In this document: positions 1 through 64,000 of the stretch, in pieces | Layout of the letters: every line of letters begins with the position of its first letter | Numbering within the stretch: the first letter of the stretch is position 1 | Origin: an uncultured Bifidobacteriaceae bacterium | Lineage (GTDB): Bacteria > Verrucomicrobiota > Verrucomicrobiia > Limisphaerales > JADLHS01 | Length of the DNA: 64,000 bases | Assembly: GCA_964458575.1 (NCBI GenBank) | Contig: CAYWMD010000009.1 | Span: 54,647-118,646, forward strand | Reading direction: 5' to 3' | Made by a program: the position numbers and the translations under genes | The notes under the pieces: generated by a model | Told to the model about the DNA's origin: nothing | The model's input: only the letters and a program-made list of their open reading frames with translations | The model's database searches: none

Positions 1-206
1 GCGACTTCGAGCCGGGTGATGTCATGCACGACATAGACTGCCCGTCCGCCAAGTTCACGCACCGCGCGGCTGAGTTCTGTTTCGCGGCGGCCGACAAGCA
101 CCACCGCGGCACCAGCATGGACAAAACAACGCGCCATGCCGAAACCCAGACCGGTGCCGCCACCAGTGATCAGCACTCTCTCTCCCTTGAGCGAAAAGGC
201 GTCCAT
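1..206 (-). CDS. Short-chain dehydrogenase/reductase (SDR), N-terminal part only; the gene runs off the left edge
   Basis: Reverse translation from the ATG at 206 gives [49 protein letters not shown]..., which carries the classical SDR TGxxxGxG Rossmann motif. It starts 4 nt after the stop of the upstream enolase-family gene on the same strand. It is truncated and so is absent from the ORF track. Confidence 0.8.
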
Positions 207-209
207 CAA

Positions 210-1289
210 TCAAAGCTCCGTCAGTTTGTCGTCCTTGAAGGAAAATCCCCAGCCCGGTCCCTCGTTTGGATATGCGAACCCGTCCTTCACGCGAATCGGG
301 TGAGTCACCAGATCATCTACCCAGTCAAACGACTCCGCCCCGAGCGCATTGGCCACCGTCATCAACAACGGCACATCGTATTCTTTGTAGAAATGCGGCA
401 GCACGGGGAGATGATGCGCGTGGGCCAGCGCCGCGGACGCGCGCCACGCTTCCACGCCGCCGAGACGGAGGATGTCCGGTTGCCAGAGATCAATGGCATT
501 CCGCCGAATCAACTCACGCAGCGCAACCGTGTCGAACTCCCGTTCGCCCATCGCCAGGGCAATGCCCGCTTGCCGGCGCAATTGCTCGTACCCGGCGAAA
601 TCGGTGTGGGGCAGAGGTTCTTCGAACCAGGTAATTCGCAGGTTACGAACGGCGTCGGCCAATTGTAAGGCCTGCGCCACCGTCAATCCCTGATTGGCGT
701 CCATCATCACGTCCACTTGCGGTCCAACGGCCTCCCGCACCCGCCGTAGTCGTTCAACGTCCCGTTCCGGTTCCGGCGAACCGACCTTCACCTTGACGGC
801 GCGAAAGCCGCGTTGAACGTGGTGTCTGACTTCGGCCACGAGTTCGTCCACCGAATAAGAGAGCCACCCTCCACTTCCGTACAGAGGCACTCGTTCGTGA
901 CAGATGCCAAACAATTTCCAGACGGGTTGCTCCAGTGTTTTCGCCCACGCGTCCCACATGGCGATATTGATGGCGCCAAGCGCCCAACGATGAACGCCCG
1001 GATGACCGAAATACTCGCTTTCCTTTTCATATTGACGAATGAAACAACCGGTTTGGTTGACCTCAAAGCCGACGGCTAATGCGCGAATATCCCGTAGCGC
1101 ACCTGCGATGGCTTGCGGCGAGTAATGAAAGGCGAGCAGATAGCTCTCGCCAATGATCCCCGAGTGAAGTTGGAGGCGCGTGACAACAAACGCGATTTCG
1201 CGAAGCTCATGCGTGCTGTCGTTCAACGGCCTGGCCAGCGCGGTGGTGGCGCGAAAGAAATCAACGGCCTTGATCGCGAGCGTTTTCAT
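210..1289 (-). CDS. Enolase-superfamily enzyme, mandelate racemase/muconate lactonizing subgroup (probable sugar-acid dehydratase)
   Basis: 359-aa ORF. It shows the KxK block (RAVKVKVG) and metal-ligand blocks DANQG, FEEP and AMGERE. The layout is a typical N-terminal capping domain plus TIM barrel. It is tightly linked to the SDR gene. Confidence 0.9.
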   Translation of the reverse strand: MKTLAIKAVDFFRATTALARPLNDSTHELREIAFVVTRLQLHSGIIGESYLLAFHYSPQAIAGALRDIRALAVGFEVNQTGCFIRQYEKESEYFGHPGVHRWALGAINIAMWDAWAKTLEQPVWKLFGICHERVPLYGSGGWLSYSVDELVAEVRHHVQRGFRAVKVKVGSPEPERDVERLRRVREAVGPQVDVMMDANQGLTVAQALQLADAVRNLRITWFEEPLPHTDFAGYEQLRRQAGIALAMGEREFDTVALRELIRRNAIDLWQPDILRLGGVEAWRASAALAHAHHLPVLPHFYKEYDVPLLMTVANALGAESFDWVDDLVTHPIRVKDGFAYPNEGPGWGFSFKDDKLTEL

Positions 1290-1536
1290 CGGTTTCCGGC
1301 AGCAGCCACTTCGTGAAATTAGAACCCTGTCGAACTGGATGTCGAGGTTTTATCATAACAGGAGCAAGCGCGACGAATTCACTGCGGGCGGAAATCGGAA
1401 GGCCGGTGCGGTGATTCGGTCCGCGCCGTTTTGAGATAATCCTCAATCCGCTAAATGACGTCTTGATGCGCGGTTGCCACGTCGTTGTGTTCACCCGAAT
1501 AGCGGCCTACTGATGGGAAAAAGTTAGAGATGCTAT

Positions 1537-1566
1537 TTGACTTGGGCGGGTTGGCTCGTCAATATT
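1537..1566 (+). promoter_or_regulatory. Candidate sigma70-like promoter (TTGACT-N18-AATATT) upstream of the tandem PEP-CTERM genes
   Basis: TTGACT at 1537-1542, an 18-nt spacer, and AATATT at 1561-1566, about 190 nt upstream of the ATG at 1756. This is a pattern match only. Confidence 0.15.
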
Positions 1567-1755
1567 GCGATTAACAGGCAAAGCACTGCCTGCGGGCGAA
1601 AACATGAACGCGAAGCGCGGATGTTGCCGTTCGCTGCGGAAAAAACGTTTCCACGGCACAGGGAGGCTTCATGCTTTCAATGGCAGCAATTCAGGCCGGT
1701 ACGTGTTCCAGTTCCGCAATGGTGTTCCAACGAATACTCCTCCAGAAAGGTCTTT

Positions 1756-2376
1756 ATGAAAGGCATCATGGTCCATTTGGAAATTACGGTGCTCGCAGGT
1801 TCGCTGCTCTTGAGTTTGCCCCACTCGCTCGCGGCTCAAGGTACGCTCGTTTTTAACGGTGGTTTTAACACCGATGCCAATGGATGGGTGGCGAGCAACA
1901 TCGGTCTTAATGGAGGGTACTTCAATGCAAAAGGAAACCCAGGCGGGTTCTTTTTACTCAACAACACGCCTGCACCTTCGACCTGCCCGACCATCAGTCA
2001 ATCCATTAGCGGATTGGTTATCGGTGGCGTTTATCTCGTCTCCCTGGATGTTGTTTACTCAGGGACTCACGTAGGTCCTTTGCCCGTTAAGCCAAGTTTC
2101 GGAGTCGCTGTCGACGGCATTTTCTTGCTTGAATATACCACTCAAGGCCAGTCCGAATGGCAGACGTTGGAGGTTTTCTACACCGCTCTCAATCCGAGCG
2201 TCGTTTTGAGCCTTGCTGCACGAATTAATGATACAGATGTGGCTTACGGGGTCGACAACATCGCCATGTACGCAATCCCCGAGCCTTCATTTCTGGCTTT
2301 GTTAAGTTGCGCCAGCCTGGTGATTTTGGCGTGGCGCAAGCGGACACGCAGACGCGAGCCACTCATCAAAACATGA
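1756..2376 (+). CDS. PEP-CTERM sorting-domain protein with a DUF642-like jelly-roll N-domain
   Basis: The ATG at codon 74 of track ORF 1537..2376 gives a signal peptide, MKGIMVHLEITVLAGSLLLSLPHSLAAQG. The mature part starts NGGFNTDANGW. The C-terminus is IPEPSFLALLSCASLVILAWRKRTRRR, which is PEP followed by a TM helix and a basic tail. Confidence 0.85.
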   Translation: MKGIMVHLEITVLAGSLLLSLPHSLAAQGTLVFNGGFNTDANGWVASNIGLNGGYFNAKGNPGGFFLLNNTPAPSTCPTISQSISGLVIGGVYLVSLDVVYSGTHVGPLPVKPSFGVAVDGIFLLEYTTQGQSEWQTLEVFYTALNPSVVLSLAARINDTDVAYGVDNIAMYAIPEPSFLALLSCASLVILAWRKRTRRREPLIKT

Positions 2377-2406
2377 AAGCGAAGTTGATTGCGGCGTCAC
2401 TCATCA

Positions 2407-3006
2407 ATGAAAGTCACCATGGTCCATTTGGAAATTACGGTGCTTGCAGGTTCTCTGCTCTTGAGTTTGCCCCAGCCGCTTGTTGCCCAGGGCACCCTCG
2501 TCGTGAACGGCGGCTTTGACCTCGGTACGAATGGTTGGACCGTGACGAACATGAGCGGGCCCGGTTGGGATCCGAATAAGGGCAATCCGGGAGGCTGGGT
2601 GGAACTGGACTCATTGTCACCGTCACTAGTCACCGATCCCACCATCAGCCAGATGATCACCGGTTTGATTCCCAGCCAGAGTTACTTGGTGAGCGGCGAC
2701 TTTTCAAAGACCATCAACCGGAACGGCATCCCCACCGGTTTGAGCTTTGGCGTGGCTTTGGACAATGTGCATTTCTTTGAAACGGCGGACCCCGGGGATT
2801 TTCTCTGGCACAGCTTCAGTTTCGCCTATACGGCGACGGCTTCAAGCGCGCTCCTCAGTTTTTCCGCGCAAAGAAACGGGACCCAAGTTTCTTACGGCAT
2901 AGACAACATCTGGATGGGGGTGCCCGAACCTTCGGTGTTGGTTTTGGTCGCTTTGGGCGGTTTCATCTCTGCGGCGCGGTGGCGCGGAAGAAATTCACGG
3001 ACTTGA
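2407..3006 (+). CDS. PEP-CTERM sorting-domain protein, tandem paralogue of 1756..2376
   Basis: Signal peptide MKVTMVHLEITVLAGSLLLSLPQPLVAQG, then NGGFDLGTNGW. The C-terminus is VPEPSVLVLVALGGFISAARWRGRNSR. It lies 30 nt after the previous stop. Confidence 0.85.
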   Translation: MKVTMVHLEITVLAGSLLLSLPQPLVAQGTLVVNGGFDLGTNGWTVTNMSGPGWDPNKGNPGGWVELDSLSPSLVTDPTISQMITGLIPSQSYLVSGDFSKTINRNGIPTGLSFGVALDNVHFFETADPGDFLWHSFSFAYTATASSALLSFSAQRNGTQVSYGIDNIWMGVPEPSVLVLVALGGFISAARWRGRNSRT

Positions 3007-3052
3007 TGGCGAGCGGTTCCATCGTCAGATTTCCTGGCACTTCATAGCGTCC

Positions 3053-4483
3053 TCACCGCGCGGCTTCGCGGGGCGGGGTGGACGGCCAATGCGGGGATTC
3101 GGTGCGCACGTCCTTCAAGTAGGCCCCGATCCGGGCCAGCACTCGGGGGTGTCTGGCGGCGACATCGTTCTGCTCCGAAGGGTCGCGGTTCAAATCGTAA
3201 AGCTCCATTGCGTCCCGCTCCGCATAACGCACGGCCTTCCAGCGTCCCCACCGCACCGCCTGATTCAGCCCGCGCTTGGGATATTCCCAGTAAAGAAATC
3301 GTTCGGGCAATTGGTGGCGGTGTCCCAGCACGACCGGGGAGACGTCCACGCCGTCACACGCGGGAAACGGTGCGCCCGCCAGCGCCGCCAGCGTGGGGAC
3401 CGCGTCGGCGAAATACCAGATGGCGTCGCTGATCTTGCCGGCGGGAATCTTGCCCGGCCAGCGGACCAGCATCGGCGTGCGGATGCCGCCCTCGTAAAGT
3501 TCTCCCTTCTTGCCGCGCTGTCCAAGGTGGCTGTGGAACAAATCACCCCAGGGCCGCGCGGGCGCGCCGTTGTCGGAACTGAAAAACACCACGGTCTTTT
3601 CGTCCAACTTCAATTCAGCCAGCAGGTCGAGCATCCGCCCCACGTCGCGATCCAGCCGGCTGACCATCGCGGCATAGATTTTGGCCGTCTCCGGCCACGG
3701 CTGCGCGGCATAACCTCCGAGGTCGGGCACCTCCAGTCGGTCGTGGGGAATGGTGTAGGCCACGTAGAGAAAAAACGGGCGGGCGTGATTTCGGCGGATG
3801 AAGTCGAGCGCGAATTCGGTGAACAGGTCGTGCGTATATTGTTCCTTTCGACCGCTTTGGTTGCCCGCGAGTTCGTAACGTCGTTCGTTCTTCCAGAGAT
3901 AAGGTGTGTAATAATACGCCGCATGGTTTTGGTTCAAATAGCCAAGCCACTCGTCAAAGCCTTTTCGGTTCGGAACTCCGTCGTTGTCAGGTTCTGCGAG
4001 TCCCCACTTTCCGGTGATGCCCGTGGCGTATCCGGCTTTCTTGAGAAGCTCCGCCACCGTCACGTCCTCGGTGCGCAGGGACAAACGGCGCTGTCCTTCT
4101 CCGAAGCTTTCGACGATCCCGCCCACCTGCGGCGAGTTGTCGCGAATCCGGGTGTGTCCGGTGTGAAGGCCCGTCATCAGCACGTTGCGTGACGGCGCGC
4201 AAACGGGCGAGCCGGCGTAACACTGGGTGAAGCGCGTGCCTTCGCTCGCCATGCGGTCAATCCGCGGTGTCTGAATCAGTTTCTGCCCGTAACAACCGAG
4301 GTCGCCGCAGCCCAGATCATCGGCCAGGATAAAAATGAAATTGGGCCGGGGCCGTTGTCCACCGGGTTTGCTCCAACTTTCCGACGGTACGGCAACGACC
4401 GTCCGGACCAGGACGAACAACAACAGCGCAGTCAACCACTTGCCTTGGGTCCGCCCGCGCCACGCTGGCAAACAAATGCGCAT
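3053..4483 (-). CDS. Type I sulfatase (arylsulfatase A family), secreted
   Basis: 476 aa from the ATG at 4483 (MRICLPAWRGRTQGKWLTALLLFVLV...). It has the IFILADDLG block and the sulfatase signature CAPSRNVLMTGLHTGHTR, which is the C-x-P-x-R formylglycine site. The upstream 319 codons of track ORF 3053..5440 are antisense to the next gene and were discarded. Confidence 0.92.
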   Translation of the reverse strand: MRICLPAWRGRTQGKWLTALLLFVLVRTVVAVPSESWSKPGGQRPRPNFIFILADDLGCGDLGCYGQKLIQTPRIDRMASEGTRFTQCYAGSPVCAPSRNVLMTGLHTGHTRIRDNSPQVGGIVESFGEGQRRLSLRTEDVTVAELLKKAGYATGITGKWGLAEPDNDGVPNRKGFDEWLGYLNQNHAAYYYTPYLWKNERRYELAGNQSGRKEQYTHDLFTEFALDFIRRNHARPFFLYVAYTIPHDRLEVPDLGGYAAQPWPETAKIYAAMVSRLDRDVGRMLDLLAELKLDEKTVVFFSSDNGAPARPWGDLFHSHLGQRGKKGELYEGGIRTPMLVRWPGKIPAGKISDAIWYFADAVPTLAALAGAPFPACDGVDVSPVVLGHRHQLPERFLYWEYPKRGLNQAVRWGRWKAVRYAERDAMELYDLNRDPSEQNDVAARHPRVLARIGAYLKDVRTESPHWPSTPPREAAR

Positions 4484-4675
4484 TTCGGAATCTGGAGCTG
4501 GAGTTTCATCCGGGGCGCGGGGCGATTTCAATGAAGTTTCAACCGTCGAACCATGCCAAGGGAGCATCGCCCGGATGCCGTAAGAGCATTGCGCGAGACG
4601 GCCAAAAAAATGATATACGGAAGCATGAATCACCATTGGCATAATCCAGTTGTGACACGCCCCGGTTCGTCCCCG

Positions 4676-6637
4676 ATGAAATGGAGGCGACGAGTCACCG
4701 TTTCGGTTATGACCCTGGCGGCGCTTGCGGCTTCCCTTGTGGCCGTTGCGGGCCCAATGCCGCCGTCGCTGGAGGAATCCGCGCCCGAACCGGTCAAATA
4801 CACCGGCGATCTCAAGCCGGATAAGTGGTTCTTCGACGGCAAACTGCCACACGCGGTCGGCGTCCATCGCTATCAGGCGTTCCGCGCCAATCGCGCGCAT
4901 CCCACCGAGCCGGGGCCGGTCGGGTTCACCTACAACCACCAACCGTATCTCGCCTATTGGAACGGAAAGTTTTACCTGCATTATCTCGCCGGACTTGTCG
5001 CGGAACACACGCCGCCCACCCGCGTGATGCTGATGACTTCGCCCGATGGCCGCACCTGGAGCAAGCCCGAGGTGCTTTTCCCGGAATACGCCCTGCCCGA
5101 GATCAAAGACGGGGATGATGTCATCCCCGCCGGCACCAAATCGGTCATGCATCAGCGCATGGGTCTCTACGTTGCGCCTAACGGGAAATTGCTGGCGTTC
5201 GGATTCTATGGCTTCTCGGCCACCCCGCGTCGTTCGCCCAATGCGGGCAACGGACTCGGTCGCGTGGTTCGTGAGATCCGCAGGAACGGCGGTTTCGGGC
5301 CGATCTACTTCATCCGCTACAATCGTCACGCCGGTTTCAATGAATCCAACACGCGATACCCGTTTTACCAGACCAGCCAGGACAAGGATTTTCTCGCAGC
5401 GTGTGAATCCATTCTGACGAACAAGCTCGTGAGCCTGCAATGGTGGGAGGAAGATCGCGCCAAAGACGGTTTTTACGCGCTTGATCCTTCACAGGCAGTG
5501 GACGGCGCGTATTTTTCGAGCCGCATCACCACTTCTGAGGGCGCAGGAAAAGCATTCAGTTTCTTCCACCGACCGGACGGCGTTGTGGTGGGCCTTTGGA
5601 AAAACCAATACTCCGCCATGAGCCCGGACAATGGCGCGACGTGGACGAAGATCACGCGCAACACCTCGCTGCTGACCTGCGGCGCGAAAACCTGGGGGCA
5701 GCGCACGGACGACGGCCGCTACGCCATTGTGCATAATCAATCCGCGACGAAGCGAAATCGTTTTCCGATGGTCGCCATCGTTGGCGATGATGGGCACACG
5801 TTTGACCGGATGTTTTGTCTGCACGGGGAGGTTCCGCTCAAGCGATATCAGGGCATCCACAAAAACTCCGGCCCGCAATACTTCCGCGGCATCGTCGAGG
5901 GCAACGGCAATCCGCCGGGTGACGAGATGTGGAACACTTACAGCGTGAACAAGGAAGACATCTGGATTTCGCGCACCCGCGTGCCCATCACCGGCGCGGT
6001 CGCCGCGGAGGTCAAGGACGACTTCAATCAGGCCAGTACGGTTTCGGATCTGGAGTGGTGGAGTATTTATTCGCTGAAGTGGGCGCCGGTTTCCATCGGA
6101 AAGGAAGGGAGCAACAAATTCCTGATTCTTCGCGACGAAGAACCTTACGATTACGCCCTGGCCGAGCGGATTTTTCCCGCCGCATCGAAAAAGGAGATTC
6201 ACTTCCGCTACAAGGTCGCCGATGTGTCCGCAGGACACGCACTGGAAATCGAAGTGCAGGATCAGAAAGGCAACCGCCCCATCCGCCTGCGCATAGATAA
6301 GACTTGGCTGGGCTTCGACAACAAACTCTCCGCGCGGGATCCCGTGCGGGTCGAGCCGGGCCGATGGTATGACGTCACCTTGAAAGTGGACTGCGAGGCC
6401 GGAACGTATCGGTTTGCGCTGAATGGTTCGTGGTTGAAGGATGCGATTGCCTTTGGCGAGAAGGCGGAATTGGTGGAGCGGATCGTGTTCCGGACCGGGC
6501 CTTATCGCGGCATGGTGCCGGCCGATTGGGTGGATGGCAATTTCAAGACCAGCGGTATGGAGAGTGAAGACCTCCCCGGCGCGGACGAGAAGTCGCCGCT
6601 CTGTCGCTACTTTGTGGATGATTTGACAACGAACTGA
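4676..6637 (+). CDS. Secreted BNR/sialidase-like beta-propeller protein with a C-terminal LamG/jelly-roll-like domain
   Basis: The ATG at 4676 gives a signal peptide, MKWRRRVTVSVMTLAALAASLVAVAG. Asp-box-like motifs are SPDGRTWSKP, SPDNGATWTK and GDDGHTF. The C-terminal ~190 aa is a beta-sandwich-like region. A paralogue at 9180..11126 is clearly alignable through shared blocks HQRMG, GPIYF(I/L)RY, WGQRT(D/E)DGR, GEVPL(K/R)RY and YSVNKEDIW(I/V)SR. Confidence 0.75.
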   Translation: MKWRRRVTVSVMTLAALAASLVAVAGPMPPSLEESAPEPVKYTGDLKPDKWFFDGKLPHAVGVHRYQAFRANRAHPTEPGPVGFTYNHQPYLAYWNGKFYLHYLAGLVAEHTPPTRVMLMTSPDGRTWSKPEVLFPEYALPEIKDGDDVIPAGTKSVMHQRMGLYVAPNGKLLAFGFYGFSATPRRSPNAGNGLGRVVREIRRNGGFGPIYFIRYNRHAGFNESNTRYPFYQTSQDKDFLAACESILTNKLVSLQWWEEDRAKDGFYALDPSQAVDGAYFSSRITTSEGAGKAFSFFHRPDGVVVGLWKNQYSAMSPDNGATWTKITRNTSLLTCGAKTWGQRTDDGRYAIVHNQSATKRNRFPMVAIVGDDGHTFDRMFCLHGEVPLKRYQGIHKNSGPQYFRGIVEGNGNPPGDEMWNTYSVNKEDIWISRTRVPITGAVAAEVKDDFNQASTVSDLEWWSIYSLKWAPVSIGKEGSNKFLILRDEEPYDYALAERIFPAASKKEIHFRYKVADVSAGHALEIEVQDQKGNRPIRLRIDKTWLGFDNKLSARDPVRVEPGRWYDVTLKVDCEAGTYRFALNGSWLKDAIAFGEKAELVERIVFRTGPYRGMVPADWVDGNFKTSGMESEDLPGADEKSPLCRYFVDDLTTN

Positions 6638-6672
6638 TCTCAAAAACGGAACTGAGCAGCCGGGTCACGCAG

Positions 6673-9177
6673 ATGAATGCCGCGAAAACGAGCAGCGGAG
6701 AAAAGGAGAAAAGTCGAATCCAGCTTCGGAAGTCGCCCTCGCCTTTGCTCCCTTTCCCCCTTGCCTCTCTGCACGTCAGGGGTCTGGCCGTAATCGCCTC
6801 GCTGGCAGTTGCCACCGCCGCCGCTGCGTCGCTCCAAACCGGACGCCCGTCCGAAACATCGCCGCAGGAATTCGAGAATTCAGTCCGAATCAAAATGATT
6901 CGGATTCCCGCCGGGGACTTTCTTATGGGCAGCGAGGCGCCCACCGACCCGGCCGTGCTGAGACAGTCGCCCGTGTTACCGCGCGGCGATTACGACGAAA
7001 AGCCGGTTCATGCCGTGCGCATCACATACGACTTTTACATGTCGGAAACGGAAATCACCGCGAAGCAGTACGCGGACTTTCGCCAGGACTATGAAGACCT
7101 CGGACCGGCGAGTCCCTCCGCCTGCGGGATGAGTTGGGACGACGCGGTGGCGTTTTGCGATTGGTTGAGCCGCAAGGAGGGCAAACCCTACCGGCTGCCG
7201 ACCGAGGCCGAGTGGGAATACGCCTGCCGCGCCGGCACGACCGGACATTTTTCTTCGGGCGATCACCCCCCGGCCAGCGGCGAGCCGAACGCTTGGGGAT
7301 TGAAAAACATGCACACTGACGCGGCGGAGTGGGTGCTCGATTGGCACGACCTGTATCCGGACGAACCGGAAACCGATCCGGTCGGGCCGGCCTCAGGCTA
7401 CGCCAGAGTTGTTCGCGGCGGCGGGTTGTGCGGACCTTACCTTGGCAGTTCCGACAAGTATCCCAACGATGGAAGATTGCCCTACTACCGGCGGTCGGCC
7501 AATCGCGCGGCCATCGCGCCCGCCTGGAGGGGCGTGCATTACATCGGCTTCCGCGTCGTCCTGGCGCCGCTGCCGAAAACGCCCCCGCGCGAAACCAGCC
7601 GAAGTCTGCACGAGCAGTTCGTCAAACAAACCAACCCGCGCGTTCAACTCGGCCCGGACCCGGCGAAGCCGTGGTTTCGCCAGCGCGACGTGCTGCCCAT
7701 TCCGCCCGCCAACATAAGCGAGGAAGCCATCCGCGCTGCGGGCTTGCCGCCGGGCTTGCTCGGGTTCAATCACAATCCGGCGCTTACGGCTTGTCCGAAC
7801 GGCGATTTGCTGGTCCTGTTTTTCAGCGCCCCCGTGCCGCATATCGAAGACCTGGCGAGCGTGAGCATCAGCGGAGCGCGGTTGCGATTCGGCAGCGACC
7901 GATGGGACATGCCCGGCGTGTTCTTCGACCTGATTGACATTAAGGACATCGCCCCGACGCTCTGGACCGAGGGCCGGACGCTCTATTTCTTCGACGGCGG
8001 CACCGGGATGCACGACGTGCCGTTCCGCTGGCGCACCTCGGAGGACAACGGCGCGACGTGGGGGCCGGTGCATCTCCCGCTGATCTTCGGTCCGCGCGGC
8101 GGCTCGTTTCCGCAACCCATCTCGCGCGGCTTCCACGGAACGGATGGAACACTCTACATGCCGTGCGACGGCCTGGGCGGTGAATCGCTGTTGTGGGCCA
8201 GCCGCGACAACGGCCTGACGTGGTTCGACACTGCCGGGCGCACAGGCGGACGGCACTCGGTGGTGGTCGTGCTCAACGATGGAAGTTTTTTGGCCATGGG
8301 CGGCAAGGCCTCGAACATCGAGGGCTTCATGCCGCAATCCATCTCCCGCGACGGCGGCAAGACTTGGGCGGTCAGCAAGACTGGATTCCCCGCCGTGGGC
8401 AAAAACCAGCAACGTCCCGCGTTCATCCGCCTGGCCAGCGGACGGCTTTTCTTTGCCGCCGATTGGCAGAACGCCGAGGGCCAATCGCCGCCCGGCATCA
8501 CCAATGTCGGTTCGTATGTCGCCCTGTCCGACGACGAAGGCAAGACCTGGCATCAGAAACCACTGCCCGGGGTGTTGCCGAATTTCCGCTGGCTCTTTCG
8601 CGACCGGCCTGACTGGGGACCGGTCAGCCCGCTCAAGGATGGCACGCTGGGCTACGCCATCGCGGCGCAATCACCCAACGGCCTCATTCATCTCGTCACC
8701 TCGGCCAATCATCCACCGCAGCATTTCGAGATGAACGAGGTGTGGATTGTCTCTGACTCGCGCGAGCCAACGCGCGTGACGGCGGGTGGCGGCGAACTGT
8801 GGACTGACAGCGAGAGTTACGCGGACGGCAAACCCAAGGCAACTTGGAGTGGTCGCCGGGACAGCAGCGGGCGCTATGTGCTCAACGGCAGGGAAACGCA
8901 TTACGATCCGGCCGGCCGCAAGGAATACGAGGCCACTTGGAACGACGGCGTGAAGTCCGGCGCGGAAACGCATTGGGACACTGCGGGGCGAAAAGTCTGG
9001 GAATGGCAGCATCAACCGGACGGTGGAAGCGTGTGGGCGCATTACTGGCCGGACGGCGGCAAAAAACAGGAATCCCGCTGGCGCGCAGGCCGCTGCGAGG
9101 GCGAAGCGACGCTCTGGGACAGGGACGGCAAAGTGACGGCGCGTCACCGATTCAAGGACGGGGAGATGATTGATTGA
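6673..9177 (+). CDS. Fusion protein: FGE-sulfatase (SUMF1-type) domain, BNR beta-propeller and MORN-variant repeats
   Basis: 834 aa with an N-terminal hydrophobic segment (LAVIASLAVATAAAA). Residues ~75-300 form a SUMF1/FGE-type fold (RIPAGDFLMGS, RLPTEAEWEYACRAGT, GFRVVLAP). The middle has four Asp-boxes (SEDNGATW, SRDNGLTW, SRDGGKTW, SDDEGKTW). The last ~110 aa are MORN-variant-like repeats (GRETHYDPAGRKEYEATWNDGVKSG, ETHWDTAGRKVWEW, ...). Confidence 0.8.
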   Translation: MNAAKTSSGEKEKSRIQLRKSPSPLLPFPLASLHVRGLAVIASLAVATAAAASLQTGRPSETSPQEFENSVRIKMIRIPAGDFLMGSEAPTDPAVLRQSPVLPRGDYDEKPVHAVRITYDFYMSETEITAKQYADFRQDYEDLGPASPSACGMSWDDAVAFCDWLSRKEGKPYRLPTEAEWEYACRAGTTGHFSSGDHPPASGEPNAWGLKNMHTDAAEWVLDWHDLYPDEPETDPVGPASGYARVVRGGGLCGPYLGSSDKYPNDGRLPYYRRSANRAAIAPAWRGVHYIGFRVVLAPLPKTPPRETSRSLHEQFVKQTNPRVQLGPDPAKPWFRQRDVLPIPPANISEEAIRAAGLPPGLLGFNHNPALTACPNGDLLVLFFSAPVPHIEDLASVSISGARLRFGSDRWDMPGVFFDLIDIKDIAPTLWTEGRTLYFFDGGTGMHDVPFRWRTSEDNGATWGPVHLPLIFGPRGGSFPQPISRGFHGTDGTLYMPCDGLGGESLLWASRDNGLTWFDTAGRTGGRHSVVVVLNDGSFLAMGGKASNIEGFMPQSISRDGGKTWAVSKTGFPAVGKNQQRPAFIRLASGRLFFAADWQNAEGQSPPGITNVGSYVALSDDEGKTWHQKPLPGVLPNFRWLFRDRPDWGPVSPLKDGTLGYAIAAQSPNGLIHLVTSANHPPQHFEMNEVWIVSDSREPTRVTAGGGELWTDSESYADGKPKATWSGRRDSSGRYVLNGRETHYDPAGRKEYEATWNDGVKSGAETHWDTAGRKVWEWQHQPDGGSVWAHYWPDGGKKQESRWRAGRCEGEATLWDRDGKVTARHRFKDGEMID

Positions 9178-9179
9178 AA

Positions 9180-11126
9180 ATGGAGGTGCGAATTTCTATC
9201 TGGCCAGCCGGGCATGTAGCGCAGGTTTCCAAACCTGCGTTGCTGGAATCGCTGGTTCTCGGAGCGGCGGTTTCGTTCTGGTTTTCGATGGCGACATTGC
9301 CAGCCGCCGAACCGCCCGTGCGTTACGTGGGCGAGCCACCGCCGGACCTTGCGCGACCCGACGGCGGACTGCGCCCGGTCGTGGGCGCGCAGAACTTTCA
9401 GGTCTTCCGCGCCACGCGCGCCCGGCCCGATCTTTCCGATGGCCGCGGCTGGACGTTCAATCACGCCACGACGCTGACCTGGTGGCAGGGTCGGTTTTAC
9501 CTGGAGTTCATCAATTCGCCGATTGACGAGCACGGCTGGCCGACGCACGCGGTCTTGAGTTCGTCCGTGGACGGGCGTCGCTGGACGAAACCGCGAATTG
9601 TCTTCCCCGCCTGGGAATCGAAGACCGAAACCAAGAACGGCCTGCCGCTGCGCTCGTTGATTCACCAACGCATGGGTTTCTTCAACGCGCCCAACGGCCG
9701 GCTGCTCGTGCTCTCGCACTATGGCATCTGGGACAAACCCTTCGGCGGGCCGGGCCACGTCGTGCGCGAAGTCGGCCCCAGCGGGTCGTTCGGACCGATT
9801 TATTTCCTGCGCTACGGCGAGGGCTGGAATGAGGCGCGGGCGTTTTCCCCATTCTACACGGCGTCGCCGGACAAGGGCTTCGTGGCGGCGTGCGACGCGT
9901 TGCTGGCTGATCCGTTCATCACCGATCAATGGTTTGAAACGCAGTTGGGCTATCCGCCCGCGGCTTACATGAAGATTGCCGGAGAATATGATCCCAAGGA
10001 CCAGCGCAAAGCGCTGTCGTTTTATCGGCGCAAGGATGGCCAGATGGTCGCGCTGTGGAAGAAGGCCTGGTCGGCATTGAGCACCGACGAAGGCAGAACG
10101 TGGAGCACGCCCGTGCAGGCGCCGGGCTTCGCGCGCACGTTTGCCAAGCTCTGGGGACAGCGGACGGAGGACGGCCGGTTCGCCATCGCGTATTGTCCGC
10201 AGGACTCGCCGCCCGGCAACCGCTGGCCGCTGGCGGTGGTCACGAGCGATGACGGATGCACCTTCGACAACATGCTGGTGATTCACGGCGAAGTCCCGCT
10301 GCGCCGGTATCCGGGCCTGGCCAAGGACATCGGCCCGCAATACGTGCGCGGCCTTGAAGGCGGCGAACCGCCGGGCAGCGATCTGTGGTTGACCTACTCG
10401 GTGAACAAGGAAGACATCTGGGTTTCGCGCGTGCCCGTGCCGATCCGGGCCTCGCAGACCGCGCACGTGCACGAGACCTTTGACGACCTGGAAGTCGGCG
10501 GTGTGGTCACCGGTTGGAACATTTACAGCCCGCTGTGGTCATCCGTGGAAGTGGTCGCGTTTCCCAGCCGAAAGAATCACAGTCTGCGCTTGAAGGACGG
10601 CGACCCCTACGATTATGCGCGGGCGGTCAGAGTCTTCCCGGAGAGCAGCAAGGTTTCCGTCTCGTTCAAGTTGCTGGCCGAGCGGACCGAACGGGGAAGG
10701 CTCGACGTGGACCTGTTGGATGCGCGGGGTCACTGTCCGGTGCGCGTGAGTTGGACGGAAACCGGCGCGGTGCAGGCCAACACGGGTCAGGGGCCGCAAG
10801 TGGTGCGCAAGCTGGCGGAGCATCAGGCCGGCCGCTGGGCCACCGCGCACATTGAGCTGGATTGCGGCCGGCAGACATTTTCGTTGTCGCTGAACGGTGC
10901 GCAGGTGCTGGCCGACGCGCCGTTGATCGAGCCGGCCGCCACCGTGGAGCGATTGTCCTTCCGCACCGGCGAAGCCCGCCCGATTTTCAAAGAGCAGGCC
11001 CACATCGCCGGCGGGCCGCCAAATGAAAGCCTTTATTTCACCGGCGCGATCGCGCCGCAAACGGATCGCCCCATTTCGCCCGCCGTGTTTTACCTCGACG
11101 AGGTTCAAACTGTCGGTCAACCCTGA
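9180..11126 (+). CDS. Secreted BNR/sialidase-like beta-propeller protein with a LamG-like C-domain; paralogue of 4676..6637
   Basis: The ATG at 9180 is 3 nt after the previous stop; the track ORF uses the TTG at 9174. It has an N-terminal hydrophobic segment, Asp-box-like motifs SSVDGRRWTKP, STDEGRTWSTP and SDDGCTF, and shares sequence blocks with 4676..6637. Confidence 0.75.
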   Translation: MEVRISIWPAGHVAQVSKPALLESLVLGAAVSFWFSMATLPAAEPPVRYVGEPPPDLARPDGGLRPVVGAQNFQVFRATRARPDLSDGRGWTFNHATTLTWWQGRFYLEFINSPIDEHGWPTHAVLSSSVDGRRWTKPRIVFPAWESKTETKNGLPLRSLIHQRMGFFNAPNGRLLVLSHYGIWDKPFGGPGHVVREVGPSGSFGPIYFLRYGEGWNEARAFSPFYTASPDKGFVAACDALLADPFITDQWFETQLGYPPAAYMKIAGEYDPKDQRKALSFYRRKDGQMVALWKKAWSALSTDEGRTWSTPVQAPGFARTFAKLWGQRTEDGRFAIAYCPQDSPPGNRWPLAVVTSDDGCTFDNMLVIHGEVPLRRYPGLAKDIGPQYVRGLEGGEPPGSDLWLTYSVNKEDIWVSRVPVPIRASQTAHVHETFDDLEVGGVVTGWNIYSPLWSSVEVVAFPSRKNHSLRLKDGDPYDYARAVRVFPESSKVSVSFKLLAERTERGRLDVDLLDARGHCPVRVSWTETGAVQANTGQGPQVVRKLAEHQAGRWATAHIELDCGRQTFSLSLNGAQVLADAPLIEPAATVERLSFRTGEARPIFKEQAHIAGGPPNESLYFTGAIAPQTDRPISPAVFYLDEVQTVGQP

Positions 11127-11155
11127 ACCGGATCAACTCAACACCATTCAATACC

Positions 11156-12031
11156 ATGATCTGCCGCCCCTCCCAACAAGGCCAGCGCCTCGATGTCGCC
11201 GGCCTGAACGAAATCACCGTGCTCGTTGACCGCAGCGAGACGCAACTGACCGAAGTCGGCCTGAACACCTGGCGCAAAGGCTTGGAAGGTCCGCCCCACA
11301 GCCACGACGCCAAGGAACAGATTTTCTACGTGACCGCCGGCGTCGGCGTGGTCGTGGTCGGCAACGCGCGCTACCCGGTGAAGCCCGGCAGTCTCGTTTA
11401 TGTCCCGCCGCGCGTGGTGCATCAAACCATCGTGACGGGCGACGCGCCGTTGACCTATTTCCTGTTCAACGCCTTTCTCGACGCGAGCAAGGAGGGGCAC
11501 GCGTCGTTCGCCGATCACATCGCGAGGGTGAAGGAGATTCGCAAACAACAGGCGGAGTCCCAGCGGTCCAACGTCGCCGGCGCCGCGCCGGGCGGCCTCA
11601 CCGACCGTCCGGGCAAACACGTTGAGAACATTTACGCGGGCCGGTTGTTCGACTTCGGCTCGAACACGACGCGGCTGCTCCTCGAACGCCGCGAAGCCGT
11701 TCGCGCCGAGGTGACCTTGGTGAGCTGGCCCAAGGGAAACAAGGGCGCGATGGTTTCGCACCCGGAAAAGGAGCAGACGTTCTTTGTGCTGGCCGGCCAT
11801 GGGAAAGTCACGGTGGGCGAGGAGACCTGCGACGTGCGCGTGGGCGACGTGGTGTTCGTGCCGTGGCAAGCGCCGCACACCACCGAGGCGGGTGACACGG
11901 AACTGACCTACCTCTGCCTCAACACCCACGTCGTGGAAACCAAGGAGAAATCCTTCGAGGCCATGTACCAGCGTGTCGCGCCGGGCCGCATTGCGCGCTG
12001 GAAAGCCGGCAGCGACACCGTGGGAGAGTGA
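11156..12031 (+). CDS. Bicupin (two cupin_2-type beta-barrels)
   Basis: 291 aa with two cupin halves: PHSHDAKEQIFYVTAGVGVVVVG...YVPPRVVHQ and VSHPEKEQTFFVLAGHGKVTVG...FVPWQAPH. Confidence 0.8.
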   Translation: MICRPSQQGQRLDVAGLNEITVLVDRSETQLTEVGLNTWRKGLEGPPHSHDAKEQIFYVTAGVGVVVVGNARYPVKPGSLVYVPPRVVHQTIVTGDAPLTYFLFNAFLDASKEGHASFADHIARVKEIRKQQAESQRSNVAGAAPGGLTDRPGKHVENIYAGRLFDFGSNTTRLLLERREAVRAEVTLVSWPKGNKGAMVSHPEKEQTFFVLAGHGKVTVGEETCDVRVGDVVFVPWQAPHTTEAGDTELTYLCLNTHVVETKEKSFEAMYQRVAPGRIARWKAGSDTVGE

Positions 12032-12120
12032 TGCCGCTCACCGAGGTTGAAACTCACATGGTGGGCAAACCTGCATCATTGGCGTTTTGGTTCTCGCCGG
12101 TGCTCTTGTGGCTTCCCACG

Positions 12121-12234
12121 GCGCGAAGCTTTTGGAGTGCGGTGGCAAAGCGCAGCGACGACACCGCTTTTGGCTGGCGCGCCCGCCCGCAAAAGCGGCG
12201 TGGCGCTCCGCTTCCCGTCGCAGTCCAAGAGCCG
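12121..12234. repeat. REP/MITE-like long imperfect palindrome between the bicupin and LamG genes
   Basis: The left arm cttttggagtgcggtggcaaagcgcagcgacgacaccgcttttgg matches the reverse complement of the right arm ccgcaaaagcggcgtggcgctccgcttcccgtcgcagtccaagag at roughly three positions in four. A GC-rich ~12-nt centre separates the arms. The track ORF 12028.. reads through it as SAVAKRSDDTAFGWRARPQKRRGAPLPVAVQ. Confidence 0.45.
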
Positions 12235-12243
12235 GCGGTCAGG

Positions 12244-14670
12244 GTGCTCAAACTTTGGATCGGGTTGTGGCTGGTGGCGGCTTTCATCGGCAGTGCCGGC
12301 GCGAACACCGTCGCCCTCTGGCTGTTCGACGAGCCGGAGGGGCTTTACCCCAGTTCAACCCTCAACGACGCGACGGGCAACGGCCTCGTGCTGGCCCTGG
12401 GTCGCGGCGGTCACATCGTTGCGGGCCGCTTCGGCCGCGCCCTTGAACCCATGGAACCGGCCGCGTTAAAAATCACCGGCACGGTGGATGAACCGGAATT
12501 CGGTTTGGAAACCCGGCGCCCGCCCGCCGGCCGCACCGTCGCGCCGATGAACTGGATGAACGCGCACTTCTGCGCCCTGATGACCCGCGGCGAGCGGCAT
12601 CTCCGTTCCCCTGGTTTTGTCAATCCCACGCAAACGAAGCTCAACCTTGGGGCGTTCGATTGGACGGTGGAATTCTGGTATTTGCCGACCGGGTTGGGTG
12701 ACCCGGATGGCGTGGTGTTTGAAATTGGATCGGGCCCGCGCGGCGAGAATGATCTCGTCACGCGACTCTCTTTAAACACGGATCGCGCCGCGTTCACACT
12801 GGAGAATCAGCCTGGCGCTGCGAAACTTGTCATCCCGGCCAGCCGCGAAGCGTTGGCCGAAGGCTGGCATCATCTGGCGTTTGTTTATTCGGCGGGCGAA
12901 CGACAGTTGCGGCATTACGTGGATGGCGCCCGGCAACCGCTCCCCGAAAAAGCCGCGCTCCAATTGCTGCCGCCCGGCGATGAGGCCTACTTCAGCATTG
13001 GCCGTGACGGACTTTGGAAACGGCCCTTGCCCGGCCGCCTGGATGAGCTTCGTTTTTCGGATCACCAGGTTTATTCCGCGCCGTTCCAACCGCCGGGAAG
13101 TTTTTCCGTCACCTACGGCAAGGGTTTGCCGAGAGTGGCGCTCAAAGCCGGCCCGCCCTTGCTTTTTGGGACGAACGAGAACCGGACGAAGCCGGTTGAA
13201 CTCGGCTCGCGCAAACACCTGTTCATGGACGATGCGCTGGTGGCGGAAATGAACGGCATCACGTTCACGCCGCAACCGCCGCGCAAGGCCGAGCAGGTTT
13301 TGGATCACGTCCGCGGCCATCTCTCGCTGGTGGAAGATGAGCAGGGCTTGCTTCGCCTCTACTATCAAGGGCCGGAAGATCATCTGGCAGTCATGACTTC
13401 GCACGACGGGATTCACTGGGAAAAACCCGACCTGGGTCGCGGTGAATTTCAAGGCGAGCGCAACATCGTGCTCCCCAAGCCGACGTCGCTGGGCAACGTC
13501 TTCATTGATCCGAACGCGCCGCCGGAAAGCCGCTGGAAATACGTCAGTGACATCCGCAAGCAGGCGATTTTTGTGTTCGGCTCGGCGGACGGCTGGTCGT
13601 TTCAACCATTTGAGGTCGCCGCGCTCCCATTTCCCTCCGGCTCGCAATCCATCGTTTACTATGACGACCAACGCCAAGTTTACGTGGGGCATCATCGTTC
13701 GGGCTACCACGAAACTCCCGGTGGCCAGACGGAAAGGACCGCAGTGCTTTCGCAAACGACGAACCTGCTTGGACTCTGGCCGTGGACGCGCGTCACTCCT
13801 GAGATGACGGCGGAAGCGGCCAAACGCGAACGAATCAAAGCCGATCAGTTGAACCCGTGGTTTCTCGACAATGGACCGCTCGCGCCCGCTGGTTTCAGTC
13901 TTGAGCTGCCAACGGTGTATGGCCCCGATGAAAAACTCGATCCCGCAGGCACGGACATTTACGTGACCAAGGTCGAGAAGTATCGCTGGGCGCCGGACAC
14001 GTATCTCGCCTTTCCCACGGTGTATTGTCATTACCACGGTGACGGCCCGCCTGAGCGGCAAATTCTGGGCAGCCCGGCGCGCAACTGCGGCTCGGGCGTC
14101 ACCGAAGTGCAGCTCGCCGTCAGCCGCGACGGGCTGGGTTGGAAACATTATCCGCAGCCGGCCTATGTCCCCATCGGCAGTTTCGGCAGCAACGATGTCC
14201 ACATGTATTTCCTCACGCATGGTATGATCCGGCGCGGCAATCAAATCTGGCAATACGTCGGCGGCCACGCTGGCAACGGCATCGGATATCATTCGGCTTG
14301 GGGGCAGAAAGGTCCGTGGCCGCTCATCCGGCTGGTGCAACGACTGGACGGCTTTGTCGCGGCGGAGGCGGCTTACACCGGCGGCATGCTCAAGACGCGA
14401 CCGCTGAAGTTTCAAGGCAACCGGCTCAAGCTGAACCTTGACACAGGTGCCGTGGGTTACGCGCAGGTCGGTTTGCTTGACGAGAACGGCAAGCTCATTC
14501 CCGGCTTTTCCGTGGATGAGTGCATTTACCTCAACGGCGATTTCATTGACACGCCGGTCGAATGGATGAAACGCGGAACCGACGTGTCGTCCCTCGAAGG
14601 CCGGACCGTGCAAGTCGTCTTTCGCATGAGGGGAACGAAACTTCACGCAATGCAATTTGCCCATGAATAG
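12244..14670 (+). CDS. Secreted LamG-domain protein with a C-terminal beta-propeller plus beta-sandwich module (putative glycoside hydrolase, GH32/GH43-like architecture)
   Basis: The GTG at 12244 gives a signal peptide, MLKLWIGLWLVAAFIGSAGA. The longer track ORF start at 12028 reads through the palindromic repeat. LamG blocks are WTVEFWY, WHHLAFVY and GRLDELRFS. They are followed by HLFMDDALVAEM..., YRWAPDTYLAFP, GMIRRGNQIWQYVGG and RLDGFVAAEA...VFRMRGTKLHAMQF. The family assignment is unverified. Confidence 0.72.
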   Translation: MLKLWIGLWLVAAFIGSAGANTVALWLFDEPEGLYPSSTLNDATGNGLVLALGRGGHIVAGRFGRALEPMEPAALKITGTVDEPEFGLETRRPPAGRTVAPMNWMNAHFCALMTRGERHLRSPGFVNPTQTKLNLGAFDWTVEFWYLPTGLGDPDGVVFEIGSGPRGENDLVTRLSLNTDRAAFTLENQPGAAKLVIPASREALAEGWHHLAFVYSAGERQLRHYVDGARQPLPEKAALQLLPPGDEAYFSIGRDGLWKRPLPGRLDELRFSDHQVYSAPFQPPGSFSVTYGKGLPRVALKAGPPLLFGTNENRTKPVELGSRKHLFMDDALVAEMNGITFTPQPPRKAEQVLDHVRGHLSLVEDEQGLLRLYYQGPEDHLAVMTSHDGIHWEKPDLGRGEFQGERNIVLPKPTSLGNVFIDPNAPPESRWKYVSDIRKQAIFVFGSADGWSFQPFEVAALPFPSGSQSIVYYDDQRQVYVGHHRSGYHETPGGQTERTAVLSQTTNLLGLWPWTRVTPEMTAEAAKRERIKADQLNPWFLDNGPLAPAGFSLELPTVYGPDEKLDPAGTDIYVTKVEKYRWAPDTYLAFPTVYCHYHGDGPPERQILGSPARNCGSGVTEVQLAVSRDGLGWKHYPQPAYVPIGSFGSNDVHMYFLTHGMIRRGNQIWQYVGGHAGNGIGYHSAWGQKGPWPLIRLVQRLDGFVAAEAAYTGGMLKTRPLKFQGNRLKLNLDTGAVGYAQVGLLDENGKLIPGFSVDECIYLNGDFIDTPVEWMKRGTDVSSLEGRTVQVVFRMRGTKLHAMQFAHE

Positions 14671-14715
14671 ACGCGACCGAAATCCGACCTTTTGCCATTG
14701 GGCCGCCCTTCGACG

Positions 14716-14743
14716 TTGGATGTTGGATGTTGGATGTTGGATG
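14716..14743. repeat. Heptamer microsatellite (TTGGATG)x4 at the 5-prime end of the second LamG paralogue
   Basis: The sequence is cgacg-ttggatg-ttggatg-ttggatg-ttggatg-tttgcc. It belongs to the same word family (aacatcc/aacattc on the other strand) seen at ~42215-42240 and ~46240-46278. Confidence 0.85.
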
Positions 14744-17164
14744 TTTGCCATCATGGGCCTGCTGCTCTCGGCGGCCATCGCCGCAAACGCCCGCGCGGAC
14801 ACCGTCGCCCTCTGGCTGTTTGACGAGCCGGAGGGCCTCTATCCCAGTTCGAACTTGAACGACGCGAGCGGTCACAATTTGTTCCTCGCTTTTGGCCGCG
14901 GCGCGCGCATCGTCGAAGGCCATTTTGGGCGCGCGCTTGAACCGGCTGAACCGGCGTTGTTGAAACTCTCGGACGTGTCGTTGAACCCCGAGTTCGGTTT
15001 GCTGCCGGTCGGAAAACCCGCCGGCCGCAAAACCGAACCGATGACCTGGATGAACGCGCATTTCTGCGTGCTCATGACCAGGGGCGAAACGGCGTTGCGG
15101 AAGCCGCCGTTCGCCAATGCCACCGACACCAAACTCAATCTCGGGAACTTTGATTGGACCGTGGAATTCTGGTTCTGCGCAACGGAATCAGGCAAAGGCG
15201 AGGGCGTCGTTTTCGAAATTGGCGAAGGGCCGCGCGACGAAAACGAGCACGTTACGCGGCTTTCATTGAACGCGGATCGCCGGGGTTTTACGCTGTTCAA
15301 CCAACCGAGCGGCGCAAGGTTGACGATTCCTTCCGATGCCGCGTCGTTGTCGAAAGGTTGGCATCATCTGGCGTTCGTGTACGCGGCCAACGAACAGCAG
15401 TTGCGTCACTATGTGGACGGCGCGCTTCAGCCACCGCCCGCCAAAGCAGCGCTTAAGGCATTGCCGCACGGGGAGGAAGCCTATTTCAGCATTGGCCGCG
15501 ACGGTTTGTGGAATCGGCCGCTCCCCGGACGCCTGGATGAACTCCGCTTCTCGGATCACCAGGTTTACACCGCCAACTTCCAACCGCCGGGAAGTTTTTC
15601 TGTGACCTACGGCAAGGGGTTGCCAAAGTTGGCGCTCAAGGCCGGCCCGCCGTTGCTCTTCGGGACGAACGACGACAAGACCAAGCCGGTGGAACTTGGC
15701 TCGCGCAAATACGTCTTCATAGACGACGCGCTGGTCGCGGAAATGAAGGACATCACGTTCAAGCCGCAACCGCCGCAGAAAGCCGAGCCGGTGCTGGATC
15801 ACATTCGCGGCCATCTCTCGTTGGTCGAGGACGAACAGAAGTTGGTGCGGCTCTACTATCGCGAAGAGGGCGATTATCTCGCGGTGATGACCTCGCGGGA
15901 TGGAATTCACTGGGAGAAACCGGACCTGGGTCGCGGCGAATTCCAGGGCCTGCGCAACGTCGTTGTCCGTTACCCGGTCGCGCTGGGCAACGTGTTCATT
16001 GACCCGAATGCGCCGCCGGAGAGCCGGTGGAAATATTTCAGCGGCATCCGCAAGCAGGCGATGTTCATCTTCACGTCGCCGGACGGATGGGAGTTCAAGC
16101 CATTTGAAACCGCTGCTTTGCCGTTTTCGGCTGGGTCGCAGTCGGTCATTTATTACGATGATCAACGCCAACTCTACGTCGGACACCATCGTTCCGACTA
16201 TGCGCGAATGCCGGGCGGCAAGACGCAGCGGAGATTTGTGCGATCCGAAACCAAAGACGTGCTGGGCGTCTGGCCGTGGGAACGCATCCCACCCGGGCGC
16301 ACAGCGGAAATAGCGCGGGCACACGGCCTCCGGCCGGACAAACTCGATCCGTGGTTTTTGGACAACGGCCCGCTAATGCCGTCCGGCCCGGGCATTGAAT
16401 TGCCAACGGTGTTCGGGCCAGATGAGAAGCTTGATCCTGAAGGCACAGACATTTACACGACCAAGGTCGTGAAGTATCCGTGGGCACCGGATACCTATCT
16501 CGCCTTTCCCGCGGTGTATTTTCATTACGACGCCGACGGTCCGCCCGAGCGGTTGGAGTTGGGCGACGAACGACGTGGCCGCGGCTCGGGCGTGACCGAA
16601 GTGCAACTTGCCACGAGTCGCGATGGACTCACATGGAAGCGTTATCCGCGTCCGGCCTACGTGCCTATTGGCAGCTTTGGCAGCAACGACGTCCACATGT
16701 ATTTCCTCACGCACGGCATGATTCGCCGAGGCAACCAAGTCTGGCAATACGTCGGCGGCCACGACGGCAACGGCGTCGCGTATCATTCCGCCTGGGGCAA
16801 GAAAGGTCCTTGGCCGCTCATTCGCCTGGTGCAACGACTGGATGGCTTCGTCGCGGCGGAAGCCGCCTACACCGGAGGCTCTCTCACAACGCACCCGCTC
16901 AAATTCACCGGCAACCGGCTCAAGCTGAACATTGACACCGGCGCGGTCGGTTACGCACAGGTTGGTTTCCTCGATGAAAACGGCAAACCCATCCCCGGCT
17001 TTTCCGTGGATGAGTGCATTTACCTCAACGGCGATTTCATTGACACACCGGGGGAGTGGATGAAGCGCGGAACCGACGTGTCCTCCCTCCAAGGCCGGAC
17101 CGTGCAGGTCGTTTTGCGCATGAGGGGAACAAAACTCTACGCCCTGCAGTTCAGCAACCAGTAG
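14741..17164 (+). CDS. Secreted LamG-domain protein with a hydrolase-like beta-propeller/beta-sandwich module; tandem paralogue of 12244..14670
   Basis: The ATG at 14741 gives MFAIMGLLLSAAIAANARA. An in-frame ATG at 14720 or the TTG at 14657 are also possible starts. It is collinear with the upstream paralogue along its whole length through shared blocks DTVALWLFDEPEGLYPSS, WTVEFWF, WHHLAFVY, GRLDELRFSDHQVY, YPWAPDTYLAFP and RLDGFVAAEAAYTGG. Confidence 0.72.
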   Translation: MFAIMGLLLSAAIAANARADTVALWLFDEPEGLYPSSNLNDASGHNLFLAFGRGARIVEGHFGRALEPAEPALLKLSDVSLNPEFGLLPVGKPAGRKTEPMTWMNAHFCVLMTRGETALRKPPFANATDTKLNLGNFDWTVEFWFCATESGKGEGVVFEIGEGPRDENEHVTRLSLNADRRGFTLFNQPSGARLTIPSDAASLSKGWHHLAFVYAANEQQLRHYVDGALQPPPAKAALKALPHGEEAYFSIGRDGLWNRPLPGRLDELRFSDHQVYTANFQPPGSFSVTYGKGLPKLALKAGPPLLFGTNDDKTKPVELGSRKYVFIDDALVAEMKDITFKPQPPQKAEPVLDHIRGHLSLVEDEQKLVRLYYREEGDYLAVMTSRDGIHWEKPDLGRGEFQGLRNVVVRYPVALGNVFIDPNAPPESRWKYFSGIRKQAMFIFTSPDGWEFKPFETAALPFSAGSQSVIYYDDQRQLYVGHHRSDYARMPGGKTQRRFVRSETKDVLGVWPWERIPPGRTAEIARAHGLRPDKLDPWFLDNGPLMPSGPGIELPTVFGPDEKLDPEGTDIYTTKVVKYPWAPDTYLAFPAVYFHYDADGPPERLELGDERRGRGSGVTEVQLATSRDGLTWKRYPRPAYVPIGSFGSNDVHMYFLTHGMIRRGNQVWQYVGGHDGNGVAYHSAWGKKGPWPLIRLVQRLDGFVAAEAAYTGGSLTTHPLKFTGNRLKLNIDTGAVGYAQVGFLDENGKPIPGFSVDECIYLNGDFIDTPGEWMKRGTDVSSLQGRTVQVVLRMRGTKLYALQFSNQ

Positions 17165-17173
17165 GCAGGCCCT

Positions 17174-18160
17174 TCACCAACGCATGCGGCGCTTCGTATG
17201 CTTGCGGCCTATTTCGGCCGCCTCAGGGTAACCGCCGGCGCAGATCATGATCCCGGCGTTGAGTTGTTCGACGACATTTTCGGGGCGCACGTTGTCGAGG
17301 ATGTAAACCTTCGCGTCCTTGCTCGCGCGGATCACGAGGTCCGCCGCGGCTTTGAGCGATGACGGCTCGATAACTCCGGGCTTGCGGCCGTAATCGAACG
17401 CGACATCGAGAAAGCCGCTGGAATAGCACGTGTCACGCGGTCCCCATTCGGCAAAGGCCACTCCCGGCACGCGCACGATTTTTTCCGTGTTGGGCCGCCC
17501 GACATGGTCCTCGATTTTCACCCCGAGGAGCAATTCGCCTTTCGGATTGAGCGGCCAGGCATCAGCAATCTCGTAATATTTTTTGGCCTTCACGCCCCAA
17601 ATTTCGGACGCGAACTTGTGCGCGCCAAACATGCGAAGTCCTTCCGGCAAACCCGCGCCGACCCCCTGCCGGTGGATTTCGTATCGCGAAGCCGCGACGA
17701 ATGCCGCGACCGCCTTCGGATTGCGCGCATGGCACAGATGCAACCCGTGGATGCCGCAAGCAAGCGCCTGCTGGATCATCCAGTGATTGGCGGTGACAGT
17801 GGTGGCATCGAGCCCGTAAAGCGGCAAAGTGACAATCACCGCCGGTGTGCGATGACCGCTGGGGGTTGGTCCGCCATCGGCCAGACCCTGCATGAACGCC
17901 CGCAACTGGGTGAAGTCCATCGCCTCACCTTCCATGTCGTACATCAGGATGTCGGCCCAGGTTTTGGCGGCGGCCTTGCCTTTCTCGTAGCCGCCCGCGC
18001 CGTAGTCGTAGTAAACCGGCTGGCCCGATTCGAGCAGTTCGATGGCTTTGTTGACGCGCTTGGGCTGGTAGGCGGAAGCCTCACCCTTCGGCGGGTCGGC
18101 GGCAAAAGCGGTTGTGACGAAACAGAGGGCGGCGAGGAGGGTGAGCAATCGTTGTTTCAT
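17174..18160 (-). CDS. HpcH/HpaI aldolase / citrate-lyase-beta family protein with an apparent signal peptide
   Basis: The ATG at 18160 gives MKQRLLTLLAALCFVTTAFAADPP. The body is collinear with the HpcH/HpaI TIM-barrel family (blocks VIVTLPLYG, IHGLHLCHA, LLLGVKIED, GVAFAEWGPRD). It starts 19 nt after the stop of the beta-helix gene. Confidence 0.7.
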   Translation of the reverse strand: MKQRLLTLLAALCFVTTAFAADPPKGEASAYQPKRVNKAIELLESGQPVYYDYGAGGYEKGKAAAKTWADILMYDMEGEAMDFTQLRAFMQGLADGGPTPSGHRTPAVIVTLPLYGLDATTVTANHWMIQQALACGIHGLHLCHARNPKAVAAFVAASRYEIHRQGVGAGLPEGLRMFGAHKFASEIWGVKAKKYYEIADAWPLNPKGELLLGVKIEDHVGRPNTEKIVRVPGVAFAEWGPRDTCYSSGFLDVAFDYGRKPGVIEPSSLKAAADLVIRASKDAKVYILDNVRPENVVEQLNAGIMICAGGYPEAAEIGRKHTKRRMRW

Positions 18161-18178
18161 AAGGCACGGATACATCCA

Positions 18179-19834
18179 TCAAGGTTTGTTCAACATCGCG
18201 CCCAAGCCGGCGGGAGCATCGGAGCGAAGGCGAAACGTTCGGAGAATTTCAAAATGTGTTTCTGGCTTGGTCACCGCCCGGAGCCGACCCCACACCACCA
18301 GGGAGCTTCCGGAAGCTTCCTTGATGACCCGCCACTGGCCGATTTTTCTGCCGTTGCTGATCAATACCACCCGCCCGGCAAGGTTGCCGGCTGGCAGCGG
18401 CTGCGCCGTGATCACGTGAGTCGTCATGCTCGCGGCGTCAAAACGCATTTGCGTGATGTCCCCCTTGATGCCGTCGTTCTCAAAAATATCGGCGACCCCG
18501 ACGTTGTCGTTTCCCGGGACATCTGCCGAGACCATGTTTCCGGAGAAGCCAACGTTGGTGCTGATCACGCCGGCCGGTCCCTTGAGCACGTTGCCCGTGA
18601 AGACGCTTGAGCCAGGTGGCAATTTGGCTTCGAGGAAGCGCCAGTCCTGCCAGACGGTGTTGCGCTCAGCGGTGATCTCCGAACGTTCGAGCGCAAGGCC
18701 GCCCTTGTTGGCTGCAATGATGTTGTGCGCCAGACGCACCCGCGCCTCCATGGTGATGCGCAAGGCGCCGGAGTTCGTCCAGGAGTTGGCGTTCCCGGCG
18801 AAAACGTTGCGTTCGACGATCACATTGAACTTGTCCGCTGGCGGAAACGCGTCGAACGGCGCATCGTAGCGATGTTCCTGGCCGCCGATGAAGAGACCGC
18901 CCGCGTCGTCGCCGCCCTCGTTTCCGACAATCACGCTGTTCGCGATCCGCGGCGAGGACCAAAGCGCCACGAAGATGCCGCCGGCGTCGTTACGGGCCAG
19001 GGCTTCGTTGGCGACGACCACATTACCGACCAACTCCGGGCGCGAGCCGTCGAAGATCGAAATCGCGCCGCCGTCGCTGCTGCGCATCGGGTCGTCCAGA
19101 CCGGCGCGGTTGTTTGCGAAGACGCATCCCGTGATGCGTGGTGATGCCTGCCGGTCGCAGGCCAGCGCTCCTCCGCGGCCACACTCGGTTGCATTATCAA
19201 AGAAGTAGCAGTTTTCGAAAACGGGCGCCGCACCATTGAGACACATCACCGCCCCGCCGTCATTCGCCCGCTCGTGCAACAACGGCGGGTTCCAGTTGTC
19301 GGGCGCCAAGGTCCGGTTGCGGGTGAACACGCAATTCGCGATCACCGGCGAAGTGCCGTCGCACAACAGCGCCGCGCCCTTGCCACGCACGCGACCGCGC
19401 ACAAAATGAAAGCCGTCCACACGCGCGTCGTTCGCGCCGATGGCGATGCGGAAATTGTCCTCCCCGTCGAGCTGCGTCGCGTAAGCATAGATGTCGCGTT
19501 CGCCGCCCGGGCTGGCAAAGCCGCCGAACAGATCAACCTGCGGCTTGAGCACGAAGGTGGGCTGCGCGTAACGGCCGTGCGAGACCAGCACGGCCACCCG
19601 CTGGGTCGAGCCAGCTGTCCCAACCGATTCAAGTGCCGTCATCAGAGACTCCCACGGCTGCTCCCGCGAGCCGTTGCCTTGGAAGTCGTCACCGCGCTGC
19701 TGGTCCACGTAATACACCGCGGAATAACGCGAGAGGTCCACGGGTTCGCCACGCGGCCCGCGCGGCTCGCCTTGAGCCGCGGCCGCCAGTCCGACCAAGA
19801 CTAGGAGGAGGACTCGAAGTGTCATTGATGGCAT
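18179..19834 (-). CDS. Secreted right-handed parallel beta-helix repeat protein (polysaccharide lyase/hydrolase-like fold)
   Basis: The ATG at 19834 gives MPSMTLRVLLLVLVGLAAAAQG. The N-terminus reads YYVDQQRGDDFQGNGSREQPWESL. Repetitive N/G-rich beta-helix rungs follow (NCVFTRN, NCYFFDN, GCVFANN, NVVVANE, NSVIVGN, RNVFAGN, HNIIAAN). Confidence 0.75.
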   Translation of the reverse strand: MPSMTLRVLLLVLVGLAAAAQGEPRGPRGEPVDLSRYSAVYYVDQQRGDDFQGNGSREQPWESLMTALESVGTAGSTQRVAVLVSHGRYAQPTFVLKPQVDLFGGFASPGGERDIYAYATQLDGEDNFRIAIGANDARVDGFHFVRGRVRGKGAALLCDGTSPVIANCVFTRNRTLAPDNWNPPLLHERANDGGAVMCLNGAAPVFENCYFFDNATECGRGGALACDRQASPRITGCVFANNRAGLDDPMRSSDGGAISIFDGSRPELVGNVVVANEALARNDAGGIFVALWSSPRIANSVIVGNEGGDDAGGLFIGGQEHRYDAPFDAFPPADKFNVIVERNVFAGNANSWTNSGALRITMEARVRLAHNIIAANKGGLALERSEITAERNTVWQDWRFLEAKLPPGSSVFTGNVLKGPAGVISTNVGFSGNMVSADVPGNDNVGVADIFENDGIKGDITQMRFDAASMTTHVITAQPLPAGNLAGRVVLISNGRKIGQWRVIKEASGSSLVVWGRLRAVTKPETHFEILRTFRLRSDAPAGLGAMLNKP

Positions 19835-19993
19835 CAGTGATGAATGCGCGGATGCTGGCAGATGCACGACCCGGCTGCAAAGTCATAATCACAAAGTAAA
19901 GCGAAGCGTTGTTCCCGGCAGGCCGAAGTTTGGTGGGCGCCGGTTGCGCTGGTTGCGCTTGCACCCGGAGACATTGGTTGAAATGCTGCGCCC

Positions 19994-21397
19994 ATGACGT
20001 GGCGCCTTTCAAAACGCGTTGGCTCCATCGCCCTCTGGTTAATCGCCACTGGCCTTCAGCACGCCGCGGCTGAACCGGTCTTCAACGTGCGCGACCACGG
20101 CGCCAGAGGCGACCGAACATCCAATGATCGAAGCGCGATCCAATCGGCGATTGATGCCTGCGCCCGCGCTGGCGGTGGAACGGTCTTAATGCCGCGAGGC
20201 GATTTTCTCTCGGGAACACTGCACCTCGCCAGCGGTGTTACGGTGCATCTGGAGGTTGGTGCGACGTTGTGGGCGAGCACCAACCGGAGCGACTACCCAG
20301 CCGGTCTGTCGCACTTGCTGGTGGCGGAGAACGCGCGGCGGGTGAGCATTACCGGGCAAGGTGTCATTAACGGCCAGGGCACGGCTGATTACGGCGCGCG
20401 CTGGGGCGTGCCGGCCAAACCGGCGTTCCGCACCGGCATCCTTGTCTTCACCGACTGCCAGCAGGTCTCGGTACAAGGAGTGACGGTCCTGAAGAGCGAC
20501 GCCTGGACCCTGCACTTCAAGCGCTGCGATGGCTTGACCATCGAAGATGTGACCATCCGGAACAACTATCGCCGCCTGAATTCGGACGGCATTGACCCGA
20601 ACATGTGCCGCAACGTTCGCATCGCGCGCTGCCGCATCGTGGCGGGCGACGATTGCATCGTGCTGAAAACGACCGAGGCAAAGCCCTGTGAGAATGTGCT
20701 CGTCAGTGATTGCGTGCTCGAATCAGCGTCTTCCGCGCTCAAACTCGGCACCGAGTCGCACGGCGACTTCCGCAACATCCGCTTCGTGAACTGCGTCATC
20801 AGCAATTCGCCCACGGGCATTGGTTTATATCTCAAAGACGGTGGAACGATGGAAAACGTGGTCGTTTCGAACATCGTCATCAACTCGAGCGCGGACACCC
20901 ACCGGGTAGTCACGCCGGTCTTCCTGGACATCGAACGCCGGCACGCCGACTCGAAAACAGGCCGGCTTCGGGATGTCATCTTCGAGTTGCTCGACATCAC
21001 GAGCGGGTCAGGCGTGCTCGTGCAAGGCATGCCTGAGCGGCCCATCGAGCGGCTGAAGTTTCGCGATGTGCGATTCCGCGTGCCGCAGGCCGACGATTAC
21101 GCCACGCGGAGCAAACCGGTCGGCGGACGACGGACCACACGCGATGAGCGGGATACGCCGTTCGCCCGCGAGCCGTCCTATTTCACTGTCGCGCACGTGC
21201 GGGAGCTGGCGGTGGAGAACCTGCGCGTGGAGATCGAGCCGGTAGCCTTCCGCCAGTTTGACCGGTCAGCGTTTTGTGGTCGTCACCTGGAAAACGCCAA
21301 ACTCATCAACGTCCGCCGCTCGCCGGAGCCGCAAGAACACAGACGGCCAATTATTGACCTGAAGGATTGTCAGCAGGTTGATGTGGTCAAGAGATGA
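19994..21397 (+). CDS. Glycoside hydrolase family 28 (polygalacturonase-like)
   Basis: Signal peptide, then FNVRDHGARGDRTSNDRSAIQSAIDAC. GH28 catalytic-region blocks are NSDGIDP and GDDCIVLK, followed by SALKLGTES. Confidence 0.85.
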   Translation: MTWRLSKRVGSIALWLIATGLQHAAAEPVFNVRDHGARGDRTSNDRSAIQSAIDACARAGGGTVLMPRGDFLSGTLHLASGVTVHLEVGATLWASTNRSDYPAGLSHLLVAENARRVSITGQGVINGQGTADYGARWGVPAKPAFRTGILVFTDCQQVSVQGVTVLKSDAWTLHFKRCDGLTIEDVTIRNNYRRLNSDGIDPNMCRNVRIARCRIVAGDDCIVLKTTEAKPCENVLVSDCVLESASSALKLGTESHGDFRNIRFVNCVISNSPTGIGLYLKDGGTMENVVVSNIVINSSADTHRVVTPVFLDIERRHADSKTGRLRDVIFELLDITSGSGVLVQGMPERPIERLKFRDVRFRVPQADDYATRSKPVGGRRTTRDERDTPFAREPSYFTVAHVRELAVENLRVEIEPVAFRQFDRSAFCGRHLENAKLINVRRSPEPQEHRRPIIDLKDCQQVDVVKR

Positions 21398-21521
21398 CGG
21401 CTACGGACAAGAACGGTGTCGTGAACAGCATCGTTTCTATGCCGGGAAAGCATCGCGGCCGGAGCAACGCGACTTGCCATGGGCAGCCGACACTCGTAGA
21501 AGTTCTGCAACCTGTTAAGCC

Positions 21522-24500
21522 ATGAATCGCGCCGATCCCACCAAACTGAAAACATCTTTGGTGACACGGCTGGTGCCGATCTTCGTCGGCATGATGCTGA
21601 TCCAATCACAACCATCGTTCTGTGCCGACGCGCCGGAAGCGGCCACTCCCATTGTCACCTCGCAGAATCCCGATCCCGCCAACCTGCCGTCGCTTTGCGT
21701 GTGGCTCGAGACCAGCAAAAGCCGCAACGAGAAGCTCCCAATGGTCGCGGCTTCATTTCCGAACGTGCCCGGACTGACCTGTGATTCTTGGTGCTACGAA
21801 AGCGACGTCGAGTTCCTCGATGCCAGGGCCATCGTCGGCGGCGGACTGGAATTGCGGCATCGCGTCCGCGCCCAGCCCCAAGTTGTGCTCGTCACGACGG
21901 TGACTCCCGAACCCGGCGCCGTGGAAGTTCTCGCCCGCGCCGTGTTGGACAAGGAACGCGGCGGCGAGTTGCCGGCAAACCTGCTCACGCCCAACTTGTG
22001 CTGGCAACTTCGCCGGGCCGCTTCGTTCAAGAGCAAACCCGATCCCTATCCGGATTTCATCAAGCGTTGCTTCATCTTCACCGAAAGCGGTCGAACGTTC
22101 CTGGACCACACAACGCGCCGCAAAATCCCGGTTCGCGGGGCCGACGATCCTTACAACAACCCGCCCTGGGTGCAGATGTATGTCGGCACGTGGCAGGAAA
22201 TTCCGCAGGCCGGCACGAACTCGTGGGCCGATTACAGCCCGGACCGCTATACCACGAGGATCATCGGCACGATTTCCCGCGACGGGAAATATCTGGCGGC
22301 GCTGGCGAACGATTCGGCCGCGACGATGTGTCAGGCGTGGCATGACTGCCTTCACAACAATCCCCAGTGGACTTCGGCGGATGCGCCGCCGCAGAAACGG
22401 GTCTGGCGACTCAAGGTCTATGCGATGGCGAATGACCCCCAGGCGCTGCGGGCGCGCGTGGACAGAGATTTTCCGAACGCAGGACAGGGCTCGCGAGCTG
22501 CCGATGATGCTCTGATTGCGCGCGATGCATCTCGGCGCTTTGCCCCCTCGTCTTTGGGCACAAACGTCGTCGCCGGCCCGGCGAATTCCATTTGCGTGAT
22601 TCCGCTCAAACCCGATCCGCCGCCCGCGGTGGACGGACAATTAAACGAATGGCTCAACCGCCCGGGCGCACTCGTGCTCGATCGCCGCGAACAGGCGACC
22701 TGGGGCGGCAACAACTGGAAATCCGCCGCCGACCTCTGCGCGCGCGTGTGGCTGGCCTGGCGATCGGACACGCTTTATCTCGCAGCCAGCGTCAAGGACG
22801 ACCAACTCCGCCAGTCACAACGCGGCCATGACCTCTGGCGCGGCGATCATGTCATGCTTTTCCTCGATGCGACGCCCGATGATGCACCGCAGCAGGACGT
22901 GTTCGGCCGCGGACAATTCCAGATTGGCTTCAGCCCCGGCAACTTCTTGCGCACCGGCGATGCGGGTGTGGATTGTCCACCGGAAATCTATTGTTATCGT
23001 CCCGCCGGCGCGCGGCTGGCCGGCGCCACCATCGCTGCGACGCAAACGCCCGCGGGCTACGACCTGGAAGTTTCCCTTCCGTGGGCGCAACTGGGCGTGG
23101 CCTCGCCCCAGGCCGGAATGGCCCTGCGCCTCGAGGTCGCCGTGTCCGACACGGACGGGGCCGAACCGCGGCAGGAGAAGATGATGACCTCCTCCACGAA
23201 GGAATGGGAGATCACGCGCAGCCGGCTGACGGCGGCGGCGCTCGGCGATACTTCCGGGCGCGCCGTTGAGAGCGCCGCGGGCAAACCATTGTTCGGCGAG
23301 CTTCGCCTCCCAAACGGTGCCAGCGCGACGAACCAACTCATTGTTGCAACACTTCCCGCCGATCGCGAGGCGGTGCTGGCGCTGAAGGCGCGGATGCAAT
23401 TCGACGCTCCCGCCGGCCACACCCCCGCCCTGGAGGTGCGGGTGAACGGACGCGTGCTCAACTCCGCGCGTCTCCTCAACAAACCGCAGTTCGGCAAGGC
23501 CAACGACGGACGCATCCATCCGCTGGCCGCCGGCGAACGCTTCTCGACCTTCTACGCGCCCGATTTCACGAGCGCCGATGGTTCCCAATACGGCATTCCC
23601 AGCGTGAAGACGTCCGAGTTCGAACTGCGCCTCACAGGCCTGTTGCACGCCGGCACGAACGAACTGGTGATCGTCAATGCCGCGCAAACCTCGGTGACGC
23701 AGGCCATGGTTGTGGCCGACGCCCGCCTCGTCTTCCGCGACGTCGGCACCAATATGGTCGCCCGATCCGGCCCGCCGACCGGAGCGCTGGAGGTCTTCAA
23801 ACCGGTGGCCAGCCACCGGGTAAATTACACGGCGCGCGAACTTCCTGACTCGCGCCTCGAAATTGAGCTGAACGGCGAACGCTTCGTCGTCGAAAGCGAA
23901 TTCTCGACACCCGCGCCGTCCTGGGAGCGAGGTTCAAATAAGTTTTTTGGACACCGGCGCACGATCGAGAAGCGCGAGGAAGCCATAATCGTGTCGGACA
24001 CTTTCACCAATCTGACTTCCGAGAACCTGCCGGTGATGCAACGGCATCAGGCGCGGGCCACGGCCGGTTCGCTTAAACACATCTGGCTGGCCGGGCTTTC
24101 CCCCGCCGGTCTCGACGGCTCATCGGCGTCGCCAGAGAATCCGACGACATTCGGCGTGACTGAAAAAGGCGGATTGGGATTGCTGGCGCTGAATGACGAA
24201 TTCCTGGTTCACGTCGCCAACTACGCCAGCGACGGCCTGCTCGGTCTGGCCGACCGTCAGTTCGTCCTGCGTCCCGGCGCCCGCTGCACGGCCGAGTGGG
24301 CCATCGTGCCGGTGGAACGACCGGACTATTTTGATTTCGTCAACGCGGTGCGCCGGTTGCGCGAGGTGAATTTCACCATCCGCGACTCCTTTGCCTTCCT
24401 GCGCGCCGGGCCGCCGGTGCGGGAATGGTCGGACGCGGCGTTCACCAACTTCGCCCGGTTCAAGAGCGTCAACCTGCTCTGTGCCACGATTGATTGGCCG

Positions 24501-25484
24501 CTCCACAACGGCCTCTACCCGCACGGAACGGCGTTTCAAAAAATCGAACGCGGCCATTTCAAGGTTTGGGCCGACCGCATTCGCCGCCTGCTGCCCGGCG
24601 TGCAGAGCAGCGTCTATTTCCACTGTTTCATTGACGTGATGGAGGACTCGCCGCAGCGCTTCGCCGATGCCCGCGTGCTGCGGAGCGACGGTTCACAGGC
24701 CGACTACGGCACGCCGGGTTACAAGATTTTCTTCCCGACGGCCACCAATGGATTTGGCCGCGCGGCGGCGGGGAATGTGGACCTCATGTTCGATGAAATT
24801 GGTGTGGACGGCGTGTATTGGGACGAGATGGAATACAGCGCCTACCAGTATCACTACGGCGAACCGTGGGACGGCTGCTCGGCGGACATTGACTCGCGGA
24901 CGCATCGCATCACGCGGCTGAAGTCCTCGGTCGCGCTGGTGTCGCAGGACTGGCGCGTGGCGCTGGCGAAACGCATTCTTGCCCGCGGCCCGCTGATTGC
25001 CAACGGTCAGCCGCACACGCGGACGGTGGCGCGGTTGAAGTTTCCGCGCTTTGTCGAAACCGGCAGCCCGAGTCATTGCACGGGCGCGCAGATGTTCTCG
25101 CCGATTGCGCTGGGCGATCACCTGACCGAGCGCGGCGAAGAAGACGCCTATCGCATGATGCTGATCGTGCTCGATTACGGCTGTCTTTACCACTGGTACA
25201 ACGACCTGACCGTGATCCCGACCCATCGCACGCTCACCGAACACATGTATCCCATCACGCCGATGGAATTGCACGAGGGCTGGATCGTCGGACAGGAACG
25301 AATCATCACGAAACGCAGTGGGCTGTTCGGCTGGGGCGACCAGTCGCGCCACGAAGTTCATGCCTACGACGAACACGGTCGGGAGATGACGAACTTCAAG
25401 TCCCCGCTGGTGAAGCGCGGGGAAGCGAACTTCAGCGAGTTGCGGCTCGCGGAAGGTTGGTCGGCGGTCGTAATTCGAAAATAG
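21522..25484 (+). CDS. Large secreted protein (1320 aa) with a CBM9/DOMON-like carbohydrate-binding module; remainder unassigned
   Basis: Signal peptide LVPIFVGMMLIQSQPSFCADA. Residues ~360-540 contain DGQLNEW...WLAWRSDTLYLAASVKDD...GDHVMLFLD...FQIGFSPGN...GYDLEVSLPW. The C-terminal ~400 aa might be a TIM-barrel-like region, but I cannot assign it. Confidence 0.6.
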   Translation: MNRADPTKLKTSLVTRLVPIFVGMMLIQSQPSFCADAPEAATPIVTSQNPDPANLPSLCVWLETSKSRNEKLPMVAASFPNVPGLTCDSWCYESDVEFLDARAIVGGGLELRHRVRAQPQVVLVTTVTPEPGAVEVLARAVLDKERGGELPANLLTPNLCWQLRRAASFKSKPDPYPDFIKRCFIFTESGRTFLDHTTRRKIPVRGADDPYNNPPWVQMYVGTWQEIPQAGTNSWADYSPDRYTTRIIGTISRDGKYLAALANDSAATMCQAWHDCLHNNPQWTSADAPPQKRVWRLKVYAMANDPQALRARVDRDFPNAGQGSRAADDALIARDASRRFAPSSLGTNVVAGPANSICVIPLKPDPPPAVDGQLNEWLNRPGALVLDRREQATWGGNNWKSAADLCARVWLAWRSDTLYLAASVKDDQLRQSQRGHDLWRGDHVMLFLDATPDDAPQQDVFGRGQFQIGFSPGNFLRTGDAGVDCPPEIYCYRPAGARLAGATIAATQTPAGYDLEVSLPWAQLGVASPQAGMALRLEVAVSDTDGAEPRQEKMMTSSTKEWEITRSRLTAAALGDTSGRAVESAAGKPLFGELRLPNGASATNQLIVATLPADREAVLALKARMQFDAPAGHTPALEVRVNGRVLNSARLLNKPQFGKANDGRIHPLAAGERFSTFYAPDFTSADGSQYGIPSVKTSEFELRLTGLLHAGTNELVIVNAAQTSVTQAMVVADARLVFRDVGTNMVARSGPPTGALEVFKPVASHRVNYTARELPDSRLEIELNGERFVVESEFSTPAPSWERGSNKFFGHRRTIEKREEAIIVSDTFTNLTSENLPVMQRHQARATAGSLKHIWLAGLSPAGLDGSSASPENPTTFGVTEKGGLGLLALNDEFLVHVANYASDGLLGLADRQFVLRPGARCTAEWAIVPVERPDYFDFVNAVRRLREVNFTIRDSFAFLRAGPPVREWSDAAFTNFARFKSVNLLCATIDWPLHNGLYPHGTAFQKIERGHFKVWADRIRRLLPGVQSSVYFHCFIDVMEDSPQRFADARVLRSDGSQADYGTPGYKIFFPTATNGFGRAAAGNVDLMFDEIGVDGVYWDEMEYSAYQYHYGEPWDGCSADIDSRTHRITRLKSSVALVSQDWRVALAKRILARGPLIANGQPHTRTVARLKFPRFVETGSPSHCTGAQMFSPIALGDHLTERGEEDAYRMMLIVLDYGCLYHWYNDLTVIPTHRTLTEHMYPITPMELHEGWIVGQERIITKRSGLFGWGDQSRHEVHAYDEHGREMTNFKSPLVKRGEANFSELRLAEGWSAVVIRK

Positions 25485-25634
25485 TCCGGGCGGTCATTTG
25501 GCAATGCTTTTGCGTCATCCTGGCCATGTCCCATTGGCATCAGATCGGATCGGAAAGCGGTGGACTCCAAAAACCGGCCCGCGCATCATTCCGCAAGCGA
25601 ATGAAAGCGCGTTGTGCGCTGCGATACCCAGTTT

Positions 25635-28600
25635 ATGCCCGTACCGATCAAATCTCCTCAGTTCAAAATTAGGGTCGCAGCACGCTTCACTTCTTGGTTG
25701 TTCTGCGGGGTGCTTGTTTGCACAGCTTCGGTCACGCAGGCGTTGACGCTCACGAATGACCTTTGGCTGCACGGCAAGCTTTGGATGCGGCTGGCCAACG
25801 GCAGTTGCGACCTGAACCTCGGCTATTTCAACGCGACCAATCCAGGCCCGGAGCGGATTGTGATCCGCATTCAGCCGGCGTCGGCCTGGCGGTTTCGACT
25901 GGCGGTCGCCGGGAGCAGCGGCACGCGGATCACGGTGCCCGCCGACTGGGATCAAAAGCCCGTCGAGTTCACGCTTCACTGGATACCGACCAATGGCGCT
26001 GCCGGAGTCCTTACCGGCATGGTCTTCTGCGCCACCTGTGCCAATCAAACGTTCGCGCTGCCGGAGGTGTCCTTTAACGGTGCCGTGGCGCTGAACAGCC
26101 TGGGCGTGTGGGTGGACTCGGCCAGCAGCACGGACACCAACCAGCAGCAATTCGTTTTCGTTGACAGCGTCGAGTACACGATTCCGGATGGCGCGAGTGC
26201 CACGAAACGGGTTACGAATTTTTTCATAGGGGGTCTGGAAAGCTGGGCGAGCGAGCATCTGAACCGTACCAACGGCTTTGACTTCGGCTGGACGAACACT
26301 GCCACCGCCGGGGGCGCTGCGGGCGAAATGGGTGGCCGGTTCGTCCGGACCAGCAACTCCGACAACCTGGCCTTGCCGCGTGTGCTGGACGAGCAATCGT
26401 TTCGCCCGTCCGCGCCCCTGAAACTGGAAATCGTCCGCGCCGGCGAGGATTTGCTCATCACCTGGCCCGCACTCCATGCGAATTATCAACTTCAGCACCG
26501 GCCTGACCTGGCGGCGCCGCCGGCTTGGGCCAACGTGACCAACGCGGTGGAGGTGATCAGCGACCGTTGCGTGGTGGTCGTCCAACCCTACGGCCAGGGC
26601 GGGTTCTATCGGCTGGCAGCCCAGCCCAAAGTTTCCTTTGCCCTCGCGGCGCAGAGCGTGTGGGAAAGTGCTGCGACCGTCGCCATTCCGGTGGTTCTCT
26701 CCGAACCGGCCTTGCAACCGGTGGCGGTCAATTTTGCGGCGATCGGAGGAAGCGCCACCGGCGGCGGAGTTGACTACACACTGCCGGCCGGCCCGCTGAC
26801 TTTCGCGCCAGGGGTCACCAACCAGACCATTCAGTTCGACATCGTGAATGACAACCTGATCGAAAACGACGAGCCGGTGGTGCTGACCCTGTTCGACCCG
26901 GTCAACGCGGCGCTGGGCGACATCGCAACACACACGCTGGTGATTCTGGATGACGACACGCCGACGGGCGGCCCCACCTTTCAGAAGTACGAGACGTTTG
27001 ACAACGCGGCGGGCGCGGCGGCGCACGGTTGGACCGAATACAAGTGTCGGACCAATGGCAACAACTTTGGATTCAGCAACTCCAGCAATGCCGGCGCGGT
27101 CGCGGGTGAAGGCGGCGGCACCATCGCCCGCGCCGCCGAGGGCGGTTATTATGCCGACACCAATCTGTATGGTCTGCTCAGTCTGGACCGGCCCATCTCG
27201 GCCAGCGGCCGGCTCAAGTTCACCAACACGGTGACGGCCAGCAGCGGGTTCCGCTTGGGGCACGTCGGCGCCCGGACATTCGACGGCAGTCAGAAGAACG
27301 TCCTGGGTTTTCTCTTTCAGGAATCCCGGGTCATTCCCGCCAGCCAGATCCGGGCGTCGGTGCGCGTGTATTTGAACGACGGCACGGAGCGCAGCACGGG
27401 CAACACCGAATTGTCCTACACCGGCGGGAACATCACCTACTTCAATTACGCGTATGATCCGGATGGGAGCAATGGCCTGGGCGCGATCAGCGCCGTTTTG
27501 CGGAACAGTTCGAGCAACGTGGTGTACAGCGCCGCGTTGGGCCTGCAAGCCGGGGACAAGGGCAAGCTCGCCTTGGACGCCTTTGGCATCGCGAACGGCA
27601 ACAACTCGCCGCGGCCCGACACGATGGATGGTTACATGGACAATGTAAGTTACACGGCGGTTGCCTTTGATGCGCCGGTAATCCGGTTCGCCGCTTCCGC
27701 CGCGTCGGGATTGGAAACCCTGAGTCCGGCGGTGGTGGAGGTGGTGCTGCTGGCGGCGCAGACGAATGTCGTGACGGTGAACTATGCAGTCACCGGCGGC
27801 ACGGCTACCGGCGGCGGCACGGACTACACGCTGGCCGGCGGCGTGCTGGCCTTCAATCCCGGCGAAACCTTGAAGACGATCAACATTCCCATCGCCGCCG
27901 ACGGCGTGGACGAACCGGACGAAACGATCGTGGTCAGCCTTTCGAATCCAGTCAACGGCGTGCTGGGCAGTCCGACCACCCACACCTACACCATCGTGGA
28001 CCCGAAACCGTTCGTCGCCTTTGCGGGGACTTCCAGCAGCGCCACCGAAGATGTCGGGTTGGCTCAAGTACCGGTCATCTTGTCCTGGAGCAGTGCGACC
28101 AATGTGACCGTGGATTACGCCGTGGTTGCGGGCGGCACCGCGACGGGCGGGGGCGTGGATTATACGCTCGCCAACGGCACGCTCAACTTTGCTCCCGGCG
28201 AAACCAGCAAGTCCCTCCAAATCAGCGTCGCCTACGACGGCTTGCCGGAGCCGGATGAGACGGTCTTGCTTCGCTTGAGTAATCCTGCGCGCGCGAAGCT
28301 GGGCGCCATCACGAACCACACTTTCACGATCATTGACACGGCCCCCGCCGTTTCATTCGCCACCGCGAGCCGCAACGGCCAGAAGTCCGTCTCGCCGGTC
28401 GCCATCCCGGTGAGGTTGCTGGGCGCGGCCACCAACGTGGTGACGGTGGATTACGCGGTCTTGGCCGGCAGCACCGCGATCGGCGGCGGCGTGGATTACA
28501 GCCTCACCAACGGCACGCTGATCTTCGCCGCGGGCGAGAGCAACAAAGACATCAACCTCACGATCGTCAACAACCCGACCAACGACACTCCCAAAACAGT

Positions 28601-30875
28601 CGTGCTGGGGTTGAGCAATCCGGGCCAGGCCAGGCTCGGCGACATCACCAACCACACCTTCATCATCATCGGCAACATTCCCTTTGCCGACAGCAACACG
28701 GTCGCGCTGTGGCTATTTGACGAAACCGAGTATTACTACACGACGCTGACCGACGCTGGCGAATATCAATATGACTTGAACCTCATGGAAAACGGACATC
28801 TGGTTCCAGGCCGGTTCGGCCGGGCGCTCAGTGTGGCGGCGGGCACGAATTACAACGTGATGTATTCGGGCTTCTCGGGATCGGCGGCGCACGATTGGGG
28901 AACCCGCACATCCAATCCCTTGCTCTGGGGTCCGACGGTGGCGCCGGAACAGATTTTGAATGCGTTCACTCAAAGTTGGACGTTCGAATTCTGGCTGAAA
29001 CTGCCGGACGCGCCGGTCAGCGAGGCAGCGATTCTCGATCTGGGCCATGCCTACCGGCCGGGCGTGACCATCAGCCTGACGGCAGGCGCAGGCAGCTTCA
29101 ACATCAGCAACGCCTACGCCGGCTTTGGCGCGGTATGCGCGACTGCGGCGGGGCAACTGACCGACGGCGTGTGGCATCACATCGCGTTCACGCGGTCGGC
29201 GGTGACTGGGGAAGTGAAACACTATCTGGACGGACAATTCCAGTCCACCGGGACAGTAAGTCCGATTCCAAGCGCGGCGTTGCCGGCGGTGATCTGGCCC
29301 GGCAACCTATCGTCCGACACCTTGGGAATGCAACAATCTTGGCCGGACGAACGGCGGCGGACGAACCGGTTTAACGTGGCGTTGGGACAAGGCCGTCAAA
29401 GGAACATGAATTTGACCGGCTTGATTGACGAGGTGCGCCTCTCGAAAGTGGTCCGCTACGCGACCAACTTCGTTCCGGGAACCTGCTCGCGCAATTACGC
29501 CAGCGGTGCGCCGGGTCCGGCGCTGCCCGACGGGTTGACGCCGTTGTTTGCGGGGAATCTCGCGGCCCTCCCGTTGGGCGGGTGCAAGCACGTGTTCCTC
29601 GACACGCAGTTATTCGAGGGTACGACCAACCTGACACGCGTGATGAACCCGCCTACCGACCGAACACCCCTCAACATTTCGCCCAGCACCCAGGCGTCGG
29701 TGTTCGAGAAGGATGGCCGGATTTACATGTTGATGACCGCTGGCTACAGCTCGTCGGACGGGCGGGTGGATTTGTGGTACTCGGACGACGGGTTGAACTT
29801 CACGACGACGAACTGGGGGATTTACGGCGACAGCCGCGTCCTCTACAAACAGCCGATGTACGGCATTGCGTTCGCCGATTTGAACAGCAACGTGGCGTCG
29901 AACGAACAGTTCAAGCTTACGGCGTTCGTTTCCAATCGCGGCATCTACCAGTATTTGTCGGGAGACGGGATCCACTGGCGTCGCAACGAGGTGAATATGT
30001 TGCCGTTGATCAGCGGTGGCATGGCGGAGAGCTATTGGGATGACCAACGCGGGTGTTATGCGGGGTTCATCAAACGGGACAACAGTTACAACTCCCTCGA
30101 TTGCCCCCAGGTCAGCGGCAAGATGGGGATCGGTTTCCAGAGCGCCGAGGTGCAGAAGGCCTGGCCATTCACCGTACTAGCCCATCCACACTTCGAAGAC
30201 TGGCCGATGCCTTGCGTCAGTTGCGAGGGGCCGGTGGTGTTCCCGGTGACGGTGGGAGACGTGAATCGAGTCCGGGCGCAGAAATATCCCTGGGCGCCGG
30301 ATACTTACGTGGCGTTTGTCTGGCGAAACGAAGCGCGGCGAGTGGACCTCGGCGTGAGCCGGGACGGAAACACTTGGACGACGTTCGCAACCAACAGCGT
30401 CGTCGGGCCGTGGTATGTGGCGCCGTTCGGAAGTTACGTGGAAGTCACCTCCCTTTACGGAATGATCCGGCGCGGCAACGAAATCTGGCAGTATGTGAAT
30501 TACGGCACGCAGGTGGATGGAACGGGAACGTTTTACTGCCGGGTCAAACAACGGCTGGACGGCTTTGCGTCCGTGGATGCGGGCACAACGACGGGCGTTG
30601 CGGTGACCCGGCCGCTGGTGTTTTCCGGCAACAAGCTGGTGTTGAACCTGGACGCGAGCGGCGGCACGGCGCGGGTGGGAATTCTCGACTCGGCGGGAAA
30701 TCCGATTGCGGGATTCGCGGTGAATGACTGCGATCTCATCCACACAAACTCCACCGCGCACGTGGTCACTTGGCAGGGCAATCCGGCGGTGGGCGGTCTG
30801 GCCGGGACCGTCGTAAAGCTGCGGTTTGAAATGGCAAACACGAAACTCTTCGCGTTACAATTTATCGAACCGTGA
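25635..30875 (+). CDS. Giant secreted multidomain protein (1746 aa): unassigned jelly-roll-like domains, an FYRL-type beta-sandwich, 4 Calx-beta repeats, LamG, and a hydrolase-like propeller/sandwich module
   Basis: The ATG at 25635 gives a signal peptide ending in TASVTQA. Four Calx-beta-type repeats cover ~26631-28673, each with (V/T)V(N/D)(F/Y)A...GG(S/T)A(T/I)GGG(V/T)DY...EPDE or equivalent. The C-terminal 730 aa (28686-30875) is collinear with the stand-alone LamG-hydrolase-like genes (NTVALWLFDETE, WTFEFWL, WHHIAFT, YPWAPDTYVAF, GMIRRGNEIWQYV, RLDGFASVDA...KLFALQF). Confidence 0.85.
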   Translation: MPVPIKSPQFKIRVAARFTSWLFCGVLVCTASVTQALTLTNDLWLHGKLWMRLANGSCDLNLGYFNATNPGPERIVIRIQPASAWRFRLAVAGSSGTRITVPADWDQKPVEFTLHWIPTNGAAGVLTGMVFCATCANQTFALPEVSFNGAVALNSLGVWVDSASSTDTNQQQFVFVDSVEYTIPDGASATKRVTNFFIGGLESWASEHLNRTNGFDFGWTNTATAGGAAGEMGGRFVRTSNSDNLALPRVLDEQSFRPSAPLKLEIVRAGEDLLITWPALHANYQLQHRPDLAAPPAWANVTNAVEVISDRCVVVVQPYGQGGFYRLAAQPKVSFALAAQSVWESAATVAIPVVLSEPALQPVAVNFAAIGGSATGGGVDYTLPAGPLTFAPGVTNQTIQFDIVNDNLIENDEPVVLTLFDPVNAALGDIATHTLVILDDDTPTGGPTFQKYETFDNAAGAAAHGWTEYKCRTNGNNFGFSNSSNAGAVAGEGGGTIARAAEGGYYADTNLYGLLSLDRPISASGRLKFTNTVTASSGFRLGHVGARTFDGSQKNVLGFLFQESRVIPASQIRASVRVYLNDGTERSTGNTELSYTGGNITYFNYAYDPDGSNGLGAISAVLRNSSSNVVYSAALGLQAGDKGKLALDAFGIANGNNSPRPDTMDGYMDNVSYTAVAFDAPVIRFAASAASGLETLSPAVVEVVLLAAQTNVVTVNYAVTGGTATGGGTDYTLAGGVLAFNPGETLKTINIPIAADGVDEPDETIVVSLSNPVNGVLGSPTTHTYTIVDPKPFVAFAGTSSSATEDVGLAQVPVILSWSSATNVTVDYAVVAGGTATGGGVDYTLANGTLNFAPGETSKSLQISVAYDGLPEPDETVLLRLSNPARAKLGAITNHTFTIIDTAPAVSFATASRNGQKSVSPVAIPVRLLGAATNVVTVDYAVLAGSTAIGGGVDYSLTNGTLIFAAGESNKDINLTIVNNPTNDTPKTVVLGLSNPGQARLGDITNHTFIIIGNIPFADSNTVALWLFDETEYYYTTLTDAGEYQYDLNLMENGHLVPGRFGRALSVAAGTNYNVMYSGFSGSAAHDWGTRTSNPLLWGPTVAPEQILNAFTQSWTFEFWLKLPDAPVSEAAILDLGHAYRPGVTISLTAGAGSFNISNAYAGFGAVCATAAGQLTDGVWHHIAFTRSAVTGEVKHYLDGQFQSTGTVSPIPSAALPAVIWPGNLSSDTLGMQQSWPDERRRTNRFNVALGQGRQRNMNLTGLIDEVRLSKVVRYATNFVPGTCSRNYASGAPGPALPDGLTPLFAGNLAALPLGGCKHVFLDTQLFEGTTNLTRVMNPPTDRTPLNISPSTQASVFEKDGRIYMLMTAGYSSSDGRVDLWYSDDGLNFTTTNWGIYGDSRVLYKQPMYGIAFADLNSNVASNEQFKLTAFVSNRGIYQYLSGDGIHWRRNEVNMLPLISGGMAESYWDDQRGCYAGFIKRDNSYNSLDCPQVSGKMGIGFQSAEVQKAWPFTVLAHPHFEDWPMPCVSCEGPVVFPVTVGDVNRVRAQKYPWAPDTYVAFVWRNEARRVDLGVSRDGNTWTTFATNSVVGPWYVAPFGSYVEVTSLYGMIRRGNEIWQYVNYGTQVDGTGTFYCRVKQRLDGFASVDAGTTTGVAVTRPLVFSGNKLVLNLDASGGTARVGILDSAGNPIAGFAVNDCDLIHTNSTAHVVTWQGNPAVGGLAGTVVKLRFEMANTKLFALQFIEP

Positions 30876-32032
30876 AAATCACTGCCATTAACGAAGCCGC
30901 GGTCCCCATCCGTTCCGAGATTCGCAACGCCTACGTCAGCTTTAGCGAGATGACGGCTTCCGTGGTGGCGATCCACACGGATATCACCCGCAACGGCAAG
31001 CCGATCGTGGGTTACGGGTTCAATTCCAACGGCCGCTACGCGCAAAGCGGCATCCTCCGCGACCGCATCATTCCGCGGTTGATGAAGGCAAAACCGGAAG
31101 CCCTGGTGGATGAAACCGGCAAAAACTTTGATCCGGCCCGAGCGTGGCAGATCATGATGACGAACGAAAAACCCGGTGGACATGGCGAACGCTCAGTGGC
31201 GGTTGGGACGGTTGACATGGCGCTTTGGGATTTGGTCGCGAAGATCGAGAACAAACCGCTCTGCCATCTGCTGGCTGAACGTTTCCGCCACGACAAGGCT
31301 GATCCGGATGTTTATGTGTACGCGGCGGGTGGATATTACTATCCGGGCAAGGACATCGAGGGTCTGCTTAATGAGATTCGCGGCTACCTCGAGCTCGGTT
31401 ACACGACGGTGAAAATAAAAATCGGCGGAGCTTCCCTGGCGGACGATCTGAAGCGCATTGAAGCTGTGCTGAAGCTCATCGGGCCGGACCGGCAGCTCGC
31501 CGTGGATGCCAATGGTCGCTTCGACCGCGCGATGGCGCTGCAATATACGGAGGCGCTGAATGCTTATCCGCTGAAGTGGTACGAGGAGCCGTGTGACCCG
31601 CTGGACTACGAAATTCTGGGCGAAGTTGCCGCTGCGTCCCGGAATCCAGTGGCCACCGGTGAGAATCTGTTTTCATTGCCCGATTCGCTCAACCTGATTC
31701 GCTACGGCGGCATGAAGCGCGACCGGGATTTTCTGCAAATGGACCCGGCGTTGAGCTACGGCTTTGTCGAGTATCTGCGAATTCTGGAGATGCTGCGGCA
31801 ACATGATTGGTCGGCCCGACGCTGCATCCCGCACGGCGGACACCAGATGGCGTTGCATCTTGCCGCCGGCTTGGGTTTGAACGGCAATGAATCTTATCCC
31901 GGGGTGTTCCAGCCGTTCGGTGGATTCGCGGACGGCGTACCAGTGGTCAACGGCCGCGTTCGTCTGCCCGACGCGCCGGGCATTGGCATCGAATGCAAGC
32001 AGACGTTGTACGATGTCTTCAGAAATTTGTGA
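30872..32032 (+). CDS. Enolase-superfamily enzyme, mandelate racemase subgroup (probable acid-sugar dehydratase)
   Basis: 386 aa. The GTG start overlaps the stop of the giant gene (GTGA). Blocks are KxK (TVKIKIGG), VDANGRF, WYEEP, ATGENLFS and PHGGH. Confidence 0.88.
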   Translation: MKITAINEAAVPIRSEIRNAYVSFSEMTASVVAIHTDITRNGKPIVGYGFNSNGRYAQSGILRDRIIPRLMKAKPEALVDETGKNFDPARAWQIMMTNEKPGGHGERSVAVGTVDMALWDLVAKIENKPLCHLLAERFRHDKADPDVYVYAAGGYYYPGKDIEGLLNEIRGYLELGYTTVKIKIGGASLADDLKRIEAVLKLIGPDRQLAVDANGRFDRAMALQYTEALNAYPLKWYEEPCDPLDYEILGEVAAASRNPVATGENLFSLPDSLNLIRYGGMKRDRDFLQMDPALSYGFVEYLRILEMLRQHDWSARRCIPHGGHQMALHLAAGLGLNGNESYPGVFQPFGGFADGVPVVNGRVRLPDAPGIGIECKQTLYDVFRNL

Positions 32033-32876
32033 CGCGGCGTTGCGCGGCTAATTTTCTCCCCTTCGCCAGCTTGAGGAAGTCCTCGGTCGTGATGACGTAG
32101 TCGAAACCTGATTCGTAGATTTGCTTTACTCGCGTGGACTGGCGGGCGTCGAACGTCGCGTCCTCGATGCAAAGGGTGCGAAAGCCAAGGCGCTTCGCCG
32201 ACAATGCCGTTTTGCCCAGGCACGCGCCGGTGTGGCCGCCGACAAAGACGAGATTCGTCGTGCCCAGATTCGTGAGGACAAACTTGAGGTTCGATGAGGT
32301 AAAGGCGTCCTGGCCTGATTTCGGCATCACATAGTCGCCTTCGCGCACGCCCATGAATTCCGCCGGGCGCGAAGTGGGATCGCCGAGACGATGGCCCCAA
32401 GTTTCATAGTCTTGGCCGTGTTCGGCGAGGAAGGATTTGCGGATTTCCGGGTCCAAATCCATGCCGTCTTTGAAGAGGCAACCCCAATGGATGAAGATCA
32501 TGGGCAGGCCCAGCGACCGGCAGGTATCGGCCACCTGACGGGCGTTTGGATACGCCACGTCGAATGCAAAGTCGGTGGCGGCGTTCACGTCGGCGGCGCT
32601 GAAACCATTCCGTTGCCATGACTTGGGAAGTTGCTCTGCGGTGAGATGGGTGCGAGCCCCCGGTTGGATGTCCACGCACACGAAAGCGCAATGTTGAAAA
32701 AACGAAGCGTCTGGCATGAACGGGCTTGCGTTCGCGCGTGGCGTTGCCGGTCCCGACGACTCAATGTCCGGCGACCGACACCCAATAGTCGCCAGCATCA
32801 CCAGAGCCGGAGTGATTCGCAACGCGGTCCGCACGCACGTTGCAAGCGTCCCGCTCGTTTGGCCGCCAGGCTTCAT
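32019..32876 (-). CDS. Isochorismatase-family cysteine hydrolase, probable lipoprotein
   Basis: 285 aa with a lipobox-like LVMLATIGC. Blocks are CAFVCVDIQ, KSGQDAFTSSNL, LVFVGGHTGACL (catalytic Cys context) and CIEDAT. It is convergent with the enolase gene and overlaps it by 14 nt. Confidence 0.78.
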   Translation of the reverse strand: MKPGGQTSGTLATCVRTALRITPALVMLATIGCRSPDIESSGPATPRANASPFMPDASFFQHCAFVCVDIQPGARTHLTAEQLPKSWQRNGFSAADVNAATDFAFDVAYPNARQVADTCRSLGLPMIFIHWGCLFKDGMDLDPEIRKSFLAEHGQDYETWGHRLGDPTSRPAEFMGVREGDYVMPKSGQDAFTSSNLKFVLTNLGTTNLVFVGGHTGACLGKTALSAKRLGFRTLCIEDATFDARQSTRVKQIYESGFDYVITTEDFLKLAKGRKLAAQRRVTNF

Positions 32877-33126
32877 GCGGGCAACTTGGGCGCGAAAAAA
32901 CGGACAGTCAATCGGTTTATTGGGGATGGATTTGTGACGCGACCTGCGCGGTTCGGATGACGCTGCGCCCCGGATCCTTCACCAGGAGTTCACATGGATG
33001 AACGAAGACGATAGAGCGGATCGTGCTTGCATGAAAATCGCACTTCTCCGGGCCGCTCGTCCCACCCAATCAAACAACGCCATTGACCGTGGTCGGCGCG
33101 AGCTTAAAGTGACTGCAAATAACCCG

Positions 33127-34185
33127 ATGAAACAGGATTTCGCAGCCGCGCGCCGGGGATCAAAAAGCGAGTCTCGGACAGTTTGGCTCCGCGCACTGGG
33201 CACAACGATTGGCATCACGATCTTCTTTGTAGTTGCGCACCATGCAATGGGAGCGGCAACGATAACATTCATCGGAGTGACTTCGGACCAGACGAGTTTT
33301 CAGGCTTTGGGCTTCGGTCAGGCGGGTTATTATTTCCCGCAGTTTGCCACTGGCGGTCCGGTTACGCTCCGACCAACTTGGGAGAACATGCGGTTTAATC
33401 CGCCGAGTTGGGCAGGCTTTCAGTTTATCAATGTTGATTCAAGTGGTGTGCCCACGTCGGATCGCACCTTTTCTCTCGATGCCGCCCAGGCGCCTTACAA
33501 CATTCTTTTTGGCGACTACACTGATCCTTGGGATACGAACGCGCCTTTTGGCAATCCGCTGGTGGCCGGCGTTTACTCCAAGGGCGGGCAGTCCAATTGG
33601 AACACATTCACGCTGCCCGACGGCACCTCCGGACTTTCCGGCGCCGTGGTGGATGAGTGGGCGACTGACAACTCCAACAATTCGGTCAATCGCATCCAGT
33701 TTGGCCCGGGCACGCCCTCCTCGTTTCTTCTGCGCCTGGTCGTGGACAACACCAATTTGCAGCACGATCCGGCGGGTGCGCTTCGCGCAAGGGCCGAAAG
33801 CGGTGGGCAGGCGGACGCGAGTCCACTCGCTTTCAATGGAATCGCTGACGTTTACACGTTTCGCTATGACGGTTGCGTCCCCGGCGATTTCATCAAGATC
33901 CGACTGAACTCAGGCGTCGCGGGCGAGGCGCCATCCATCGGCGGCATCATGTTTGATCTGGTGCTACCGATCCTCTCAATCCAGACCACGAACAGCACGC
34001 AGTTGGTTGTGAGTTGGCCGGCTTCCACGCCGTCCACCTTCGTGCTCGAAACCACCACCAATCTGACGTCGGCGACGCTTTGGACTCAGGTGACGAATGC
34101 CGTCGCGGTTTCCAGCACGAACAAGTTCGTGATTCTCGATGTGAACGTGGCCGAGTCAGAGCGGTATTATCGGTTGAAGCAGTAA
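33127..34185 (+). CDS. Hypothetical membrane-anchored/secreted protein with a C-terminal FYRL-type beta-sandwich
   Basis: The ATG at 33127 gives MKQDF... followed by a TM/signal segment, LGTTIGITIFFVVAHHAMGA. The C-terminal ~75 aa (LSIQTTNSTQLVVSWPAS...ERYYRLKQ) resembles residues ~268-335 of the giant protein (LKLEIVRAGEDLLITWPA...GGFYRLAAQ). The central part has no recognisable family. Confidence 0.55.
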   Translation: MKQDFAAARRGSKSESRTVWLRALGTTIGITIFFVVAHHAMGAATITFIGVTSDQTSFQALGFGQAGYYFPQFATGGPVTLRPTWENMRFNPPSWAGFQFINVDSSGVPTSDRTFSLDAAQAPYNILFGDYTDPWDTNAPFGNPLVAGVYSKGGQSNWNTFTLPDGTSGLSGAVVDEWATDNSNNSVNRIQFGPGTPSSFLLRLVVDNTNLQHDPAGALRARAESGGQADASPLAFNGIADVYTFRYDGCVPGDFIKIRLNSGVAGEAPSIGGIMFDLVLPILSIQTTNSTQLVVSWPASTPSTFVLETTTNLTSATLWTQVTNAVAVSSTNKFVILDVNVAESERYYRLKQ

Positions 34186-34354
34186 GTGCTGCGTGAAGAA
34201 TTACAGGTCGTGGCATTGATCTGGTAGCAGCGGACGTGAGTTCGCTCCACCTGGATTGGGAAAAAGTCAGAACTGATTCACGTCGGCGGCTACGGGTCAA
34301 GAGTTCAAAGCGCGAACCATGGCTCGGGAAATTCTCACCGATAGCGACAGCGTC

Positions 34355-35515
34355 TTATTTCATGATACCCGCGTCGGTACGATACGACCTCGGCTTGGGC
34401 TCCAGCATTTCGATCAAGCGCGGCAGGATGGCCTGCGCGCAAAAGAAGTTCCCGCACGGCTTGTAATGCCCGATCCAATACTTCGCGAGGTAATCCTCGA
34501 GGTCACCCTTGAACAACGCGAAATCCTCCGTGTGTTGCTGCATCAAATCCACCACCGACAGCCCGCGGCGCTTCATGAAATCCACAAACGGTTGATCGGC
34601 CCGCACGCCTTCCCGCACGAAACGCGCGAACGATTTCGCGGGATAAGACAGAACGAACAACACCGTCTTGTTCTGCGCGCGAGCGAACGCTTCGATCTTC
34701 TCCACAATTCGTTCGGAAGCGAAGTAAGCCGATTGGTGGTGCAGGGTATCCGCCGTTTGCGAAAGCCCTTCTGCCGTGTCAATCCGAGTCACGATGCCGT
34801 GGGTCGTGGCCAGCTTTAACGTGTCGGCATAGCTTAACTCCGGATTCTTCGCTTTCGCGTTCAGGTGCGCGAGCATGATTTGCAACGCGAAATCATCCTT
34901 GAATTTCTCCACCACCCAATCGAGGTCGCACAGATTATAAACACTCTCCGGGATTGGGCAGGCGTTGGGCCGTTCCTCGAACCGCCCTTCCTTCACATTG
35001 ACGGCGACGTAGGGCAGCGTCGGTTCGATGAACCGCTCGTGTTTCGTGACACGGATGTTGCGCCAGGAATCGAGATTGCGGAAATGGTCGTCGTCGTAAA
35101 TATTGAAGATGATGAACTCCGCCGGCGCGCGTCGCTCCTCCTTGAGCATGCGCAGATACGCCTGATAAACCGACCAGCCGCCGACGCCGAAGTTGCGCAC
35201 GGGCTCTTGCAAATGCGCGGCGAGCACTTCCTGCCATGTCTCGCCGTCGCTGACCTGATGGCATTGGGTGTAGCTGTTGCCATAGGTGTTGATACGGCAT
35301 GGCTGGTCTTGGTAGTGGATGGTGATGCGCTCGTCGAGCGGGCCGAAGGTGTAAACGTTGACCGAATCGTCAACGCCGTCGCGGAAGCGCACCGACCGCA
35401 GCAGCCATCCGAACTCGCTGCTGTATTTCGCGAACGGAAAAGCTTTCTCCGCGAGCCATTGTTTCACCTCGTCCTTCGTGTAGCGCAAGCGCTCAAGATA
35501 TTCACGCGCCGTCAT
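34355..35515 (-). CDS. Hypothetical protein, possibly an SGNH/GDSL-like hydrolase
   Basis: The ATG at 35515 gives MTAREYLERL.... Weak SGNH-like blocks are TYGNSYTQC and NFGVGGWS. The coding-like composition runs the whole length. The function call is tentative. Confidence 0.45.
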   Translation of the reverse strand: MTAREYLERLRYTKDEVKQWLAEKAFPFAKYSSEFGWLLRSVRFRDGVDDSVNVYTFGPLDERITIHYQDQPCRINTYGNSYTQCHQVSDGETWQEVLAAHLQEPVRNFGVGGWSVYQAYLRMLKEERRAPAEFIIFNIYDDDHFRNLDSWRNIRVTKHERFIEPTLPYVAVNVKEGRFEERPNACPIPESVYNLCDLDWVVEKFKDDFALQIMLAHLNAKAKNPELSYADTLKLATTHGIVTRIDTAEGLSQTADTLHHQSAYFASERIVEKIEAFARAQNKTVLFVLSYPAKSFARFVREGVRADQPFVDFMKRRGLSVVDLMQQHTEDFALFKGDLEDYLAKYWIGHYKPCGNFFCAQAILPRLIEMLEPKPRSYRTDAGIMK

Positions 35516-35986
35516 GATCGAGCCACCCTCCGCTTTTTTGACGGGATCGCCACTTTGGGCCCGGACCTCTCGCCGACCCACCATGGTTTCCAGTGCCGTG
35601 ACACCGAGCGCGGTATTCGCCAGGAATTTTCTGCGCGGGATTTTGCATTCACATCAACAACTGCGAAAAGGCCGAAGTTCGTCGTGCCGCCACACGACGA
35701 CTTGCTTTACCAACCCGGTTCATGCGTGACAGGAAATGTCAAACCGGCTGCAGGTTCAACACATTTTCCAGCAATTCAGGTGTGGCAAAGTTCAATGCCT
35801 GCTGTTCATGGCGGCCATGTCAAAACGGCATTTGTCGGCAAAAGGGTCGGGCAATAGCCTTGCGCCCGTGCGATGGCAGGTTTCAGTGCGCGGATGTGGA
35901 TGGACCCGGGTTGCCAGCGCCACCGCCGTGGTTTTAGTGCTGCTTTCGATGCGCGCCGGCCCCAAACTCTGACGCACACGCAACAG

Positions 35987-36913
35987 ATGAATAAAACAGA
36001 TATTGGCTTCATCGGTCTTGGCAACATGGGCAGCCTCATGGCAGCCAATCTCGTCGCGGCGGGATTCCGACTCATTGTCCACGATGCGCGCCGCGAATCG
36101 GCCGACTCATTGCTCGCGAAAGGCGCGCAGTGGGTCGAATCACCGGCAGAAGTGGCTCGAGCGGCGGCCATTATCTGCACCTCACTGCCCGGCCCGGTTG
36201 AAATGGAAACGGTTTTCTACGAGACCGGCGGCCTGCGGACGGTTATGGGAAACGAATCGCTGCTGATTGATTTCACCACCAACGCGCCACAACTCGTCCG
36301 CCAAATGCACGGCGAATTGAAGGCCGGCGGTGCGGCACTGCTTGACGCGCCCGTGAGCGGCGGTGTTTCGGGAGCGGCCAGTCGCCGGCTCACCGTGCAG
36401 GTTGGCGGTGACGCTGCGGATTTCGAGCGCGCACGGCCCGTGTTGGATGCGGTTGCGGATACGGTGTTGCATGTCGGCGGCGTTGGCTGCGGGAACATTT
36501 GCAAGTTGCTGCACAACTGCGCCGTCTTTGCCGCCGACCTTGCGCTGGTGGAATGTCTGACCGCCGGCATCAAGGCGGGCGTTGAGCCGACTACGATGAT
36601 CAAGCTGTTCCAACAGTCCGGCATCGGCCGCAATCATGACTTGCAGGTCAGCCTGCCGGTGACTCTTTTTCGCGGCGACTTCGCCGCCAGATTCGCCATG
36701 CGCACGGCCATGAAGGATATGAAACTCGCCACGGAACTGGCCCGCGCCGTCAATGTGCCGATGAAACTCGCGGCGTTGTGTGAGTCCGAAATGGCCGAGG
36801 CCATCGCGCGTGGTTGGGGTGAAAAAGATCACGCGATGTTCCTGACGCTTCAGGAAGAGCGTGCCGGTGTGCAGGTTCGCCTCGCCGGCCACGACAACTT
36901 CAAACCCTCATGA
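35987..36913 (+). CDS. NAD(P)-dependent beta-hydroxyacid dehydrogenase (3-hydroxyisobutyrate dehydrogenase family)
   Basis: The ATG at 35987 gives MNKTDIGFIGLGNMGSLMAANL (GxGxxG). Other blocks are DAPVSGG and the conserved-Lys context GNICKLLHN, which are typical of the HIBADH/6PGDH-NAD-binding family. Confidence 0.88.
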   Translation: MNKTDIGFIGLGNMGSLMAANLVAAGFRLIVHDARRESADSLLAKGAQWVESPAEVARAAAIICTSLPGPVEMETVFYETGGLRTVMGNESLLIDFTTNAPQLVRQMHGELKAGGAALLDAPVSGGVSGAASRRLTVQVGGDAADFERARPVLDAVADTVLHVGGVGCGNICKLLHNCAVFAADLALVECLTAGIKAGVEPTTMIKLFQQSGIGRNHDLQVSLPVTLFRGDFAARFAMRTAMKDMKLATELARAVNVPMKLAALCESEMAEAIARGWGEKDHAMFLTLQEERAGVQVRLAGHDNFKPS

Positions 36914-37758
36914 AACACGGCATCACCGGCATAGACCATCCCGTGATCGTGGTGCGGGACCTGGAATCAGCGCGTGGCGCTTACGAGCGTTTGGGCTTTA
37001 TCGTTCCGCCGCGGGGAAGCCATCCCGAATGGGGCACGGGCAACTGGTGCATTCAGTTCGCGCACGGCTACCTCGAACTTCGTGGGATCGTGGTCCCGGG
37101 AAAGGAGACGCACGGCCTGGGCCGGTTTCTCGAAAAGCGCGAGGGACTTATGGGCGTGGCTTTCGCGACCGTTGGCGCAAAAGTATCGCACAACGCACTG
37201 GCCGCGGCTGGGTTACATCCCCGACCCGTTAAACCGCTCACACGAGACTTTGAACTGCCCGAAGGCTCAATTCCGGTCAGCTTCGAGTTGTGTTTCCTTG
37301 ATCCGGCAGAAACGCCCGGTTTGATGTCGGTGGTAATTTGCGAACATCTCACACCGGAACGGCTGCGCCGACCCGAGTGGCTGCCACATCCCAACGGAGC
37401 TCGCGGCATTCGGGGAATTATTGGTGTCGCCCGCCGACTCGCCGAAATCCCCGCTGGCTGGCGAAAGCTCTTTGAACGGGTGACCGAATCTGACGGTGAA
37501 GTTCGCGCTGATTTTGACGATGGCGGTTTCATCGCTGTCATTGAAGAACGGATTTTTGTCAGTCGCTTCCCCTCGGTGCCACCGCCTGCCTTATCCGAAT
37601 GGCCCTGCCTTGCCGTCGTTTCGCTCGCGACCCAGGATGTTCGCTCAACTGCCGACTACTTTGCCTCCCGCGAAGTGAAACACATCGCCGACGAATGGGT
37701 TATTGTGCCACCGGACGAAGCCTGCGGCGTCGCCTTGGAATTCGTGAACGCCCGCTGA
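36910..37758 (+). CDS. VOC-family / glyoxalase-like domain protein
   Basis: 282 aa with an ATGA overlap onto the upstream dehydrogenase. The N-terminus GIDHPVIVVRDLESARGAYERLGF...GNWCIQFAHGYLELRG is typical of glyoxalase-like (VOC) domains. Confidence 0.72.
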   Translation: MKHGITGIDHPVIVVRDLESARGAYERLGFIVPPRGSHPEWGTGNWCIQFAHGYLELRGIVVPGKETHGLGRFLEKREGLMGVAFATVGAKVSHNALAAAGLHPRPVKPLTRDFELPEGSIPVSFELCFLDPAETPGLMSVVICEHLTPERLRRPEWLPHPNGARGIRGIIGVARRLAEIPAGWRKLFERVTESDGEVRADFDDGGFIAVIEERIFVSRFPSVPPPALSEWPCLAVVSLATQDVRSTADYFASREVKHIADEWVIVPPDEACGVALEFVNAR

Positions 37759-38009
37759 CAGTTTCCGATTGGCTTCCATTACTTCCGGCGATTCCGTTTT
37801 TGTTATTGGGCGAGTTCATGTCTTTAGGACATTGCTTCGATGCTAGTGCGACATTATCCAAACATAACGCATTGCCTTTAAATATATTACAACGATGGAT
37901 TAAGCGTCTCCGGCGAGCATTACTTTTGGTCAGGATTCTCTTTAACCTTGACCGCCTAAAACGGCTTGGCAAAGTGCAAGAGAACAGCAACTTACAACCC
38001 ACTCAACGT

Positions 38010-38858
38010 ATGACAAAAAATCAGACCTTGCTGGCGACAGTTTCCTCGACCCTCATGCTGGTGTCTTTTTCGGCTCGGGCCAACTATAATTTCGAGACTT
38101 TTAACACGGACTTGGCGGGGTGGACTTATACCAACCCCGGCGGTGCGACGAACGGTTCCACTTTGGGCTGGAACAACTCTGCGAATTCCGGAGGCGCGGC
38201 AGGCGAGATTGGTGGCACCCTTGCCAGAGTCAACGTTCCCACGTCTCCCACGGCTTTGGGGATGCCACGGATACTGGACACTTCGACCAGCCGTCTCCTC
38301 GGCTTGACGCTTAACACTGCAATCTCGGTCAGTGGCAAGATGTACTTGGGTGATCCCGGCACCGCCGATACCGGCATCTACATCGGATATTTTAACACCG
38401 CTGCTCCGGACGTCCAACGGCTCGCCCTCAGGATTGATGGACCAAGCGCTCATCCCCAGTGGCGTGCCCGATTCGCATCGGGATGGAGTGGCAGTGGTAC
38501 AACCGGAACCAGGACAGCAATGGCTGCCACATTTAATGCAACTGCGCTTGATTTTAGCTTCAGCTTTGCGCCCTCCGGCTTGAACGACGGTGCTGGCACA
38601 CTAACGGGAAGCATATACAATGTGGGGACGGCAGAAACTTTTACAGTCACTGCCTTCAGCATTTTGGCGAATGCGAACTCCTTTGACGCTTTCGGCATCT
38701 GGGGTGATTCGTCAGGCAGCTCGGACATCACAAGGGTGCAAACAGCGTGGTTTGATAATCTCACTTACACCGTCGTACCGGAACCTGCGGCCGCCTTGTT
38801 GCTACCCTTTGGCGCTGGACTCCTCTTGCTGGCAAGGAACAAAACCCGTCGGGCATAG
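38010..38858 (+). CDS. PEP-CTERM sorting-domain protein carrying the unassigned FGW...GGAAGE domain
   Basis: The ATG at codon 138 of track ORF 37599..38858 gives MTKNQTLLATVSSTLMLVSFSARA. The C-terminus is VPEPAAALLLPFGAGLLLLARNKTRRA. It is preceded by a ~250-nt AT-richer intergenic region. Confidence 0.85.
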   Translation: MTKNQTLLATVSSTLMLVSFSARANYNFETFNTDLAGWTYTNPGGATNGSTLGWNNSANSGGAAGEIGGTLARVNVPTSPTALGMPRILDTSTSRLLGLTLNTAISVSGKMYLGDPGTADTGIYIGYFNTAAPDVQRLALRIDGPSAHPQWRARFASGWSGSGTTGTRTAMAATFNATALDFSFSFAPSGLNDGAGTLTGSIYNVGTAETFTVTAFSILANANSFDAFGIWGDSSGSSDITRVQTAWFDNLTYTVVPEPAAALLLPFGAGLLLLARNKTRRA

Positions 38859-39739
38859 GGTTCTGCCTTGTAGGCGGGTCGGTTTCGGCTGGGTGGAAAT
38901 AACCTGTAATCGAAGCACCGATTACCCAGTCGGCGAACCTTCGCGGCAGGTCACGATAGCCAGATCGGCCAGTTCGAGTTCCATTGGATTCCCGCCAGAA
39001 GGCCTCATACAATAGCAAAAGGAGGTCGACGATGGAGCGACACAACGAGCGTTCCTGACGCAACTCGACGATGACTTCCTTCGCCGGGAGCAAATCCTGG
39101 AACTTCTGCGGACGGCGCGGCGTGAATTCCTCGACCGCCTTGCGGACTGCGGCTGCATCAAAGGAGGACATAAGCTGGATTGTGGCGGATGCAAACCGGG
39201 AAACTGGTTGACGGCAGAATGTCCACGGCGATGCGGTGGATCGGACAGATCCCTGCCTGAACCGGCACGCGGCCCATGCCTGTCTGTGGCTGGACGGCAA
39301 CCACGGCAAGTTCACAGGATGGAGTTTGTCTGCGGAATATCCAACTCCGTTGCTGCTGCCGGTTCGCGGCCGGTTGAAGCCGCGTCATTGCCACGGATGT
39401 GGACTGTTTGCGCTCGTGCCTGTTGGCCCGGACTGGACGCGGCTGCGGACTGTTTGCAGACACGGATCAGCCGCAACTGCGGCCTGCTCTTTGCCTGTCC
39501 ATGTTCGCGGACTTGCCGCGTTGTTGGTCGTGAGCAATTCATATTGCGAGGTTGATTGGCGGCTTCACCGGGACTGTTTCGCGGACGCAGAAACCTTCGG
39601 CACGAAGGGGTAACGCGTGCCTTGTCTTAAACATGATGAGCCACACACTGCCTCCTCTGTTGCAGCAGATCACGGAGATTGCAGTCACGGAGGTCGCCGC
39701 GTCCGACAAGCAATCGCCTGCCGACAAGGAGTGAACGCC

Positions 39740-40585
39740 TCACGCCGGCAGGAGATTCAGCAAGTGGGTCTTGACGTATTTCCCAGCCGCTTGAGGGTCG
39801 TAGGTGATGTCGGTGCGGAGCAGCGGCTGCATGTCCGAACAGAATCCGCGGTCCTTGAGGTGGCCTTCGAGAATTCCGATAAACTCCGCCCGACCGGCTT
39901 TTGTGCCTTCTTGCTTCAAGTAGTGCTCGAAGGACGCGATGATTGCTGCCGGGTCAACGGGCGTTGGTGATTTGGTCAGTGCCCAATACAAATCGAACAA
40001 ATCACGACCCCGCTTCCGCTGGAACATGGCGCGCATCTTTGTTCCCAGCATTTCGTGGATGTCGAAGCCTTTAACGTGGGTTTGGACTGCCTTGTCGCGA
40101 AATGGAAAGCTGAATGGCATCTCAACAACCGCCCGATGCGGCTTGCGTTCGGTCACGTTCGCTTCGACGACAATTTCCAGCGTCCGGTTTGGCTCGATGA
40201 TTGAGCGTGCTGAGTAAGTCATGCGCAACACGCGTGACGGCTTGACGGTGTTTCGGATCGCCAATGCGAGCGTGTCCCAAACGGACGTCTTTGGCGCTCC
40301 CAGAACATCGGTCAGCACGCGACGGATTGCTCGGCGGATGTGGTCGGCAGGGCGAGTCCCGACCACGACTAAATCAATGTCCTCGCTGTAACGTACGGGT
40401 GGCGCAAGATGGACCTTGTGAAGGAGCGTGCCGCCGCGCATGGCGATTTGGGAACTCAGGAATTTGTCGTCGAACAGCGCAACCATCGCGCGGCACAGCA
40501 GGAGGTCCTGCTCCACCTGATACTGCGCCGTCCACGGCACAACGGCTTGGTGCGCCAGAATATCTTGGCGGGTGATCGGCGTCAT
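39740..40585 (-). CDS. abiEii: AbiEii/AbiGii-family nucleotidyltransferase toxin (type IV toxin-antitoxin, abortive infection)
   Basis: 281 aa. The N-terminal block is QVEQDLLLCRAMVALF...MRGGTLLHKV...RYSEDIDLVV, which is the GG...SxDIDL nucleotidyltransferase motif of DUF1814/AbiEii. It has an ATGA overlap with the upstream antitoxin gene. Confidence 0.9.
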   Translation of the reverse strand: MTPITRQDILAHQAVVPWTAQYQVEQDLLLCRAMVALFDDKFLSSQIAMRGGTLLHKVHLAPPVRYSEDIDLVVVGTRPADHIRRAIRRVLTDVLGAPKTSVWDTLALAIRNTVKPSRVLRMTYSARSIIEPNRTLEIVVEANVTERKPHRAVVEMPFSFPFRDKAVQTHVKGFDIHEMLGTKMRAMFQRKRGRDLFDLYWALTKSPTPVDPAAIIASFEHYLKQEGTKAGRAEFIGILEGHLKDRGFCSDMQPLLRTDITYDPQAAGKYVKTHLLNLLPA

Positions 40586-41406
40586 ACTTTCAGCTCACTG
40601 GAATTGTTGAGCACCTGCCAGCGTCTGATAAGCGGGAAGTTGTCGCGTTTGCCTTTGGCCGGGGCGAGCGTTACGGGCGTCAAGTTATCGGGCAACCAGT
40701 CGCGGACAACTTTTGACAGTGACTTGTTGCCACACGCTTCGATGACAAATCCCAACCGCTGTGCGACGGCGGGTTCGTTCTCCAAATCCAATACGCGCTT
40801 GAGCTCGCGGGCGCGCAAGAGCGGCAGAAGCGGGCGGATGGTTTCCGCCGCGCGCTCGATGCCGCCGATGCTGGTTGCGTATCGAATCAGGTCATACGCC
40901 GTTGCCTCGGGCGTGCTGATCCGAAGTGGTGCGACTGCGCCTTCAGGCTGTTGGGTGGGCGTTCGCTCAATCCCTCGCTTCACGAAGAATCGAAGCTGGG
41001 TTCTTCCAACCTTGATCGGTCTGAATGGTTTGTCGGTCATCACTTGGGTGACTTGGAGAGCCTGCGGATTTGAACCGTAGGAACTGGCCGCTGATTGAAG
41101 CGCCAGATAATAGGGACAACCAAGCCAGTCGAAGTAATCTTGAAGCCACCAGTTCGCCGGGGGCGCGCCCATGTTGCGGTGTTCCGGGCTGACTATTAAG
41201 TAGAACGGTTGCCGGGTAGAAATCCTGACGACTTTGCTGCGCAGTCGCGTTAATTGGCGCTTGGCAGCGAGTGCCGACAGTCCGGACGCCTTGCCCAAAT
41301 CAGACAAAGCAAGCGTAACGCGCCCCAATGCCAATCGAGCATCACAAAAAGCCTCCGCCGCACCGCTTTGGCGGGCTTTTGTAGCGGTTTTGGCCTTATT
41401 TTTCAT
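40582..41406 (-). CDS. abiEi: AbiEi-family antitoxin / transcriptional regulator (type IV TA)
   Basis: The ATG at 41406 gives MKNKAKTATKARQSG.... Its size (~274 aa), its position immediately upstream of abiEii with a 4-nt overlap, and its N-terminal wHTH-like region (LSDLGKASGLSALAAKRQLTRL) all fit AbiEi. The 75-codon upstream extension in the track ORF was rejected. Confidence 0.85.
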   Translation of the reverse strand: MKNKAKTATKARQSGAAEAFCDARLALGRVTLALSDLGKASGLSALAAKRQLTRLRSKVVRISTRQPFYLIVSPEHRNMGAPPANWWLQDYFDWLGCPYYLALQSAASSYGSNPQALQVTQVMTDKPFRPIKVGRTQLRFFVKRGIERTPTQQPEGAVAPLRISTPEATAYDLIRYATSIGGIERAAETIRPLLPLLRARELKRVLDLENEPAVAQRLGFVIEACGNKSLSKVVRDWLPDNLTPVTLAPAKGKRDNFPLIRRWQVLNNSSELKV

Positions 41407-41442
41407 TTGCACATCATACCGTCTGACGGTTCGTTGTGCAAA
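41406..41442. promoter_or_regulatory. Nested palindrome overlapping the abiEi start codon (candidate AbiEi operator)
   Basis: On the plus strand, TTTGCACA (41406-41413) and TGTGCAAA (41435-41442) are exact reverse complements. They flank an inner palindrome, ACCGTC-T-GACGGT (41418-41430). AbiEi proteins are known to autoregulate through inverted repeats in their promoter. Confidence 0.35.
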
Positions 41443-41630
41443 CGGAATAAAACCAGCAAAATGCCAAAACGGTCGGTGCGGCTGGACGGCGCGACAGGCG
41501 GAACGAACGCATAGTCGTTCCCGCTGGCGCGAACGGACCGTTGATGATCCCAACCGTCGCGGCGTGTGCGGGCGGTTGGCGGAGCGAAATGAGCGCGGCC
41601 AACAGCCCGCAGGGGCCAGCGGTTGCACCA

Positions 41631-43217
41631 CTAATTTGGGTCAACGATGGCCGCCTCCAATTCCGCGATGAATCGAGGCAACAACGCGCCTTGGGAAAAC
41701 TGGTGTGCCAGGGACGCATAACGCTCCGGCTCACCGCGCTGTTTGAGCGCGGCCATCCGTTGAATCTGGTCCCGGCAGCGGTCCACGTCCCCGTGTGGCA
41801 CGCAGGCAGTGACCGGCGAATCGAGCGCATCAAGCAACTCCGAGAGATGGCTGGGTTTGGGGCCGAGGTAGAGGACCGGCGCGCCGACGCTCAACACATT
41901 GTAGATCTTGCAGGGGTGAACGACGCCGACGAACGGATTCCCCATCACCACGACGTGCAGATCCGCCGCCGAGAGGGAGGCGCTGAGTTCGTTCAGCGGT
42001 TGGTAGGGGAGGCAGAGGAGGTTGGAAGATGGAAGATGGGAGATAGCAGGTGTGGGTTGAGAGTTGAGGGTTGAGGGTTGAGAGATTTCTGATTGTGGCG
42101 ACACCTCACCCTGGCGCGCTCCCATAGCCCTCACCCCTGACCCCTCTCCCGTCCGACGGGCGAGGGGAACCGGGGGGCGGAGAGGGGAATCCGCAGGTGG
42201 AAGGTCGGGGGAACATTCAACATTCAACATCGAACATCCATGGCCCTCACCCCTGACCCCTCTCCCGTCCGACGGGCGAGGGGAACCGGGAGGCGGAGAG
42301 GCGGGATTGGGATTAGGATTAAGATTAGGATTAAGATTAAGATTAAGATTGGGGGTGGGAGACTCAGGAGTTGAAACGCTGACAGGCTGCGATGGTGAAA
42401 CAGGGCGTCCTGCCAAGGCCTGGATTTTTTTGAATTCGCTGCCGCCGCCGACGAACAGGAAGACGAATCTCGGGTCGTGGGCCAGTTCCCGGGCGACCGC
42501 CAACAAGGTGTCCAAAGGATGGCAGGGGCTGTGGTTGCCGGAATACATGATGACAAATTTATCATCGAGCTTATGCGCTTTGCGAAATCGCTCGCGTCCC
42601 GGGGCGTCGAATGTCACCGCGTCATCGTGCGCCCAGGGGGGAATCACCGCGATGCGCTCCGGCGCGATACCCTTGGCGAGGATGCGGTCCTGCATGAAGC
42701 GATCGAGCGCGATGATTTTGTCCGCCCGATGCAGGCTGTAACGTGACATCCAGTGGAGCAGGCGGGCCGGCAACGAGCCTTCGCGCAACCAACCGGCGGC
42801 AATGGCTTCGTCCGGGTTCAGGTCCATGACCCAATACACAAACCGGGCGCCGCGGAGGCGTGCGTATAGTGCGCCGATGAAAGAAATGAGCGGTGGCGAG
42901 GTGAGGGCGACGACAACATCAGGCTTGCGCGTGGTCAGCAGCCGGCAAACGCAGGACAGGATGAAGCTGGCGAAATCGGCGGCGCGGCGCCATTTGGCGG
43001 ATTTGCCGAAAGCGGTGGTGCTGATCCGGTGAATGTGGATGCCGCGCCAGTTCTCGTGCGCCGGGAAAACGCGCTCGGGATTGTCGTAGGCGCGGCGGCT
43101 TGCAATGACGGTGACCTCATGGCCGCGCTCGACCAAGCCTAGCGCGAGATCGCTCAGGTGTTGTCCCGTGGATACAACGTCGGGCCAAAAAGCCTGGTTA
43201 AGGAGGAGGAATTTCAC
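41631..43217 (-). CDS. Glycosyltransferase family 4 (WbuB-like) with a ~130-codon repeat-derived in-frame insertion
   Basis: The GTG at 43217 gives (M)KFLLLNQAFWPDVVSTGQHLSDLALGLVERGHEVTVI, a typical GT4 N-terminus. The C-domain is FVGGGSEFKKIQALA ... NLLCLPYQPLNELSASLSAADLHVV. The track ORF start at 43355 reads through repeat words (FRVFRVFRG) and was rejected. Confidence 0.8.
   Translation of the reverse strand: MKFLLLNQAFWPDVVSTGQHLSDLALGLVERGHEVTVIASRRAYDNPERVFPAHENWRGIHIHRISTTAFGKSAKWRRAADFASFILSCVCRLLTTRKPDVVVALTSPPLISFIGALYARLRGARFVYWVMDLNPDEAIAAGWLREGSLPARLLHWMSRYSLHRADKIIALDRFMQDRILAKGIAPERIAVIPPWAHDDAVTFDAPGRERFRKAHKLDDKFVIMYSGNHSPCHPLDTLLAVARELAHDPRFVFLFVGGGSEFKKIQALAGRPVSPSQPVSVSTPESPTPNLNLNLNPNLNPNPNPASPPPGSPRPSDGRGVRGEGHGCSMLNVECSPDLPPADSPLRPPVPLARRTGEGSGVRAMGARQGEVSPQSEISQPSTLNSQPTPAISHLPSSNLLCLPYQPLNELSASLSAADLHVVVMGNPFVGVVHPCKIYNVLSVGAPVLYLGPKPSHLSELLDALDSPVTACVPHGDVDRCRDQIQRMAALKQRGEPERYASLAHQFSQGALLPRFIAELEAAIVDPN
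42021..42410. repeat. Repeat-word block embedded in frame in the GT4 gene
   Basis: It encodes ...TPNLNLNLNPNLNPNPNP..PPGSPRPSDGRGVRGEGHGCSMLNVECS..SPLRPPVPLARRTGEGSGVRAMG..STLNSQPT.. from four word types: (i) gattaag/gattagg hexamer runs (~42305-42350); (ii) two ~55-nt copies of ccctcacccctgacccctctcccgtccgacgggcgaggggaaccgg (~42120-42188 and ~42237-42293), read in two different frames; (iii) aacattcaacattcaacatcgaacatcc (~42213-42240); (iv) ggttgagagttgagggttgagggttgag (~42051-42085). Confidence 0.75.
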
Positions 43218-43740
43218 GGTCGCTTCGGCAGATAAAAGCAGAAATGGGGAAAGCGGAAAACAGAAATGTGAGACACGGATTGCACGGATTGGAACGGAGC
43301 AGAGATCCAGGGTTAAACCACGAAAGACACGAAAGACACGAAACAAGTCGAACACGGATTACGATTCAGATTAAGATTAGGATTAAGATGAAGATTAAGA
43401 GTAGAAGGATGGAGGGGAAGGGCTGAGAGGGGGAAAGGGGGAAAGACGAAGGCGGAGGACGGAGGGCGGACCATCTGAGGACGGAACTGATTCACCACGA
43501 AACACACGAAATACACGAATACGAAAAAGGAGTAAGCGGAGGCAACGGAGCGAAGCCAAAAACCTAAAATGCTGCCCAGTGAAGTAGCGGGCCCAGAGGA
43601 ATACCGAAACGATTCCACGGGCCAAATGCACTGCACGGGCCAAGGAGCGCGTAAAGCGGTGAGCGAAGGTGAAAAGTGATGACGCAAAGTTCATCGGAGA
43701 TGGCAAAAGATGACAAAAGATGACAAAACGTGACTGGAAT
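43218..43740. repeat. Intergenic mosaic of short repeat words (block A)
   Basis: Successive runs are: cacgaaaga x3 (~43319-43346), gattaag/gattagg (~43358-43405), gggaaagggg, ggcggaccatctgaggacgg, cacgaaacacacgaaatacacgaatacgaaa, a ~100-nt gccaaaa...gctgcccagtgaagtagc...cacgggccaaggagc unit, and gatgacaaaa x3 (~43700-43727). Confidence 0.8.
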
Positions 43741-43792
43741 TAAATTTTTTGCGCTTTAGTGGTCTGTTGATCGGGTGCGGAAAAGGAAGAAG

Positions 43793-43913
43793 CTTTACCT
43801 TTTCTTTACCGATTTTCGCTTTCCGCGCCGGTTTCGTTTGGCGACGTGCTGCGGCCTGGAATGCCGCGCTCCTAGAGTGGAAAACTTTACCTTTTCTTTA
43901 CCTTTTGTTTACC
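43793..43913. repeat. Five CTTTACC (GGTAAAG) units in two clusters with exact 11-bp phasing
   Basis: Units lie at 43793-99 and 43804-10 (cluster 1) and at 43885-91, 43896-902 and 43907-13 (cluster 2). Each cluster is followed by a related ga(t/a)(t/a)tcgctttyc motif. The positions were checked against the codon register of track ORF 43749..43955. Confidence 0.8.
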
Positions 43914-44049
43914 GAAATCGCTTTTCGCCTGGTTGTGTCCCATGTTTCCCCCTGAAGCCGTTCGCCGACCGGCGCTCCAAGCCGCTCGGGCGCGAAAGGA
44001 GCGGTCTATTTCAAAGAACAAGTTAACGACGCACACCCGGCTACAGGCA

Positions 44050-44790
44050 TGAGGTCAGGATTAAGATTAGGAGTAAGATTCTGGTTCAAAGTAACATTTA
44101 TGATTCAGACCTTTTGCCCTGGCTTGCCGCTGGCATACAACGCCGCGAACGATGCGGACGTTAAATCAGCGAACACGGAGAGTCCAGAAAAAAGTGGAAA
44201 TTTTTTTGCCACGGATGGACACGGATCAAAAGTCAAAAAGCTGAAACACTGAAATGCTGACAGGCTGACAGGCTGAAACCGGAGACCGGAGACCTGACCA
44301 AAAACTGAAAAGCTGAAAAACTGAAAAGCTGACATGCTGACCCGCCTTCGTAAGACTTCGGCGCGGCAAGAAGGCTGAGACACGAATTGCACGAATTGGC
44401 ACGAAGCCAAAATCAAAATGCTGCCCGGTGAAATATGCGAGGCCATTTCACGGGCCGAGGAGCACGGAGCAAAAACGTTCTTAACCACGGATGGACACGA
44501 ATGGACACGGATCAAAAGTCAAAAAGCTGAAAAACTGAAAAGCTGACAGGCTGACAGGCTGAAACCGGATACCGGAAACCGAAAATGTAAAATCTGAAAC
44601 GCTAAAAAGCTGACATGCTGAAAGGCGGAGAAGCTGAAACGGGCGAATTGCGGGAAGCGGGGAGCGGAGGACAAATCCTGAGAAAGAGAAAAGGGGAAAA
44701 GGGGAAAAGGGGCGGAGGAAAGACGGGGGACTTGAGGCGGGAGATGGGGTGGGGTGAATTTGTGCTTTCATTTTGCAGTCAAATGCACTA
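44050..44790. repeat. Intergenic mosaic of short repeat words (block B)
   Basis: It contains gattaagattagg, two copies of ccacggatggacacg..atcaaaagtcaaaaagctgaaa (~44208 and ~44480), gctgaaa/gctgaca/ctgaaaag 7-8-nt runs, ccggagac x2, cacgaattgcacgaattggcacgaag, the gctgcccggtgaaat...atttcacgggcc hairpin-like unit, and gggaaaaggggaaaagggg. Confidence 0.8.
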
Positions 44791-44800
44791 TGGTCCGCGT

Positions 44801-45040
44801 ATGAAAACCGTCTGCCTTACCATCCGGGACTGTCCGGCAGAAGTGCACCGGGCCCTGAGCGAGCGGGCCGCAGCCCACAAGCGCAGCCTGAACTCGGAAA
44901 CCATTGTCGTTTTAGAAAACGCCCTGGAGGCTCGGCGCATGAGCGAAGCGGAGTTGCGCCGGGCCATCCGTTCCATTCCCACAAAGGCGCGGTTGTCGCT
45001 GGCCGAAATGCGAGCCGCGATCCGGGAGGGACGGAAATGA
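44801..45040 (+). CDS. vapB: Ribbon-helix-helix (Arc/FitA-like) antitoxin of a VapBC-type TA pair
   Basis: The ATG at 44801 gives MKTVCLTIRDCPAEVHRALSERAAAHKRSLNSETIVVLENAL, an RHH pattern. The protein is 79 aa. It has an ATGA overlap with the downstream PIN gene. Confidence 0.75.
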   Translation: MKTVCLTIRDCPAEVHRALSERAAAHKRSLNSETIVVLENALEARRMSEAELRRAIRSIPTKARLSLAEMRAAIREGRK

Positions 45041-45435
45041 TTGTGGTGGACGCCACGGTCGTAGCCGGATTTCTCTTTTCCGCGGACGCATTCCACGTCC
45101 AGGCCGAGGCGGTGCGTGAGAAGGATGCAGACTGGCATTGCCCGGAACTGGTATTCTCCGAGGTGCGCAGCGTGGGGATGAAACATCACCAGAAAGGCGA
45201 TACGCTGGATGCGACAATCGCGCGGTGCAATCTTACGGCGGCAACGGTTTCGGTTTATCGGATGCACTCGCACAGCGTGTTGCACGCGGCCGACGAGGGT
45301 TCGATTTGGGTTTATGACGCTGAATATGTGGCGCTCGCTCGTCAGTTGCAGGTGAAACTCGTTACCACGGACGAAAGGATACTGGAACAATTTCCGGCCG
45401 TCGCGGTATCCCCGGCTGATTTTCTGAAAAGCTGA
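45037..45435 (+). CDS. vapC: PIN-domain ribonuclease toxin (VapC family)
   Basis: 132 aa. The sequence MIVVDATVVAGFL...ELVFSEVRSV...VYDAEYVALARQLQVKLVTTDERI shows the acidic residues in the usual PIN positions (D5, E, D, D). Confidence 0.82.
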   Translation: MIVVDATVVAGFLFSADAFHVQAEAVREKDADWHCPELVFSEVRSVGMKHHQKGDTLDATIARCNLTAATVSVYRMHSHSVLHAADEGSIWVYDAEYVALARQLQVKLVTTDERILEQFPAVAVSPADFLKS

Positions 45436-46340
45436 TCGCGTAAAGCGGCGTAAAGCCGCACCACGGCCAAGGGCGGAGGACAGACCACGGATCACGGACC
45501 ACGAAAGACACGAAAGACACGAAACACGGAGAGGGACGACGAGGTCATGGGATTAAGATTAGGAGTAGGATTAAGATGAAGATTAAGAGTAGAAGGAGGA
45601 AGGGGAAGAGGTGAAAAGGGGAAAAGGGGAAAAGGGGCGGAGGAAAGACGAGGGCGGACCATCTGAGGACGGAGGGCTTTCCTTAAATGCTGAAACGCTG
45701 AAACCTGAAACGCTGAAAAGCTGCTCGCGTAAAAGCGCGTTGCGGCACGCGATTCTGAAGCTGAAAAAGGACCACGGACCACGGAGCATGGGCAAAAGCT
45801 GAAGAACCGAAACCTGAAACCTGTTGTCGGAGCGAGGAGCAGCGAGCGGGGAGCAGCGAGCGGGGAGCGGGGAGCGCGTGACCGCCAAAATCTGAAATCT
45901 GAAAAGCTGACATGCCGAAATCGGATTAAGATTACGATTAAGAGTAAGACGGAGGACGGTGACCTGTTGTCGGAGCGGGGAGCGGGAAAGGAAGAGGGGA
46001 AAAGGGGAAAGGGGGAAGAGGGGCGGAGGAAAGACGATGGCGGAGGACGGAGGACGGACCATCTGAGGACGGAACTGATTCACCACGAAACACACGAAAT
46101 ACACGAATACGAAACAGGAGTAAGCGGAGGCAACGGAGCGAAGCCAAAAAGCTGAAAGGCTGCCCAGTGAAGTAGCTGGCCGTGAGGTTCCACGGGCTGA
46201 ACGCACTTCACGGGCCAAGGAGGGCGGACCAGGCGGGAATCAATATCGAACATTCAACACCCAACATCGAACATCCATTCAAGGGTCAAGGCTGAAACCT
46301 GAAACCTGAAACCTGGAGGGAGGAGGCGCGCACGGAGTGA
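45436..46340. repeat. Intergenic mosaic of short repeat words (block C)
   Basis: It repeats the block A word order twice: a partial copy at ~45497-45680 and a full copy at ~45916-46225. The full copy includes a 156-nt stretch (46024-46179) nearly identical to 43436-43591. It also has gctgaaac runs, ggagcggggagc runs, aacattcaacacccaacatcgaacatcc (~46240-46278) and gctgaaacctgaaacctgaaacctgg. Confidence 0.8.
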
Positions 46341-46346
46341 CGCGCC

Positions 46347-46472
46347 CTACCTGTGGTTCAGCGTGATGAGGGAGGGGAGTTGTTTGCGGAGAGCCGCTTC
46401 GGCCTGGGATTCGTCGCCGACTCCGCTGATGGCGATTTCGAGGATGCGCAAGCCGTAATTCCGGGTGCCGCG
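46347..46472 (-). pseudogene. Orphan fragment homologous to the C-terminal tail of the exosortase-EpsI fusion (fragment 2 of 2)
   Basis: The minus-strand frame ending at the TAG (46349-46347) reads ...GTRNYGLRILEIAISGVGDESQAEAALRKQLPSLITLNHR*. This aligns with AGRRNMGQRLLEIGVWGSENYDTVEAALQRQLEKLIVVEQ at the end of the exosortase ORF. No start codon is present. Confidence 0.5.
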
Positions 46473-46480
46473 TGATACTC

Positions 46481-46675
46481 CTACTGCACCACAATCAGTT
46501 TATCCAACTGGGCGCGCAGGGCGCCCTCGGCTTGGGCCGGATTGTCAATGCCCCACACGGCGAGTTCCAAGGAACGTTGGCCAAGATTGCGCCGGCCAGC
46601 CCGGACGGCAGTGAAGCGGCTGGCGTAGGTCAGCGACTCTTTGTCAAATGCCGGGTCCGGTCGGTGATGCGGAGG
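46481..46675 (-). pseudogene. Orphan fragment homologous to the C-terminal tail of the exosortase-EpsI fusion (fragment 1 of 2)
   Basis: The minus-strand frame lies between the TGA (46678-46676) and the TAG (46483-46481). It reads PPHHRPDPAFDKESLTYASRFTAVRAGRRNLGQRSLELAVWGIDNPAQAEGALRAQLDKLIVVQ*. It contains no Met, starts 5 nt after the exosortase stop, and is in another frame. Confidence 0.6.
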
Positions 46676-46682
46676 TCATCCC

Positions 46683-48434
46683 TTACCGATTGGCGCCATT
46701 CGACTGCTCCACCACAATCAGTTTTTCCAACTGGCGCTGGAGGGCGGCTTCGACGGTATCGTAGTTTTCAGATCCCCAGACGCCGATTTCCAACAAACGC
46801 TGCCCCATGTTCCGACGTCCTGCCACCACATTGGCCAAACGGCCACGGACAGTAAGGCCTTCGGCCAAATAGGGTTGATTGTCGGGATAATCCCGAATCG
46901 CGCCATGGAAAACAAACAAAGGCGTACCGGCGTCGCTGAAGAGATACCGAGTGAAAGAGAATGAAAGACCGTTAACATGGAATTCCTTGGGTCCGAGCGT
47001 GGAACGCAACTTCTTGCCCGCAGCGGTCAGGCAGGACGTAGGTGGGTGGTTGTTGAGCATCTCCAATGTTATCTTTCCCGGCACCCAGCGGAAGTACAGC
47101 ATTTGCCATCGCGTGCCATCCGCATCTTGCCAGGCGAGATTCATGCCCTCATCGTGGCGCAGCCAAAACCGCGTGGTGTCAGTAATGGGTAGTTCCTTGA
47201 TCGGAGAACCGTTGGCTGGCTTCGAAACCGTCCAAGCGGGGGCGGGCAAAAGGTGCTTCTCGTGGATGCGATACCAGAACTCTACCCCGACGACGACGAA
47301 TGAAATCCAAACGATTAAGGCCAAGGGCAAAGTGCAGAGTGCAAAGCGCGGAGCGCGGTCCTCCCGCACGAAGCCTTCGGGTCGGAGAGGTGCAGGGACG
47401 GGAAGCGCGGAGCGGGAAGCGCGGAGCACGAAGGATAGCAGCCAAAGCCCGCTGAAGCAGCCGACGAGGATGGTGATGCCGGCGGGGTCATGCCATTTGG
47501 CGATAGCGGGCACGCCGTCGCGCGCAGCGACCCAAGTCAATAGGCTGGTGCGCCCGAAGTTAAAAATGAACGAAAGGGCGAAACCGGCAAGACAGAGGGA
47601 AAAACGGCGGAGGATAGAGAGCCGGTAGAATTCGCCGAAGAAGAGGGAGAGCATGAGGGTGGCCTGAAAGGAGCGGATGCCGCTGCAGGCGTCGTCAATG
47701 CCGACGAGGCCGGTGATGACTTCGATGACGTTGCCGTGCTGGACGGCGAGGATGCCGAGAGCGTTTAGAAGTTCGATGGTGACGGCGATGTTGGCCCGGG
47801 TGAGTACCTGGATGAGGGGATACTCGATGAAGGTGGGCCAAGGAACGGCCACTAAAAAGAATAGAAGAGGAAAGCAGAAAGTAGAAATGCTGAGACCGGA
47901 GACCGGAGACCGGAGACCAGAGGTTAGAGGACGGAGGTCAGAGGACAGAGGGCGTTCTGAAATGCTGACACGCTGAAAGGCTGACCCGCCTTCGTAACAC
48001 TTCGGCGTGGCGAGAAAGCTGAAATGAAGGATGAGCAGCGTGAGGGTGATGACGATGAGGGCGAGGGCCCAACTGATCAGTCGCCAATCAGGGTTGGCTT
48101 CCTGGATGAGGCGGGTGGGTAGGTAGAGGAAAGCGCAGATGACAAATGCTGAAATGCTGAAAAGCTGAAAGCTGAAAGCTGAAAACTGAGACCGGAGACC
48201 TGAAACGTGAAACCTGAAACGTGAAGCCGGAGGGGGATTAAGATTAAGATTAGGAGTAGAACGGAGACGGCGAAAGAGGAGGTAGATGCAGAGGAAGGGG
48301 ACGGCCCAGCCGTAGGCGTACTGGGGGTTTAACGTCCATTCTAAACGCAATTGATTGATCAAAGTGAACCAGAGCCAGGCCAAAGGCAGAAGCCAAAGGC
48401 CGAGTCTTAACCACGGATGGGGACGCTTGGACAC
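46683..48434 (-). CDS. Exosortase (EpsH/Xrt family) fused to a C-terminal EpsI-like domain, with two repeat-derived in-frame blocks
   Basis: 583-aa polytopic membrane protein with an N-terminal WxxLxxxW...NPQYAYGWAVP block. The catalytic-Cys block is VGIDDACSGIRSFQATLMLSLFF. After the last TM helix there is a ~200-aa soluble domain (WTVSKPANGSPIKELP...YFRWVPGK...) of EpsI type. The start is uncertain: the GTG at 48434 lies inside a repeat word. Confidence 0.87.
   Translation of the reverse strand: MSKRPHPWLRLGLWLLPLAWLWFTLINQLRLEWTLNPQYAYGWAVPFLCIYLLFRRLRSTPNLNLNPPPASRFRFHVSGLRSQFSAFSFQLFSISAFVICAFLYLPTRLIQEANPDWRLISWALALIVITLTLLILHFSFLATPKCYEGGSAFQRVSISERPLSSDLRPLTSGLRSPVSGLSISTFCFPLLFFLVAVPWPTFIEYPLIQVLTRANIAVTIELLNALGILAVQHGNVIEVITGLVGIDDACSGIRSFQATLMLSLFFGEFYRLSILRRFSLCLAGFALSFIFNFGRTSLLTWVAARDGVPAIAKWHDPAGITILVGCFSGLWLLSFVLRASRSALPVPAPLRPEGFVREDRAPRFALCTLPLALIVWISFVVVGVEFWYRIHEKHLLPAPAWTVSKPANGSPIKELPITDTTRFWLRHDEGMNLAWQDADGTRWQMLYFRWVPGKITLEMLNNHPPTSCLTAAGKKLRSTLGPKEFHVNGLSFSFTRYLFSDAGTPLFVFHGAIRDYPDNQPYLAEGLTVRGRLANVVAGRRNMGQRLLEIGVWGSENYDTVEAALQRQLEKLIVVEQSNGANR
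47883..48011. repeat. Repeat-word block 2 inside the exosortase ORF
   Basis: It encodes ATPKCYEGGSAFQRVSISERPLSSDLRPLTSGLRSPVSGLSIS. On the plus strand it contains ccggagac runs, gctgacacgctgaaaggctgac, and the unit gctgacccgccttcgtaacacttcggcgtggcgagaaagctga, which recurs at ~44333-44378. Confidence 0.75.
48144..48257. repeat. Repeat-word block 1 inside the exosortase ORF
   Basis: It encodes TPNLNLNPPPASRFRFHVSGLRSQFSAFSFQLFSISAF. On the minus strand it reads aatctt x2, cacgtttcaggttt x2 (14 nt), ggtctcc, cagcttt x3 (7 nt) and cagcattt x2 (8 nt). Confidence 0.78.
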
Positions 48435-48505
48435 GGATCAAAAGCTAAGAAGCTGAAACACTGAAACGCTGAAACTCGAAACTAGAAACCAGAAACTTGA
48501 GAGTA
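48435..48505. repeat. Repeat-word run immediately upstream of the exosortase (block D)
   Basis: The sequence is acggatcaaaagctaagaagctgaaacactgaaacgctgaaactcgaaactagaaaccagaaac. The preceding ttaaccacggatgg..gacacggatc word covers the first ~10 exosortase codons. Confidence 0.7.
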
Positions 48506-48608
48506 ATTACCCGTACCAAGTGCATGAACCGCGAACGACGCGAAACACGCAAAAAAGATGGCGGGCGGCAAATAGATGCAAAAGTCCGATCTTCACGCTC
48601 TCCGCTCG

Positions 48609-49172
48609 TCAGTGAGCACTTTGCGCTTCTATCACCCGTTGTTTGATGAGGACTGCCGGATTGCCACGATAAATACCGAATCGTACCAAGCTTTTCGTCG
48701 CTACGGAGCCGGCGGTGAGGACGGCGTGGCTGCCGATGGTTACGCCAGGACCGACGAAGGCGCACGCTCCGACCCACGCCCCCTGCTCGACGACAATGGG
48801 CTCAGTGATCAGGTCGAAGGCAGGAGACTTATAGTTGTGATTCCCGGTACATAGAAAAGCCCGCTGCGAAATACAAACGTGGCTTTCAATCGTGATGGGA
48901 GCGAGATTCAGCAGCCAACATTCTTCGCCGAGCCAGACATGGTCGCCCAAGGTCAGCTTCCACGGAAATGTGATTTTGACGTTTGGCTTGATGACCACGC
49001 CCCTTCCGACGCGCCCTCCAAACAGACGGAGTACGGCGCATTTCAGCCGGGAAAAGCTAAAGGGACAAAGTTGAAAGAGGAAAAGGCGGACAATCAGCCA
49101 CAAGGCTTCTCGCACGACGCCAGCGCCCCGGTCAAAATCCGGATTAGAAAACTCGGCCAGATTTACTTTCAT
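48609..49172 (-). CDS. wcaF: Hexapeptide-repeat O-acetyltransferase, WcaF-like (colanic-acid-type)
   Basis: 187 aa. It is collinear with E. coli WcaF as I recall it: LRLFGGRVGRGVVIKPNVKITFPWKLTLGDHVWLGEE...CISQRAFLCTGNHNY...GAWVGACAFVGPGVTIG...YRGNPAV. Confidence 0.82.
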   Translation of the reverse strand: MKVNLAEFSNPDFDRGAGVVREALWLIVRLFLFQLCPFSFSRLKCAVLRLFGGRVGRGVVIKPNVKITFPWKLTLGDHVWLGEECWLLNLAPITIESHVCISQRAFLCTGNHNYKSPAFDLITEPIVVEQGAWVGACAFVGPGVTIGSHAVLTAGSVATKSLVRFGIYRGNPAVLIKQRVIEAQSAH

Positions 49173-49237
49173 TGGAGCCGAAACCCTTCAGTCAGAACAG
49201 GAGTGAACAGCGCGCACAGAGCAGGAGATGGAGATGG

Positions 49238-49396
49238 GGACGCGGGTGGAACGCGTCCTTCCCCGGACATCGCAGCGCGATGTCCCTACCCGAGAGGCGG
49301 CATCTTGTCACCTGGAAGCATAGTGTAAACTGGAGTCATATCCGATTTCCGGTATTTCTTGCTGCCACAGCCCTTTCCGCCGGGCTGGAAGCCCGG
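49238..49396. repeat. Cluster of GC-rich hairpins in the 250-nt gap between two EPS genes
   Basis: There are three hairpins: GGACGCG-ggtggaa-CGCGTCC (49238-49258), GGACATCGC-agc-GCGATGTCC (49265-49285, a perfect 9-bp stem), and CCGGGC-tggaa-GCCCGG (49380-49396). The positions were checked against the codon register of track ORF 49172..49594. Confidence 0.7.
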
Positions 49397-49422
49397 CTCT
49401 ACGGCAGCCAGGATGGCTACCG

Positions 49423-50478
49423 CTACGGTTTGGGCTGCGACATTTCGTCCAACTGCTTGGATATGATTCCCAACACGCGCACGGATTCGCGCCCCTCCGC
49501 CGCGATCACCGGCGGCTCAGAACCATTGAGGATACTGTCGGCAAAGCCCTCGATTATGAAGTCATGGGTGGAACGCAGCGACTTGGTGGCATAACGCCCG
49601 CCCGCCTTGATGAGGCTGCCAATGAGGTCCTTACACTCCTGCAGGACGGACATGCCGATTGTAGCTGGTTTGAGCTTATCGCGGCGATAGACCACCAGAC
49701 TCATCGCCTCCAAGTCCACAAGCAGGATGGCTTTCTCGCCGATGATTTCCACGCGTGCCATCCATTGGTTGGAAGCGTAGGAAAGCGTTGTGGAACTGAC
49801 CGCCTTCTCGCCCGCGAGCACGATCCGGTAATCCTCGAAACGCGACCACGGATAATTGAGGAGTTTCTTCGCGTGAACGCTGACCTCGCTGATCGGATTG
49901 ATAAAGGCCAGCGTCATATAGACGATATGCGGTCCCGTCTCGCCGATCACGCCGCCGGGCAGTTTGTGGGCCCAATGATCCGGCTTGGAAGTGATGTAAT
50001 CGGTGGGGGTGGAAAGAAAAATGTTCATGCCGCGGAACTCGCCGATGACGCCTTCGCGGACGAGCTTCCGCGCTTCGATGAACGGATAATAGAAGAGATC
50101 GCTATGGGCCAGGCAGACTTTGACGTTACTGGCTGTGGCGGCGGCGATAATCGCATCGCACTCTTCGACGGACATGGCCATCGGTTTCTCGATCAAGAGA
50201 TTGGCGCCGCTCTGCGCGGCCTGGATGGCGATGGGGGCGTGGGTTTTGGGCGGGGTGCAGATGTCCACGATGTCCGGTTTTTCCTTGGCCAGCATCTCCG
50301 CGATGTTGCCGTAGGCGGCGGGGATGCCGTGCGCGGCGGCGACTTTCTGGGCGGACTCCAGATTCACGTCGCAGACGGCGGCAAGGTGCACCTTGCCGCT
50401 GTGTCTTTGGAAGGCGGGGATGTGTTTAAGTTTGGCGATCAATCCTGAACCGATAATGACTGCTTGCAGTTTTTTCAT
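49423..50478 (-). CDS. Gfo/Idh/MocA-family NAD(P)-dependent oxidoreductase (sugar-nucleotide modifying)
   Basis: The ATG at 50478 gives MKKLQAVIIGSGLIAKLKHIPAF (Rossmann GxGxxA). The EKP motif is present (NLLIEKPMAMSVEE). Confidence 0.87.
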   Translation of the reverse strand: MKKLQAVIIGSGLIAKLKHIPAFQRHSGKVHLAAVCDVNLESAQKVAAAHGIPAAYGNIAEMLAKEKPDIVDICTPPKTHAPIAIQAAQSGANLLIEKPMAMSVEECDAIIAAATASNVKVCLAHSDLFYYPFIEARKLVREGVIGEFRGMNIFLSTPTDYITSKPDHWAHKLPGGVIGETGPHIVYMTLAFINPISEVSVHAKKLLNYPWSRFEDYRIVLAGEKAVSSTTLSYASNQWMARVEIIGEKAILLVDLEAMSLVVYRRDKLKPATIGMSVLQECKDLIGSLIKAGGRYATKSLRSTHDFIIEGFADSILNGSEPPVIAAEGRESVRVLGIISKQLDEMSQPKP

Positions 50479-50558
50479 TGTGGTTTGGCTTCTGATTATC
50501 TCCCGATCATTTGTTAACGGAAGCGCGGTGAAATAATGACGCGAGCAAGTGCGGATGA

Positions 50559-51716
50559 CTAACGCGTTGTTACACAGGGCGGTTTCGGGCCGCCACCCAA
50601 AACCCAATCGTAAACGTCTTTGATTTCCAAAGCGACTCGCTCGCAGGAAAAGCGTACCTCGACGAGCTCGCGGCCTCGTTTGCCCATGGCTTGGCGTTCG
50701 GCATCGGTGGCACCTGTAGCTTCAACGAGCGTCCGAGCCAGCGGTTCCACGCCCACGTCAATCCACCAGCCACAGTTGTTGGAGACCAAGCACTCCCAAG
50801 GAGCGGCCTTGGTTGCGATTACGGGAATGCCACAACTCAGGGCTTCGGGAACCACCTTTCCAAAGTTCTCCGTGAAAGACGGCAACACCAGAACATCGGC
50901 GCTCCGGTACAGCTCCCATTTGGTGTCACCCTCTACCGGCCCTGGAAAGCGAAAAGTTCGTTGCAACTTGAGCGCGTTGATTTCCGCCTGAAGTTCCGCC
51001 TGGTGGCCGGAGTGGTCGGGGCCTGCGATGACGCACTCCCATCCTGGCGGCCTCACTTGGGCCCAAGCCCGCACGAGATTCATCAGGCCTTTGACCGGAT
51101 AAATGCGGCCGAGAAAAAGCACCTTGTGAGTTGCGTCGCCGTTGCGGGGTTCCTGCCACGCGGGAACTTCAACGCCGTCCGGAATGACGGCAATGGGCTG
51201 CTTCGCTCCGGCCGCTCGGATGGCTTCTGCCTCAAGCGGAGCCGTTGCGATGAACGCTTGCGGACGTTGCAGGTCGCGCCGCTGGTAAAGCCACCAGGCA
51301 GGGATTTTCTTCCAACGCTTGTGCCTCAAAGACCAGGAACTCAACATGCCATGAATTGTCCAGACCAGCGGGATGCCCAATTCATTGGCCACACGCGCGG
51401 TCAAATGGTTCATCGGCGTCCACAATCCGTGATTGTGAATGAGGTCAATCTTCTTCGTGCGGCAATGTTGCCTGAGCCTCCGCGTAAATCCGATTGGCAA
51501 GGCAAGCCGGAGTCTCCGGAAACAGAGCGCAGGCACGACCGTAACGTCCACCAACTCGGGTCGAGGACGATGGTCCGGTCCTTCGGCACCGGATTGCACG
51601 GTCATCACGCTAACGCCCAGTCCGTGGCGCGCCAGGGACTCGCTTTGCTGGCAGACGGCCATCATCGGTCCGCCACGGGCTTTCTCCAGGCTGTAGATGG
51701 ACAACAAGACGTTCAT
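50559..51716 (-). CDS. Glycosyltransferase family 4
   Basis: 385 aa. The N-terminus is MNVLLSIYSLEKARGGP. The C-domain is LFLGRIYPVKG...LVLPSFTENFGKVVPEALSCGIPVIAT, which carries the EX7E-type motif. Confidence 0.85.
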   Translation of the reverse strand: MNVLLSIYSLEKARGGPMMAVCQQSESLARHGLGVSVMTVQSGAEGPDHRPRPELVDVTVVPALCFRRLRLALPIGFTRRLRQHCRTKKIDLIHNHGLWTPMNHLTARVANELGIPLVWTIHGMLSSWSLRHKRWKKIPAWWLYQRRDLQRPQAFIATAPLEAEAIRAAGAKQPIAVIPDGVEVPAWQEPRNGDATHKVLFLGRIYPVKGLMNLVRAWAQVRPPGWECVIAGPDHSGHQAELQAEINALKLQRTFRFPGPVEGDTKWELYRSADVLVLPSFTENFGKVVPEALSCGIPVIATKAAPWECLVSNNCGWWIDVGVEPLARTLVEATGATDAERQAMGKRGRELVEVRFSCERVALEIKDVYDWVLGGGPKPPCVTTR

Positions 51717-51783
51717 TCAGCAGCCGAAAGGACGCGCTGTTCGCACCGAGATTCTAAAGTTCGACGTCCCATTCGCCGAGGAG

Positions 51784-52857
51784 CTAGCCGCCCAAAAAAT
51801 CACGCAAGAGCGGCAGGAATCGGTCGCGAAAGCAACCGTAACGGAAATGACTTCTCCATCGTTCGTGTGCCCGCCGGCCCAGTTCCGTTGCGCGATCAGG
51901 ATTCTTCAACAGGTAGATGAGGCGGTCCGCCAATTCATCCGGTTTGTCCAGGTTAACATTGTAACCGGTGACTCCATCCAGGTTGATTTCTGGTGCCGCA
52001 TCGTGAACCGACGCCACGACCGGCAAGCCATGCCGCATCGCTTCGATATACACCAGACCGAATCCCTCCCCCCGGCTGGGCATGGCAAACACGGTTGTGT
52101 TGCTCCAGATCGTCTCCAATTGGTCTTCCGGGACGAAACCCTTGAAGATGATTCTCGATGCAGCGGGCGACTGGGCAACCTTCTCCTCGATAAGCGAGCG
52201 GCCCGATCCCCCGCCAACGAAAACCAACCGTGCATCCGGGACACACGAAACCACCTTCGGCCAGCACTCGATCAACTCGCGATGACCTTTGTAACCGCCA
52301 TCGGGGTCGAAGCGGCCGATGAGCGTCACCGTGGGTGGGCCGGAGGCCACAGGTGCGATGAGTGGCGGCTCATCTTCTTCAGTGGCGAGCCAGCAGACTT
52401 TGGCACGTGAAAAACCACCATGCAGTGTTTCTGCCCGGTCACGCGTGTAGGCGCTGTTGGACAGCAACATAGCAGCGCGCCGGGACCAGGCGATTCGATC
52501 AACGCGCGCGCGTTCCCAAACTTCAACACCGTGGATCCAAGCCAGGAACGGGCGGTGTAGCCCAGGGCAGCGACAGTGGGCCCGGGCCATCCCAAGGAAA
52601 TCGTAGATAAAACGCGAACAGGTGAAAGCAGCCTTGTGTGATCCAAAAGCAAATCGCCACCGGGATCGGGCAGCATATTTGAAGTGAATTCCTGAACTGT
52701 GAGAAGTGTCCGTATCATTAAGTACCACTCCACAGGCTGACACCTTTCCTGCGCGGACCTCTTCGTCCAACACCTTTGACATCAACCGGGCGACCCGGCA
52801 GATCCCTCCGTTACCGGCCGAGAGCGATTCAAACCCCAGGAAGAGCTTGGGCTTCAT
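51784..52857 (-). CDS. Glycosyltransferase family 4
   Basis: The ATG at 52857 gives MKPKLFLGFESLSAGNGGICRV. The C-domain is FVGGGSG...FAMPSRGEGFGLVYIEAMRHGLPVVAS. Confidence 0.8.
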   Translation of the reverse strand: MKPKLFLGFESLSAGNGGICRVARLMSKVLDEEVRAGKVSACGVVLNDTDTSHSSGIHFKYAARSRWRFAFGSHKAAFTCSRFIYDFLGMARAHCRCPGLHRPFLAWIHGVEVWERARVDRIAWSRRAAMLLSNSAYTRDRAETLHGGFSRAKVCWLATEEDEPPLIAPVASGPPTVTLIGRFDPDGGYKGHRELIECWPKVVSCVPDARLVFVGGGSGRSLIEEKVAQSPAASRIIFKGFVPEDQLETIWSNTTVFAMPSRGEGFGLVYIEAMRHGLPVVASVHDAAPEINLDGVTGYNVNLDKPDELADRLIYLLKNPDRATELGRRAHERWRSHFRYGCFRDRFLPLLRDFLGG

Positions 52858-54346
52858 TCTTAGTGGCGTTGCGAACGCGAGGTGGACGCCGGGACACCCT
52901 CGGGCGGGGCTGCCAAATACGAAGCAGGTACAAGTAAAGAAAAGTGAAGACGGCGGGGCCGACGATTTCCGTGTGAAACCATCCGTCAACTCTGGTGCCA
53001 GCGCGAATCCACAACATAGCGATCGGCAGAATCCAGAAATCCCCCGCTGCCAAGACGGTAGTGATGCGAGTGGTAAGAATGGCGAACAGCCACCCCACGG
53101 CAGCGGACATCAGAATGAGGTACGGCCAACCCCCGTTCCAGTAAGCCTCGGCGAAAAGCCCCATCCCAAAGGTGGCGCCGACGTTGCCGGTTAATCTTGT
53201 ATAAAAGTCCCTCCCGGATTCAATTGGCGGCTTGCCAGGCCAGAGCAGGCGCGGGATCCACGCGATCAACGCAAGTTTGAAACTTTCGCCTGGCCGCCCC
53301 TCATCGTATTCCCGTATGGCGAAGGTTTGCGTGTTTGCGTAATTCAGCCGGGTCAGCCAACCGTATTTGGAGTCTTCGAGCTGTGTTGCTTGGTCTTTGC
53401 GAACGTAAGCATGCAGAAACCCCATGCGATCCATAACTGTTCCCGCGTTCGATTCAGACAAACTAGTTCGTCCAAACCGCACATACGACACGCTGCTAAG
53501 GTAAACAACTACAAGAAGTGCCGTGGCGAACACCGCTGCGCGAAGACTGGGGCGGGCCAGCAAGTAGCCGAAAGAGCAGGGAAGGAAAGCCAGGACCACA
53601 GCCAGCTTGGAGAACATCAATAAGGAAGTCCCGAGTTCGAAGCCGGCCATAATTGCCCACAACAACCACCAAATGCCGCCCCGCCTGATCGCGAGAAACG
53701 TGAGTAAGACCAACCCTGCCATGACGAAGTTGCCGAGCCAGTTCAACACGCCATGAGGAGTGAACGAAACATAGCCAAATTCGGAGAGCAGCCCGACCAT
53801 CCGACAAGGGAGCCCCACGGCGTAGCAGCCAATCATGGTTGCGACCTCGGAATCGGTACGGCGCCGCGTTGAGCAAGAAGCTCGAAGCGCCGAACCGCGC
53901 GCTGTGACTAACCATGTCCAGAACAACGTACCCAAGCCCACCCCATTCAGCAATGTGGCGCGTGTGAGGTCCTTCCACGTTACTGGCCAGACCGCCTCGC
54001 AATACGAGACAGTATGCTGATCGCCAACAAAATAGATCATTGGCCCGAGGCCGAAGTAGGCGCCCGATGCCAACAAGAACCACGGAAGAGGAGACCAGAT
54101 CAATATCCAATCCTGTCGAACTATTCGGAATGCCATTTCCCCGCAGCCCCAAGCCAAGAACACGAGCAATCCCGCGCTGGCCGCCTTGACGGGGAGTTGT
54201 TGCATGAAGGGCAAAAGCAGAGCGGCTGAACAGGCGCCGATGAGCAGTGCCCGTATTGCCACCCCAAGCACCAAGCTTGTCGCAAGTTGACCCTTCATCG
54301 CCGAGGGCTTTCCTTTCCACCTGCCTACTCCTCGCAACCTATTCAT
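52829..54346 (-). CDS. Polytopic membrane protein, probable Wzy-type polysaccharide polymerase / O-antigen-ligase-like
   Basis: About 505 aa from the ATG at 54346, which forms an ATGA overlap with the upstream GT. The alternative start is the ATG at 54298. It has at least 10 predicted hydrophobic helices and one larger loop (RKDQATQLEDSKYGWLTRLNY...). Its position inside a GT cluster fits. No diagnostic motif was seen. Confidence 0.55.
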   Translation of the reverse strand: MNRLRGVGRWKGKPSAMKGQLATSLVLGVAIRALLIGACSAALLLPFMQQLPVKAASAGLLVFLAWGCGEMAFRIVRQDWILIWSPLPWFLLASGAYFGLGPMIYFVGDQHTVSYCEAVWPVTWKDLTRATLLNGVGLGTLFWTWLVTARGSALRASCSTRRRTDSEVATMIGCYAVGLPCRMVGLLSEFGYVSFTPHGVLNWLGNFVMAGLVLLTFLAIRRGGIWWLLWAIMAGFELGTSLLMFSKLAVVLAFLPCSFGYLLARPSLRAAVFATALLVVVYLSSVSYVRFGRTSLSESNAGTVMDRMGFLHAYVRKDQATQLEDSKYGWLTRLNYANTQTFAIREYDEGRPGESFKLALIAWIPRLLWPGKPPIESGRDFYTRLTGNVGATFGMGLFAEAYWNGGWPYLILMSAAVGWLFAILTTRITTVLAAGDFWILPIAMLWIRAGTRVDGWFHTEIVGPAVFTFLYLYLLRIWQPRPRVSRRPPRVRNATKNEAQALPGV

Positions 54347-56814
54347 TTTGCAATCCTCGCGAGTTGTTTGGCTTTCGCAACTGCGCCGAGAAAACTTTGC
54401 GCGGCGGCCAAAGCGGACTGGGATTTGGCCAGTTCGCGCCCGCGAGCGCCCATCTCGCGCCGCCTTTCCGGATTTCGGTGCAGGACCTTGATGGCCTCCG
54501 CCAGTGCTGCGGTGTCCCCGCACGGATAGAGAATTCCGGACTCACCGTCCCGGAAAACATCGTTGATGCCGTAACACCCGCAACGGTCACTGAGAATGAC
54601 CGGCAATCCCAGACTTTGCGCCTCGGTGACGGCCAACGGGTGGGCGTCGCGCTCCGACGGCATCGCCAGCACATCACAGGCCGCCAGCAACCGGGGAATG
54701 GCGGTTTGATTGATGAATCCGGCGAAGCGGGCGTGACGGCTGTGACGACTTCGCAACTGGTTCTCCAACTCGCCGCTGCCGATAAAGAGAATCCTCAGGT
54801 TGTCCAGGCCACAGACCTCGGCCGCTGAGATCAAGTCCTGAGGACGCTTGTGAGGCGCCATTTTACTGCAAAAGGTCACCACAAAATCGTCAGGTTGCAA
54901 TCCGTATTGGGCGCGCAACTGGAGGCGCTCCTGTTCGCCGAAGCCTTCGACTGCCCGTTCAAAGCGGGCCAGGTCAACGGGAATCGGGCAGAAAGAAATG
55001 CGGTCGGCGGGAGCGCCGTACATCCGCAGATAATCCGCATTGTGATCACCGGCAGCCAGGAATACGGTCACTTTTCTAAAGAAGCGTGCGACGACGACGC
55101 GCTTCAAAGCGCGCCAGACCGCAGACTTCCGCCGCTCGTGGATCGCATTCGAGTCACTGTGATAAAGCAGTGGCAGCCCGGAGCGGCGGCACAAGGAAGC
55201 CACACGCCAATGATTGAGGTGGATGTAGCCTGCCACATAGACGGCCTCCCAGCCACCGCTGAGCGCCCGCGCGAGCCCTCGATTTAGACCCTTCCAACTA
55301 CAATCCAAATCGTTCCGCGTCGGCCAGGCCCGCGGCAAAAACTCGCTCTCGTAGCCTTCAAGCAAATCCACGTCCCATTTCACTTCGCGGCCGAAATCGG
55401 GGTCAACTGCGGACTCCAAGCCATGGCGGCTATAATAAAACACCTTTAGGCGGGTGTCTCCCAGCGCCGCGACCTCCTTCCACAAGGGACTGAAATGTTG
55501 GATGGGATGAGATTGGAAAATCGCGATTGCTGGCGCAGGTTCCGTTGACGCGAGAGGTGATACTTGGTGGTGACTGGTGGCGTGTAGCCGGTTACCGAAA
55601 TGGACAGGTCTTGGAGCGACTCCTTGCGCAGTCGCCGCAAGTCGCCGGGCTTTGGCAGCCGCTTTCAGAAGCGTACGGGCGGTTGCGCTCGCGGACTGGG
55701 ATTTGGCCAGTTCGCGCCCGCGAGCGCCCATCTCGCGCCGCCTTTCCGGATTTCGGTGCAGGACCTTGATGGCCTCCGCCAGTGCTGCGGTGTCCCCGCA
55801 CGGATAGAGAATTCCGGACTCACCGTCCCGGAAAACATCGTTGATGCCGTAACACCCGCAACGGTCACTGAGAATGACCGGCAATCCCAGACTTTGCGCC
55901 TCGGTGACGGCCAACGGGTGGGCGTCGCGCTCCGACGGCATCGCCAGCACATCACAGGCCGCCAGCAACCGGGGAATGGCGGTTTGATTGATGAATCCGG
56001 CGAAGCGGGCGTGACGGCTGTGACGACTTCGCAACTGGTTCTCCAACTCGCCGCTGCCGATAAAGAGAATCCTCAGGTTGTCCAGGCCACAGACCTCGGC
56101 CGCTGAGATCAAGTCCTGAGGACGCTTGTGAGGCGCCATTTTACTGCAAAAGGTCACCACAAAATCGTCAGGTTGCAATCCGTATTGGGCGCGCAACTGG
56201 AGGCGCTCCTGTTCGCCGAAGCCTTCGACTGCCCGTTCAAAGCGGGCCAGGTCAACGGGAATCGGGCAGAAAGAAATGCGGTCGGCGGGAGCGCCGTACA
56301 TCCGCAGATAATCCGCATTGTGATCACCGGCAGCCAGGAATACGGTCACTTTTCTAAAGAAGCGTGCGACGACGACGCGCTTCAAAGCGCGCCAGACCGC
56401 AGACTTCCGCCGCTCGTGGATCGCATTCGAGTCACTGTGATAAAGCAGTGGCAGCCCGGAGCGGCGGCACAAGGAAGCCACACGCCAATGATTGAGGTGG
56501 ATGTAGCCTGCCACATAGACGGCCTCCCAGCCACCGCTGAGCGCCCGCGCGAGCCCTCGATTTAGACCCTTCCAACTACAATCCAAATCGTTCCGCGTCG
56601 GCCAGGCCCGCGGCAAAAACTCGCTCTCGTAGCCTTCAAGCAAATCCACGTCCCATTTCACTTCGCGGCCGAAATCGGGGTCAACTGCGGACTCCAAGCC
56701 ATGGCGGCTATAATAAAACACCTTTAGGCGGGTGTCTCCCAGCGCCGCGACCTCCTTCCACAAGGGACTGAAATGCTGGATGGGATGGGATTGGAAAATC
56801 GCGATTGCTGGCAT
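54343..56814 (-). CDS. Tandem-duplicated double glycosyltransferase (two complete GT4-like units in one 823-aa ORF)
   Basis: The ATG at 56814 gives MPAIAIFQSHPIQHF.... The track ORF start at 56856 would overlap the ydjC-like gene. Each unit ends in the GT1/GT4 block LAMPSERDAHPLAVTEAQSLGLPVILSD. A 374-aa unit (PAIAIF...ELAKSQSA) occurs twice with identical amino-acid sequence. Confidence 0.8.
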   Translation of the reverse strand: MPAIAIFQSHPIQHFSPLWKEVAALGDTRLKVFYYSRHGLESAVDPDFGREVKWDVDLLEGYESEFLPRAWPTRNDLDCSWKGLNRGLARALSGGWEAVYVAGYIHLNHWRVASLCRRSGLPLLYHSDSNAIHERRKSAVWRALKRVVVARFFRKVTVFLAAGDHNADYLRMYGAPADRISFCPIPVDLARFERAVEGFGEQERLQLRAQYGLQPDDFVVTFCSKMAPHKRPQDLISAAEVCGLDNLRILFIGSGELENQLRSRHSRHARFAGFINQTAIPRLLAACDVLAMPSERDAHPLAVTEAQSLGLPVILSDRCGCYGINDVFRDGESGILYPCGDTAALAEAIKVLHRNPERRREMGARGRELAKSQSASATARTLLKAAAKARRLAATAQGVAPRPVHFGNRLHATSHHQVSPLASTEPAPAIAIFQSHPIQHFSPLWKEVAALGDTRLKVFYYSRHGLESAVDPDFGREVKWDVDLLEGYESEFLPRAWPTRNDLDCSWKGLNRGLARALSGGWEAVYVAGYIHLNHWRVASLCRRSGLPLLYHSDSNAIHERRKSAVWRALKRVVVARFFRKVTVFLAAGDHNADYLRMYGAPADRISFCPIPVDLARFERAVEGFGEQERLQLRAQYGLQPDDFVVTFCSKMAPHKRPQDLISAAEVCGLDNLRILFIGSGELENQLRSRHSRHARFAGFINQTAIPRLLAACDVLAMPSERDAHPLAVTEAQSLGLPVILSDRCGCYGINDVFRDGESGILYPCGDTAALAEAIKVLHRNPERRREMGARGRELAKSQSALAAAQSFLGAVAKAKQLARIAK
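54413..55534. repeat. Direct repeat copy A (1122 bp) of the GT duplication
   Basis: It is identical to 55691-56812 except at 55498 (t vs c) and 55510 (a vs g). The period is 1278 bp (= 426 codons). Identical track ORFs confirm this: 54850..55287 equals 56128..56565. Confidence 0.9.
55691..56812. repeat. Direct repeat copy B (1122 bp) of the GT duplication
   Basis: See copy A. The two differences (56776 and 56788) are both synonymous, in Q27 and S23 of the ORF. Confidence 0.9.
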
Positions 56815-56821
56815 GGGGACT

Positions 56822-57571
56822 TTACAATTCTGCGTAGCTGATGAAGCTAACTTCAAACGGCAACTCCCGCCACCAATCCGTGTGAAGTAATCGGGTTTCA
56901 GGTTCGTAGCTTGGCCAACCCGGGTGAACCATCAACTCGACCGACCGATAACTTCTTGGAATAGTCGAGCCTCTTTCGACGAACGTTTTAAGCGAAGTGA
57001 AAGCGTCGGTCGTGACCGTACGATAGCAATGCCGCATGGCCACATTCCACAGTGACTTTAGCAAGCGTCGCGACGCAGGTACCGAGCGGGGCAACGGGTA
57101 AAGATTCAAGGTGAGCCGGACCTTACGAATACCGAATCGCTTCTGGACAGCTTTTAGTACCCGGAAAATCCCAGGAGTCGTATGCATGTGATGGTGGCTG
57201 TCGAGATGGGAAATGCTAATGCCGAGCTCTTTCAACCTCTCGATCTGCGCACAAAACTCCTGAAAGATACCTTCCCGAAGGCTGGCCGTGAAACAGGTTT
57301 CCCGCGCGGCGTTCCCCCGGAAAGCACCGGCCTCATCGAGAATCGGCTGCAAGTCGTGATGCCGCGAAAGGGGACGGAATTCCGACAAGTTCAGATGCGC
57401 GCCAAAGGAGCACTGCGGCAATTCCTTCAACCACCGCGCGGCATGATCAGCGCCCGGTCCGTTGGCCAGCACGGTCGCCGACGTCACACGACCTTTTCGC
57501 ATCAACTCGAAGATCGAGTCATTGACCTGCTCGCTGTATCCCAAGTCATCCGCGTTGACTATAACTTTCAT
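56822..57571 (-). CDS. YdjC/ChbG-family carbohydrate deacetylase
   Basis: 249 aa. The sequence MKVIVNADDLGYSEQVNDSI...GAHLNLSE...HLDSHHHMH is characteristic of the YdjC family. Confidence 0.87.
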   Translation of the reverse strand: MKVIVNADDLGYSEQVNDSIFELMRKGRVTSATVLANGPGADHAARWLKELPQCSFGAHLNLSEFRPLSRHHDLQPILDEAGAFRGNAARETCFTASLREGIFQEFCAQIERLKELGISISHLDSHHHMHTTPGIFRVLKAVQKRFGIRKVRLTLNLYPLPRSVPASRRLLKSLWNVAMRHCYRTVTTDAFTSLKTFVERGSTIPRSYRSVELMVHPGWPSYEPETRLLHTDWWRELPFEVSFISYAEL

Positions 57572-57618
57572 GGGTCAGACTGCGCTCGTTAACTCGTTAT
57601 AAGCAGGAGCAGCCTTGT

Positions 57619-58347
57619 TCATGTCCGCACTGCGGTGATGAGGAACACGCGTGTGAACACCCCCGAGCCAGGGCTGCCCGTCTCGATCAGATTCCATGAG
57701 ATCAATACGACACGGAGGAGTTTCCAAAGCAACCAACGGATGGGGGAGAAGATTCCTGCCCTAAGCACCGGCCCGGCTTCGCGCGCTTCCACCGATTCGT
57801 AGCCAGACATTTCCAGCAGCCGGGTAAGGAGCTTGGGAGTGAAACAAACTTCGTGAGTAAAATCTCCGTAGCGAATACAGGCAGCCCACGGACTTTCCGC
57901 GTTCGGTGTTTGCAGGATTATTCGCGCCCCCGGATGCAACGCGTCACGGCACGCGGCCAAAAAACTCAGTACCTCGTCTTTTTGAAAGTGCTCGATGAGG
58001 TCCAATCCAACAATCAGGTCAAATTTCTGGTTCGAGGACTTGAGGTAGTCGAACACGCTTCCTTGCACGACCCTCGGGACCACTTGCCGAGCGAGATCCA
58101 CCTGTTCAGCGCTCAAATCAACCCCATGCAGGTTTTCATAACCGCAGGCTTTGAAATGCTTCAGCAGGTTGCCAGGACCACAGCCCACTTCCAGAATCGT
58201 TGCCTGCCTGTCGGCGGGAAGCCAGCCACGGAAATACGTGTGGTAGGCTTCGGACCACCTGTCTCCCCTTGCCAGCGACTTGTCCGCCCCCCGTTTCTGA
58301 AAACCGGAGACGTATTGGTTATAGATGTAATTTCGATAGTTGCTCAT
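57619..58347 (-). CDS. Class I SAM-dependent methyltransferase
   Basis: 242 aa. Motif I is ILEVGCGPGNLL, with post-I GVDLS and motif II/III LIVGLDLIEH. Confidence 0.87.
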   Translation of the reverse strand: MSNYRNYIYNQYVSGFQKRGADKSLARGDRWSEAYHTYFRGWLPADRQATILEVGCGPGNLLKHFKACGYENLHGVDLSAEQVDLARQVVPRVVQGSVFDYLKSSNQKFDLIVGLDLIEHFQKDEVLSFLAACRDALHPGARIILQTPNAESPWAACIRYGDFTHEVCFTPKLLTRLLEMSGYESVEAREAGPVLRAGIFSPIRWLLWKLLRVVLISWNLIETGSPGSGVFTRVFLITAVRT

Positions 58348-59470
58348 GCATGGGTTTTGCAGCTGTTTGGAGGTTCCGGGCGCGCAGGTCGTGGAAGACC
58401 TCCACGACTTTCCTCATCCGGTCGTCGAGGGAGTAACCTGAGTTCAGGCAGCGCTCGCGACCCCGGCGAGCCACAGTCTCGCGGTCGTTCGGCTGACGCA
58501 GGTAACAATCCACTTGCTGCACGAGTTCCTCGGGCCCGTCAAAGAACGCGGCCTCTTCGCCTTCTTTGAAGTAGCGCAGGGATTCTTCGTTGCGCTCGTG
58601 CAGCATGAACGGGCCGCAGGCCGGAATGTTGAAGGTGCGGCTGGTGATAAGATCACCCGAGCTTGCTCCCTTGCGCCCTTCGCTAAGAACAGCGAGACAT
58701 ATCTTCGCCCCCAGCAAAGCTTTGGTATATTCGTCGCCAATCACGTGGCCCCCCTGGATGCTCGACAAGAGTTCGGGTATTTGTGCATTGTCCCAAAAGG
58801 AACCCCAGATTTTCATCGAAGCGCCGGGCAAGGCTCTTCTCAGTGCTCCGAGGAGTTGCTCTTTCTTGGGCGACCATGAACCGATGAAGGCCACATCGCA
58901 ACCGTAGCGCGCACGGTCTTCCTCGTCCAACGGGAGCGGGCGGTGAATCTCGGGATCGAAGCCATGTTCGAGGAAACTGATACTTTTCACGCCGAGCTGA
59001 GCCTGCATGTCGGCAATGCCCCAGGATTTTGTGGTAAAGACATGGTCATAAAGCGGCAAGGCGCGGGGAATATAGTGGCCGTGCACCAAAAAACTCACAT
59101 CCGGATAAAAATTCACTGTCGGGATGCCGCCCTCCTTGTAGAAACGAACCACATCGGGATGAACCAAACTGCCTTTGAACACGAAAAGGCCTTGGGGTCT
59201 GAAAGCGTCCGCCAGCCGCCGAGCTTCGAGATAAAGTTCGCGAGCGAGAATCGGGCGCAGAAGCCGGCGAAGGAGGCGAGCAGGAGTAGAGCGCCAAGTC
59301 GCTCCGCTGAACTGATGTTCGTCTATAACTTGAATGGAGTGACCACGACGCCGTAGGGCCATGAATGCGGCGCGAGAATTTGAACCGAGCCAGGTTTCTC
59401 CAACGCATACGATGCGCAAGGAGGGACTATCTTTGGCTGGATTCATTGTTTGACGGGATAACCGGGCCAC
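58319..59470 (-). CDS. CgeB-like glycosyltransferase-family protein (DUF3880 plus GT1-like C-domain)
   Basis: 383 aa from the GTG at 59470; an ATG at 59446 is an alternative start. The sequence RIVCVGETWLGSNS...VAFIGSW...SRTFNIPACGPFMLHERNEE...F resembles CgeB/spore-maturation-type GTs. Both of its ends overlap neighbouring genes. Confidence 0.65.
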   Translation of the reverse strand: MARLSRQTMNPAKDSPSLRIVCVGETWLGSNSRAAFMALRRRGHSIQVIDEHQFSGATWRSTPARLLRRLLRPILARELYLEARRLADAFRPQGLFVFKGSLVHPDVVRFYKEGGIPTVNFYPDVSFLVHGHYIPRALPLYDHVFTTKSWGIADMQAQLGVKSISFLEHGFDPEIHRPLPLDEEDRARYGCDVAFIGSWSPKKEQLLGALRRALPGASMKIWGSFWDNAQIPELLSSIQGGHVIGDEYTKALLGAKICLAVLSEGRKGASSGDLITSRTFNIPACGPFMLHERNEESLRYFKEGEEAAFFDGPEELVQQVDCYLRQPNDRETVARRGRERCLNSGYSLDDRMRKVVEVFHDLRARNLQTAAKPMHEQLSKLHL

Positions 59471-60761
59471 GACTCAGCGAATGCATGATCTGCTGTAATT
59501 TCGCGAAAGAATGGTCTTCCATGTACTGTTCGAACCTTGCCGTCTTTGCCAACCGCGCCCGATACTCGGGTGAACTCATCTCCCTCAAGGCCGCCAAGCA
59601 AGCTTCCGGCGTTTGTTCCGGCAGCACGGAGCCGACCCCGTATTCGCGGACTCTTTTCGCCATGAGTTCCCCTTCGCTCACGAGCAATGGTTTTCGGAAG
59701 GCTACCGCCTTGCTGATGACATTGCTGGAATGGAGATGGTCACGATACACACAAAAAATCATGTCACAGCTCGAGACTATCGCGTTGAAGTCACCTTCCG
59801 AAGCAATTCGTTGGGGAGAGAAAACGACATTGCTTCGCCGATAGATGCCCTCGTTCAAAAAGGCCTGATGGCGTGCAGAAAACGAACCCGCCTGACAATT
59901 TCCTGCAAGCACAAAAAGGAACCCTTCAGTGTCATGGTTTTGGATCACATCCAGCAAGACATCCGCGCATTTTCGCCGGCTCAAATCCCCAAGCAATCCA
60001 ACCACCACCCGCCCCTCGCGTTTCGCGGCAATCCTGGGCACTAACTCGGGAGGCGGATTGGCAATTTGCAACGAAGTCGTCTCGGGATAAGCCACCACCT
60101 GCTTGCCCGTTTTGATCCGCACCCAATCCTCGTATCGCTCGTCTTGCATGGCTATCTGCTGGCACCGGCTTCTCCTCAACACCTGGTTCTTCTGCCAGAG
60201 ATAAAAACACCGTATCCCCGCTGCCACCCCGGTGAGCAAGCGATCTAAAATGGAATGCAACATTTTCGTAAACCAGCCGCATTTGGCTGAATTCCCCATT
60301 AACCGCGCCAACTCCTGTCTGGCCCGGCTCAATGGCCACCGCCGTTCGTGAGTGAGCAGCAACCCACTAAACGGCCAGGGCAGCAACCGCCGGATGCCGA
60401 GCCAGAGCAGCGGCAACTGCCGGACCCCGATGAACAGGCTATCGAGACTGGTATGAAAAACAAACAACGGTTCCCCGGGGGTCGCTTTACGAATGGAGTC
60501 CACTCGGGCCCGCAACTCGCGCAAATCCGCCGCCAGATCAGTAAACTTTTTAAAGCCGGTTCGGGCGGCGCGGTTGGCATGACTCACAACTGAAACTTTT
60601 TCCAGCAGCCCGGGCGGCCCGCCGACGCGTTCCAAAGGATTGGCTTCACCGGGACAGATCACGTAAATTTTGCGGCTGAAGGAGTCGCAGGCGCGAATTA
60701 ATTCCGCACAATACGACGGATGATGGCCGTCCCAGGAAACCACGATCAGGACGGTGATCAC
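59427..60761 (-). CDS. Hypothetical protein, possibly a GT-B-fold glycosyltransferase
   Basis: 444 aa. The GTG start overlaps the upstream stop (GTGA). The C-terminal half (VVVGLLGDLSRRK...FLFVLAGN...SSCDMIFCVYRD...SNVISKAVAFRKPLLVSEG) looks like a GT-B C-terminal Rossmann domain. No firm family assignment. Confidence 0.45.
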   Translation of the reverse strand: MITVLIVVSWDGHHPSYCAELIRACDSFSRKIYVICPGEANPLERVGGPPGLLEKVSVVSHANRAARTGFKKFTDLAADLRELRARVDSIRKATPGEPLFVFHTSLDSLFIGVRQLPLLWLGIRRLLPWPFSGLLLTHERRWPLSRARQELARLMGNSAKCGWFTKMLHSILDRLLTGVAAGIRCFYLWQKNQVLRRSRCQQIAMQDERYEDWVRIKTGKQVVAYPETTSLQIANPPPELVPRIAAKREGRVVVGLLGDLSRRKCADVLLDVIQNHDTEGFLFVLAGNCQAGSFSARHQAFLNEGIYRRSNVVFSPQRIASEGDFNAIVSSCDMIFCVYRDHLHSSNVISKAVAFRKPLLVSEGELMAKRVREYGVGSVLPEQTPEACLAALREMSSPEYRARLAKTARFEQYMEDHSFAKLQQIMHSLSRGPVIPSNNESSQR

Positions 60762-62083
60762 CGGACTGGTTGAGGGTTGAGGGTTGAGCGTTGCCGGAGG
60801 GCACTCTCGTAGAAATCCAGGTAGTTCTGCGTCATGTGCTGAATGCCGAATTCCCGGTGCGCCCGTTCGTACGCTCGCCGGCCTGTTTCCGAACGGAGTT
60901 GATTATCATTGATCAAGCGTTGGATGCGTTCGGCCATTTGGTTGGAGTCGCCCGGTGGGAAAAGAAACCCATTTTGACCATCGGTCACCTGGTCGGGAAT
61001 TCCTCCCACGTCGCTGGCCACCACCGGCAACCCGCAGGCCATCGCCTCGGTAATGCTCAAGCCCCAAACCTCCGCACGCGAAGCGTGAACATAAATGTCG
61101 GCGGCTTGATAATGTTTCGCCACGACACGCCGGTCGCTTAAGTGCGGCACGAACTGCAACTTCGCTTGCCCCACTTCCTCCGGCGGCCCGTCTTCTCCCA
61201 GGGCAACGAAGAACAACGGTTTCCCCGGGTTCTGGGCGCTCAAGATTTCCAGTGCCTTACGCATCGTGGGATAGTCTTTTGCAATGCTGTTGCGGATTCC
61301 CTTGGCGGCAAACAGCAGGATGGTTGCGTCGCGCGGAAAGCCCAGGTCTTGACGTGCTTCTGCTCGATCCCCGGGCTGGAAAACTGAAAGGTCAATGCCA
61401 TGGTGGATGATCCGCGTGGAGGCGACAGCCGCAGGGAGCATCGAGTTGTTCAACTTCTCCATTAGCCAGCGGCAGGGCGCGGCGATGTGCAGGCGGCTTT
61501 GGGAGTAGATCTTTTGCTTACGACGCCAGTTGTAAGCAGTGGCATCGCGCCGAATAGATGGGTAGATGGTCAGGTCGGGACACGTCCCACAACCGGTTCG
61601 CCAGCGTTCGCAGTCGAAGGAATGTGAACAATGGCCGCTCAACAGCCAGGCATCATGCAAGGTCACGACGGTGGGAATTTGCCGACTCAACCACGGCAGC
61701 ACCCGCAAATCAAAGTAGCTACCGTGCAGATTGTGCAGGTGGAGAACATCGGGCTTGTCCGGCGCGTGCTCCAACAAATGGTGACTCCCGGGAAAATCAA
61801 AATCCTCGTGTCCCAGCAAAACTCGCGCTGTGCTCCACGGTCGCCCGCACGCCCGAGCGAGCCGGTTGCCAGCCAACGGGCGGACGACTCGGTTGCATAG
61901 CCTCGCCCACTGATGTCGGTGCGCTTCGTTACGGATGGCGAGCAGTCGCTCGTCGTCAAGCGTTTTCTCCCGAACGGCCAACCAGGCGGAATGTCCCGCT
62001 GTGTTGCAACCTTCCATCAGGTCGAAGGCCAACTGTGCCGCACCGCCCCCGTGAGCGGTTGTGTTTACGTGCAGAATACGCAT
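60758..62083 (-). CDS. Glycosyltransferase family 4 with a Cys-rich insert
   Basis: 441 aa. The N-terminus is MRILHVNTTAHGGGAAQ. The insert is CSHSFDCERWRTGCGTCPD. The C-domain is VHASRAEVWGLSITEAMACGLPVVASDVGGIPD. The last codons (STLNPQP) are encoded by the ctcaaccctcaaccc repeat word. Confidence 0.85.
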   Translation of the reverse strand: MRILHVNTTAHGGGAAQLAFDLMEGCNTAGHSAWLAVREKTLDDERLLAIRNEAHRHQWARLCNRVVRPLAGNRLARACGRPWSTARVLLGHEDFDFPGSHHLLEHAPDKPDVLHLHNLHGSYFDLRVLPWLSRQIPTVVTLHDAWLLSGHCSHSFDCERWRTGCGTCPDLTIYPSIRRDATAYNWRRKQKIYSQSRLHIAAPCRWLMEKLNNSMLPAAVASTRIIHHGIDLSVFQPGDRAEARQDLGFPRDATILLFAAKGIRNSIAKDYPTMRKALEILSAQNPGKPLFFVALGEDGPPEEVGQAKLQFVPHLSDRRVVAKHYQAADIYVHASRAEVWGLSITEAMACGLPVVASDVGGIPDQVTDGQNGFLFPPGDSNQMAERIQRLINDNQLRSETGRRAYERAHREFGIQHMTQNYLDFYESALRQRSTLNPQPVR

Positions 62084-62130
62084 CGGTATGATCCTGAACG
62101 GGATAACTTTAGACCTGGACAGCCAAGACC

Positions 62131-63936
62131 TTAGACCTGCCTTATCGAAATTGGAGGTTTGCTGCTCACGATTCTGGCAATGTCAGCCTGCATCATTATC
62201 TCTGAATCCGTCTCATCAACCACTTCAAACAATAGTTCGTTGAACACTTGCCGAAGAGGTTGATTTCTCCCTGTCACCTTCATACGGGCATATGCCTTTT
62301 TACCACCACACTCTGTGCGATTCAGATACCAATAGAAGAAAGCGTTTTCAATCTTCTTCCTCGCCACTCGGCAAGACATTACAAAATCGGTCACAATAAC
62401 CGCATCGCTCGTTTTTTGAACAGACACAAAGCCCACAATCCCGTAGTCGCCGAAACGATCATGAACAGCCAAGGCGTAGTTATCATATTCACTGGCTCTC
62501 AAGAGGGACCTGAACTCATCAGGAGTATAACGCTTTCCGGAGAGGTTGAATTGATTGCTTCGATGCAGCAATTCAAGACAGCGGTCTATTTGATCCTGAT
62601 GCTGGATGGTTGTGATGTTCAATTCGATGGAACAATCCTTCAAAAAACCATCCAAATCCCCAATCCAGGTTCGGCGGGCAGATTTTCGGTTGATATCTTC
62701 CAAGTATTTTAGCCGCCGTTTTCCGGTGTCGTTTGTAACCGGAACGTCAAACTCCCCGTAATCGAGGAGAACCGGAATATTTTTTGAATCATAAACCCGC
62801 ACTTGAGGACAGGCGGCAGAAACTTCTGCGCGCTCGAATTCAGAATCATCAATCAAAGCAAATGAGTTGACGTTTATGTTCAACTCTTTTGCAATCTGTA
62901 GAAGATTGGCGCTTTTCGGAGCCCAGTTGATGGCTGGATAGAGGAAAAACTCATCCAGCCCCAACTCAACAATTTTCTCCCACGCGGTATCGTGTTCGTT
63001 TTTGCTTGCGATGGTTTGAAGAATTCCGCGTTGATCCAGCAGCCGGATCAGGTTCAGCGCCTCGGGAACCACTTCAACGCCCTCTTTCCCATCATCACCG
63101 ATAACGCCCTTCCAGAGGGTATTATCCAAATCCCAAGCGACACACTTGATTTTATCAGCCGGCCGGTCCTGGGTCGCAGGTGCTTTCGACTTAAACTTAA
63201 CAAAATCCAGCCAAGTAAAAATCAAGCGAACTTCCTGGTCCCTATCGATCCAGAAACGAATACGACGATTCTCGCCGGACTTAAAATTGAATTGATCAAA
63301 GGGGATGTGGTATTCATTCCATCCTGGAACCACCTTCAGATTGCTTCGATAGATGGTCACATCCTCAATAAGTTCAAATTGAAGATTGCATGGCGTCAAT
63401 TCCGTCGAAAACAGCTTGATGTAAAGGGCATCGGGATTCGCTACACCACTGGCCAAACGAGCTAACAACTTCAGCGCAACCATCTTTCCTGTAATCAGGA
63501 CACTCCGATTCCATTGAAACAATTTGGTGCCCGCCGACAAACAGTTCAGCAGGGTGCAAAATATAGAATCATAAACCTTTATTGCCGCAGCCAAACACCG
63601 GACCTTTCCAACCGAAAACATTACTAACTTTTCCGGCCATTTAGCCTCCAGCTTCGCCCATCGCTTAAAGTGAATATCCGCGCCGTAATTGAAGAGGCCG
63701 GAGAATCTTCTATTTGGATAAATTCCATACAAAAATCTTCTGCAATAGCCATCGCCTCGATCCGCATAAAGCCCGCAGGATTTGAAGCATGCCGGGGCAG
63801 CGCACTCCACGCAATGCTCCTCCCAAAATAACAAGGAGGACAGACGGACATGTTTATCATCGGGAGAAGCCGTGGCCTGCACTTCCTTGGCTAACCGCCT
63901 CCAAATTTCCTTATCCTTCCACTCAAGCTGAAACAT
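62131..63936 (-). CDS. FkbH-like HAD-superfamily (subfamily IIIC) protein with a Cys-rich N-terminal extension and a GNAT-like C-terminus
   Basis: 601 aa. The HAD motif I context is KCVAWDLDNTLWKGVIGDD, followed by IASKNEH and FALIDDSEFERAEV. The C-terminal part is DRFGDYGIVGFV...MSCRVARKKIE. The N-terminal ~250 aa contain CVECAAPACFKSCGLYADRGDGYC. The gene is visibly more AT-rich than the rest of the window. Confidence 0.78.
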   Translation of the reverse strand: MFQLEWKDKEIWRRLAKEVQATASPDDKHVRLSSLLFWEEHCVECAAPACFKSCGLYADRGDGYCRRFLYGIYPNRRFSGLFNYGADIHFKRWAKLEAKWPEKLVMFSVGKVRCLAAAIKVYDSIFCTLLNCLSAGTKLFQWNRSVLITGKMVALKLLARLASGVANPDALYIKLFSTELTPCNLQFELIEDVTIYRSNLKVVPGWNEYHIPFDQFNFKSGENRRIRFWIDRDQEVRLIFTWLDFVKFKSKAPATQDRPADKIKCVAWDLDNTLWKGVIGDDGKEGVEVVPEALNLIRLLDQRGILQTIASKNEHDTAWEKIVELGLDEFFLYPAINWAPKSANLLQIAKELNINVNSFALIDDSEFERAEVSAACPQVRVYDSKNIPVLLDYGEFDVPVTNDTGKRRLKYLEDINRKSARRTWIGDLDGFLKDCSIELNITTIQHQDQIDRCLELLHRSNQFNLSGKRYTPDEFRSLLRASEYDNYALAVHDRFGDYGIVGFVSVQKTSDAVIVTDFVMSCRVARKKIENAFFYWYLNRTECGGKKAYARMKVTGRNQPLRQVFNELLFEVVDETDSEIMMQADIARIVSSKPPISIRQV

Positions 63937-64000
63937 GATTATGCCTCAATAAAACAGGTCGGGGACGCCCAGTTTAGGAGGCCGTTGGCTGTTCCAACCG

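Follow-up and report, generated by a model that had tools for sequence, protein, structure and literature searches.

Short tandem repeats probably encode a translated, disordered loop within a predicted WcaI-like glycosyltransferase

Introduction

Several kinds of repetitive DNA are known to enter reading frames without destroying them. According to PMC10969869, Rickettsia palindromic elements (RPEs; Ogata et al. 2000, 2002) lie in frame within conserved, unrelated housekeeping genes and contribute an additional translated peptide where the fold allows it. The tandem repeats of Borg elements are genome-specific, occur between genes as well as inside open reading frames (ORFs), and never break the frame; they evolve fast, have arisen independently and yield disordered regions (PMC9879509). 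Known heptanucleotide or long simple-sequence repeats include the STRR of cyanobacteria and the TAACTGA repeats of Beggiatoaceae (PMC4679880), and G-rich heptamer repeats are described from Xanthomonas and Nostoc in PMC4692102. In the literature summarised in PMC4679880, units that are not triplets are mostly excluded from coding regions. The literature searched contained no account of such arrays from Verrucomicrobiota.

Here, we analyze a predicted WcaI-like family-4 glycosyltransferase (GT4) gene whose C-terminal domain is interrupted by an in-frame insert apparently made of such repeats. The gene is located in a 64,000-nucleotide stretch of a verrucomicrobial contig, referred to below as the window. 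The features discussed are listed in Table 1.

Table 1. Positions of the glycosyltransferase gene, the modules of its insert and the neighboring repeats, numbered from the first base of the window.
Feature	Position	Strand	Remarks
WcaI-like family-4 glycosyltransferase (GT4) gene	41631..43217	(-)	528 aa; true start GTG 43217
In-frame insert, 127 codons (residues 272-398, 381 nt)	42024..42404	(-)	predicted disordered
5' part of insert, VSPSQPVSVSTPES	42355..42398	(-)	61% identity to family D1 reference copy
Hexamer array GGATTA/AGATTA x7.8, encodes PNLNLNLNPNLNPNPNP	42304..42350	(-)	TRF; sense CTTAAT/CCTAAT
64-nt hairpin element copy A, peptide PPGSPRPSDGRGVRGEGHG	42238..42301	(-)	direct repeat D1, 97% identical
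Heptamer module GAACATTCAACATTCAACATCGAACATCCAT (AACATTC-type, x4), encodes MLNVEC	42211..42241	(-)	TRF, tandem array 42212-42240; sense GATGTTC/GAATGTT
64-nt hairpin element copy B, peptide PPVPLARRTGEGSGVRAMG, other frame	42122..42185	(-)	97% identical to A
Heptamer array GGTTGAG/GTTGAGA x4.1, encodes QPSTLNSQPT	42054..42084	(-)	TRF, STLNSQPT part 42056-84; sense CTCAACC
Heptamer array TGGAAGA x3.1, encodes SHLPSS	42023..42044	(-)	TRF; sense CATCTTC
Intergenic mosaic, tandem words of ~6-10 nt and longer composite repeats	43218..46682		TRF; repeat families D1-D13
FitA-like/PIN toxin-antitoxin pair inside mosaic	44615-45435	+	Pfam

Results

Glycosyltransferase gene

The start codon assigned here agrees with the homologues, which begin at MKFLLLNQ. 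The database entry for the gene begins 46 codons too early, ORF calls being extended because the repeat DNA is open. No promoter- or terminator-like sites were found within 41600-43800. The N-terminal portion of the protein matches the Pfam families Glyco_trans_4_4 (residues 18-195, E 5.9e-22, 79.1 bits for a cut-off of 29.7) and Glyco_transf_4 (65.6 bits, cut-off 28.5). The Glycos_transf_1 match is confined to residues 208-269 (profile positions 2-66) and then stops, scoring 17.5 bits in the full protein and 21.5 bits in the insert-free version, both below the cut-off of 26.4. Excising the insert lengthens this match, and many insert-free orthologues have a precomputed match to PF00534. The Glycos_transf_1 matches of the four other GT4 C-terminal domains encoded in the window are uninterrupted. 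For the C-terminal domain, the predicted fold (see below) takes the place of this sub-threshold profile as grounds for the GT4 assignment.

After deletion of the insert, residues 1-395 align to positions 1-406 of the 411 positions of the NCBIfam WcaI family. The scores of the deleted protein, 153.5 bits for NF007640 and 92.9 bits for TIGR04007, lie below the curated cut-offs (276 and 800, respectively), which indicates a WcaI-like protein and not a WcaI equivalog. All residues that are invariant across 65 aligned homologues are kept, including G257-S260, L403-Y405 and H434-K437 flanking the insert. The nearest species representatives are metagenome-assembled genomes of Verrucomicrobiota (Limisphaerales), with 72-73% identity.

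Composition of the insert

The insert (translation PVSPSQ...HLPSS) is bounded by FVGGGSEFKKIQALAGR (residues 255-271) and NLLCLPYQP (residues 399-407), and corresponds to a net gain of 123 residues over the ancestral 13-residue connector. An earlier interpretation made from the DNA letters (the sequence-only reading) had placed it at 42021-42410, right to within a few bases; a Pfam search of the insert gave no match. Peptides within its translation include SPRPSDGR, TGEGSGVR and GEVSPQSEISQPSTLNSQPTPAISHLPSSNLLCLPYQPLNELSASLSAADLHVVVMGNPFVGVVHPCK. Ser, Gln, Asn, Pro, Thr and Glu are enriched, and Trp, Tyr, Cys and Leu are depleted.

The insert DNA is a patchwork of short tandem repeats, with units of 6, 7 and perhaps 8 nt, and a small hairpin element. 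Tandem arrays detected by TRF, with units of 6 and 7 nt and 81-100% matches, cover 38% of it. They include every word listed in the sequence-only reading (the hexamer, MLNVEC and STLNSQPT), together with the TGGAAGA array, which it had missed and which abuts the return to native sequence. The VSPSQPVSVSTPES part may be weakly related to the CTGAAANG octamer family, which it resembles. Two copies of a longer element had also been recognized, in two different frames. Two copies are indeed present, each 64 nt in length rather than ~55 nt, and their start-to-start spacing of 116 nt (2 mod 3) causes them to be read in different frames. The 64-nt element folds around an 11-bp core stem, CCCCUCgCCCGU/ACGGGaGAGGGG. 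The hairpin structure is not statistically demonstrated, with z-scores of -0.4 to -2.1 for the 64-nt units and -1.56 for the whole insert, because the composition alone folds well.

Source of the repeat modules

All repeats of the intergenic mosaic are purine-rich on the + strand (GC and AT skew), among them families D7 (163 nt, 94%) and D10 (123 nt, 83%), and TRF arrays also span 43-49 kb. The hexamer module of the insert recurs 10 times, including at 43347-43411, 44043-83, 45541-99 and 45914-54 (families D3/D8), and a further listed copy, at 48226-66, falls within the exosortase ORF. The irregular heptamer module (31 nt) is 94% identical to intergenic positions 46248-78 (D15). The CTCAACC/GGTTGAG array is found again at 60768-93, and the same word closes the inserts of many orthologues. 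Thirteen-mers common to the insert and the rest of the window number 38 on the same strand and 0 on the opposite strand, in a census of shared words at k = 13 and 15 (k = 11 is uninformative, since chance matches dominate); modules common to the insert and the intergenic DNA are on the same strand every time. The exosortase ORF, identified by its Pfam Exosortase_EpsH match, itself contains in-frame stretches of repeat words at residues 59-97 (STPNLNLNPPP...FSFQLFSISAF) and 151-186. The proposal that the insert is a mosaic from the same element population as in the exosortase is borne out by these copies, and the intergenic mosaic is supported as the probable population that supplied the modules. 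The repeats of the insert thus appear to belong to the type with which intergenic regions are filled in this verrucomicrobial lineage.

A third copy of the 64-nt element was found neither in the window nor in 162 further loci. The equivalent loop of one orthologue (L161) contains a related 36-nt core with 89% identity, in which the stem change is compensatory. A comparison of the 127-residue insert with 5.8 billion proteins returned 51 word-sharing candidates, none of them at E <= 1e-3.

Orthologous loci

Orthologous loci of Verrucomicrobiota and Acidobacteriota, 154 in total, have a connector of 39 nt (13 residues) from SEF to N-x-x-C in 123 cases, and 13 residues are found in all Acidobacteriota orthologues and in most species representatives. 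These alignments show that the ancestral connector was, in all likelihood, 13 residues in length. The flanking blocks are normally separated by only a short segment, as the sequence-only reading had it, and orthologues that lack the repeat words have this connector in place of a long structured segment. Among the 120 closest homologues, 73 (61%) carry 5-123 extra residues after baseline residue 273, and the rest of the protein's interior shows no insertion of at least 5 residues.

Of 20 inserts examined, 18 contain arrays whose period is 5-10 nt, most often 7. The encoded peptides are read-throughs of repeat words, such as STLNSQPST, FSFQLSAFSFS and TSNIQHP, and the words are genome-specific in both the insert and its flanks. 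In one locus (L115), a clean insertion of 105 nt separates WAEA from GKRP, where its relatives retain KRVQRWAEAGKRA. The comparison shows insertions that were independent in at least two lineages. Copy number changes in steps of 21 nt, with TSNIQH[PS] present five times in P0007 and about once in its relative P0009. A 35-residue insert is identical within one lineage though the cores are 89-95% identical, and insert identity drops to about 0.3-0.45 when core identity is below 85-90%. Flanking tandem arrays are not significantly denser at loci with inserts than at those without (medians of 11.2 versus 0 per kb, Mann-Whitney p = 0.15), and their density is no predictor of where an insert occurs.

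Predicted structure

AlphaFold2 predicts an intact GT-B fold (pTM 0.77) with pLDDT >90 outside the insert, and residues 280-392 have pLDDT <50 and are without secondary structure. Foldseek matches of the model to solved GT4 enzymes include MshA, BshA, SPS (sucrose-phosphate synthase) and WaaG, with E-values down to 4e-19 and target-normalised TM-scores of up to 0.80. The insert is located in the C-terminal Rossmann domain between helix 260-268 and strand 400-403, where it is predicted to replace the end of helix Cα2 and the short turn into strand Cβ3. Thus, the insert probably forms an intrinsically disordered loop on a GT-B glycosyltransferase that is intact elsewhere, a possibility that the sequence-only reading had proposed to check. 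The α-to-β connections of Rossmann domains are on the edge of the sheet opposite to the nucleotide-sugar site. Judging from this general topology, a loop at the connector should not obstruct catalysis.

Reading frame

The insert contains 0, 2 and 10 stops in its sense frames and 5, 2 and 11 in its antisense frames, so that the frame of the gene is the sole open frame among the six. A stretch of 381 nt would be open in any one given frame with a probability of 0.028 according to shuffles of the insert and of 0.013 according to the composition of the window. In a test anchored solely on the N-domain, each of the 18 complete orthologous DNA inserts, at 57-345 nt, has a length divisible by 3 and contains no stop; the frame alone has a probability of (1/3)^18, or about 3e-9, for 18 inserts. 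The sequence-only reading had left it undecided whether selection or chance keeps the insert open. Selection on the frame is favored, and chance is not, because one of six frames is open and 18 of 18 inserts are in frame and stop-free. We also considered that stop-poor, pyrimidine-rich sense words might render an open frame a matter of chance. This explanation is rejected by the stop counts, since the intergenic mosaic, read on the sense strand, shows 6-16 stops in each frame over 1383 nt (15.7 expected) and the other two sense frames of the insert have 2 and 10.

Discussion

The insert is probably a translated and tolerated disordered loop that was built from genome-specific short tandem repeats by import and slippage, under selection for an open frame. 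Modules would enter the gene from dispersed copies through illegitimate recombination or template switching, and slipped-strand mispairing would then expand, contract and reshuffle them. Variants would survive only if they were free of stops and had an overall length divisible by three. The survivors would pile up at the connector because it is the only internal site where repeat material persists. Most likely, the loop itself is carried along as a nearly neutral passenger and is not a functional module. A "permissive site" alone leaves unexplained why solely this loop is hit, and in several lineages.

The loop could instead be functional and kept by positive selection, with the repeats merely its raw material; its role might be that of a flexible tether, a spacer, or a segment that mediates interactions or forms condensates, in exosortase-linked polysaccharide machinery. 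Such a role would suit the recurrence of inserts at a single site in 73 of 120 homologues, the independent gain in at least two lineages, the 35-residue insert that is identical across cores of 89-95% identity, a composition typical of disordered regions, the repeat-word segments of the neighboring exosortase and the selection for repeat-made disordered regions seen in Borg elements (PMC9879509). We nevertheless consider it rather unlikely: the inserts are unrelated between lineages and vary from 5 to 123 residues, 13 residues suffice in most species representatives and in all Acidobacteriota orthologues, insert identity is about 0.3-0.45 once cores fall below 85-90%, the words are those of non-coding DNA, and the insert is without a Pfam motif. 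The commonness of the insert (61%) and the preserved 35-residue insert are compatible with usefulness and neutrality alike. In Haemophilus, Neisseria and Campylobacter, switching driven by repeats is a classic feature of surface-glycan transferases, and a contingency locus, in which gain or loss of a 7-nt unit shifts the frame and reversibly switches the polysaccharide glycosyltransferase off and on, would draw on the heptamer arrays of 3-4 copies inside the ORF of the window and of up to about 27 copies in one orthologue (L082). Heptamers are also considered prone to slippage in work summarised in PMC4679880. However, 0 of 18 complete DNA inserts are out of frame, in consensus assemblies that come from different species rather than from one population, the arrays are imperfect (81-100% matches) as well as short, and much of the insert is non-tandem, with a TRF coverage of only 38%; we regard this switch as quite improbable.

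It is very unlikely that the insert, or its internal duplication with a spacing of 116 nt, is an artefact of assembly at repeats. Repeats are a known cause of assembly errors, contigs of relatives do break within such inserts (L009 ends inside one), the two 64-nt copies are nearly identical, and the GT4 gene is on record from one contig only. Against this, the insert is exactly in frame with one of six frames open, inserts at the same site occur in independent assemblies from many samples, inserts of similar size are found elsewhere (345 nt in L082 and 118 residues in P0040), and the insert sits in a contig of 156,648 nt. Removal of the insert before the mature enzyme forms, as an intron or intein, has the interruption of a conserved domain as its sole argument and is exceedingly improbable. 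Rfam gives no match across the whole window, Pfam detects neither an intein nor a Hint domain in the insert, the junction residues R|P...S|N are not intein-like, and the insert lengths, 18-369 nt above the baseline, are too short and too variable. In addition, 18 of 18 inserts are stop-free multiples of 3, a constraint on length that RNA splicing would not impose and that argues for translation.

A broader reading is that an active, lineage-specific process of repeat generation or mobilisation operates in soil Verrucomicrobiota of this clade and adds fresh disordered segments, again and again, to chromosomally encoded proteins at a small number of preferred sites; the loops that arise in the exosortase and polysaccharide machinery would be selected for function, beyond mere tolerance. 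The GT4 connector, the two exosortase loops and the N- and C-termini of proteins may be its landing sites. We regard this process as unlikely; if real, it would be the counterpart, on a bacterial chromosome, of Borg amino-acid repeats and Rickettsia palindromic elements.

The insert offers a clean natural case in which non-coding repeat DNA has probably been turned into protein in the midst of a conserved catalytic domain. In dozens of independent assemblies, one and the same structural connector takes up from 5 to more than 120 residues, made of differing repeat words, and the evidence that selection keeps the frame is clear. The birth of new disordered regions in bacteria thereby becomes testable, as do the limits of loop expansion in the GT-B fold, which would be useful for protein engineering at this connector, and the role of the abundant heptamer and octamer arrays in soil Verrucomicrobiota and Acidobacteriota. 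For annotation, the consequence is that the insert breaks profile matches and leaves Glycos_transf_1 below its cut-off.

Comparison with known systems

Compared to RPEs, the locus likewise has small palindromic or repeat DNA in frame, with 64-nt units that are putatively hairpin-forming and placed in a surface connector. RPEs are discrete dispersed elements of ~100-150 bp with a conserved peptide, whereas the insert is a mosaic, 38% of which consists of arrays of 6- and 7-nt units. Its two hairpin copies are read in different frames, and the 64-nt unit has no dispersed family in the window and 162 loci, both of its copies being in the insert. The host, unlike Rickettsia, is a free-living, soil-type verrucomicrobium.

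Borg repeats are similar in being genome-specific, intergenic as well as within ORFs, frame-keeping, fast-evolving, independent in origin and associated with disorder. They differ in that they are perfect, with units in ORFs that are divisible by three (PMC9879509), whereas the units here are 6 and 7 nt (8 in some orthologues), imperfect (81-100% matches) and mixed, and it is solely the mosaic as a whole that stays in frame. The host DNA here is a bacterial chromosome, and a single loop in a single enzyme family is the recurrent target.

The insert does have the head-to-tail units of 5-11 nt, in genome-specific families, that define heptamer-type simple-sequence repeats. The arrays of this lineage share with those repeats units of mostly 7 nt, a mostly intergenic location and a frequent position just upstream of start codons. 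STRR arrays also occur inside the RNase P RNA gene of cyanobacteria, another functional gene that tolerates them. The difference here is that several heptamer arrays lie inside a conserved catalytic domain and are apparently read as translated sequence. Phase-variable glycosyltransferases also have non-triplet repeats inside the ORF of a surface-polysaccharide glycosyltransferase, but 0 of 18 loci are out of frame here, and the arrays are short, imperfect and set in a long non-repetitive mosaic. The insert is a variant of known phenomena, namely Rickettsia palindromic elements, Borg amino-acid repeats and heptamer repeats.

Position and predicted structure of the insert

The open reading frame 41631..43217(-) encodes a 528-residue protein, taking as its start a GTG at which, in the alignment, homologues begin with MKFLLLNQ. 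The N-terminal GT4 domain (residues 18–195, Pfam E-value 5.9e-22) is followed by a Glycos_transf_1 match limited to residues 208–269, corresponding to profile positions 2–66, i.e., the first third of that profile. After FVGGGSEFKKIQALAGR (residues 255–271), the native sequence is interrupted by 127 codons without any Pfam match, and then resumes as NLLCLPYQP (residues 399–407). All invariant family residues are kept, and the insert-deleted protein aligns end to end with the NCBIfam WcaI model (residues 1–395 onto positions 1–406 of 411). Because it scores 153 bits against a cut-off of 276, we class the enzyme as WcaI-like, not WcaI.

Every repeat element that the sequence-only reading had listed in the insert is present, together with one heptamer array beyond those listed. 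That reading was also right that two long copies occur in different frames, as follows from their spacing of 116 nt, but each is 64 nt in length rather than ∼55 nt. The encoded residues are rich in Ser, Gln, Asn, Pro, Thr and Glu and poor in Trp, Tyr, Cys and Leu, a composition that fits predicted disorder.

Features of the GT4 locus and repeat arrays in the window
Feature	Position	Strand	Description
GTTGGAT array	14715-14745		Perfect, ×4.4; just upstream of probable ATG and signal-peptide-like start (MGLLLSAAIAANARA); + strand gene context
AbiEii and AbiEi toxin-antitoxin pair	39740-41631	-	Directly downstream of GT4 gene; E 2e-28, 2e-17
Insert	42024-42404	-	127 codons
Heptamer arrays	42023-42044, 42056-42084, 42212-42240		In insert
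64-nt unit, two copies	42122-42185, 42238-42301		In insert; 97% identical
Hexamer array	42304-42350		In insert; GGATTA/AGATTA ×7.8
Intergenic mosaic	43218-46682, 48435-48608, 49049-49085		Dense tandem words of ∼6–10 nt
Composite repeat	43437-43599, 46025-46187		163 nt, 94% identical
FitA-like RHH antitoxin and PIN-domain toxin	44615-45435	+	Within repeat mosaic, upstream of GT4 gene
Exosortase	46683-48434	-	Pfam Exosortase_EpsH; residues 18–333 span just 246 profile positions
Exosortase repeat-word stretch 1	48144-48260		In frame, residues 59–97, STPNLNLNPPP...FSFQLFSISAF
Exosortase repeat-word stretch 2	47877-47984		In frame, residues 151–186, SAFQRVSISERPLSSDLRPLTSGLRSPVSGLSISTF
GGTTGAG array	60768-60793		×3.7; encodes last residues (…RQRSTLNPQPVR, then stop) of GT4 gene 60758-62083 (-); word also in insert

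The AlphaFold2 model, based on a 65-sequence alignment, is a confident GT-B fold (pTM 0.77, pLDDT ≥90 at 333 residues) in which residues 280–392 have pLDDT <50 and no secondary structure. The suggestion that the insert might be a disordered excursion from an intact fold is thus borne out by the prediction. Helix 260–268 and strand 400–403 flank the insert, placing it in the C-α2 to C-β3 connection of the C-terminal Rossmann domain. In Rossmann folds, the nucleotide-sugar site and such α-to-β connections are at opposite edges of the sheet; from this general topology, rather than from coordinates, the insert would be located away from that site. A Foldseek search of the PDB retrieved the GT4 enzymes MshA, BshA, sucrose-phosphate synthase, HepE, WaaG and PimA, with target-normalised TM-scores up to 0.80.

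Recurrent insertion at a single connector

We compared the best 120 homologues (E ≤1e-159), which are 375–511 residues long except for the exact database entry (P0001, 574 residues). The distance from FVGGGSE to CLPYQP is 28–30 residues in the 400-residue forms, and 31 to 153 in about two-thirds of the aligned homologues. Measured against the 400-residue baseline, 73 of the 120 carry five or more additional residues after residue 273. None of the 120 has such an insertion elsewhere in its interior, and length otherwise varies only at the termini. The insert sequences are unrelated between lineages and are obvious read-throughs of repeat words (e.g., STLNSQPST, FSFQLSAFSFS, TSNIQHP ×5, SRITHHA, RSEVGGQ, KQKAESR and PSDGRGVGGE). 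Within the KRVQRWAE lineage, one locus (L115) has gained 105 nt as a clean insertion that separates WAEA from GKRP, whereas the 13-residue connector is retained in eight relatives; the gain in L115 was thus independent of that in the RKI-type lineage, of which the window is a member. By hand count of species representatives, inserts are found in 5 of ∼35 Verrucomicrobiota loci versus 0 of ∼45 others, mostly Acidobacteriota.

The termini vary as well. C-terminal tails of 5–29 residues are present in 35 of the 120 homologues. The database gene call P0001 begins 46 codons 5′ of the conserved start (region 43218-43355), where CACGAAAGA nonamers are read through as FRVFRVFRG; repeat-word N-terminal extensions of at least 8 residues occur in 11 further homologues (15 of 120 at a threshold of 5). 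These extensions appear to be annotation artefacts that arise where repeat DNA is open.

Conservation of the reading frame

Of the six frames of the insert, the gene frame alone is open (0, 2 and 10 stops in the sense frames; 5, 2 and 11 in the antisense frames). The chance of 381 nt being open in a given frame is 2.8% in shuffles of the insert composition and 1.3% at the window composition. The possibility that pyrimidine-rich sense words are naturally stop-free was rejected, as the intergenic mosaic has a near-expected stop density on the same strand.

Orthologous loci were retrieved with the N-terminal 262 residues alone, which makes retrieval independent of downstream sequence, and the C-terminal half was then sought in any frame. 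The connector measures 39 nt in 123 of the 154 loci with both halves, in keeping with the earlier expectation that a short segment is the norm, and 27–42 nt in 15. It measures 57–303 nt in 17 loci, all of them multiples of three and stop-free. A further in-frame insert of 345 nt, with ∼27 copies of a CGAACGT-type heptamer, was found in L082, and that of L009 is open for 341 nt, as far as the contig end. Thus, 18 of 18 inserts are in frame (probability ∼3e-9 were the frame free), from which we infer translation of the inserts and maintenance of gene function. Whether selection or chance keeps the frame open had been left undecided; the single open frame and the 18 in-frame inserts favour selection and speak against chance.

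Source and turnover of the insert DNA

Short-period arrays, mostly of 7 nt, are present in 18 of 20 inserts. Insert 13-mers recur 38 times elsewhere in the window, all on the same strand, and the hexamer module is present in 10 copies, including one within the exosortase frame. Intergenic 46248-46278 matches an irregular 31-nt heptamer module of the insert at 94% identity, which indicates that the module was copied and did not arise through independent slippage. At three other loci (L003, L013 and L067), 20–52 12-mers are common to the insert and the flanking intergenic DNA, on the same strand except for three, all in L003.

The 64-nt unit folds as a hairpin with an 11-bp core, which is not significant against shuffles, and no third copy was found, either in the window or among 162 loci. 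L161 (protein P0040) has, in its equivalent loop, a 36-nt core 89% identical to this unit, with a paired change (CCCGTC/GACGGG to CCCATC/GATGGG), and also a second perfect hairpin that differs from it. An AACATC-type heptamer array, at least one hairpin element and a CTCAACC array are common to the inserts of the window, L161 and L162, the last adjoining the resumed native sequence in all three. The modules follow that order in L161 and L162; the window has the AACATC-type array in inverted orientation, between the two hairpin copies. The sharing may stem from common descent, or the composite may be a recurrent one. In many inserts (seen in L124, L003, L081, L086 and L115), purine-rich arrays (GGAAAGC, AGAAATC, GCGCAGA) come first and pyrimidine-rich ones (CTCAACC, CCGACCT, TTTCAGC) last. 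The halves of the L124 insert are reverse complements, (GGGACCAC)n then (GTGGTCC)n, and those of L003 are partly complementary, giving the insert as a whole hairpin potential.

TSNIQH[PS] is repeated five times in P0007 and about once in its relative P0009, and relatives differ by whole repeat triplets. P0062 and P0077 have cores 96.7% identical and inserts of 56 versus 30 residues that are 41% alike, and in P0037, P0060, P0092 and P0094 a 35-residue insert is 97–100% identical with cores 89–95% identical. These comparisons indicate that inserts change mainly by module gain and loss, not point substitution.

Repeats around the genes

At least four further GT4 genes lie in the surrounding exosortase/polysaccharide cluster. 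Intergenic words include GATTAA, AAAAGCTG, GGGGAAAA and GGAGACC in addition to the nonamer of P0001, all purine-rich on the + strand (GC skew +0.09 to +0.24, AT skew +0.2 to +0.31), and further composite repeats of 123 nt (83%) and 85 nt (94%) are present. Both exosortase stretches are drawn from the same hexamer, octamer and heptamer families. The GTTGGAT array at 14715-14745 is in reverse-complement orientation to the AACATCC word at 42212-42240; as the gene strands are also opposite, both words read alike relative to local transcription in these two cases.

Tandem arrays lie over the 3′ end of the GT4 frame in several orthologous loci too. Genome-specific heptamer or octamer arrays of up to 21 copies are located 4–100 nt upstream of the start and 20–40 nt after the stop of orthologous GT4 genes (L011, L013, L014, L067, L071, L077, L085, L102, L108 and L158), both in Verrucomicrobiota and in Acidobacteriota such as Pyrinomonadaceae. 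This arrangement resembles that of the Beggiatoaceae TAACTGA repeats near start codons (PMC4679880). One or more arrays of this kind occur in the 2.5–5.5-kb flanks of roughly half of all loci. Dense arrays also accompany many insert-free orthologues, including those of Acidobacteriota, and array density in the flanks is no predictor of insertion (p = 0.15).

Interpretation

The insertion noted in the sequence-only reading is real. The insert is probably a translated, tolerated disordered loop, which would have been assembled from the short tandem repeats of the lineage plus a hairpin element and turned over through slippage and recombination, with selection for an open frame filtering its variants. 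A plausible addition is seeding, whereby one insertion would become the substrate for more slippage and recombination. A permissive loop in a repeat-rich genome would be necessary, but is not obviously sufficient, since flank density is not predictive and Glycos_transf_1 is uninterrupted in four other GT4 C-domains of the window.

The loop might instead be functional and itself selected, which we consider unlikely. Phase variation through ±7-nt slippage is distinctly improbable, with none of the 18 inserts out of frame, and we give still less weight to an assembly artefact. An intron or intein has next to no probability, given that the insert has no Pfam match and the window no Rfam match; the multiple-of-three constraint likewise argues against RNA splicing.

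Comparison with known systems

The literature searched yielded no account of such repeats in Verrucomicrobiota. The closest known systems to the tolerated loop are the Rickettsia palindromic elements, which insert in frame into housekeeping genes (PMC10969869); the Borg tandem repeats, which make disordered regions and never break reading frames (PMC9879509); and bacterial heptamer arrays (STRR, TAACTGA; PMC4679880). The GT4 insert differs from these three in that non-triplet tandem arrays are mixed with hairpin units, the frame is held by the mosaic as a whole and not by its parts, the location is a bacterial chromosome, and repeated insertion affects just one connector, in one enzyme family.

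Follow-up and report, generated by a model that had tools for sequence, protein, structure and literature searches.

A tandem-duplicated GT4 glycosyltransferase, fused in frame and probably homogenized in its cores, in a bacterial exopolysaccharide cluster

To characterize an unusual glycosyltransferase (GT) gene, we analyzed the 64,000-nucleotide stretch of DNA in which it lies (here called the window). We found that a single open reading frame (ORF) on the minus strand encodes a protein of 823 amino acids and that, judged by sequence and predicted fold, both halves of this protein are complete GT4 (retaining, GT-B fold) units. The cores of the two units (residues 2 to 374 and 428 to 800) are 100% identical in protein, and each core is followed by a short tail that differs between the copies. 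We think it probable that this arrangement arose by an old head-to-tail duplication that was fused in frame and whose cores were homogenized by recombination; the age of the duplication, the conversion mechanism, and the activity of both units are what we infer from the features described below.

Comparison of the window with itself at a shift of 1,278 nt revealed a direct repeat of 1,122 nt, the two copies of which (A and B in Table 1) differ at only two positions, 55498/56776 and 55510/56788. In the coding orientation, on the minus strand, these mismatches fall in codon 9 (Ser) and codon 13 (Gln), and both are synonymous. Because the gene lies on the minus strand, the repeat copy at the higher coordinates encodes the N-terminal unit. 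The period of 1,278 nt equals 426 codons, and the minus strand is free of stops from 54343 to 56856, which gives 823 amino acids when counted from the ATG. An identity of 99.8% over 1,122 nt is far above chance, and apart from it the window contains only one further long repeat, a tandem paralog pair at 76% identity. The distance from the unique linker is 25 nt for one mismatch and 37 nt for the other, and neither lies more than 37 nt from the N-terminal edge of the repeat, a clustering with a P of ~0.001 under uniform placement (0.004 if either edge is allowed). The fused protein is 100% identical to P0019, an 823-amino-acid protein that a public collection lists from an NCBI contig of 156,648 bp. 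A first-pass annotation of this DNA had described a near-perfect repeat of 1,122 bp with two synonymous differences, two GT units joined in frame with no stop between them, unit tails of ~22 codons that are about half identical, and a GCG in the second unit where the first has its ATG; the shift and codon comparisons confirmed these observations.

Table 1. Features of the fused GT gene and its surroundings (positions are those of the window)
Feature	Position	Strand	Details
Fused GT ORF, 823 aa, two predicted GT4 units	54343..56814	-	ATG 56814-56812, TGA 54345-54343; ORF list, Pfam
Repeat copy A, core of N-terminal unit, codons 1-374 from third base of ATG	55691..56812	-	TCC at codon 9, CAG at codon 13
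Repeat copy B, core of C-terminal unit	54413..55534	-	TCT at own codon 9, CAA at own codon 13
Tail 1, residues 375-397, C-terminal helix of unit 1 and GGA at putative ancestral stop position	55621..55690	-	Homologous to tail 2 (57% nt); predicted helix 375-397
Spacer, 86 nt, interdomain linker GVAPRPVHFGNRLHATSHHQVSPLASTEPA	55535..55620	-	Unique, stop-free in frame, ends in GCG
Tail 2, residues 801-823, C-terminal helix of unit 2 and TGA	54343..54412	-	Predicted helix 801-822; stop overlaps downstream ATG (ATGA)
Candidate polysaccharide polymerase-like multi-pass membrane protein, 505 aa	52829..54346	-	By position; downstream of fused GT
Putative YdjC/ChbG-family carbohydrate deacetylase gene	56822..57571	-	Pfam YdjC, 166.6 bits; upstream of fused GT
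Exopolysaccharide cluster around fused GT	46683..63936	-	Pfam; NCBIfam exosortase signature

The assignment of both halves to GT4, which the first-pass annotation had called two complete GT units, was borne out by Pfam and by structure prediction. Glycos_transf_1 (PF00534; 191.2 bits against a cut-off of 26.4) and PF13692 (156.8 bits) each matched two stretches of the fused protein, and no NCBIfam equivalog was reached for the unit (best score, 63.9 bits against a cut-off of 462.5). An AlphaFold2 model of the 823-amino-acid product, proposed earlier as a check, contained two confidently folded GT-B units (mean pLDDT, 91.5); strands and helices are predicted to alternate in the domains of both, and each unit is predicted to end in a helix. 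The best Foldseek matches were the GT4 structures HepE, PglA, MshA, BshA, and PimB′, with target-normalized TM scores of 0.71 to 0.79. In addition, the acidic motif E/D-x7-E occurs as PSERDAHPLAVTEA at residues 293 to 306 (D297-x7-E305) and is identical in the second unit, and E305 is invariant across an alignment of 12 members of the GT family.

Where the cores end, nucleotide identity steps from 99.8% to 57% in register over the next 70 nt, and no homology between the copies was found beyond these 70-nt tails. The tail residues read SATARTLLKAAAKARRLAATAQ and LAAAQSFLGAVAKAKQLARIAK*, with 10 of 22 identical. At the nucleotide level, 40 of 70 positions match, versus 17.6 ± 3.7 by chance (z of ~6 against the locus background), and none of 14,444 other windows in the locus reached even 36 identical nucleotides. 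Identity at codon positions 1, 2, and 3 is 15/23, 14/23, and 11/24, respectively, the third position being the most diverged, and both tails fit the terminal-helix pattern of the GT family. The homology of the tails is therefore real, but their divergence far exceeds that of the cores, and a sharp step of this kind is the pattern that gene conversion or concerted evolution would leave. The TGA of tail 2 is aligned with a GGA in tail 1; thus, a single substitution would suffice for the loss of the stop. Codon 427 is GCG at the place where codon 1 is ATG, and no in-frame ATG, GTG, or TTG was found in the spacer as an internal start for the second unit; lacking a start codon of its own, this unit would be made only as part of the fusion. 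The spacer resembles neither flank, upstream or downstream, nor the rest of the window, and no promoter-like or terminator-like site was found in it. Its residues 399 to 423 are predicted by AlphaFold2 to be disordered (pLDDT of <50). Together, tail 1 and the spacer make up a 156-nt intercopy segment that is unique in the window.

We propose that a whole GT4 gene was duplicated head-to-tail inside an exosortase-linked exopolysaccharide cluster. The duplication would be old, because the tails have since drifted to their present divergence in a coding-like pattern, and homologous recombination between the copies, through gene conversion or unequal crossing-over, would either have maintained the identity of the 1.1-kb cores or have created it recently. 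Since the spacer is nonhomologous, recombination would be unable to enter it, leaving the copy edges free to drift. The same recombination could remove or add units in frame, which would yield the 397-amino-acid single-copy variant found in a sister read set (see below). The product would run from a GT unit and the tail 1 helix through a disordered linker of ~30 residues to a second GT unit and the tail 2 helix; because the catalytic cores are the same, it is predicted to act as a homodimer held together by a covalent tether, to share the specificity of the single-copy enzyme, and not to be a two-specificity polymerase. Two points count against a homogenized duplication: long-lasting concerted evolution has been reported as rare in prokaryotes (PMC6053082), and the second tandem paralog pair in the window stands at 76% identity without homogenization. 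The first-pass annotation had suggested an older tandem pair with recent conversion and a lost stop. The diverged homologous tails, the sharp step, and the TGA/GGA alignment agree with that suggestion, whereas a stage with two separate genes, homogenization that is recent rather than continuous, and true identity of the cores go further than these features reach.

Independent assemblies of the same population bear on whether the fusion itself exists. Logan k=31 contigs of SRR13076506 and SRR13076500 stop at window position 56746, and another Logan k=31 contig from SRR13076506 starts at 54442; these break points lie exactly 30 nt (k − 1) inside both edges of the exact repeat, as would be expected if the repeat is entered and left by two different paths. 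Breaks at both repeat edges indicate that other read sets also contain the junctions from linker to core and from core to tail 1, and the tandem fusion is therefore very probably real. When the contig products predicted for the repeat and the linker were looked up by exact match, none was found. An assembly artifact, raised as the main alternative in the first-pass annotation, thus loses its hold on the existence of the fusion junction, given the unique 156-nt segment and the branching at the repeat edges, but it may still account for the number of copies and for how identical they are.

In this more limited form, the alternative retains some probability: a true tandem array may have been shaped by short-read assembly, such that a collapsed 1.1-kb node was walked twice, its differences were merged, and the true number of copies is two or more. 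Both surviving mismatches lie in the zone where a short-read assembler still phases, and deeper differences would collapse; short-read collapse could therefore explain the perfect core identity and perhaps also the count of two, and the exact copy number of two is one that we infer. The k=31 assemblies were unable to cross the repeat, and a path from the incoming flank through repeat, linker, and repeat to the outgoing flank is the minimal graph walk expected from the behavior of de Bruijn assemblers. Furthermore, a contig of SRR13076528 (L003) follows a single-copy path from the YdjC gene through one GT of 397 amino acids and on into the gene downstream. The flanks of this contig match the window at 100% identity, and its core carries eight clustered differences, seven of them synonymous. 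This contig represents a second core allele, and its eight differences may truly distinguish the two copies but be masked in the window. However, mismatches at the edge of a conversion tract are also expected biologically, and L003 passes both repeat edges unbroken, behavior more in keeping with a single-copy strain than with one of the copies in a two-copy genome.

The genes around the fused GT point to exopolysaccharide synthesis. The cluster includes genes for an exosortase-like protein, a GFO/IDH oxidoreductase, several GT4 proteins, a methyltransferase, a Glyco_trans_1_2 protein, and a HAD-like protein; a scan of ten genes of the cluster turned up neither an ABC transporter nor a WbdD-like gene. 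The stop of the YdjC/ChbG gene lies 7 nt ahead of the ATG of the fused GT, and exact copies of this gene are present on three independent Logan contigs. The downstream membrane protein had no Pfam or NCBIfam match, and homologs of it were found in similar exopolysaccharide loci. NCBI annotates this protein in a 489-amino-acid form.

We compared the locus with its relatives, a check also proposed in the first-pass annotation. One GT copy was present in all 80 of the 80 best genome loci, and no tandem pair of the GT subfamily was found in any related locus examined. The nearest homolog of the GT unit (56% identical; L087) is a single gene of 399 amino acids that has the same ATGA overlap with a downstream membrane protein gene. 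In the nearest relatives, identity was 56% for the GT, 52% for the membrane protein, and 59% for YdjC, and no relative in the collections searched was near enough for the duplication to be dated. A single copy thus looks like the ancestral state. Four full-length doubles of the same subfamily were found among the 150 best representatives, with halves that are 52, 32, 29, and 28% identical, suggesting that the double-GT architecture is viable and recurrent; the fused GT would be a young or continually homogenized case of this architecture.

The same comparison bears on an unlikely alternative, in which the core duplication is recent and a diverged allele or paralog was the source of tail 1 and the spacer (by way of a mosaic exopolysaccharide locus and horizontal transfer), without long concerted evolution. 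Loci around the homologs are indeed highly mosaic, with membrane protein and YdjC homologs in different gene orders and without this GT adjacent to them, the nearest homolog and the sister read set are both single copy, and the clustered synonymous patches of L003 resemble short recombination imports. However, codons 2 to 374 of the copies align in perfect register without any gap and the homology extends no further than the stop codon, both of which favor exchange between resident copies, and no donor with tail 1 or the linker was found in the collections searched. It is highly improbable that the duplication is wholly an artifact, in which the organism has one 397-amino-acid gene, as in L003, and a misjoin in the assembly added the second copy and the linker: single copies are present in SRR13076528 and in every related locus examined, and the 823-amino-acid protein was found in no second public assembly, but a misjoin would not create a unique 156-nt segment that keeps the frame and opens with a diverged homologous tail, contigs of two other read sets that stop k − 1 nt inside both edges require that the core is entered and left by another path in those reads, and a closed core-linker-core graph loop would need connecting reads.

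An old duplication with homogenized cores remains the reading that we prefer. If reads confirm it, the locus would offer a snapshot of the birth of a dual-module glycosyltransferase, in which a tandem duplication was fused through one stop loss before the modules diverged and a former spacer became a flexible linker. It might then also represent concerted evolution within one ORF in a prokaryote. Since subfamily fusions exist with halves from 52 down to 28% identical, successive stages can be ordered into a series. A further idea, and one to which we give very little credence, is that the 1,278-nt unit is a stop-free, in-frame expandable module, switched by RecA-type unequal crossing-over between the identical cores among products with one, two, three, or more GT units (397, 823, 1,249 amino acids, etc.), as a contingency locus; one glycosyltransfer step would then vary in dose or processivity, and with it the exopolysaccharide within the population, and the single-copy contig of the sister sample would be one such state. 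For MAGs in general, where a repeat exceeds the read length, perfect identity within it calls for a check of depth and variants before it is taken as biology.

The predicted fold of each unit resembles that of Anabaena HepE, Campylobacter PglA, MshA, BshA, and PimB′, with two Rossmann domains in a GT-B arrangement and a C-terminal nucleotide-sugar domain signature, although sequence identity to these enzymes is only 13 to 20%. In its two GT modules per polypeptide and its place in a surface-polysaccharide cluster, the fused GT is like WbdA (Escherichia coli O9/O9a and Klebsiella pneumoniae O3) and the dual-GT polymerases WbbM and WbbY. WbdA carries two or three GDP-mannose-dependent GT modules, each of which makes a different linkage, and it acts in an ABC transporter pathway with the WbdD terminator (PMC11231755). 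In contrast, the modules of the fused GT are identical in their catalytic cores and so cannot differ in specificity through them, which departs from one module per linkage, and its locus looks exosortase linked, with a polymerase-like membrane protein. Concerted evolution in prokaryotes is the subject of PMC6053082, and recombination-driven homogenization with copy number change in poxvirus gene arrays is that of PMC6115191. As in such cases, the similarity of the paralogous units exceeds what their age would lead one to expect and gives way abruptly to diverged homologous flanks; the evidence for those cases comes from phylogenies or long reads, whereas the copies described here are fused in one ORF and known from assembled sequence. 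Further parallels are the "SHPIQ(H/Y)F" GT4 doubles P0045 (847 amino acids), P0022 (805 amino acids), P0043 (801 amino acids), and P0032 (792 amino acids), whose halves are likewise full-length members of that one subfamily, with a short linker between them (rich in Pro, Ala, and Thr in P0045). The halves are offset by ~400 to 432 residues in these older doubles and by 426 in the fused GT; unlike their diverged halves, however, its cores match completely in protein, and only the last 22 residues differ.

A minus-strand ORF extending from 56856 to 54343 encodes 823 amino acids when counted from the ATG at 56814-56812, which starts 7 nt past the stop codon of the upstream gene. When we compared this region with itself at a shift of 1278 nt, copy B (the C-terminal core) superposed on copy A (the N-terminal core) over 1122 nt, with mismatches only at 55498/56776 and 55510/56788. 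In the coding orientation, these fall in codon 9 (TCC/TCT) and codon 13 (CAG/CAA), and both are synonymous. The counterpart of the ATG at codon 1 is GCG at codon 427, and 10 of the 22 residues that follow each core are identical between the two tails (tail 1 after core A and tail 2 after core B). The first-pass annotation had described a near-perfect repeat, an in-frame pair with no intervening stop, half-identical tails, and a GCG in place of the second ATG; all of these features were recovered, and the observation of a fused double glycosyltransferase (GT) in the sequence is confirmed.

Each unit of the 823-aa protein carries one match to Glycos_transf_1 and one to Glyco_trans_1_4 (Pfam), all well over threshold. 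An AlphaFold2 model built from an alignment of 27 sequences predicted two complete GT-B units (mean pLDDT, 91.5). The tails (residues 375 to 397 and 801 to 822) form the terminal helix of their respective units, and residues 399 to 423 have pLDDT below 50. With a pTM of 0.54, the model does not predict how the units are oriented to each other. By Foldseek, each unit groups with the GT4 enzymes HepE, PglA, MshA, BshA, and PimB', and sequence matches in the PDB agree with this placement. The units contain the acidic motif D297-x7-E305, whose E305 does not vary across the family alignment, and all sequence and fold tests applied place them in GT4. In a search of NCBIfam, neither unit approached an equivalog that would assign a donor or acceptor. 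The linker lacks an in-frame stop, an in-frame start codon (ATG, GTG, or TTG), and any promoter-like or terminator-like site; unit 2 can therefore be translated only within the fusion, and its separate expression from an internal promoter, terminator, or start is rejected. In this gene, two complete GT4 units lie head to tail and in frame, joined by a unique, stop-free linker that is predicted to be disordered.

The two tails have 40 of 70 nt in common, in register and without gaps, versus 17.6 ± 3.7 for tail 2 against other 70-nt windows of the locus, none of which (0 of 14,444) reaches 36. Identity between the tails is 15/23, 14/23, and 11/24 at codon positions 1, 2, and 3; the higher values at positions 1 and 2 indicate an old divergence under protein-level constraint, and both tails match the QS-x3-AA terminal-helix pattern of the family. 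The TGA of tail 2 lies opposite a GGA in tail 1, where homology ends. Compared in register, the 86-nt spacer that follows showed no similarity to the sequence after unit 2 (18/86) or before unit 1 (21/86), and BLAST detected no similar sequence elsewhere in the window or in any of the loci retrieved; neither comparison supports an origin of the spacer as an intergenic or flanking segment. Thus, divergence of the tails is ancient, and the cores, as assembled, are identical: a 99.8%-identical segment directly abuts a homologous 57%-identical segment with no transition. Such a step requires recombination, by conversion or continuous homogenization, or else an effect of assembly on the core.

We infer that a whole gene was duplicated with boundaries near its start and stop codons, that a change of TGA to GGA removed the stop and the start of the second copy decayed, and that the cores were homogenized through homologous exchange. 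Because exchange would be unable to enter the nonhomologous spacer, drift would affect the tail and, by now, the first 13 codons as well. The identical catalytic cores would make the product a tethered homodimer with the specificity of a single enzyme. A recent duplication that acquired a foreign tail and spacer is a rival to this older origin. One report (PMC6053082) describes concerted evolution long enough for such tail divergence as rare in prokaryotes, and the other tandem paralog pair in the window, with no NCBIfam match, has not been homogenized but has drifted to 76% nucleotide identity over ~2.4 kb; for these reasons, the rival stands.

The 823-aa protein occurs once in the public collection, from a 156,648-bp NCBI contig, and the same locus is also found in independent Logan assemblies (k = 31) made from three runs that belong to one series. 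Contigs of SRR13076506 and SRR13076500, 100% and 99.98% identical to the window, both end at 56746, and another SRR13076506 contig begins at 54442; at each side, a Logan contig thus ends exactly 30 nt (k − 1) inside the exact repeat. Where two different paths enter and leave shared sequence, a de Bruijn unitig is bound to end at just such a point. The contig ends therefore indicate that the linker-to-core and core-to-tail-1 junctions exist, independently, in those reads. Together with the unique, frame-continuous 156-nt segment between the copies, they make a wholly false duplication unlikely, and the fusion junction is very probably real. If a short-read assembler passes twice through one collapsed repeat node, however, its output would have identical cores and keep differences only within about one k-mer of unique sequence. 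The two mismatches are 25 and 37 nt away from the repeat edge adjoining the unique inter-copy segment, an unlikely position under uniform placement (p ~0.001 to 0.004). Since this is where a collapsed repeat would retain them, neither the perfect identity nor the count of two should be taken at face value, and both may be inflated by assembly. In a check of whether the core forms one clean unitig, fourteen products predicted for Logan contigs internal to the repeat or the linker had no exact match in the protein collection; they were the 361-aa core in both alleles, an 84-aa piece of the linker, fragments lying between the variant clusters of L003, a window-allele single copy, and a three-copy form of 1249 aa. 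The earlier reading of a recently homogenized, covalently linked pair is partly supported.

L003, a 2075-nt Logan contig (SRR13076528_277492), runs unbroken from the YdjC gene through one 397-aa GT into the downstream gene. This GT has the copy-A variants at codons 9 and 13, followed by tail 2. The flanks of L003 (953 nt) match the window throughout. The core carries eight differences (seven synonymous and one A150P), tightly grouped into three clusters (codons 146/148/150, 286/287/289, and 308/310). In window coordinates, the sites are 56367/55089, 56371/55093, and 56377/55099; 55948/54670, 55954/54676, and 55957/54679; and 55885/54607 and 55891/54613. The contrast of eight core differences with none in the flanks has a p of ~0.007 if sites are independent but only ~0.16 if the three clusters are single events, so it is not taken as evidence of a diverged core. 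The clusters resemble short patches of recombination or else copy-specific variants that had been hidden. L003 may represent a single-copy strain closely related to that of the window, whether this state is ancestral or the outcome of unequal crossing-over, which would yield precisely its A-head/B-tail product; it may also be a low-coverage path from which the loop was lost, or its variants could be copy-specific differences merged by the window's assembler. The 1.1 kb of identity would ease in-frame gain or loss of units, with which L003 is consistent. Foreign insertion is rejected on base composition, which is unremarkable across the repeat (GC of 0.59 to 0.62, versus 0.55 to 0.60 beside it).

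A HMMER search of 1.84 billion representatives returned a large family of mostly ~400-aa proteins, with 1065 matches below 1e-30. The gene of the nearest homolog (399 aa, 56% identical) is single and has an ATGA overlap with the next gene, which encodes a 515-aa membrane protein. The stop of the double GT likewise shares ATGA with an ATG of its downstream membrane-protein gene, which makes unit 2 plus tail 2 look like the original end of the gene. The start of that downstream gene is ambiguous (54298-54346), as the ATG at 54346 gives 505 aa, as on a Logan contig, and the NCBI annotation uses a later ATG giving 489 aa. The comparison with orthologous loci suggested at first pass yielded only single copies, with no relative close enough to date the duplication: among GTDB species representatives, a set containing neither the source nor any close relative (best, 44%), none of the 80 best loci had a tandem pair of the subfamily, and the one locus from the JGI metagenome scan was single copy (50% on realignment; 45% in the scan listing). 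Homologs of the membrane protein (52% and 47%) and of YdjC (≤59%) were located in clusters of a different gene arrangement, where this GT is not their neighbor. Two matched stretches were present in 14 of the 150 best representatives; in 4 of these 14, all from metagenomes, both halves are full-length members of the same subfamily, at offsets of ~400 to 432 residues and with half-versus-half identities of 52% (P0045), 32% (P0022), 29% (P0043), and 28% (P0032). The double architecture is evidently recurrent and retained in nature, and the window's double GT is its least diverged known instance.

The double GT lies within a minus-strand polysaccharide cluster. GC falls to ~0.46 at 62000-64000, over the 601-aa HAD-like gene, versus ~0.57 in the rest of the cluster, which suggests that this part was acquired separately. 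In the locus of one YdjC homolog (L088), a similar 606-aa HAD-like gene lies immediately upstream of YdjC. Short simple-motif repeats occur at several sites, some of them inside and just upstream of the exosortase-like ORF, and local GC and AT skew is strong at 48000-48600. Several dispersed direct repeats, possibly copies of small genes or of regulatory regions, sit in the poorly coding 42 to 46 kb between a WcaI-like GT and the exosortase-like gene.

Coordinates and order of features at and around the double GT
Feature	Coordinates	Strand	Remarks
Copy A	55691-56812	-	exact repeat 56775-55691
Copy B	54413-55534	-	exact repeat 55497-54413
Linker	55535-55620	-	86 nt
L003 cluster 1	L003 1195-1205; window 56367-56377/55089-55099		7-11 nt each
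L003 cluster 2	L003 1615-1624; window 55948-55957/54670-54679		
L003 cluster 3	L003 1681-1687; window 55885-55891/54607-54613		
Cluster genes 1-5		-	HAD-like; GT4; protein of unknown function; Glyco_trans_1_2; methyltransferase
Cluster genes 6-8		-	YdjC/ChbG-like deacetylase; double GT; 505-aa membrane protein without family matches
Cluster, continuing		-	two GT4 genes; GFO/IDH oxidoreductase; farther off, exosortase-like protein
HAD-like gene	62131-63936	-	601 aa
Exosortase-like ORF	46683-48434	-	
Simple-motif repeats	42305-42350, 43357-43400, 44300-44332, 47900-47950, 48148-48250, 48440-48500		GCTGAAA/CTGAAAC heptamers, GATTAA hexamers, GGAGACC
Dispersed direct repeat	43437-43593 vs 46025-46181		130-180 nt, 83-95% identical (all three pairs)
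Dispersed direct repeat	44210-44340 vs 44496-44621		
Dispersed direct repeat	43317-43485 vs 45498-45673		
Second tandem paralog pair	12295-14642/14789-17136	+	ORFs 12028-14670 (880 aa) and 14657-17164 (835 aa)

Dual- and triple-module GTs such as WbdA, in which each module makes a different linkage and which are ABC-transporter dependent, are established (PMC11231755). The double GT follows the same domain logic, with several GT modules in one polypeptide, but it differs from WbdA in lacking diversity between its modules and is therefore not a WbdA-type polymerase. In evolutionary terms, it falls under tandem duplication combined with gene conversion; in other systems, tandem arrays homogenize rapidly (PMC6115191). 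The double GT is thus a tidy example of the birth or homogenization of a double glycosyltransferase rather than a new system.
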